This document shows positions 1 through 23,199 of a DNA stretch of 23,199 bases, piece after piece; within the stretch, counting starts at the first letter, position 1; every line of letters begins with the position of its first letter. Where the stretch lies: positions 1 to 23,199 of the forward strand of contig JAEORO010000038.1 of NCBI GenBank assembly GCA_016840855.1. The letters run 5' to 3'. Made by a program: the position numbers and the translations under genes. The notes under the pieces were generated by a model. That model was not told the origin of the DNA and did no database searches. It saw only the letters and a program-made list of their open reading frames with translations. The DNA is from Candidatus Thorarchaeota archaeon (GTDB lineage Archaea > Asgardarchaeota > Thorarchaeia > Thorarchaeales > Thorarchaeaceae).

Positions 1-100
1 CTACTGAGCCGTTCGCGACGGACTCGGATGCGAGCCCGTTCCACTTGCATGTCTTAACCCCAAGCCGATAGCAGTGCCCTCTAGCAGGATCAACTAGAGT
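1..100 (-). rRNA. rrs: 16S (SSU) rRNA, 5' end only (runs off the window's left edge)
   Basis: The reverse complement reads ACTCTAGTTGATCCTGCTAGAGGGCACTGCTATCGG...AAGACATGCAAGTGG...GCGAACGGCTCAGTA. This matches the archaeal 16S 5' landmarks GTTGATCCTGC, CATGCAAGT and ACGGCTCAGTA. The exact mature 5' end is +/- a few nt. Confidence 0.96.
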
Positions 101-402
101 TGTCCTAATCATACACGGTTAGCAAGGTAAGACTGGAGTAGTAGTCAGTCTCCGTGTACAATGTTTACACACTATGAACTATAATTGCTTGATGAAGTAC
201 AGGCGTAACGGGGTTAGCAGAGATGGCTTACCCAATTAATGCCTGCACACTGTTGAGCCTATCTTAGACCTGAGGGCATTCTGGCACTCCTTGTGTCAGT
301 CTATCTCACGTCCGCATCTTGTTGTCGCGTCTGGAAATCACCAACCATCATCGCTTGGCACTCGCCGACAGCATCCGGCCTGACACCGTATGACGCGAAA
401 GC
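101..402 (-). other. Pre-16S rRNA leader (5' external transcribed spacer), highly structured
   Basis: Non-coding, lying between a TATA box and the 16S start. Stems include GUGCAGGC...GCCUGUAC (~249-197, G-U pair valid only on the minus strand), AGACTG/CAGTCT (130-151), TACACGG/CCGTGTA (112-158), TCGCGTC/GACGCGA and GTGTCAG/CTGACAC. Confidence 0.75.
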
Positions 403-423
403 AAACCCCCCCGCGAAGAGTTC

Positions 424-440
424 GAATAAAAAGCTTTCCA
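424..440 (-). promoter_or_regulatory. Putative rRNA promoter (BRE + TATA)
   Basis: The minus strand reads TGGAAAGC-TTTTTATTC, a purine-rich BRE followed by a TTTTAT box. Predicted start is ~400. Confidence 0.6.
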
Positions 441-485
441 AGGGGCGACTTTTTTGAAGCCCATTTGATACCAAATTAGTAATTT

Positions 486-1277
486 CTAGCTTTGTTTCAT
501 AATAGTGATGTACTTGGATAATCGTGGGTCATCTTTAATCAGATTGAGGAAATTACTACTTGAATGCGCAGAAATTTCTTCAACAGACGTTTTTCGAAGC
601 TCAGCAATTCTTTCCACAACCATCTGTAATGCCTTTAGTGGCATTCTCCTAGGAGGTTTATTTGGACCATCGGTTTCTAGCAGGAAAAGATCATCAGGAA
701 TCATAGTAACTATCTCAAGGCGTTCCTTCCAACCAGGTATTTCTTGCTCATATGATTTCAAATAGCTGCCATCAAAGGCAAAGTATAGATCTGTGTCAAT
801 GATTTTCTCAACTAGACTAATTGGACCATAGTAGTCATGAATGATTCCATTTCGGAGTGAGTAATTCTCTAGCAAATCAAGGGTTTCGCTCTCAGCTCCT
901 GCTACATGAAGAATTACAATAGTGCCCTGTTTCTGTGCAGATTCAAGAAATTTCTCGAGAAGGGATACCTGCAAAGGAAAGTATGAGGCATCTGCTGTCC
1001 ACTTCCGGTCAAGTCCAATCTCACCAAGCATTAATGCCTCATCAGCAGTTCTCTTTATTGTGTCAAGCTGGTCCATATGTTCGTGTGCATATATTGGGTG
1101 CACTCCGAAAGCAGGAAGAATGAGTTCTGAACGTCTTGCTAGTTCTAATGTATCATTATAGGAGGGGATATCGGTGGACACTGACACCATGAGTACTCCG
1201 TTTTCATGTATGTCTTTTAACGCTCGATCAGTGTCCTCCTGATAGTATGAGAAGTGATTATGAACATCTACTAGCAT
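486..1277 (-). CDS. tatD: TatD family metal-dependent hydrolase/DNase
   Basis: Motifs DxHxH (VDVHNH), GVHP, GEIGLD, ILH, IIH and LETDGP in TIM-barrel order. GAGGT SD upstream. Confidence 0.93.
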   Translation of the reverse strand: MLVDVHNHFSYYQEDTDRALKDIHENGVLMVSVSTDIPSYNDTLELARRSELILPAFGVHPIYAHEHMDQLDTIKRTADEALMLGEIGLDRKWTADASYFPLQVSLLEKFLESAQKQGTIVILHVAGAESETLDLLENYSLRNGIIHDYYGPISLVEKIIDTDLYFAFDGSYLKSYEQEIPGWKERLEIVTMIPDDLFLLETDGPNKPPRRMPLKALQMVVERIAELRKTSVEEISAHSSSNFLNLIKDDPRLSKYITIMKQS

Positions 1278-1354
1278 TCCAGCAACCTCAGGTATAGATG
1301 TAGATGCAGGCTATTTCGAATATCATTATTCTTGTCAGCGCATAGAATTAGGGT

Positions 1355-1438
1355 GATGGAAGGGCGGGGATTAGCCCCGCCTCTTACAGCGGTGAAAGAT
1401 TTCAATTCCGCATCTTGCAGTTGTCGGTGGCTTCCATC
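1355..1438. ncRNA. Candidate structured RNA (three-way junction), family not recognised
   Basis: GC-rich island in an AT-rich spacer. It has an 8-bp closing stem GATGGAAG (1355-1362)/CTTCCATC (1431-1438), a 7-bp hairpin GGCGGGG-ATTAG-CCCCGCC (1363-1381) and a second arm GCGG-TGAA..TTCA-att-CCGC. A minus-strand TATA lies ~24 nt from one end, and a plus-strand T6 run lies just after it. Confidence 0.55.
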
Positions 1439-1460
1439 CAAGATATTGTAGGATTTTTTG

Positions 1461-1468
1461 AATATAAA
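1461..1468 (-). promoter_or_regulatory. Putative TATA box for the structured element/tatD transcript
   Basis: Minus strand TTTATATT. Typical archaeal spacing puts the start at ~1438-1440, the boundary of the closing stem. Confidence 0.5.
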
Positions 1469-1489
1469 GTAATGATGAACGAATTATTA

Positions 1490-1563
1490 GGACGAATCAT
1501 ATAGTAAGATTCTCCGCACAACTATATCATAGATTCATCCAAAAGCCATAGATGATTCATCCA
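1490..1563. repeat. Three copies of a GATTCATCC motif (putative operator array)
   Basis: GATTCATCCA occurs at 1532-1541 and 1554-1563 (22 bp period). An inverted copy GGACGAATCAT at 1490-1500 has a reverse complement matching ATGATTCATCC at 10/11. Confidence 0.6.
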
Positions 1564-1609
1564 TTGTTAATAAGACCAAAACAGACGAGGTTAGGATAGG
1601 CGTCACTAA

Positions 1610-2251
1610 ATGCAAGCGGAAGTTCTTTCATTAATCAGATTAGATTTACTTTTCGAGTCAATTAGTGGAATTATTGCGTTAATTGTGACCATCTATGCTA
1701 CTAAAGCATACAATTTGACAGGACAAAAGAGACTGTCAGACCTTTCTACAGGATTTCTTGTTCTGTCAGTGGGAATGTTTGGACGAGTAGTCGGAACATT
1801 GTATTTCATCATACGTTTTGGATTAGATAGCGACTCAGGAGATCTGGTTATTTCCATTGTGACGATTGCTTATGGTGTATCAAGGATTATGGCATATGTT
1901 TTATTTTTGATAGCGACTAGACCTGTACGCTATCGGGAACCAATTAATGGAAATAACATAGCAGGAGTAAGTCTTCTCCTAGCTACAATACTTGTTGATG
2001 CATCACTGGAAGTAATTGCTATTCTTGTCCTAGTTGCAGTGGTCATTCAGGCAATAATCAACTACTCTTCCACACGTAGCAGATATGCACTCTATGTCTT
2101 TGTTGGCTTCTTCTTCATCCTGCTGAGCCACGTCCAAGTAGCTCAGACATTAACGAATCCAGGCATGTACTTGATGAGTCAGCTATCTCAATTAATTGGA
2201 TTCTTGTCATTTTTGGTCTTACTCTATAGGACTGGCAAGCAAAATGAGTAG
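1610..2251 (+). CDS. Polytopic membrane protein (6-7 TM, internally duplicated 3-TM module), putative sensor
   Basis: Hydrophobic helices throughout. The two halves share a Y-x2-T-x8-GF pattern (AYNLTGQKRLSDLSTGF / NYSSTRSRYALYVFVGF). It overlaps the downstream wHTH gene by 8 nt. Confidence 0.8.
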   Translation: MQAEVLSLIRLDLLFESISGIIALIVTIYATKAYNLTGQKRLSDLSTGFLVLSVGMFGRVVGTLYFIIRFGLDSDSGDLVISIVTIAYGVSRIMAYVLFLIATRPVRYREPINGNNIAGVSLLLATILVDASLEVIAILVLVAVVIQAIINYSSTRSRYALYVFVGFFFILLSHVQVAQTLTNPGMYLMSQLSQLIGFLSFLVLLYRTGKQNE

Positions 2252-2537
2252 AAAACGGGCCTATCGCTCAAAGATGCGCATCTTAGCTGATATGATGCGT
2301 GCTATTCAGAGTGAGGGAGAGGATGGTGCAGGCCCTACAAAAATACTCTATGCTGCGAACCTGTCTCATGACAGGTTAACGCAATATCTTGATGAACTCA
2401 TTGAGAAGGATCTCATTAAAGAAACAAATCCAGGAAATGAGAACAGGCTATACCTTCTTACTGAGAAGGGAAGGGAATTTCTTAGAGAATTTGTGAGAGT
2501 TGAACGGTTCTCTGAAGCCTTTGGGATAGATATCTAA
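2244..2537 (+). CDS. Winged helix-turn-helix transcriptional regulator (archaeal HTH_45/COG3432-like)
   Basis: Pattern RS..xILADM...TKILYAANLS...YLDELIEKDLI...YLLTEKGREFL. The start was moved to ATG 2244, which overlaps the upstream stop (ATGAGTAG). Confidence 0.88.
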   Translation: MSRKRAYRSKMRILADMMRAIQSEGEDGAGPTKILYAANLSHDRLTQYLDELIEKDLIKETNPGNENRLYLLTEKGREFLREFVRVERFSEAFGIDI

Positions 2538-2541
2538 TGGC

Positions 2542-2548
2542 TTTTTTT
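2542..2548 (+). terminator. Oligo-T archaeal terminator
   Basis: T7 run beginning 5 nt after the wHTH stop codon. Confidence 0.55.
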
Positions 2549-2601
2549 CGGTAACAGTAGACAAGGTTTTAAGATTTGTAAGTCGGAGGAGTTTCTGAAA
2601 C

Positions 2602-2678
2602 GGGCCGGTAGATCAGACTGGTAGATCGTCTGATTCGCATTCAGAAGGTCGCGAGTTCAAATCTCGCCCGGTCCACCA
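2602..2678 (+). tRNA. tRNA-Ala(CGC), intronless, CCA encoded
   Basis: Cloverleaf: acceptor GGGCCGG/CCGGTCC with the G3:U70 alanine identity pair, D stem GATC/GATC, anticodon arm TCTGA-TTCGCAT-TCAGA, T arm GCGAG-TTCAAAT-CTCGC, and ACCA end. TATA-like TTTTAA at 2567-2572. Confidence 0.97.
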
Positions 2679-2706
2679 TTTTCCTAATGATTATTATAGT
2701 GACCAA

Positions 2707-3588
2707 TTAAAATGACTCGTGATACGTTTTGAAGAAGTCATCCGGACCCAAGCGCATTGTTTCAATCAATTGATTACGTCCCAGATTAGATTCAATCACT
2801 TGAGCCATATGGGCACCTGTAACATACCAAAGTCTTTCTCTATCGCTCATTCTGTCAAGTATTTTCCAATCATTCTTGTGAATTGGAGTATCAGCTCGAA
2901 TCTCCAATTTTGTGAAAATATCGAAAAATTCTGAAACTCGTTTCTTTCTTGCTCTATCATCAAGAAACAGCCTATAATCCCGGTTATTTAGTGCTTTAGC
3001 AGTCCTTCTTTGTTCTAGTATGGAGTAAATCGCAAGACCTTCCATATGAGTACAGTATTTGATTACATCACACAACTGATTTGTTCGATGAACCTGATTA
3101 AGATCAAATATCGGGTTATAGGCGGTATAGACTACATGATGTAACTCGTGCATTGACATTAACAGAATCTCATCAGGATTCTTGTTATACTCAGGATGAC
3201 CTAAGTTTAATAGAGCAGTACCTTCAGATACAATTCCAATGTCATACCCTAGGATAGCATAAAGAATGCTTCTTTGATTTGTTCCTTCAGGAAAATAGTT
3301 CCATAAATCTGTAAGTAGTTTATTGAATCTGTTAGTTTCATTATGTAGATAGGTAAGACCATCCTTTACGTAATTCATCAAATTCTTATTCTTTGACAGT
3401 TGCTTCATAATGTCTTTCCAGAATGGTCCAATGCTCTTTCGCGTCTTTTGAAATCTGAGCGCGTGTTTGTGAGTCTTTATAGCAGCATCATGTTTGGTTA
3501 TCTCAATCAACAATTCCTTACTGGGTTTTGAAAGATATTGGAGTAATGGCACAATGAATGATGTATCGATTTTTACTGATAATGGCAT
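2707..3588 (-). CDS. Putative Zn-dependent peptidase (DUF5700/DUF2268-like gluzincin)
   Basis: HELHH (HExxH) followed ~35 aa later by EGLA, with a C-terminal Y-x2-G motif. The start is uncertain (ATG 3588 preferred, ORF open to 3651). Confidence 0.75.
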   Translation of the reverse strand: MPLSVKIDTSFIVPLLQYLSKPSKELLIEITKHDAAIKTHKHALRFQKTRKSIGPFWKDIMKQLSKNKNLMNYVKDGLTYLHNETNRFNKLLTDLWNYFPEGTNQRSILYAILGYDIGIVSEGTALLNLGHPEYNKNPDEILLMSMHELHHVVYTAYNPIFDLNQVHRTNQLCDVIKYCTHMEGLAIYSILEQRRTAKALNNRDYRLFLDDRARKKRVSEFFDIFTKLEIRADTPIHKNDWKILDRMSDRERLWYVTGAHMAQVIESNLGRNQLIETMRLGPDDFFKTYHESF

Positions 3589-3786
3589 GAGTAAATCACT
3601 CGTTTTCAAAAAGATAATGAATTTCAGGAGATGTTGGTCTAGAGGCATCATTAACTAATATTTTGAAAGATAGATTATGATTTCAAGACAGTCTATAATT
3701 ATCTTATGGCACCTCCATAATTCTGTTTCCCAAAGATGCCCATAAACTTTCAAATTTCACCGGATTCACCAATTTCTGAGTTGTCT

Positions 3787-5616
3787 TCACTTGGATGGAG
3801 AAGCTAATTTTGTGAAACGGTTTCTGAAGAGTCGATCAAGAGCTTGCATTAGTGGTATTGCACTTATCAAGAAAATGACACCCTCTCCGGTTTTGATAGA
3901 GAAGATTTCACCAACAAAAGCGAATAGTCCACTGAAGATTAGGTAGAGGATGATAGCGACTACAAGAATCGGCAACCAGACCAAGAATGCTGCGTGAAAT
4001 TGAAATCTATGGCGGAATGCTGAGAGAGAAAGGACAAAGCAGATTGCTGTAAGAACAGATGGGAGAAACCATCCACTCAGTAGAAAACTCTCCCCATATG
4101 ACTCAATGAATTCGAACAATGAAAGGCTTGTTCGTCCCTCAATTATAATAAAAGGTAGAATAAACCCTAAACTTAGTGTGATTGTTCCAATAACATAAGG
4201 TATCTCTCGAACCAATTGAATTCTTCCAGGTTGCCATAAGTGTATATGAATAACAAATAGTATCCCTATACTGGATAAGACGAGCAAAACAGGAAACAGG
4301 ACGGAACCTGATTTTCCTATAAGAATCTCTGATGAAATTTGAGTCGAGTCTTCTTGAAGAGATACGACAAAGAGGAGTACCTTCCCCATGGTCAATGGAA
4401 CGATCTCACCAGAGTAGACATTGGGGGATGGACTACTACTATCTTTCAACTCAGTAGACAACCAAAGAGCACCCGGTTCACTCGATCTCCAGTACAAAAT
4501 GACTGTATTAGTGTCATTGGTTTCTACTTCTGCCTTGAGAGAGATTCCTTGAACAGATAGTAGGTTATCGATGGAGAGGTGAGATCTTGGTAGTGGTGCT
4601 CCATCTCCAAAGTGGCTATCGATCCATCTGATGACATTATAAGTCCAGTGAGGTTTAACCCCGTGTCCCCAATTGGGAACTATGTCTAAGGTGAGATCAG
4701 TCGGTATGGAATTAACGGTATCCATCATTGATGTGATTGGGAAAAATTGATCGTCTGTGCCAAACATCATTAAAACTGGATTAGTTAGTAGCCTAGTGTA
4801 CGCAAGTGGATCAAACCATTTGATTATGTTGTTCATTTCAATGGAGTCAATTGTGTATGTAGGTGCTATTACCAGATTAAGGAGAGAGCCAGAAACCAAC
4901 GAATTACGGAAATTCCCAGCCGCCAACATCGGAATGGACCCATCAACACGAGAATCGATTCCCGAAAGAATGAAGGTAACCAAGCCGCCCATCGAGTTAC
5001 CTGCAACAATTAGTGCATCTGTCCTCACAAAGGTTAATGATTCAAGTAGTGTTACTGCACGTGTTGCAGCCCACACAGAGTGGAAAAGACTGGAGTCTTC
5101 AGGTCCAGATGTCACATTCAAGAATGTGAACGGATTCAATTCCGGGTATCCTGTAGAATTACCTGAACCGGGCTGGTCAATCCCCATGACTATAAATCCG
5201 GCAGCAGCAAATTCTCTTAGCATCTGCAAGTGGTCTGAGTATTGCTCGTCATAACCATGGAGATATAGAATTGTGGGTTTTGGAGAAGTTAGATTCTGTT
5301 TAGCAAGAATCACTGAGTTAATGGTCACTTCCACATCCTTGTGAACTTCGCTTACATAGTTAAAATACCACTCATCAATAGACACACTTGTATTCTGATA
5401 CTCGATTATATTACTCCTTGATGAGAAATTGTGTACATTGACAGGTGATTCGATTGCACTTGTAAGGTTCCAAAAGCTAGTGTCATAAACCTCCTCTGAT
5501 GGAACAGATGCGTATCGTTCAGGATAGTCTGAACCTACAACGAATAGCATTGCTGTGATACTACCAAGGAATAACATCATCACAACTAAAACAAGGACTG
5601 ATACTCTTCTTGTCAT
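3787..5616 (-). CDS. Membrane-anchored alpha/beta hydrolase (acetylxylan esterase/dienelactone hydrolase-like)
   Basis: N-terminal signal/anchor MTRRVSVLVLVV, oxyanion LHG, nucleophile GNSMGG, candidate Asp in GTDD and His in WGHG, plus 4-5 C-terminal TM helices. Start set at ATG 5616. Confidence 0.85.
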   Translation of the reverse strand: MTRRVSVLVLVVMMLFLGSITAMLFVVGSDYPERYASVPSEEVYDTSFWNLTSAIESPVNVHNFSSRSNIIEYQNTSVSIDEWYFNYVSEVHKDVEVTINSVILAKQNLTSPKPTILYLHGYDEQYSDHLQMLREFAAAGFIVMGIDQPGSGNSTGYPELNPFTFLNVTSGPEDSSLFHSVWAATRAVTLLESLTFVRTDALIVAGNSMGGLVTFILSGIDSRVDGSIPMLAAGNFRNSLVSGSLLNLVIAPTYTIDSIEMNNIIKWFDPLAYTRLLTNPVLMMFGTDDQFFPITSMMDTVNSIPTDLTLDIVPNWGHGVKPHWTYNVIRWIDSHFGDGAPLPRSHLSIDNLLSVQGISLKAEVETNDTNTVILYWRSSEPGALWLSTELKDSSSPSPNVYSGEIVPLTMGKVLLFVVSLQEDSTQISSEILIGKSGSVLFPVLLVLSSIGILFVIHIHLWQPGRIQLVREIPYVIGTITLSLGFILPFIIIEGRTSLSLFEFIESYGESFLLSGWFLPSVLTAICFVLSLSAFRHRFQFHAAFLVWLPILVVAIILYLIFSGLFAFVGEIFSIKTGEGVIFLISAIPLMQALDRLFRNRFTKLASPSK

Positions 5617-5714
5617 GGATCTATCACAGCATATTGAACCATGAGAGGACCCTAACAAAGGCTTTTTGGAAGAGATGAGATGTGAAACAATCTTCTAGCC
5701 TAATGGTGATTTTC

Positions 5715-7025
5715 TCAGGGCTTGAGTACTTCTTTTATCTTCTCGACTTCTTTCTCGCCCGTGGGTGTGTCCTCAATGACGTAAAGGATGGTACCAAGGA
5801 ATAGTGCAGTGAAACCTAGAATAATGCTAAGTGGCGATAGAGTTAGTGAGATAAATACACAGGATAACGCCCCAAGAATAGGGAACAATGGCCCAAGTGG
5901 TAGCTTAAAGTAACCTCTTTTAGGCTCGATATAGGATTCATTCCTTGTCAGGACAAATGCGCTTACATTGACAAAGAACATGGCAATAATCTGTGCGATA
6001 TTCACAAGTTCGATAATAGAATCTAACGCTCCATAAAGAATGAACAACAACGCCACAGCTGATCCTAAAATAATTGCATTCGTGGGTTGTCTGTTTCTGA
6101 GTTTGGCAAATCTTCCTGGTATTTGCTTCTCACTTGCCATTTCCATCACTATTCTGGATGCGCCTGCAGTGAGTGCATTGGCTGAAGACAAAGTGGATAA
6201 GACAGCTCCAAGAGCTATAATGGTTCCACCTATTGGTCCTATTAGTACCACTGCTGCATCAAAGACACTTTCGCTTCCATAAGTCGGAAGATTGGCAGCA
6301 AGTAATGCGATTATCACACCGATATAAACTAGGGCCACAATGACAATTGATGCAAGCATTGCAACTGGTACTTTCTTATTTGACTCTTTCACTTCACCAG
6401 CCATCATGGTGATTACTTGAAAACCCATATACGCGAAAAAGACCATCGTCACTCCCTGAAAAACACTTGATATTCCGTGGGTTGGAGATGAAGTAAAAAC
6501 TGAAACCTGAAAATGCAGAAGCCCAAAAATGGAAAACAGAATGAGGATTAACACTTTTGTGCCAACGACTGCAAGCTCGAATCTACCTGCTTCTGCAATA
6601 CCTCTGATGTTTAGAACGGTGAGTAGTAGCAAAGCAGCTGCTGCAAAGATTCTAGGATCGACGCTTATTGAAAGAAGCAGGTTTAGGTATATTCCAAATC
6701 CTAAGAGTACAAAAGACAACACAATGGGTTGGGCAATATACATGATCCACCCTGTTAAGAATCCAGGATACTTCCCAAGCATCTTCTCAGCATAAAGATA
6801 GCCTCCTCCGTCCTCAGGGAATATACTTGCTAAGGAGGCATATGAGAGTCCTGAAAATGCTACTAGCACTGCACAGATAATGTATGAGAATAATGCTTCG
6901 AATCCTGCTGTGTCAATAATTAAACCACTCAAGACAAAAACGCCAGCTCCAATCATTGTGCCTACTGCAAAGGTGATTGCAGTGAATGTGCTTAGTCCTT
7001 CACTCCGTTTGCTATAGTCAGTCAT
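5715..7025 (-). CDS. APC superfamily amino acid permease
   Basis: TM1 GTMIGAGVF, GGGYLY, TM6 FFAYMGFQ, EVKE..K.VP.A and ~12 TM helices. Confidence 0.92.
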   Translation of the reverse strand: MTDYSKRSEGLSTFTAITFAVGTMIGAGVFVLSGLIIDTAGFEALFSYIICAVLVAFSGLSYASLASIFPEDGGGYLYAEKMLGKYPGFLTGWIMYIAQPIVLSFVLLGFGIYLNLLLSISVDPRIFAAAALLLLTVLNIRGIAEAGRFELAVVGTKVLILILFSIFGLLHFQVSVFTSSPTHGISSVFQGVTMVFFAYMGFQVITMMAGEVKESNKKVPVAMLASIVIVALVYIGVIIALLAANLPTYGSESVFDAAVVLIGPIGGTIIALGAVLSTLSSANALTAGASRIVMEMASEKQIPGRFAKLRNRQPTNAIILGSAVALLFILYGALDSIIELVNIAQIIAMFFVNVSAFVLTRNESYIEPKRGYFKLPLGPLFPILGALSCVFISLTLSPLSIILGFTALFLGTILYVIEDTPTGEKEVEKIKEVLKP

Positions 7026-7220
7026 TCTTATCAGCTCTTGATTATATCCCCATTTTTTCTGAAATATAGTGAACTAGAGGCTCATCAATAACGGTCACTC
7101 TAAGGTTTGGTGCTCTATTTTCAATGGAACTCTTTGCCATTGTTCTCACAAAAGTAGGAATTCTAGCCAAGATCTCCAATCTCCATTATTTTAATAGATT
7201 AAAAGATATAATTTATTTAT

Positions 7221-7241
7221 CAAGGGTTTAGGCAACCCTTG
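7221..7241. terminator. Hairpin just downstream of ORF 7247-7624
   Basis: Perfect 8-bp stem CAAGGGTT-TAGGC-AACCCTTG, 5 nt past the stop codon. No U-tract follows on the minus strand, so its function is uncertain. Confidence 0.4.
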
Positions 7242-7246
7242 TCAAA

Positions 7247-7624
7247 TTATTTTCGTGTCAACCTTTCGCGCTCATCGCGAAGCCATTTAATCTCTTCATG
7301 ATATTCGATATTATCCATGTAGTCATGTTTCACCTGATGTGATAATTTGGCCAATTCACAAAGATGCTCTCGCTTCTCCCAAATCTTTGAAATTCTCACA
7401 CTGAACAAATATTGTTCATTCTTTCTGAGATCTCTTATAAGTTGCTTGACACACTGATCAATCTTTGACAAATCTTTCTTTGTGAGATGTTCCAACGGTG
7501 GATAGGTTATGGAGTGTTCAATCATCTGAAGAACAACTATTGAGCGTGCATCCAAATCCTCTTTTTTGGCTTTTTCAAAATCTTCAATTAAGCTACTTAT
7601 TCCTTGCATATTCTTCATCACCAT
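7247..7624 (-). CDS. Hypothetical small helical, charged protein
   Basis: 125 aa ORF filling the gap, on the same strand as its neighbours. No recognisable motif. Confidence 0.6.
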   Translation of the reverse strand: MVMKNMQGISSLIEDFEKAKKEDLDARSIVVLQMIEHSITYPPLEHLTKKDLSKIDQCVKQLIRDLRKNEQYLFSVRISKIWEKREHLCELAKLSHQVKHDYMDNIEYHEEIKWLRDERERLTRK

Positions 7625-7702
7625 TTGTATAATTTCATTGTATTATCACTGTTTCTTCATTAGTTTTGAGAGTGGAGGGTATCTCATTATTGAATATAAT
7701 CA

Positions 7703-9001
7703 TCACCGTTCCAGTGCTGCTGTCATACAGTGAGCTGCACCATAGCCACCTGTGAGGTTTTTCAAGACCATTGGGTAGGCATCGATTCCGTGTTGATAGA
7801 TTTCTCGTTTATGAGGGAAAAACTCTGATTCATCTTTCAGAAATTGAAAGTCTTTCTGTGCCTGTTCAAGAAGAGCACTATAACGCTCAGGCTCTGCTTT
7901 GGCCTTGGTTTGAAGATTGAATAGAACATCTTTGATGTCTCTCTCAACTTCAACAGCTAATATCGTACCATCCTTGATTGTTAGAAAATTGGATGCATAA
8001 CTCAACTGTTCAAGTGTTGTTATTCCAATCACATCAAAGCCCCAGCCTGTGATGTAGCTGAGCAAATCCGTAGATTTCTTATCTTTCTCATAAGCACCCG
8101 GCCCTGTTCTTGTATAGACGTCAACATTGGCCTGTTTCAGAAGCGGTTTGAGACCAACTGCGACACCACTCGAGGCAATATTGAAGTAAGTATCAAGATG
8201 CATGTCAATCATTGGGTCTACGGCATTGATTGGAACCAAAGGATGATTGGGTTGATGAACAACCCCGATTTCATCAAAATCAACACCATGTTTCAGGAGC
8301 TGCTTGATTCCAGATTTATTCGTGCGATCTCCGACACCAACAAGAGCGAAATCTTTCAAGGGAATGAAATCTCCACCTTCAAAGGTCCCTGGTGCTGTAA
8401 CGGTATGTACGACATCAGTCCCTAAGACATCCCATAGTATTCTTGTGACGACGGGTTCTCTTCTCCTCTGAGGTTTGCTCATTCGAGAGAGGAAGACACC
8501 CTTGTCAGTGACAGCCTGCTGGTCCCTCATGAAATAAAGATTCGATAATGGCTGTCGCTCAGTGATATTTAGGTGAATCACTCTTGCCCCCTTCTGGCTC
8601 TCCAGTTCAATCTGGGGATTGAGGAGAAGTACATTGAGAAAGTGACTAGGATCTAAAATACCCTTATTCTTTGAGAGTTCTTCGCGTGCGAGTTTTACGT
8701 CGGATTTAGTGCCAGTCACATCAATTGTATTATATGCAGCATCAACAAGTTTGTCATGAACCTCTGTGTTTCGTTCAGCAGTTTCTATGATTCTTTCCCT
8801 CAATCGAATGACATTAACTTGAAACTCATGCTGGAGTACATGTTCCAGACGCTCATGTTCTCGTATTGCACCATTTTGACTAAACGCTCTTTCATAGAGT
8901 GAGGCATATGGTTCCAAAAGACCGAAGAACATCTCCATCCCAGGTCTATGAATTGCGATGGTGCGAAGCCTATCCCATTCAGCCTTAATCCTAGATTTCA
9001 T
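7703..9001 (-). CDS. arcA: Arginine deiminase
   Basis: Pentein motifs YFMRD, EGGD, MHLDT and GYGAAHCMT (catalytic Cys). ATG 9001 follows a GGAGG SD and overlaps the OTC stop by 11 nt. Confidence 0.92.
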   Translation of the reverse strand: MKSRIKAEWDRLRTIAIHRPGMEMFFGLLEPYASLYERAFSQNGAIREHERLEHVLQHEFQVNVIRLRERIIETAERNTEVHDKLVDAAYNTIDVTGTKSDVKLAREELSKNKGILDPSHFLNVLLLNPQIELESQKGARVIHLNITERQPLSNLYFMRDQQAVTDKGVFLSRMSKPQRRREPVVTRILWDVLGTDVVHTVTAPGTFEGGDFIPLKDFALVGVGDRTNKSGIKQLLKHGVDFDEIGVVHQPNHPLVPINAVDPMIDMHLDTYFNIASSGVAVGLKPLLKQANVDVYTRTGPGAYEKDKKSTDLLSYITGWGFDVIGITTLEQLSYASNFLTIKDGTILAVEVERDIKDVLFNLQTKAKAEPERYSALLEQAQKDFQFLKDESEFFPHKREIYQHGIDAYPMVLKNLTGGYGAAHCMTAALER

Positions 9002-9929
9002 CCTGAGTGCCTCCCAGATAAAAGTCAAAGAGCCCGATGGCTCCATACAGCTTATTCTCTCCTTGTGCCCAGACAATTGATTGGTCCCCTTCAATCACAT
9101 CATCCGTGATTTCAAGACCTCTGTGTGCAGGTAGACAGTGCATTACTACAGCATCTTTGGCAGCAAGTGCTAGTAGGTCCGCATTAATCTGATATCCTTT
9201 GAAAGTATGAAGCCGTTCCTCTCTCTCATTTTCCTGGCCCATGCTGACCCAGACATCAGTATAGAGAATATCCGCATCTTTTGCAGCTTGGGTAGGATTA
9301 CGAACTATTCGAAGCTTTGATCCTGTTTCAGCAGCAATCTTTTCTGCTTTCTTGAGGATTGTCCCGTTCGGATCATACCCTTCAGGGCATGCCAAATTCA
9401 TATTCATTCCTGTTAATGCTGTACCTAATAACAGAGAATTAGAAACATTATTTCCATCTCCAATGAATGCCAAGGTCAACCCCTCTAGATGCTTCTTGAC
9501 CTCTCTAACTGTGAATAAGTCACACACTACTTGTGTTGGGTGTTCTAAATCGCTCAGTCCATTGAATACAGGAATATTGGAATATCTAGCAAGATCAGTA
9601 ACTGTTTGATGACTGTAGACTCTTGCGATAATCGCATCTAGATAGCTCCCAAGGATTCGGGCTGTATCTTTTATTGGTTCACCACGACTAAGTTGAAGTT
9701 CACTTGATGGAAGATAGACTGCTTCACCACCAAGGCGTAGTGCTGCAGTTTGAAAGCTTGTGCGCGTCCGGGTAGAGGGCTTCTCAAAGAGAAGCCCAAC
9801 AACCTTATTCTTCAGGACATGCACACTCTCATGATTCTTTAGCTGCCTCTTGATCTTCAGCGATCTGGAGAAGATTTTCTCCATCTCATCTGAGGAGATA
9901 TCTGCGACAGATAGTATAGAGTGTGCCAT
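8991..9929 (-). CDS. argF: Ornithine carbamoyltransferase (probably catabolic by context)
   Basis: STRT, HPTQ, DVWVSMG and HCLP motifs. ATG 9929 follows a GAGGTGA SD. Confidence 0.96.
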   Translation of the reverse strand: MAHSILSVADISSDEMEKIFSRSLKIKRQLKNHESVHVLKNKVVGLLFEKPSTRTRTSFQTAALRLGGEAVYLPSSELQLSRGEPIKDTARILGSYLDAIIARVYSHQTVTDLARYSNIPVFNGLSDLEHPTQVVCDLFTVREVKKHLEGLTLAFIGDGNNVSNSLLLGTALTGMNMNLACPEGYDPNGTILKKAEKIAAETGSKLRIVRNPTQAAKDADILYTDVWVSMGQENEREERLHTFKGYQINADLLALAAKDAVVMHCLPAHRGLEITDDVIEGDQSIVWAQGENKLYGAIGLFDFYLGGTQDEI

Positions 9930-9942
9930 AGTGTTATCACCT

Positions 9943-11523
9943 CTAGGTATTGATTTCCTTTGTGTTGGCTTTGTAAGCCCATGCAAAAATGAGAATCGCG
10001 ACAATTGTGACAACAATCATGTCATAGGGCATTGGAATTAGACCAAGTGGACTAATTGGTAGGAAGTTCTCGTAGATAAAGTTCGTATCGCCCACATACG
10101 ACATCACGATGATGAATACTAGATAGACTAGTATCCATAGATTTCGAGTGAACTCAAACTTTTTGTCCTTGAATGTTAGGTATAGCGGGTAACCGATAAG
10201 CATCAAAACCGCCCCTATCAAGGTCCAAGGCCATGAAGCCCAATAGACCAAGAGAGTCGCTAGAATGAATCCCAAACCTGTAATCACAATGGGCATTGGC
10301 AGCTTGAACGGTCTATCAACAGTTGGTCGTGTCTTTCTCAGAATTGGTACAGACAGGACCGCTGCCGCATAGGGTACAAGAGCTGTTATCGATGCTATGA
10401 GAGCTACAGACGGAAAGTTTGGTATGAATATCTGAATAATCATGGTCAGGATTGACGCGAATATTAATGCAACATGTGGAGTTCCCCACTTATGATGCAC
10501 CGAATCCATTGGCCCCCAGAATAATCCGTCCTTTGCCATAGCGTATGGAATCCTACCCTGAAGCAAGACCCAATCGCCACCACTACCTGCAGTTGAAATA
10601 AGTGCTCCAATTGTTGCTATTATGGCAAGAATTGGCAGACCTGCAGCTTGTGCAATATCTGATAATGGCGACGTTAGATTACCAATACTACCCCAGTCGC
10701 CAGCTGAAATTCCAAGACCGGTCCAGTTGATCATTCCAACAAATGCAACTGCAATCAAAACATAGACTACTATCACGATGCCCATGGTCAATAGCATTGC
10801 GCGTGGAATAGTCTTCTCTGGATTCTTGACCTCTTCAGTGGGTACTACCACCGACTCAAAACCTGTAAAGGCCCAGAACTCAAAAGCCATCGCCAAAGTT
10901 ATTCCTGTGAGGCCAAATGGTAGTAGAGGCACAAAGTTTACTCCACTGAGAAAAGAGAGCCCTACAGCTGCGAAAACAATTAGTGGAATTATTTTACCAA
11001 CGGTTGTTACTAAGCTATAGAGACCGCCCCATTTTACGCCAACGACATTGATTGATGTGAATATCCATAGAGCAATCACTGCAATAGTGATACCGACAGG
11101 AGTCAGAGTTTCTCCAACAGCTAGGCCCGGTATCCAGAATGCCAAGTAGGTCACAAAGATGTCGATGATAGCTGCTGTTCCTACAAAAGCATACAGAAAG
11201 TATCCCCAGCCCATTAGAAAACCACCGGTGTCCCCAAGTGCTAGTCTAGGCAGTGAATATGGTCCCCCACTGAGGGGAAATGCGGAACCTAATTCTGCAT
11301 AAGAAATAGCTAACAGTGTTGTCACGATGCCAGTCAACACAATAGCAATTATCAGTGCTGGACCTGCAACAGATCCCATTACAGCAGGCATGGCAAACAT
11401 GCCAGAACCTATTATGCTCCCTACACCTAGTGCAACAAGAGTAGTCAATCCAAGGTCTCGTTTTAGCTCACCTTGATTTGCCTCCTCTTTTTCTTGAGTT
11501 TGTTGAGAGCTGTTTTTTGTCAT
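9943..11523 (-). CDS. APC amino acid permease (candidate arginine uptake or arginine/ornithine antiporter)
   Basis: GSIIGSG, ELGSAFP.SGG.Y, FWAFTGFE, EEVKNP..TIPRA and ~14 TM. GGAGG SD. Substrate inferred from the operon. Confidence 0.9.
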   Translation of the reverse strand: MTKNSSQQTQEKEEANQGELKRDLGLTTLVALGVGSIIGSGMFAMPAVMGSVAGPALIIAIVLTGIVTTLLAISYAELGSAFPLSGGPYSLPRLALGDTGGFLMGWGYFLYAFVGTAAIIDIFVTYLAFWIPGLAVGETLTPVGITIAVIALWIFTSINVVGVKWGGLYSLVTTVGKIIPLIVFAAVGLSFLSGVNFVPLLPFGLTGITLAMAFEFWAFTGFESVVVPTEEVKNPEKTIPRAMLLTMGIVIVVYVLIAVAFVGMINWTGLGISAGDWGSIGNLTSPLSDIAQAAGLPILAIIATIGALISTAGSGGDWVLLQGRIPYAMAKDGLFWGPMDSVHHKWGTPHVALIFASILTMIIQIFIPNFPSVALIASITALVPYAAAVLSVPILRKTRPTVDRPFKLPMPIVITGLGFILATLLVYWASWPWTLIGAVLMLIGYPLYLTFKDKKFEFTRNLWILVYLVFIIVMSYVGDTNFIYENFLPISPLGLIPMPYDMIVVTIVAILIFAWAYKANTKEINT

Positions 11524-11539
11524 TATTTTTCCTCCGATT

Positions 11540-13981
11540 TTATATTTCTTCTATTAATTCGAGACCACCATGTTTGTAGAAGGTAGTCTTCAACACGTCA
11601 GTGATTAAGAACCACACTAGAGCATAGCCCCACACGAAAAGCGCAAGACCCCAGCCCATTGCGGGAAGTAAGAAACCATATACTGTGATTAATGTGGCAA
11701 CCAATTGTGTGCCTAAAATTGCAGAAATCAGTGGCAGTGCAGGTTTCACTGACCAGAATGGACCCCGTGTTCGGGCAACAAGAAGCGTTAGGTGCCCAGC
11801 AACGGAGAGCTTGAGATAGATGAATGACTGAAGAACTTCACGACTTAGGTGAAAGATTACATCTCCAATCACAAAGATTCCAAAAGATGCAACTACACCA
11901 ATGATTCCAAGATAGGTCGCCATGCCTAGGAGCATCTTTGAGTTCCATCTCTCTGGAGCTTTGGAATACTTTACATTATCATAGGCGATGGTAATTATTG
12001 GTAAGTCATTAAGCAGCGCAAGTAATACAATCATAATAGGAGTGACTGGATAAAATTGGAATACAAGTATTGATGCTGCGATGAAAAGAATTACCCTTAT
12101 AGATTCAGCGATGCGATAGATCGAATAGTTACTCATCCGCTGGAAGATTTTCCTACTGTTCTTTATCGCGTCGACGATTACTGAAATGCCCACTCCTGTA
12201 AGGACAATATCAGCGGCCGATTTGGCAACATCGGTTGAGCCTTCTACAGCTATTCCCACATCTGCTTTCCTGAGAGCTGGGGCATCATTGACACCATCTC
12301 CGGTCATTCCAACAATGTGATTCTTTTGCTGAAGGAGGGATACAATCCTATACTTGTGTTCCGGAAAGACCTGTGCAAATCCATCCACGGATTCTACGAT
12401 AGGTTCAGCCTTCTCATCGGGGACATTTTCGAAGTCCTTTGGTAAAGCCATATTTTGTCCCAGACTGACTCTACTTGCAATCTCCTTCCCAATTGCTTCA
12501 TGGTCACCAGTAACCATCTTGACGTTAATCCCCATTCTTTGTGCACTTGCAATGGTTTCAGCAGAGTCATCACGAGGTGGGTCGAAGAGCGCTAATAGAC
12601 CAACAAACTGCCAAGTACCTGATGAATCGGTCTTTGCGACACCCAGGGAGCGATAACCTCTCTTAGCAAAAGACAGTACGTCCTTGTTGATTTGTTCACA
12701 GACACTTTTTGGCTCCTCTGAAAGACCTGAAATTACCTGTGGAGCTCCTTTTGACACCTTGAATCGAGTGCCACCAGAGGACTCGAATAGACCTTCAGTA
12801 CGTTTGGATACAGGGTCGAATGGTTTGAACTCAAGTCGGTCTTCCTCCGAGATGATTTCAAGATTAGGAACAGAGTCAGCACGATGAATTATTGCATCAT
12901 CAATGGCATCGTTGTTTCCTCTTTTGGATGCCATGGTCCCAAAACGTAGAACATCATTCTCTGTGAAGTCTCCATAAGGTCTAATTTCACCTACACTTAG
13001 CTTGTTCTGGGTTATCGTTCCAGTCTTATCTGTACAAAGAATATCTACTCCTGCCATCTCTTCGATAGCTGCGAGTTTGCTAACAATCGCGCCTTTCTTG
13101 GCAAGAGCCACAGCGCCAACAGCCATTGTCACAGAGAGAACTGCTGGTAGAGCCACGGGGATTGCGGCCACTGTTAGAACAAGAACGAATCTAATATTCT
13201 CTAGAATATCGTATCCTCGTATAATTCCTGCTGTAAGAACAACAGCTGCTAGAGTGATAGCTAAAGCAATTAGGTAATTGCCAATCTTCATAATGATTTT
13301 TTCAAAATGACTTTTCGTTACTGCTTCTTCAACAAGCTTGGCGGTTTTACCATAGTAAGTATTCATACCAGTGTTAATTACGAGACCTTCCATCTCGCCC
13401 ATTTGAACGGGGGATCCTTGAAAGGAAATATCACCAATTTTTTTGTCTACTGGCAAGGATTCGCCAGTAAGGGCTGACTGATCTACTGATAGGTAGTTCC
13501 CTGAAATTAGCTTTAGATCAGCTGGAGTTACATCTCCGGGACGCACCCGTACGATATCTCCAGGGACAACCTCTCTAGCAGGAAGTTGCTTCCAGTCGCC
13601 ATCACGTAGAACACGAGCTGTAGGTGATAGTCGTTGTTTGAGTTTCTCAATCGCATTGTCCGCTTTGTTCTCCTGATAGAAACCAACAATTCCGTTCATT
13701 ACTAACATTAGAGTTATTATCCAAAAATCTGGCCAATGTTGAACAATTGCTGAGAGAATCATAGCTGCTTCTATCATAAAGGGTATTGGTCCCCAGAAGT
13801 ATCGTAGGAATTTCAATATCGGGTTTACTTTTTTCTCTATGAGTTCATTAGGACCATATTTTTTGAATCTTAATTGTGTTTCTTCAGAGGAAAGTCCAGC
13901 AGGATTAGAATTCAGTGCATTGTACAACTCATCAATGGTTAAGTCTTCAGATTCTTTGGTTGTCAAAATGTTGGTACTCAT
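11540..13981 (-). CDS. P-type ATPase, P3A plasma-membrane H+-efflux type
   Basis: TGES, PVALPAV (TM4), DKTGTIT, KGAPQ, DPPRDD, FAQVFPEHK, GDGVND and TM6 ALLND carrying the proton-acceptor Asp. No long C-terminal autoinhibitory tail. Confidence 0.93.
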   Translation of the reverse strand: MSTNILTTKESEDLTIDELYNALNSNPAGLSSEETQLRFKKYGPNELIEKKVNPILKFLRYFWGPIPFMIEAAMILSAIVQHWPDFWIITLMLVMNGIVGFYQENKADNAIEKLKQRLSPTARVLRDGDWKQLPAREVVPGDIVRVRPGDVTPADLKLISGNYLSVDQSALTGESLPVDKKIGDISFQGSPVQMGEMEGLVINTGMNTYYGKTAKLVEEAVTKSHFEKIIMKIGNYLIALAITLAAVVLTAGIIRGYDILENIRFVLVLTVAAIPVALPAVLSVTMAVGAVALAKKGAIVSKLAAIEEMAGVDILCTDKTGTITQNKLSVGEIRPYGDFTENDVLRFGTMASKRGNNDAIDDAIIHRADSVPNLEIISEEDRLEFKPFDPVSKRTEGLFESSGGTRFKVSKGAPQVISGLSEEPKSVCEQINKDVLSFAKRGYRSLGVAKTDSSGTWQFVGLLALFDPPRDDSAETIASAQRMGINVKMVTGDHEAIGKEIASRVSLGQNMALPKDFENVPDEKAEPIVESVDGFAQVFPEHKYRIVSLLQQKNHIVGMTGDGVNDAPALRKADVGIAVEGSTDVAKSAADIVLTGVGISVIVDAIKNSRKIFQRMSNYSIYRIAESIRVILFIAASILVFQFYPVTPIMIVLLALLNDLPIITIAYDNVKYSKAPERWNSKMLLGMATYLGIIGVVASFGIFVIGDVIFHLSREVLQSFIYLKLSVAGHLTLLVARTRGPFWSVKPALPLISAILGTQLVATLITVYGFLLPAMGWGLALFVWGYALVWFLITDVLKTTFYKHGGLELIEEI

Positions 13982-14062
13982 TCGATCATCTTCAGTGTTT
14001 TTGTTAAGCGAACATTGCTTTCAGAAAGTGGCGAGGCAGAATTATTCTTAAACAGGTGTGAG

Positions 14063-14074
14063 TGTGATATCACA
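14063..14074. promoter_or_regulatory. Perfect 12-bp palindrome TGTGATATCACA, putative operator
   Basis: Sits in the divergent spacer between the ATPase operon and the TrmB gene, just downstream of TATA-like TTCTTAAA (14045-14052). Confidence 0.5.
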
Positions 14075-14111
14075 GTTACAGAGAGATAGATTTGAGAACA
14101 AGGTGACCATA

Positions 14112-15530
14112 TTGAGTATAGAAAACACTCGAAATATCGAGATACTCTCAGAATTCGGACTTACGGAAAGCCAAGCAAAAGTTTTCATCGCCATAATTCA
14201 GTTAAAGAATCCAACGGTCGCCGAAGTGGCTGAAGCGTCGGAAGTCCGTAGAGAAGAGATCTATCGACTTCTTCCTGATCTTGAGAATATGGGGCTAGTT
14301 GAGCGTCTTCTGGGAAAACCACTTCGATTACGATCTCCCGATCCAAAATCATCAATCTCTACATTAGTCAAGCTTGAAAGGGAGAGAGCTAAAGCTCGGA
14401 TTTCAGATTTATCAATCAAATCTCGTGATTTTTTGGTACAATTAAGACAACAGGATATAGAAATCGATACTGATGGGATTCTCACTTCTGATTTTTCGTT
14501 AATTCAAGAAAAAGAGTCGATTAGGACTGTATTATATGACATGCTAAGTAAGTCAACAAAACAGGTGGACCTGCTATTTTCTCGACCAGATTTGATATGG
14601 TTATTATCGACACATGGTGAGATACTTAGAAAAGCTGCAGAACATGCAGTAAAAATTAGAATTATGAGTGAACCTCCATCTGGACGTGATAGGCTTCCTA
14701 AAATAATTCAAAGGCGATTTCCCGAAAATGTTGAGATATCACTGAGATATCTTTTGTTTCCTACAGCTTTCTTTCTCATTGTGGATCTATCTCAACTGTT
14801 ACTCATTACATCCGGCGTTCATCATCTACCTGCTTCTAATTGCTTATGGACTAACAACGAGAGCTTGATTGCTTTGACACACAAGGACTTTGAAAACTTA
14901 TGGAATGAGTCAGCTTCTTGGAAAACAGTTGATGGTGTGTCAATGACTATTTCACCCCAAGATAGTTCTAATGGAGGAACATCACATATACATAGGCTAT
15001 TGCTCTATCGATCTAGCGATACCAAGTACAAAGTATTATTCAATTTTCTAAGAGAACGTCAAAAAGACAGTGTAGTCGCCATCTATGTCTGCACAAAGGA
15101 TTGCGTGGAAGCTGTAAAAGAGGCGATGATTGCATTTGGTTTTGATAGAAAATCAATTGCGAAAGGGGAGGATATCAAAATTATAGATTGGAATTCCTTA
15201 CTTCTGGACGATGGCAAATTTAGCGTGGAAAGAGCCATTGATGCATGGGATGAGCTCTTTTTCGAATCTCAGGAGAAGGGATTCAAAGGTATTGCTGTGG
15301 TCACTGAAATGCAATTCTTCTTCGAAAACAATATGATAGAGACCCTCGAAGATTATGAAAATCACATTCATGGCATGCTGGATAGTCAAATGGTTTTCAA
15401 GTGCGCATACGATGAACAAACTTTACTCAATACTGAGAGTCCTTTGGAACTTTATGCGCGATTACTAGGATTGCATACCACCCTACTAACGGAAGATAGA
15501 GGGAAGATAGAACGACTCAGAACAAGATGA
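14112..15530 (+). CDS. TrmB-family transcriptional regulator with C-terminal MEDS sensory domain
   Basis: N-terminal FGLTESQAKV...IYRLL.DLE..GLV wHTH, a central TrmB effector-binding-like domain, and C-terminal H-x-LLLY...VVTEM.FF...DYE...CAYD typical of MEDS. Start TTG 14112 follows a GGTGA SD (ORF open from 14058). Confidence 0.85.
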   Translation: MSIENTRNIEILSEFGLTESQAKVFIAIIQLKNPTVAEVAEASEVRREEIYRLLPDLENMGLVERLLGKPLRLRSPDPKSSISTLVKLERERAKARISDLSIKSRDFLVQLRQQDIEIDTDGILTSDFSLIQEKESIRTVLYDMLSKSTKQVDLLFSRPDLIWLLSTHGEILRKAAEHAVKIRIMSEPPSGRDRLPKIIQRRFPENVEISLRYLLFPTAFFLIVDLSQLLLITSGVHHLPASNCLWTNNESLIALTHKDFENLWNESASWKTVDGVSMTISPQDSSNGGTSHIHRLLLYRSSDTKYKVLFNFLRERQKDSVVAIYVCTKDCVEAVKEAMIAFGFDRKSIAKGEDIKIIDWNSLLLDDGKFSVERAIDAWDELFFESQEKGFKGIAVVTEMQFFFENNMIETLEDYENHIHGMLDSQMVFKCAYDEQTLLNTESPLELYARLLGLHTTLLTEDRGKIERLRTR

Positions 15531-15580
15531 TGAGATAATGTTGGGAGATGGCCAACAAGATAATAGAAAACTTAGTTGAG

Positions 15581-16762
15581 CTAATCACTCGTAGTTGTTC
15601 TGATTAACGTGAGTGTTAAAAGAGCCAAGAAGGATAAAATAATCGAATATTGGAATGCAGCAATTGGAGCGTAAGAATCCCATAGATACCCAATGATAAG
15701 ACCTGCAGGAAATGCACTGATTCCCACAGCCATTTGAAATGCACCTATTATGCTAGCTCGACGTTCTTCCTCAACCAGGTCAGCCACGAAGCTTGTTTGG
15801 ACAGGATCCAACGCACCATTCATCAAACCAAAGAATAGGAACATGGGAATAATCATCATTGGGTCAAATACAAGATAAACCCAAGCTGCAGTCAAAATTA
15901 GAAATAGGAAAGCTGTAGCTATTACAATCTTTCTGCCCACTTTATCTGACAACTTACCAAAAGGATATGCTGAGGCGGCATAGACTACAGTGAATAAAAG
16001 GTAGAGAAGGGTTTGTTCTGGTACAGTGTATCCATAGTTGCTTGAAAATAGAATCAATAGTGAGTAGCTGAATGTTGCAAGTGCGAAAAGTACTGAAGAC
16101 ACGAGAAACAATTTCAGGTTTCGACTAAGACCACGAAAATTGACGCCCTTGAAAATATCTTTCCCTCTTTTTTCTTTAATCAAAACACTGACAACAATGA
16201 CAGAACCAGCGGTGGGAATTACTGCTAATAGAATTATACCTGTATACCCAACAAATTGGAATAGAAAGAAGGTCAAGATTGTGCCAAAGACTGCTCCAGT
16301 CGTATCTAGAGCTCTCAGTATACCAAATGCACTTCCTCGTTCTTTCTCCGTCACATGCCCAGCCACTATAGCATCTCGAGGAGGACCTCTCATCTTGCCC
16401 AGACGATCCATTGATTTCCATAGGAGTATCTGGAAGAATTGGTATACATAGGTTGCAAGAATAAAACCAATCCGTGCTACCATTGAAAGACCATACCCTA
16501 ATGTAATGAATGCCTTTCTTTTCCCTGTTCGATCTGAGGCATAACCAGCACCTAGCTTAGAAAGAGAAGTTATTGTCAGTGCGAGACCATCTACTATCTG
16601 TACTTGACCTTGAGTAATCCCTAATTGTGTTGTAAGAAATGTTGGCCATATTGGGGCAATCATATCTGAACCTGCATCATTCAAGAATGATGCTGTACCG
16701 AAAACTAGGGCAGGGTCTCTCTGAATTTCTTCTTTTCCTGATTCAGGAGCTTTTCCTGTCAA
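15581..16762 (-). CDS. MFS transporter
   Basis: Motif A occurs twice (GYASDRTGKRK, GKLSDKVGRK), with DRLGK.RGPPRDA and 12 TM. TTG start after GAGGT. Confidence 0.92.
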   Translation of the reverse strand: MTGKAPESGKEEIQRDPALVFGTASFLNDAGSDMIAPIWPTFLTTQLGITQGQVQIVDGLALTITSLSKLGAGYASDRTGKRKAFITLGYGLSMVARIGFILATYVYQFFQILLWKSMDRLGKMRGPPRDAIVAGHVTEKERGSAFGILRALDTTGAVFGTILTFFLFQFVGYTGIILLAVIPTAGSVIVVSVLIKEKRGKDIFKGVNFRGLSRNLKLFLVSSVLFALATFSYSLLILFSSNYGYTVPEQTLLYLLFTVVYAASAYPFGKLSDKVGRKIVIATAFLFLILTAAWVYLVFDPMMIIPMFLFFGLMNGALDPVQTSFVADLVEEERRASIIGAFQMAVGISAFPAGLIIGYLWDSYAPIAAFQYSIILSFLALLTLTLIRTTTSD

Positions 16763-16863
16763 TTTTAATACCTCAAGAGTTCCATTTAGATTGCCTGTTC
16801 TTATTTCAATCGGATTTCAACTGCTATCCAAAGCCATTTTACTGGATATGATGTGAAGCAGAC

Positions 16864-17259
16864 ATGGTCGATATTTTACAAAAAGAGGTTCTATATGGGT
16901 TTGATGAAACAGTAAAGAAAGTTGAAGAAGCGTGTGTAAGTGAGGGGTTTGGTCTGCAGCTCACGAAAGGAGTGCATGATATCTTTGAACAGAAGTTAGG
17001 GATTAATGATTATCCAAAATACACTGTAATCCTCGTATGTAACCCACACCTTGCAAAGAAAGCACTCGACATATCAAAGGACATGGGCACAATCTTTCCA
17101 TGTAGTTTCACAGTCTACGAGGAAAATGAAAAGGTGATGGTCGCTCATACCTCAATCATGAAGATTGGCGTAGAAATAGGTCTTGTTTCTCAAGAGGAAA
17201 TGGAGCCTTTGATTAAGGAAACAGGAAAGCGCATTCGAAAAGTGTGGGATAAAATCTAA
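16864..17259 (+). CDS. DUF302 domain protein
   Basis: Pattern Y.F.ETV...GF...Y.ILVCNP..A..AL....G...PC...VYE. Confidence 0.85.
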   Translation: MVDILQKEVLYGFDETVKKVEEACVSEGFGLQLTKGVHDIFEQKLGINDYPKYTVILVCNPHLAKKALDISKDMGTIFPCSFTVYEENEKVMVAHTSIMKIGVEIGLVSQEEMEPLIKETGKRIRKVWDKI

Positions 17260-17303
17260 TGAAATTCGAAAGCTTCAGAAGAGTTGAGTTCTCCTTTTGA
17301 GTC

Positions 17304-18080
17304 ATGGAAGATAGAATTCGTGAACAGTGGGAAAGAAATGCTGAAGCCTTCTCAAGTCTTATTGATGGGAAAGGAACCCCACACCATAGCAAAATACTGA
17401 ACCCATGTGTCGAGAGGCTTTTAGGAGATGTGATGAACAAAAAGCTCCTTGATGCAGGCTGCGGTGAGGGGTACTTGGCTAGATACTATGCAATGAAAGG
17501 AGCAAATGTGACTGCAATTGATGTGTCACAACAGCTTATTCGGACCTCAAAGCGATTATCGGAACAGGAAGGAGTCAAAATAGAGCATCGGGTTGATAAT
17601 ATCTGCCAGATGAATACTATTCCTGACAATGCGTTTGATATCATCATTTCCAATCTAGTCTTGCTAAATGTGCCTTGTTTGGACAATGCTATGAAAGAGT
17701 TTCACAGGGTTTTGAAAATAGGTGGTGTGTTGGTATTCTCAATAGTCCATCCAGCTTTCAACTTCTATGGTCCGGGTTCCTGGGAAATGGGGGAGAAAAA
17801 TCCTGATACGAATAGAAGAGTGGGACTTTATTTCAAAGTTGATCGTTATTTCGAAGAGGAGGAGTATGAGCACTACTGGAAGAACAAGCAAGGGGAGAGG
17901 TTCCCAGAACCCATCATTTTTTTCCACCGGACACTGTCAACATACTTTAACTCAATAACACGTGCAGGTTTTCATCTGATAGAGTTCGCAGAACCTCAAC
18001 CTATTGATAATGACGAGTTTTTTGACCGAGAGAGAAGGATACCTTTTTTTGCTGTCTTTAAAGTGATGAAAAGCGAGTAG
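17304..18080 (+). CDS. Class I SAM-dependent methyltransferase
   Basis: Motifs LLDAGCGEG, AIDVS, FDII.SN, RVLK.GG.LVFS..HP and FHRTLS.Y. Confidence 0.92.
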   Translation: MEDRIREQWERNAEAFSSLIDGKGTPHHSKILNPCVERLLGDVMNKKLLDAGCGEGYLARYYAMKGANVTAIDVSQQLIRTSKRLSEQEGVKIEHRVDNICQMNTIPDNAFDIIISNLVLLNVPCLDNAMKEFHRVLKIGGVLVFSIVHPAFNFYGPGSWEMGEKNPDTNRRVGLYFKVDRYFEEEEYEHYWKNKQGERFPEPIIFFHRTLSTYFNSITRAGFHLIEFAEPQPIDNDEFFDRERRIPFFAVFKVMKSE

Positions 18081-18137
18081 TGTGCAAAGACCAAGCTTTT
18101 TTCATTGGTAATGTTAGACGGGGAGTAGGTGTGTCAA

Positions 18138-18572
18138 GTGAGTGAAGAACCTAGACTCTATCCTGTGAAACTTGTATGGACTGGCGGGAAGAGTGGCAGT
18201 CTTTTGGTTGATAGTAAAGTACCAATTAAGACAGGAATACCTTCTGGTGGATCTAACGAAGCTATGTATCACTCTCCTGAAGATCTCTTTGTCGCATCAG
18301 CTGCAATTTGTTACATGAATGGATTTGTTGAGTTCACAAGAAAGATGCGTATCGAGTTCAAATCATTCGAGTGCGATGCTATTGGGACTCTTGAAAGAGT
18401 TGAAAGAAGTTACGAGGTCACCAAGATAGACATGAAAGCAAAGGTGGTAATTGATACTGAAGAAATAAGAAACAGGATAGATCGAGCACTTGCACTCGCT
18501 GCAAAATATTGCTTTATTGGGTCAAGTATGAAGTGTCCAATTTCGCATGAAACTGAGGTTCTTGTTAAGTGA
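18138..18572 (+). CDS. OsmC/Ohr family protein (paralogue 1)
   Basis: SPEDLF.A....C and AAKYC.I..S, so both Cys are retained. GTG start at 18138 or 18129. Confidence 0.88.
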   Translation: MSEEPRLYPVKLVWTGGKSGSLLVDSKVPIKTGIPSGGSNEAMYHSPEDLFVASAAICYMNGFVEFTRKMRIEFKSFECDAIGTLERVERSYEVTKIDMKAKVVIDTEEIRNRIDRALALAAKYCFIGSSMKCPISHETEVLVK

Positions 18573-18616
18573 TATAACCAAACTCTTTTTCGTAGGGCTG
18601 TAACTAGTGAAACTGG

Positions 18617-19060
18617 ATGAATGAGATGACAGATGACACACATGAATACGTTGTCAGAGTAGATTGGAAACAGGGTCGTGTTGGAAACCTCTTTGTTGAA
18701 GGGAAACCAAATGTTGAGGTTTCAGCGCCACCAGAGTTTGAAGGACCGAAGGGAATAATATCTCCAGAGGACCTTTTTGTGGCTGCTGCAACCTCTTGTT
18801 TCATGACAACCTTTGTGACATTCACTAAGAAGATGCATATCGAGTTCAAATCATTCTCATGTGAAGGACAAGGTACTCTTGAACGAGTTGACAAGGGCTA
18901 CCAATTCACGAGAATTCGTTTGAAGACCAAGGTTGAGGTTGAGTCAGAAGACCTTAAACCTAAGGCTGAGCGAGCGCTTGATTTGGCTGGAAAATACTGC
19001 TTGGTTAGTAACTCTATGAAGTGTCCTACCGACCATGTGAATGAGATAGTTGTAGGGTAA
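18617..19060 (+). CDS. OsmC/Ohr family protein (paralogue 2)
   Basis: PPEF.G, SPEDLFVAAATSC and KYCLVSNS. The start could be ATG 18626. Confidence 0.9.
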   Translation: MNEMTDDTHEYVVRVDWKQGRVGNLFVEGKPNVEVSAPPEFEGPKGIISPEDLFVAAATSCFMTTFVTFTKKMHIEFKSFSCEGQGTLERVDKGYQFTRIRLKTKVEVESEDLKPKAERALDLAGKYCLVSNSMKCPTDHVNEIVVG

Positions 19061-19092
19061 TTTCTGTAATATGACTGACTTCAGTCGGTAGG

Positions 19093-21564
19093 TCATTCTT
19101 TGCTATCAGCAGGTGGAAGAATGTACATCACTTTATCAGACTCAGGAAGAGTCACTTCGACGAATCTGTCATCCATCGGTTTTCCAAAATTGATTTTCTC
19201 AATACCATGCATTGCTTGAAGGTCTCTTGCCCACAGTTTCAGATTCTCAGAGATATACGCCTCTGGGATCCCCTGTCGAAGAGAGAGATTATTCTCCCGT
19301 TTATACTTCCAGAACCCTGAGTTCGTTTGCAGTAAGAGTTCTGTATATTCTGTGAGGGGAGATGTCCATGTCTTCTGCGGAGTCGGATAGCTATGTCTGT
19401 GAATACCTTTCTCGTCATAGATTTCACGATAGATCCTATCTGTTATGAAAGGAGTCATAGGAGCCAGCGCTCTCGAAATTACCTTCAGCACTTCATGCAG
19501 AGTAAACCAAGCAGACTGTTGTTCTTTTTCCGTGAATGTGCTATCTGAGTTAAGCGATCTTCCTTTGAGCATCTCTAACACGTGGTCTGCAAAGAAGTTC
19601 CAAGTGAATCCACGAATCTCAATAGCAGGTTTATGGAAGTCGAGTAAGTTGCATTCTGGTACAATCCTTTCCACTAAGGCATTGGCTTCAGCAAGTATCC
19701 ACTGGTCTACTGGAGTCAGACTCTTGAATGGAATGGATTCTGGGATTGGAAACATAGAGATGAATCGAGCTATGTTATAGAGCTTGGTCATGAACTTTGA
19801 TACACCTGCTAATCGGTCTTCTGAGAATCGAACATCACTTCCAAGACCAGCCTCTAGAGCTCCATAGATTCGCATTGCATCGGCACCATATTTCTCCACA
19901 AAGGGCATCGGTGGTGGAGAGTTGCCTTTTGATTTGCTCATAGCTTCACCCTTATCGTCTACCACATGTCCGGAAACCCAGACCTCACTGAAAGCTGGTT
20001 TGCCAGTCAGCTGCAGTGTTCGAAGTAGTGAGTAGTAAAGCCAAGTCCGTACAATATCCTTTCCTTGTGGCCGCATTACATTGTTGAAAGCTTTTCTGAA
20101 AAGCTCATCATTATACATATACCCCACTGCTTGCATTCCACTTATTGAGGAGTCCATCCAAGTGTCAAATGTCCTCTCTTCACCAACAAAACCTTCCTCA
20201 GAGCCACATTCTGGGCATTTCGTGAATGGAGGGGCTTCTCGCCAGGGTTGGTAATATCTTGGCTCATCTGTCAACTCAGGAACTACTGGTTTCTTACACG
20301 ATTTACAATACCAGATTGGAATCTCTGTTCCATAATATCGACGCCTACTCACAGGCCAATCCACTGTCACTCTGTTCAGCCAGTCTATGAGGATTTGTCT
20401 ATGAAAGTCAGGGTAGAATGGTGTTTCAGCAGCAATCTTGAGTAAAGCCTCAACAAAGTCGGTTTGTTTAACATAGTATTCATCCATTGCGATGAATTCG
20501 ATAGGAGTACGACTACGCCAACATTGTGGTACTCTTTGGATTGTTTCTTCTTGTTTAAAAAGAAGTTTCTTCTCCTTGAGGTCGTCTATTATTCTTGACC
20601 GAGCATCCTCTATTTTCATCCCAGCATACAAGCCTGCAGCCTCAGTCATAGTACCGTTGGTGGCGACTGCAGCAATGGGTGTCAGTGCATGATCACGAAA
20701 AGCCATTACATCAGCTTGGTCGCCATAGCTACACACCATCAATGCACCAGTTCCAAACTCCATCTGTGCAGTGGGACTTGGTATGATAGGTACTTCGAGG
20801 TTAAAGAGAGGCACAAGTGCAGTTTTGCCTTGATAAGACTTGTATCTCTCATCATCAGGATGGACAAAGATAGCACCACACGCACAAAGTAACTCCGGCC
20901 TTGTAGTGGCAATCTCGAGAGGATCCTGTCCTTTTACTTTGAAGTATAGATAATGGAGTTTAGTTGGACGTTCTTTATACTCTACTTCAGCATCAGCAAT
21001 TGTTGTCCCGCAGTCGAAGCACCAATTGTTGGGGCGGTAATCACTATAAACCAGACCCTTTCGCCAGATATCGATGAATGTGGATTGCGTCACAGCTCTG
21101 TACCTTGGGCTGTCTGTCCGATAGCTGCCTTCAGTCTCATATGTATTAAAGGCAATGCCCAGTCTCTTGAAACCGTTGAGTGCAATCTTTTCGTCTTCAT
21201 CAAGACGCTCCTTACAAAGACGGAGAAAGTCCTTTCTTGGAGTTTCATGCATATGAATTCCAAGTTCTTTCTCGACTCGAACCTCAACTGGAAGACCGTT
21301 TCGATCTATGCCAAGTGGAAAATTCACTTCAAGACCTTGCATTCGTCTGTAGCGAGCAATTGTATCAATCTGTGTATAGTGAATTACCTGACCTACATGC
21401 ATCGGACCAGAAAGATATGGTGGAGGAGTGTCCACCGTATATATTTTCTTACCAGAGTCCATATTGAACTCGTAGGTGTCTTCATTTTTCCAGATTTTGA
21501 GTAGCTCTGCTTCTGCTTCTGGCTTCCAGCGTTTAGATTTAATCTTTGGTTCTAGCTTCGACAA
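19093..21564 (-). CDS. valS: Valine--tRNA ligase (archaeal type)
   Basis: DTPPPY.SG, HIGH-like HVGQ, D.NGLP.E, ATTRPELL, GTG (editing domain), W.VSR.R..G, FDTWMDSS, RPQGKDI.RTW and KMSKS-like AMSKS. TTG 21564 follows a GGAG SD. Confidence 0.95.
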   Translation of the reverse strand: MSKLEPKIKSKRWKPEAEAELLKIWKNEDTYEFNMDSGKKIYTVDTPPPYLSGPMHVGQVIHYTQIDTIARYRRMQGLEVNFPLGIDRNGLPVEVRVEKELGIHMHETPRKDFLRLCKERLDEDEKIALNGFKRLGIAFNTYETEGSYRTDSPRYRAVTQSTFIDIWRKGLVYSDYRPNNWCFDCGTTIADAEVEYKERPTKLHYLYFKVKGQDPLEIATTRPELLCACGAIFVHPDDERYKSYQGKTALVPLFNLEVPIIPSPTAQMEFGTGALMVCSYGDQADVMAFRDHALTPIAAVATNGTMTEAAGLYAGMKIEDARSRIIDDLKEKKLLFKQEETIQRVPQCWRSRTPIEFIAMDEYYVKQTDFVEALLKIAAETPFYPDFHRQILIDWLNRVTVDWPVSRRRYYGTEIPIWYCKSCKKPVVPELTDEPRYYQPWREAPPFTKCPECGSEEGFVGEERTFDTWMDSSISGMQAVGYMYNDELFRKAFNNVMRPQGKDIVRTWLYYSLLRTLQLTGKPAFSEVWVSGHVVDDKGEAMSKSKGNSPPPMPFVEKYGADAMRIYGALEAGLGSDVRFSEDRLAGVSKFMTKLYNIARFISMFPIPESIPFKSLTPVDQWILAEANALVERIVPECNLLDFHKPAIEIRGFTWNFFADHVLEMLKGRSLNSDSTFTEKEQQSAWFTLHEVLKVISRALAPMTPFITDRIYREIYDEKGIHRHSYPTPQKTWTSPLTEYTELLLQTNSGFWKYKRENNLSLRQGIPEAYISENLKLWARDLQAMHGIEKINFGKPMDDRFVEVTLPESDKVMYILPPADSKE

Positions 21565-21821
21565 AAGGATCAATCTCCTTGATGTCAGCAAGGGTCGGCA
21601 CTTGCCGCTTCGACTCGAACAAAGCATTTGACCTTTAAGAGTTATGGCCAAACAAAACTAACCAGGTTTAACGATGCTCCTCTATATCTATTAGTGATAG
21701 AGTATGAATGAGAAAAATCGAATCAACTCATTTTTAGAAATTACATAGATTTTGCACCAAGAGCACAATGTAAATTTGGCTGAAAAAGGTAATTTGGCGC
21801 GTCTATCCTCGTTTAGACATG

Positions 21822-21839
21822 TTTTCAACTAGTCGAAAA
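21822..21839. promoter_or_regulatory. Imperfect palindrome TTTTCAACTAGTCGAAAA upstream of pyrH
   Basis: 16/18 positions are self-complementary. It lies ~30 nt upstream of the TATA-like GAAAGCTTCATTAATAG. Confidence 0.35.
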
Positions 21840-21923
21840 TTCGTCAAACTGGTCTATTCAAGAAAGCTTCATTAATAGTGTCCAATAGATGAACCTAGTT
21901 GCTAGTGCTTTAGGGGACATTCT

Positions 21924-22619
21924 ATGAAAGCCGTACTCAAAATTGGAGGTTCGCTCCTCTATGACGATGACGGTCACGTTCGTATTGACCGGCTGAGAGA
22001 GTACGCTGAGTCAATCAAGTCCTTTGTCAAAGAGGGACACTCACTGGTTGTTGTGGTTGGTGGTGGTAGACCAGCACGCATCTTTATTTCTGCAGCTCGC
22101 GAGCTTGGTGCAAATGAGGCACAATGCGATTGGCTTGGAATTAAACTTGCCAGAAATAATGCTGAGTTACTATGTGCAGCCCTCGGTTATTTTGCATACC
22201 CCAAAATAATTGATGACTATGATGAGTTAGAAGTAGCAGTCAATCTTGGCAAAGTCGTGTTGTTGGGAGGTATGGTGCCCGGCCAGTCAACTAATGCTGT
22301 GGCTGCAGCTGCTGCGGAACTGATTCAAGCGGACATGTTGCTCAACGCAACTAATGTTGACGGTGTCTATGACCGCAATCCAGAAGAAAAGGGTGCTAAG
22401 AAATTGGACGAGGTTGACATCATTCAATTAAGGAATATTCTTTCTTCCGAAGGAACAATGGCAGGACAATACAACCTGTTTGATCCAGTAGCGATTGGAA
22501 TCGTTGAACGATCAAGAATTCCGACTGTGATATTCAATGGAAACAACCTAGACAACCTGAAAAAGGCTTTCAACAAAGAAAAGATTGGAACCCGAATCAC
22601 ACACAGCAATAAAGAATGA
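21924..22619 (+). CDS. pyrH: UMP kinase (archaeal type)
   Basis: Motifs KIGGS, VVGGG..AR, D.LGI...R.NA, PGQSTNAVAA, TNVDGVY..NP and AG.Y.LFD. Confidence 0.96.
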   Translation: MKAVLKIGGSLLYDDDGHVRIDRLREYAESIKSFVKEGHSLVVVVGGGRPARIFISAARELGANEAQCDWLGIKLARNNAELLCAALGYFAYPKIIDDYDELEVAVNLGKVVLLGGMVPGQSTNAVAAAAAELIQADMLLNATNVDGVYDRNPEEKGAKKLDEVDIIQLRNILSSEGTMAGQYNLFDPVAIGIVERSRIPTVIFNGNNLDNLKKAFNKEKIGTRITHSNKE

Positions 22620-22643
22620 ATCTAACAAAGAGGCGAAGTTGAA

Positions 22644-22934
22644 TTGAAGAGATTGCTAGAGAAAGTATTTGCATCTCGTGCACAGACACGCGTCGTTCAA
22701 CATTTTCTAGACCGTCCGAAAGAGTTCTTCAATTTGAGCAGACTAGCAAAAGAAACTGGACTAGCTCATTCTACAATTCATCGAGTGATGCAACCTCTTG
22801 TTGATATGGGGCTTGTAAAAGAAATCAAAGCGGGACAGCAGATTCGATTGTTCATTCTTGAAACAGAAGATGAAAGGTCTAAGATTATCTCAGATTTCTA
22901 TGCCAAGATTAGACCTCATTTAGAAACAAGTTAA
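22644..22934 (+). CDS. Small winged helix-turn-helix DNA-binding protein
   Basis: Pattern FNLSRLAKETGLAHSTIHRV...LVDMGLV..IK.G....LF. TTG start 24 nt after the pyrH stop. Confidence 0.8.
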   Translation: MKRLLEKVFASRAQTRVVQHFLDRPKEFFNLSRLAKETGLAHSTIHRVMQPLVDMGLVKEIKAGQQIRLFILETEDERSKIISDFYAKIRPHLETS

Positions 22935-22991
22935 GACCATTGTAAATTCTAATATTCTGTCAAAGTAGCCAAAACGGCTATATTGAGATTC

Positions 22992-23198
22992 TTATTCATT
23001 GATGTTCGAGGAGGACCAGTCGAACTTATCTGAATTCCATTTCTTCAATTTTATTCTGAGTTTCCTTCTATACGATTGATTGTATACACATTTCTCAATG
23101 GTTTCCTCTAAGTTTGTGTCATTCAAAACAATCACAGAAACGAGCACCCTCGACATAATTTTCATTGTTTTCAATATTGTATCTCGGTCGCGAGCGTC
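22992..23198 (-). CDS. 3' end of a hypothetical protein, truncated by the window edge
   Basis: The frame is open to the edge (DARDRDTILKTMKIMSRVLV...). It is convergent with the wHTH gene. Confidence 0.5.
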   Translation of the reverse strand, partial: DARDRDTILKTMKIMSRVLVSVIVLNDTNLEETIEKCVYNQSYRRKLRIKLKKWNSDKFDWSSSNINE

Positions 23199-23199
23199 A

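Follow-up and report, generated by a model that had tools for sequence, protein, structure and literature searches.

A predicted small structured RNA gene upstream of the 16S rRNA gene in one family of Thorarchaeota

The locus described here raises the question of what is encoded by a compact, G+C-rich stretch on the minus strand between a 16S rRNA gene and its upstream neighbours, and whether it works as a tRNA mimic, as a leader of the adjacent tatD gene or as a free RNA. The DNA analysed (hereafter the window; 23,199 nt) comes from a contig of a Candidatus Thorarchaeota archaeon. To our knowledge, very few non-coding RNAs beyond the universal ones are known from Asgard archaea, none of which is easy to grow. 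An earlier note, made from the sequence of the window, had described an unannotated three-way-junction RNA at this place and had offered both the stand-alone tRNA-mimic and the tatD-leader interpretation.

The segment 1438-1352 (minus strand) is a predicted gene for a previously undescribed small structured RNA, approximately 87 nt long in the window and 59-98 nt long among relatives (Table 1). It forms an island of G+C content (0.556 at 1350-1439, compared with 0.28-0.45 in the surroundings), and its minimum free energy fold is a three-way junction of -32.3 kcal/mol (z = -2.87; 3 of 200 shuffles as stable), although fold energy alone gives modest support and the weight lies on conservation. 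The 8-bp terminal stem directly abutting a 7-bp GC hairpin, the second arm and the ACC that had been noted earlier were exact both in coordinates and in description. The hairpin P3 in the window consists of GGCGGGG (1381-1375) perfectly paired with CCCCGCC (1369-1363) around a loop at 1374-1370, and it abuts the 3′ strand of P1 with 0 nt between them, such that P1 is modelled as stacked on P3 via a continuous 3′ strand. The P3 loop varies from 4 to 9 nt across the family.

Table 1 Predicted features of the RNA gene and its promoter, in window coordinates
Feature	Position	Strand	Remarks
Promoter	1462..1483	(-)	Upstream motif TTCGTTCAT, 5-nt spacer, then CTTTATAT; unique in the window
TATA box TTTATATT	1468-1461	(-)	22 nt ahead of the first G of P1
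P1 5′ strand GAUGGAAG	1431..1438	(-)	Near-invariant; probable 5′ end of the RNA
J1/2, 18-nt junction strand	1413..1430	(-)	Conserved core ACCGAC..CUGC (alignments)
P2, variable hairpin arm	1388..1412	(-)	5 of 5 modelled pairs change on both sides
J2/3, short 6-nt junction strand	1382..1387	(-)	Alignment and column-pair scan
P3 hairpin, GGCGGGG / CCCCGCC	1363..1381	(-)	100% of cells pair; 4 of 6 modelled pairs change on both sides
P1 3′ strand CUUCCAUC	1355..1362	(-)	Perfect 8-bp pairing with 1438-1431
Tail ACC (1354-1352) and pyrimidine-rich run	1341..1354	(-)	Probable termination or 3′-end region

The distribution of the element was followed by BLAST and by covariance models. A 201-nt query matched 21 of 41 genomes, all within the genus, and in distant members of the genus the similarity was restricted to query positions 63-149, which correspond to window 1438-1352. 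A first covariance model (R1), built from 20 sequences of the genus, found one copy in the window's own genome and matches in 19 of 26 other genomes of the family, and none in 124 genomes from other families of the phylum. A second model (R2), built from 30 sequences of 12 genera, detected exactly one copy each in 69 of the 86 family genomes, representing 14 of 16 genera; outside the family, in the 124 genomes of the phylum, it gave a single noise match (E 0.36). When a sequence pattern was searched against a public genome collection, 70 matches were obtained, the 50 that score at least 61.9 bits all carrying archaeal labels (Thorarchaeota, Promethearchaeota, one Hermodarchaeota, or unclassified archaeon) and the remaining 20 carrying bacterial labels and scoring 26 bits or less. 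True hits made up 39 of the 62 pattern matches in metagenomes. Judged from these searches, the RNA gene appears to be specific to one family of Thorarchaeota. It is not indispensable there, as genus g17 yielded weak, syntenic and structurally different matches (E 0.011 and 0.1), neither of them included in the 69 of 86, and genus g20 yielded no match in its one genome (best E 1.5 with filters off). The two g17 matches (L193:3672-3782 and L194:3581-3696) are longer than usual at 111-116 nt, carry a compensatory A-U to G-C change in P1, have a P3 that does not abut P1 and have lost AUCACC; they may be diverged or decaying copies.

Conservation of the structure extends across the family. Among 68 distinct family sequences, 96.8% of cells pair (shuffles, 90.6%; sliding of the partners, 44-64%), and 10 of the 19 pairs change on both sides, a number reached in 0 of 500 shuffles; these counts overstate the independent events, since the family members are related. 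In P1, four of the eight pairs never vary, three vary by wobble only and one changes on both sides, and every change in the 5′ strand preserves pairing (G.U wobbles and one U-A swap). The junction strands are likewise conserved: CUGC of J1/2 is near-invariant and CCGA mostly kept across 14 genera, and J2/3 holds a conserved GA in the family consensus (UGA-A), which reads GUAAGA in the window. The tail, aligned in 94 distinct sequences, has a purine in 90, C in 88, C in 83 and a pyrimidine in 93 at its four successive positions, and the 10 nt that follow have a mean T fraction of 0.57. P1, P3, the junction strands and the R-C-C tail are constrained in sequence beyond pairing, with P1, P3 and the tail close to invariant. 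P2 covaries freely and is dispensable, a 59-nt form lacking it being found in one genus (L040, L092). The G.U wobbles in P1 and P2 fit the minus strand only and would be mismatches on the opposite strand, which identifies the RNA as the minus strand.

A promoter motif, TTCGTTCAT-N5-CTTTATAW, is located 22-25 nt before P1 in the window and in other genera, and a TATA-like box lies 15-40 nt ahead of P1 in 29 of 69 family loci. The box in the window agrees with the initiation at the stem boundary that the earlier note had predicted, and the proposal of a stand-alone structured RNA gains from this predicted archaeal promoter of its own and from the lack of any matching Rfam family. In 14 further loci the TTCGTTCAT motif is found approximately 600 nt upstream, before an inserted open reading frame (ORF) of 177-207 aa. 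This ORF stops no more than 12 nt ahead of the element, or 3 nt inside it, in 9 of 29 flanked loci, none of which has a TATA box near the element. Its protein shows 46% identity between two genera and has a hydrophobic N-terminus, and the ORF is accordingly regarded as a real gene for a putative small secreted protein; the protein had no Pfam match (E up to 0.01), its best NCBIfam match (E 0.055) lay far below the family cut-off, and the ORF is absent from the window's own genome by tblastn. Examples are L022:899-1495 and L028:944-1504, in addition to seven other loci. Promoter and RNA are kept where the ORF is absent, which indicates that the RNA is selected independently of it, and one conserved promoter would appear to serve either the RNA directly or an ORF whose stop codon falls 3-8 nt ahead of P1. 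Transcription would then begin at or just before P1 from the conserved BRE/TATA promoter, or, in ORF-bearing relatives, the RNA would be released from the 3′ UTR of the secreted-protein gene transcribed from the same promoter; in both cases the RNA would end within the pyrimidine/U run that follows R-C-C. The words (G)AATCAT / TTCGTTCAT recur immediately 5′ of the TATA box (window 1470-1500, minus strand) and are conserved between genera; they may be a candidate regulator binding site, perhaps for the winged-helix protein encoded two genes away.

The reading favoured here, to which a probability of roughly 0.5 is assigned, is that of a stable RNA with paired ends that binds protein in trans. 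Closure of its two ends in P1 would let the RNA accumulate as a stable species, and it would act in trans as a protein-binding RNA, and not as a tRNA, riboswitch or leader. Recognition would rely on a surface made up of the P1-P3 helix with its invariant sequence, the strands of the junction and the unpaired R-C-C-pyrimidine tail.

The genomic setting bears directly on the alternatives. The first 100 nt of the window are the 5′-terminal part of an archaeal 16S rRNA gene (100-1, minus strand), and in every locus with a 16S gene in reach the single-copy RNA gene is syntenic with it, lying 0.4-3.3 kb upstream of the stand-alone 16S gene and in the same orientation. The 16S gene has a separate, conserved promoter at window 442-425 (minus strand), downstream of the element, which places the element outside the pre-16S transcript; membership in that transcript was rejected on this ground and because the intervening genes are often antisense. 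The 16S promoter itself, CTTGGAAAG.TTTTTATT, is strongly conserved in at least four genera and is followed, over the roughly 330 nt up to the start of 16S, by a long leader, likewise conserved in at least four genera, that contains a C-box-like GAUGAUGG...GUGAUUUCCAG stretch. No 23S gene was found in approximately 3.7 kb or more downstream of 16S in L041, L043 and L044, and the L042 contig ends at the 16S 3′ end; the rRNA genes appear to be unlinked in the relatives L041-L044. Upstream of the RNA gene and divergent from it are a DUF7521-like membrane protein gene, a winged-helix gene and a tRNA, and no gene for an RNA-binding protein was found among the neighbouring genes.

On the downstream side the neighbour varies. 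In the window it is tatD, as the earlier note had it: the ORF at 486-1277 (minus strand) matches Pfam TatD_DNase (E 9e-43), starts 75 nt downstream of the RNA and is preceded by a GAGGT box resembling the Shine-Dalgarno sequence that had been reported for it. Across the family, a tatD-like gene follows the element in 4 of 29 loci only, which excludes a tatD leader as its role in general, and no constant position in the 5′ UTR of a regulated gene, as a riboswitch or leader would have, was found. In 17 of the 29 flanked loci the downstream gene is instead convergent, its end lying no more than about 15 nt from the RNA; it encodes a protein of approximately 497 aa, and two of these genes checked by Pfam are M1 peptidases with HEAT repeats.

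These convergent gene ends, together with the ends of co-directional genes at the 5′ edge of the element in 9 of 29 loci, also fit a cis-acting terminator or insulator that would separate convergent genes ahead of the 16S promoter and have no function as a free RNA, and the two G+C-rich helices followed by a pyrimidine/U run have the corresponding appearance. However, such a role leaves unexplained the invariant junction sequences, the strand-specific wobbles and the dedicated promoter kept in the absence of the ORF, and archaeal termination relies on oligo-U and not on hairpins. A pure terminator is for these reasons considered very unlikely. Still, the element may be terminator-like with added constraints, or J1/2 may be a base-pairing seed.

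The base-pairing version, a trans-acting small RNA with ACCGAC..CUGC of J1/2 as the seed for one or more mRNAs or for rRNA, is held to be distinctly unlikely, if slightly less so than the terminator. J1/2 is the longest conserved unpaired stretch, and the architecture as a whole resembles that of bacterial small RNAs derived from 3′ UTRs, which have stable stem-loops and a U-rich 3′ end. Against this, duplexes of J1/2 with the pre-16S RNA of three genomes reached -22 to -23 kcal/mol, with shuffled means of -20.6 to -25.6, and the best sites differed between genomes; a guide or antisense RNA to pre-16S was rejected, its duplexes being no better than those of shuffles. Genome-wide searches for complements of J1/2 and of the 3′ strand of P3-P1 gave nothing beyond chance, the single exact 13-nt complement in the window's genome lying on a contig without evident link, and several positions of J1/2 differ from genus to genus, no target that co-varies with them having been identified.

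In favour of the proposed likeness to tRNA, the closing pair of P1 is G-C in 68 of 68 distinct sequences, and the tail reads purine-C-C in 81 of 94, in the manner of a discriminator nucleotide plus CC. The element lacks a D arm and an anticodon arm, its P1 of 8 bp and P3 of 6-7 bp depart from the tRNA geometry of a 7-bp acceptor and a 5-bp T stem with a 7-nt T-loop, and the variable length and unconserved sequence of the P3 loop mean that there is no T-loop, leaving the mimic interpretation weakly supported. ARAGORN, one of the checks that had been suggested, predicted no tRNA among the 69 homologues at its default thresholds, whether or not introns were allowed; with the threshold set at 80% it made 22 calls, which were inconsistent, falling into 14 named isotypes plus undetermined and on both strands. 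Asgard tRNA genes are reported to be often heavily interrupted (bioRxiv 10.64898/2026.10.13.758758), which would favour an interrupted tRNA gene here. This was nevertheless rejected: ARAGORN was negative, Rfam gave no tRNA match at E up to 10, and a tRNA could not be accommodated in the 59-nt form. The interrupted tRNA gene and the leader or riboswitch of tatD, the latter favoured by the adjacent tatD gene with its GAGGT box in the window, are taken as one alternative that is already contradicted by synteny and the model searches and that is regarded as extremely improbable.

A weaker relation to tRNA would be a processing module, in which the P1-P3 minihelix is cut by RNase P at its 5′ side and by tRNA 3′-end enzymes, the RNA being excised from the upstream mRNA and defining the 3′ end of that mRNA. 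Known tRNA-like minihelices and 3′-end elements include RNase P minihelix substrates and mascRNA-type elements, and the resemblance lies in the terminal helix stacked on a second hairpin via a continuous 3′ strand, in the G-C closing pair followed by purine-C-C and, in some species, in the position directly after a coding region. At the nine loci where the conserved ORF abuts the element and a nearby TATA box is lacking, cleavage is required to generate a 5′ end at P1. Position -1 is U in 58 of 94 sequences, and the genome contains an archaeal RNase P RNA and, at 2602-2678 of the window, a tRNA-Ala gene that encodes its CCA. The element differs from such minihelices, however, in a stack of 14-15 bp instead of 12 and in the absence of a T-loop or elbow, of D and anticodon arms and of an encoded CCA, the fourth tail nucleotide being A in 1 of 94. 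In addition, tRNA models are blind to it, and cleavage is unneeded at the 29 of 69 loci where a promoter sets the start at P1. Processing by tRNA enzymes is for these reasons judged unlikely to be what defines the element, although somewhat less so than pairing through J1/2. In four relatives (L027, L031, L033 and L040) the tRNA at the place of this tRNA-Ala gene has an Rfam match approximately 104 nt long, suggestive of an intron of approximately 30 nt.

The favoured reading of an end-paired, protein-binding RNA was also compared with known classes. Rfam 15 was searched with 19 whole loci at the gathering threshold and with 20 others at E up to 5, and no family reached the gathering threshold in the window or in the homologous loci, in answer to the Rfam check that had been proposed earlier. 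PhotoRC-I (RF01716), a cyanobacterial and cyanophage motif, scored 14.7-16.6 bits on the P3 hairpin plus CUUCC in three matches (window, L081 and L083) among 21 sources, far below its gathering score of 45; it was judged a chance match of a G+C hairpin, and the weak SNORD and miRNA matches were likewise set aside as noise. A 5S rRNA was rejected, as the 5S gene was found elsewhere in all five genomes checked, that of the window included. Y RNAs are end-paired small RNAs that bind a protein partner, Ro60 (TROVE), and they share with the element a length of about 90 nt, paired ends in a sequence-conserved stem, a variable interior and a U-rich 3′ tail. They differ from it in that the element lacks the bulged-C helix, has no Rfam Y RNA match and occurs in a genome without Ro60/TROVE: PF05731 had no match in the window's genome (92% complete) and did hit control genomes, so that a Y RNA was rejected.

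Archaeal guide RNAs were rejected as well. For an H/ACA sRNA, the tail reads ACA in 1 of 94 sequences and the 3′ side of the pocket would be the covarying P3, 0 nt before P1. For a C/D box sRNA, the 5′ AUGAUGG resembles a C box, but its GA is Watson-Crick paired in P1, and no CUGA was found in the 3′ part of the alignment. Some features recall a K-turn or k-junction, the kind of site bound by L7Ae, namely the conserved GA in J1/2 (CCGA) and in J2/3 (UGA) and the coaxial arrangement of P1 with P3; the bulge would be 5-6 nt, compared with 3 nt and adjoining tandem sheared G.A pairs by definition, and is followed by no regular non-canonical helix. Coding was rejected for the overlapping 56-aa ORF with a TTG start (1271-1441), which had no Pfam match, and the indels among homologues are not multiples of three. 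No prior description of the RNA was found in the literature searched, and the available parts of bioRxiv 10.64898/2026.10.13.758758 and PMC12918454 do not mention it.

The remaining comparison is with the 16S rRNA gene beside which the RNA gene is kept. The 16S genes of the family end in ...GGAUGGAUCACCUCC, and the ends of the RNA read GAUGGA...AUCACCU. Approximately half of the family's 16S genes, and many spare 16S tails, have an additional hairpin of approximately 31 nt placed precisely at the boundary of GGAUGGA and UCACC (UCACCUCC), immediately ahead of the anti-Shine-Dalgarno tail; the 8 bp at its base are identical to P1 (GAUGGAAG / CUUCCAUC). A diagnostic 17-mer occurs at 39 places in 23 of 86 genomes, with up to five per genome and a patchy distribution within genera. 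The insertion was seen in L041, L106, L107, L110, L113, L118 and L258-L287, which are 16S 3′ ends and spare tails of relatives. It was considered as a bulge-helix-bulge intron, but by eye the splice points would fall inside a regular helix, and it is treated as a probable expansion.

The RNA element and the 16S 3′ region of the family, its optional hairpin and the spare tails included, share an identical 8-bp helix followed by A and a C-rich tail, and they lie near one another. They differ in that the element has no helix 45, CCUCC or trailer and has an interior of approximately 65 nt (J1/2, P2, J2/3 and P3) that is unrelated; in addition, the RNA gene is single-copy whereas the spare 16S tails are multi-copy. 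The possibility that the element is such a spare tail was rejected, as it has neither helix 45 nor the anti-Shine-Dalgarno tail nor the trailer and shares only the P1 helix and AUCACC.

The RNA could alternatively be a mimic of the 16S 3′ end that presents the same basal helix and tail and so binds, titrates or delivers a factor, candidates being the D-site endonuclease Nob1, the KH protein Pno1/Dim2 or another late 30S factor. This is consistent with the matching ends, with the P1-identical base of the 16S insertion, with the synteny in all loci examined and with the constraint on P1 and tail in sequence and not in pairing alone. On the other hand, the similarity is short (6 + 7 nt, with 3 nt dictated by the pairing of P1) and was noticed post hoc, no CCUCC core of the anti-Shine-Dalgarno sequence is present in the tail, P3 is unlike helix 45, the divergent g17 form has no AUCACC, and BLAST with the 16S 3′ end plus trailer matched many spare tails and missed the element. 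The likeness could also reflect common origin without shared function. Mimicry of this kind is seen as unlikely, though less so than a tRNA-like processing module. Its more specific form, a free-standing mimic of the small-subunit rRNA 3′ end kept beside 16S and bound by a late 30S maturation or 3′-tail factor of the Nob1 or Pno1/Dim2 class, is a shade more doubtful than the general one. If this specific form were true, the RNA would be an RNA-level regulator or chaperone of 16S 3′-end maturation in the archaeal lineage closest to eukaryotes.

The locus defines a new RNA family with an alignment of 94 distinct sequences, a covariance model, a predicted promoter and predicted ends, and a clear structural core. 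Members of it can be sought in metatranscriptomes and studied in vitro, and the analysis corrects the interpretations as tRNA mimic and as tatD leader. Two features would lift the family beyond an orphan, namely the conservation of two helices in sequence and not in pairing alone, and the likeness of the termini to the base of a lineage-specific 16S 3′-end hairpin; if the latter likeness is functional, it would connect a small RNA with late maturation of the small subunit.

Further short insertions were observed in the 16S 3′ domain of relatives, in L041 and L102 (after GTCGTAAC) and in L043 (in the helix-45 loop); one is approximately 28-30 nt long and another, of approximately 110 nt, holds three similar small hairpins, and they could be mini-introns or expansions. 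In the window's own assembly (G000), where the true 16S 3′ end was not found, contig C230 carries at approximately 12866-12990 a degenerate spare copy that comprises helix 45, the tail and the trailer of 16S.

Follow-up and report, generated by a model that had tools for sequence, protein, structure and literature searches.

The question raised by this locus is why an archaeal P3A-type H+-ATPase, a relative of the plasma-membrane pumps of plants and fungi, stands first in a gene unit for arginine breakdown by arginine deiminase (ADI), and whether pump and pathway serve a common purpose. The DNA belongs to a Candidatus Thorarchaeota archaeon (assembly GCA_016840855.1, contig JAEORO010000038.1, positions 1 to 23,199), and this whole stretch of 23,199 nucleotides is referred to here as the window. 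Read directly, the minus strand carries the genes for the P3A-type H+-ATPase, an APC permease, ornithine carbamoyltransferase (OTC) and ADI, in that order (Table 1). The tight unit with internal Shine-Dalgarno sites described by the first-pass annotation was recovered on rereading, with a gap of 16 nt between ATPase and permease (AATCGGAGGAAAAATA, containing GGAGG), a gap of 13 nt between permease and OTC (AGGTGATAACACT) and an overlap of 11 nt between OTC and ADI, where GGGAGG lies 8 nt upstream of the ADI start; a Shine-Dalgarno site precedes every internal gene of the unit. The coupling of the four genes exceeds chance, as their junctions contain no stretch of at least five consecutive T and the same order is repeated in two congeners. 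All four genes are under purifying selection (dN/dS of 0.04–0.07 against one congener) and they are likely to be co-transcribed. None of the RNA runs contain the stretch. For OTC, the TTG at 10016 that opens the longest ORF was rejected and ATG 9929 was taken as the real start, and for ADI the TTG at 9094 was rejected in favour of ATG 9001.

Table 1. Features of the locus, with the contigs that bridge the junction downstream of ADI (positions in the window).
Feature	Coordinates	Strand	Details
P3A-type H+-ATPase	13981-11540	-	ATG 13981, TAA 11540, 813 aa
APC permease	11523-9943	-	ATG 11523, TAG 9943, 526 aa
OTC	9929-8991	-	ATG 9929, 312 aa
ADI, archaeal/eukaryote-type	9001-7703	-	ATG 9001, 432 aa
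Divergent intergenic region	13982..14057	.	76 nt, TATA-like box inside
Divergent regulator, TrmB helix-turn-helix and MEDS sensory domain	14058..15530	+	490 aa by longest ORF
orf125, conserved all-helical protein	7247..7624	-	starts 78 nt past ADI
Downstream block	2707..7025	-	three genes, Pfam matches
Second APC permease	7025-5715	-	Pfam
Alpha/beta-hydrolase or S33/S9-like peptidase	5658-3787	-	Pfam
DUF5700 putative zinc peptidase	3651-2707	-	Pfam
Bridging contig, X11 record 1	7000-9780		
Bridging contig, X14 record 11	7078-8160		

The deiminase and the permease do not fit the bacterial arc models. The deiminase scored 140.5 bits on Pfam PF02274 (cut-off 22.8) and 77 bits on the bacterial ArcA equivalog TIGR01078 (cut-off 489.1), and was therefore not filed as bacterial-type ArcA; it is instead of the archaeal/eukaryote-type clan (Novak et al. 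2016, PMC5052871). The residues D160 (FMRD), R179, E208 (EGGD), H268 and D270 (MHLDTY) and C425 (HCMT) are invariant among 34 aligned homologues, and the stretches FMRD, RRRE, EGGD and MHLDT align with the Mycoplasma and Streptococcus ADI chains. We take the cysteine near the C-terminus to be catalytic together with His, Asp and Glu, and the arginine to bind the substrate. When the AlphaFold model (pLDDT 88.5) was compared with Foldseek, the first 11 ranks listed and rank 18 were arginine deiminase structures (best E 2.5e-22, TM 0.65–0.74), with amidinotransferases and DDAH following from rank 27. Judged by this model, the protein is an arginine deiminase with the guanidino-modifying alpha/beta-propeller fold, closest to the solved ADIs. 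The cluster OTC scored 404.1 bits on TIGR00658 (cut-off 280.85); the second OTC of the genome, on contig C157 (421.1 bits), is only 42% identical to it, and the OTCs in ADI clusters of other phyla are 60–69% identical, which places the cluster enzyme in the ADI-cluster (catabolic) lineage. The permease scored 171 bits on AA_permease_2 and 273.5 bits on TIGR00909, below the cut-off of 556.8, and its 111.7 bits on the NCBIfam model for the arginine-ornithine antiporter (cut-off 591) do not make it an ArcD-type antiporter. Its closest solved structures are GkApcT (6f34, 121.9 bits) and AdiC (3ncy, 105.1 bits). The permease ('APC1') is the one that accompanies archaeal ADI clusters, with homologues of at least 50% identity in 17 of 80 ADI loci, and it likely imports arginine or exchanges arginine for ornithine.

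The statement that the cluster lacks carbamate kinase was right for the cluster itself and misleading as to its design. No carbamate kinase was found within the window, where an archaeal UMP kinase (21924-22619) is the sole protein with an amino-acid-kinase fold, nor was any arcC remnant found in the 78-nt gap between ADI and orf125. Contigs from two other public runs, belonging to different studies, span the arcC-less junction of ADI with the next gene and show 0 differences from it (Table 1). One congener has the order ATPase-APC-OTC-ADI-arcC, with arcC directly after ADI (419.7 bits), and among 80 related ADI loci carbamate kinase is present in 52, at 400 nt or less from ADI in 47, and OTC in 23. 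The missing arcC thus reads as a recent local loss and not as the design of the unit. The genome search for arcC proposed by the first-pass annotation did find a kinase on another contig, G000:C61 (370.2 bits, cut-off 358.25), which would serve the arginine pathway here.

Full membership of the pump in the P3A subfamily was confirmed, with 1024.6 bits on NCBIfam TIGR01647 (cut-off 615.5) and 389.3 bits on the next model, P3B Mg. The best solved relatives were AHA2 (5ksd, 618.9 bits), yeast Pma1 (7vh5, 611.6 bits) and the Neurospora enzyme (1mhs, 600 bits), and the catalytic motifs are in place (D318 in DKTGT, TGES at 172-175, GDGVND at 561-566). The archaeal protein shares with AHA2 and Pma1 the same subfamily by the curated model, DKTGT and TGES, and in an alignment with AHA2 over residues 12-799 (chain 5ksd_A, numbering offset by 11) its N96, R629 and D659 fall column by column on Asn-106, Arg-655 and Asp-684. 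According to section 9 of PMC10654040, Asp-684 (TM6) of AHA2 is the proton acceptor, Arg-655 (TM5) is controlling and Asn-106 (TM2) is the third residue involved. Besides the window pump, equivalents of Asn-106, Arg-655 and Asp-684 are found in 47, 48 and 48, respectively, of 48 main-clade relatives, and all 11 ADI-linked pumps keep the three, bar one gap at Asn. The pump is predicted to be an ATP-driven electrogenic H+ exporter. A separate, divergent P3A clade has no TM5 arginine (Gln in 9/9) and is not the ADI-linked clade. The archaeal pump differs from its plant and fungal counterparts in having no autoinhibitory C-terminal R domain, since the protein stops 14 residues past the last aligned membrane segment. 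The view that P3A pumps are only sporadic in prokaryotes had to be given up for this phylum, in which 46 of 301 sampled genomes have a P3A above the curated cut-off.

The divergent regulator scored 52.7 bits for TrmB and 64.1 bits for MEDS in Pfam, lies next to the ATPase in divergent orientation in the loci of four congeners (61–70% identity) and of one family member (38%), and presumably controls the pump at the transcriptional level. About 62 nt before the ATPase ATG lies an AT-rich sequence that resembles a TATA box (TTAAGAATA, minus strand 14051-14043), and at this place TTAAGAATA, TTAATAATA, TTATGAATA or TTAATAAAA occurs in 6/6 aligned Thor-family loci, which suggests a promoter role.

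The co-localisation of P3A and ADI genes was then surveyed across genomes. Thirteen archaeal genomes were found with both genes, which lie within about 3.5 kb of each other in 11, apart in one (G359) and in an undecided arrangement in one, owing to contig ends. Linked pairs occur in Thorarchaeota, two other Asgard families, a Theionarchaeon, a Thermoplasmatales-labelled MAG and a Nitrososphaerales MAG. ADI of this type is present in 10 of the 301 phylum genomes, and in 8 of these 10 it shares a contig with P3A at less than 3.5 kb; in the order of G302 just one genome in 118 has ADI, and there the ADI cluster stands directly before the only P3A gene. An ADI cluster and P3A are likewise linked in the one Theionarchaeon and the one Nitrososphaerales MAG, although among 201 sampled genomes of the Nitrososphaerales order 11 have ADI, 9 of them with no P3A match and 1 with the linked pair, and G359, of the same order, has two P3A genes, both distant from its ADI. 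The possibility that the linkage is unique to this genome was thereby ruled out, because congeners keep the pairing and archaea of other phyla have it as well, and the earlier idea of a functional pump and arginine module gains comparative support from the same observations. The link is facultative, as 71 of 80 ADI loci have no pump within reach and ADI is absent from 37 of the 46 Asgard genomes with a P3A. The pump comes first in Thor loci and last elsewhere, the junctions between pump and cassette measure 36–156 nt by ORF calls in four other lineages (16 nt in the window), and in lineage L026 pump and ADI are encoded on different strands and separated by 3 kb that hold unrelated genes. Separate origins of the pairing are also seen in family f12, where four loci read MCH-ATPase-APC and one member has AsnC-APC1-OTC-ADI-PALP-arcC inserted exactly between MCH and ATPase.

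The explanation that we favour, and hold to be moderately probable on comparative sequence evidence, is a co-regulated module that joins the NH3 and ATP gained from arginine to proton export driven by ATP, serving either pH homeostasis or the energising of the membrane. Arginine would enter via the permease, the deiminase would yield citrulline and NH3, and the cluster OTC would phosphorolyse citrulline to ornithine and carbamoyl phosphate, from which the carbamate kinase encoded elsewhere would form ATP, NH3 and CO2. The P3A pump, as first gene of the unit, would then export H+ at the cost of ATP. Plant and fungal P3A pumps move one H+ per ATP, and such a pump can therefore work against steep gradients. 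Both arms would raise the cytoplasmic pH and rebuild the membrane potential from a fermentable amino acid, with no use made of the rotary A/V-ATPase that the genome encodes on C25. Acid stress may be the physiological trigger, or else a limited energy supply. Genes for a ClC/CBS channel and a universal stress protein come after the ATPase in the Nitrososphaerales locus, and two papers on acid-soil archaea count arcA among the acid-tolerance genes (PMC9287336, PMC10640624), which together suggest an acid-stress flavour.

A second explanation, rather unlikely but the best of the alternatives, is that in these fermentative archaea, as in fungi and plants, the P3A pump routinely supplies the membrane potential on which H+-coupled import of amino acids and peptides depends, with arginine as one convenient source of ATP placed under the same control. 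It overlaps the favoured module and differs from it solely in physiological purpose. The P3A genes of other Asgard families that are not linked to ADI fit it, as they lie beside APC permeases, M28 peptidases and S9/S33-type hydrolases, and also beside a glycogen-phosphorylase-like gene, an H+-pyrophosphatase and universal stress proteins. Downstream of the unit in the window come another APC permease and two putative peptidases, and GkApcT, the nearest solved relative of the first permease, is presumably a proton-coupled transporter. The runs containing the stretch are labelled marine sediment, mangrove and soil, none clearly acidic, which also favours uptake over acid defence. Against this, the minimal form found in three congeners consists of ATPase and ADI, with the two ATP-yielding steps absent at the locus, and therefore fits NH3 production with H+ export better than ATP supply; moreover, a rotary ATPase is already present in the genome, and the ClC and Usp genes beside the Nitrososphaerales pump speak for acid stress.

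A third explanation would have the genes as neighbours without functional coupling, a mobile arginine cassette having landed or been retained by chance, or at an insertion-tolerant spot, beside an independent pump. The trees, which took in no eukaryotic sequences, leave some room for it. Neither the ADI-linked pumps nor the pump-linked ADIs form one clade, each requiring at least 4 changes on its tree (57 rows for the ATPase, 79 rows for ADI), so that the link appears to have been assembled or lost separately at least 4 times. Within the genus of the window, the cassette behind the constant ATPase exists as the full set, without arcC (the window), as ADI only (three genomes) and not at all (G272), a series that reads as stepwise loss; the cassette erodes while the ATPase stays constant, so that the pump can evidently do without arginine breakdown. 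Cassette gain and loss at a fixed site, where ATPase, orf125 and downstream block remain, and the single occurrence of most ADI clusters and most P3A genes would be expected of chance neighbours. What makes this explanation improbable is that close linkage in 11 of 13 two-gene genomes compares with about 0.2–0.4% expected (our estimate for two random genes in a genome of 2–3.5 Mb), that a link made at least four times has arisen with differing gene orders, and that the junctions are operon-like here and in the four other lineages. Least probable of all, a pump moving NH4+, K+ or another non-H+ cation tied to arginine breakdown under a misleading P3A label finds some room in the statement in section 9 of PMC10654040 that transport by prokaryotic P3A ATPases 'remains to be determined', with no H+ transport demonstrated, and in a conceivable need to export the two NH3/NH4+ formed per arginine, but all three AHA2/Pma1 proton-handling residues are kept, the P3A model is far ahead of P3B Mg, and the clade in which the TM5 arginine is replaced by Gln is not ADI-linked.

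The favoured module of arginine breakdown and proton export may be set beside known systems. Bacterial arc operons combine arcABC with arcD, as in Pseudomonas and lactic acid bacteria, Halobacterium salinarum has an arcRACB cluster, and the ADI pathway yields 1 ATP, 2 NH3 and CO2. The Thor unit resembles these in joining a deiminase, a catabolic OTC and an amino-acid permease, with the same chemistry and yield, and in relatives carbamate kinase is also included; it differs in that the window ADI belongs to the archaeal/eukaryote clan, the permease falls outside the ArcD type by NCBIfam, arcC is missing and the unit opens with a P-type proton pump. Literature searches found no paper describing a P-type proton pump heading an ADI unit. 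In oral streptococci and lactic acid bacteria, acid tolerance was reportedly attributed by Marquis and co-workers in 1987 to the ADI system together with the F1Fo-ATPase. There too arginine is the source of NH3 and ATP, and protons are expelled by an ATPase at the cost of ATP, whereas the pump of those bacteria is a housekeeping rotary enzyme with its genes elsewhere and the archaeal one is a dedicated, single-subunit P3A enzyme within the cluster, the rotary ATPase being separate. What is added here is that P3A is common in Asgard archaea (46/301), that its link with ADI appears to have been assembled repeatedly, and that one genus offers a natural decay series. The pairing gives the prokaryotic P3A family a testable physiological context, in which acid or arginine would induce the unit and ATP derived from arginine would fuel H+ pumping, and refines genome-based 'acid tolerance' calls in uncultured archaea, in which arcA is now scored alone. 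The question whether the P3A family was first a pH regulator and only later a membrane energiser of plants and fungi is raised in section 9 of PMC10654040. A wider idea, to which we give little credence, is that the Asgard P3A, of eukaryote type, already acts as its fungal and plant counterparts do, as a primary ATP-fuelled membrane energiser and pH-stat running on substrate-level ATP, and that the arginine-pump modules preserve the original setting of the family, a simple regulation of pH sustained by the fermentation of amino acids; were this so, and were the Asgard pumps sister to those of eukaryotes, the eukaryotic mode of plasma-membrane energisation would trace to the archaeal host.

Beyond ADI, orf125 probably closes the unit, with a hairpin (AAGGGTT...AACCCTT, 7240-7222) on its 3' side. 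It stands behind the ATPase/ADI cassette in 7 loci of the Thor family (42–74% identity), has a dN/dS of 0.12 against a congener and gave no match in Pfam, in Atlas or, at E<=0.001, in Foldseek. After orf125, the order of the second APC permease and the hydrolase is preserved in the loci of five congeners, and the DUF5700 gene is found in one of those five, G272.

The locus is, as judged from its gene content, an arginine deiminase (ADI) cluster with a built-in, predicted P3A proton pump, and it is present here in a reduced form. The window, contig C142 of a 3.36-Mb genome (259 contigs, 92% complete), carries an archaeal UMP kinase, an archaeal-type valine–tRNA ligase and TrmB regulators, consistent with an Asgard archaeon. 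The earlier description of the four genes as one tight unit, with its gaps, its overlap and its Shine–Dalgarno sites, was found to be right in every detail when the coordinates were re-read on the minus strand. The longest-ORF starts, TTG 10016 for ornithine carbamoyltransferase (OTC) and TTG 9094 for ADI, were not considered real starts, and ATG 9929 and ATG 9001 were taken instead. When the junctions of the unit were read, the count of T-runs of five or more was zero. The divergent spacer upstream of the ATPase contains a TATA-like TTAAGAATA box that was kept in 6/6 aligned relatives. A recent foreign insertion of the cassette was discarded, the GC (0.43–0.45) and GC3 (0.37–0.40) of the four genes being in line with the values of their neighbours.

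Genes, junctions and flanks of the ATPase–deiminase unit in the window
Feature	Position (nt)	Strand	Length	Remarks
TrmB-MEDS regulator gene		divergent		upstream of ATPase; 76-nt spacer
P-type ATPase	13981–11540	−	813 aa	strand read directly
ATPase–permease gap		−	16 nt	contains GGAGG
APC permease	11523–9943	−	526 aa	
Permease–OTC gap		−	13 nt	contains AGGTGA
OTC	ATG 9929 to 8991	−		start read from sequence
OTC/ADI overlap		−	11 nt	GGGAGG precedes ADI start
ADI	ATG 9001 to 7703	−		start read from sequence
orf125	7624–7247	−	125 aa	begins 78 nt past ADI; hairpin after its end
Second APC permease, then alpha/beta-hydrolase, then DUF5700 putative peptidase				downstream of orf125

The ATPase–permease junction (11523–11540) was bridged by none of the listed contigs from other sequencing runs, and no RNA run was among those listed for window positions 7200–14100. 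In run X15, contigs presented loose ends at window positions 11540 and 13845, both borders of the ATPase gene, which suggests a co-occurring strain with the same pump gene between different flanks. A joint from 11560 to 13824, hinted at by one X15 contig, was set aside, with just 21 letters on one side.

On TIGR01647, the curated model for P3A pumps (cut-off 615.5), the ATPase reached 1024.6 bits, with the next subfamily at 389.3 bits, and its best solved relatives were Arabidopsis AHA2 (618.9 bits), yeast Pma1 (611.6 bits) and Neurospora Pma1 (600 bits). Its residues N96, R629 and D659 share columns, in the same alignment, with AHA2 Asn-106, Arg-655 and Asp-684, described in a 2023 review as the opposing asparagine, the controlling arginine and the proton acceptor, respectively (PMC10654040, section 9). 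The last aligned segment ends only 14 residues from the ATPase end, so that a plant- or fungal-type regulatory tail is lacking. P3A pumps of plants and fungi expel one H+ per ATP, and proton transport has been shown for no prokaryotic P3A (PMC10654040). A divergent P3A-like clade (L139, L123, L137, L120:5670–8081, L126, L060, L138, L124 and L125) was also observed, whose eight Asgard members scored about 690–790 bits on TIGR01647 (L060 being outside that scoring). Gln replaces the TM5 arginine in all nine members, with the TM6 Asp and TM2 Asn retained, and these proteins may be pumps with altered ion handling. Loci L102, L105 and L108 of another Asgard family, f9, present two tandem P3A ATPase genes from different tree clades, near a glycogen-phosphorylase-like gene, universal stress proteins and M28 peptidases, as well as an H+-pyrophosphatase in five loci.

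The ADI was below the cut-off of the bacterial ArcA model (77 vs. 489.1 bits) and above that of the Pfam ADI family (140.5 vs. 22.8 bits), and residues D160, R179, E208, H268, D270 and C425 were found to be invariant across 34 homologues. When its AlphaFold model (pLDDT 88.5) was compared by Foldseek, solved arginine deiminases occupied ranks 1–11 and 18 among the matches listed, with a best E value of 2.5e-22 and TM values of 0.65–0.74. From sequence and predicted fold, the protein is assigned to the archaeal/eukaryote ADI clan of Novak et al. 2016 (PMC5052871). The cluster OTC is the second copy of the genome, with 42% identity to the other OTC, on contig C157, and 60–69% identity to OTCs in ADI clusters of other phyla. 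The permease is an APC transporter with GkApcT and AdiC as its nearest proteins of solved structure, and it failed the ArcD-type antiporter assignment by NCBIfam. An APC1-OTC-ADI-arcC cassette with 64–71% identity to the window proteins was observed in a bacterial MAG labelled Krumholzibacteriaceae (L038), its sequence suggesting an archaeal cassette that moved between domains.

No carbamate kinase (arcC) was detected by profile search within the window, as the first-pass annotation had stated, and the ADI–orf125 junction lacking it was bridged, with zero differences, by contigs of two further runs from different studies. The genome search proposed in that annotation located a distant kinase on contig C61 (370.2 bits, cut-off 358.25), with RidA and enoyl-CoA hydratase genes as neighbours. 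It is a genus-wide stand-alone paralogue, present in four of the five congeners tested, including one without any ADI. In the congener G191, a second kinase (419.7 bits, 45% identity to the stand-alone one) is placed exactly between ADI and orf125. An arcC remnant in the 78-nt spacer was dismissed, as only the ADI 3′ end aligned with the congener.

Throughout the genus, the regulator–ATPase head and the orf125–permease–hydrolase tail of the locus are constant and the cassette between them varies, from ATPase-APC-OTC-ADI-arcC (G191), through ATPase-APC-OTC-ADI without arcC (the window, and G260 up to the end of its contig) and ATPase-ADI only (G278, G218 and G197), to the ATPase alone (G272). 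The outermost position on the ATPase tree belongs to the full form, which makes stepwise loss the simpler explanation. Against G191, the four genes presented dN/dS values of 0.04–0.07. These ratios are rough, as dS exceeds 1; they speak against decay of the pathway genes in the window and indicate that selection on the genes left there is strongly purifying. In the G272 locus (L127, contig C11, 6336–9076), orf125 directly follows the ATPase, with no ADI, OTC or permease, and 1760 N occupy the place expected for the regulator; a 1731-aa 'fusion' ORF at this locus was rejected as a read-through of the 1760 N.

The product of orf125, probably the last gene of the unit, is a soluble protein of six helices; it is conserved, and its motifs ITYPP, KIW.KR.HL and DYMD..EYHEE..WLR are invariant. 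In the Thor family, its gene is always 3′ of the ATPase/ADI cassette, including where ADI is gone. Searches returned no Pfam or NCBIfam family, no Atlas neighbour and no Foldseek match at E ≤ 0.001, and small ORFs beside the pumps of other families (alignments A4 and A5) displayed no obvious likeness to it.

The survey of P3A–ADI co-localisation, also proposed in the first-pass annotation, revealed that the pairing recurs. Among 301 sampled genomes of the Asgard phylum, a P3A over the cut-off was found in 46 and ADI in 10. Both genes were on one contig, at most 3.5 kb apart, in eight of the ten ADI-bearing genomes, families f12 and f13 included; G248 carries both on short contigs ending at the relevant edges, so that the distance cannot be judged, and the pump search was negative in the ADI-bearing G173 (74% complete). 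The ADI search returned 80 loci, nine with a pump at ≥50% identity, five of these outside the genus of the window and including the f12 and f13 loci already within the phylum survey. The five extra-genus linked pumps scored 1024–1092 bits, each being the sole P3A match of its own genome. Gene order was ADI-arcC-ATPase in a Theionarchaeon, APC-OTC-ADI-arcC-ATPase in a Thermoplasmatales-labelled MAG and APC-OTC-ADI-ATPase-ClC-Usp in a Nitrososphaerales MAG; the pump heads the cluster in Thorarchaeota and ends it elsewhere. Of 118 genomes from the order to which the Thermoplasmatales-labelled MAG belongs, ADI was found in one and the pump in nine, the single ADI cluster abutting the pump. The Nitrososphaerales order (201 genomes) presented ADI in 11, of which nine were pumpless, one had two distant pumps and one was linked. 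Both genes were found in 13 genomes, adjacent in 11, apart in one and not judgeable in one; because some of these genomes are relatives of one another and the loci overlap the surveyed genomes, the count is by lineage, namely six. Spread of the ADI-linked pumps as a single clade by joint transfer was rejected, since the linked state requires at least four changes on the ATPase tree and at least four on the ADI tree. In family f12, the cassette lies precisely between a cyclohydrolase gene and the resident pump gene, and four relatives have the pump without the cassette. The f12 cluster (L025) also holds a PALP-family PLP-dependent enzyme gene between ADI and arcC (11303–12181) and an AsnC-type regulator at its head.

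ADI chemistry releases one NH3 at the deiminase step and one at the kinase step and, with OTC and the kinase, yields one ATP per arginine. The deiminase arm would provide NH3 from arginine, plus ATP via OTC and a kinase, and the pump arm would spend ATP to expel H+, both arms addressing the same problem; at one H+ per ATP, the pump could work against gradients beyond the capacity of a rotary ATPase. A rotary ATPase is kept on contig C25 of the same genome. The integrated pump-plus-arginine module proposed at first pass is partly supported: the linkage is recurrent in six lineages. Against coupling, pump and ADI each also occur without the other, in one lineage of the six they are encoded on different strands and separated by unrelated genes, and the decay series retains the pump without the pathway. 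A coupled module as such is, on balance, moderately probable. As to its use, two features tend to favour pH homeostasis, namely the persistence of a bare ATPase–ADI pair in three congeners and the ClC/Usp neighbourhood of the Nitrososphaerales locus. Two others tend to favour routine membrane energisation: the peptidase/permease neighbours of unlinked Asgard pumps, and the labels of the runs containing the locus, which name sediment, mangrove and soil. ClC channels and universal stress proteins are classic acid-stress companions; in the Nitrososphaerales MAG (L030, 6988–9141), the ClC channel carries CBS domains and, with the universal stress protein, follows the ADI–ATPase cluster.

The closest known systems are bacterial arc operons, plant and fungal pumps, and the ADI system of acid-tolerant streptococci, which cooperates with the F1Fo-ATPase. 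Compared with these, the cluster described here has a dedicated P-type pump, an ADI of archaeal type and a different permease, and has lost arcC locally. In papers on acid-soil archaea, arcA was scored as an acid-tolerance gene and the word 'P-type' was absent from the text (PMC9287336, PMC10640624), and a survey of Asgard transporters named, in the portion available, Ca, Cu and Mg P-type pumps and no H+ pump (PMC7997004). In full-text searches of the main text of openly accessible papers, no paper was found to describe the pairing of ADI with a P3A pump. The interest is moderate, because an orphan pump family gains a testable role.

Two further observations concern other genes. On the plus strand of the window (16864–19060), DUF302, a SAM methyltransferase and two adjacent OsmC-family paralogues form a run that is kept in the congener locus L127. 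In another congener locus (L022, 16471–19479), the ribonucleotide reductase gene encodes an intein that contains a LAGLIDADG endonuclease domain.
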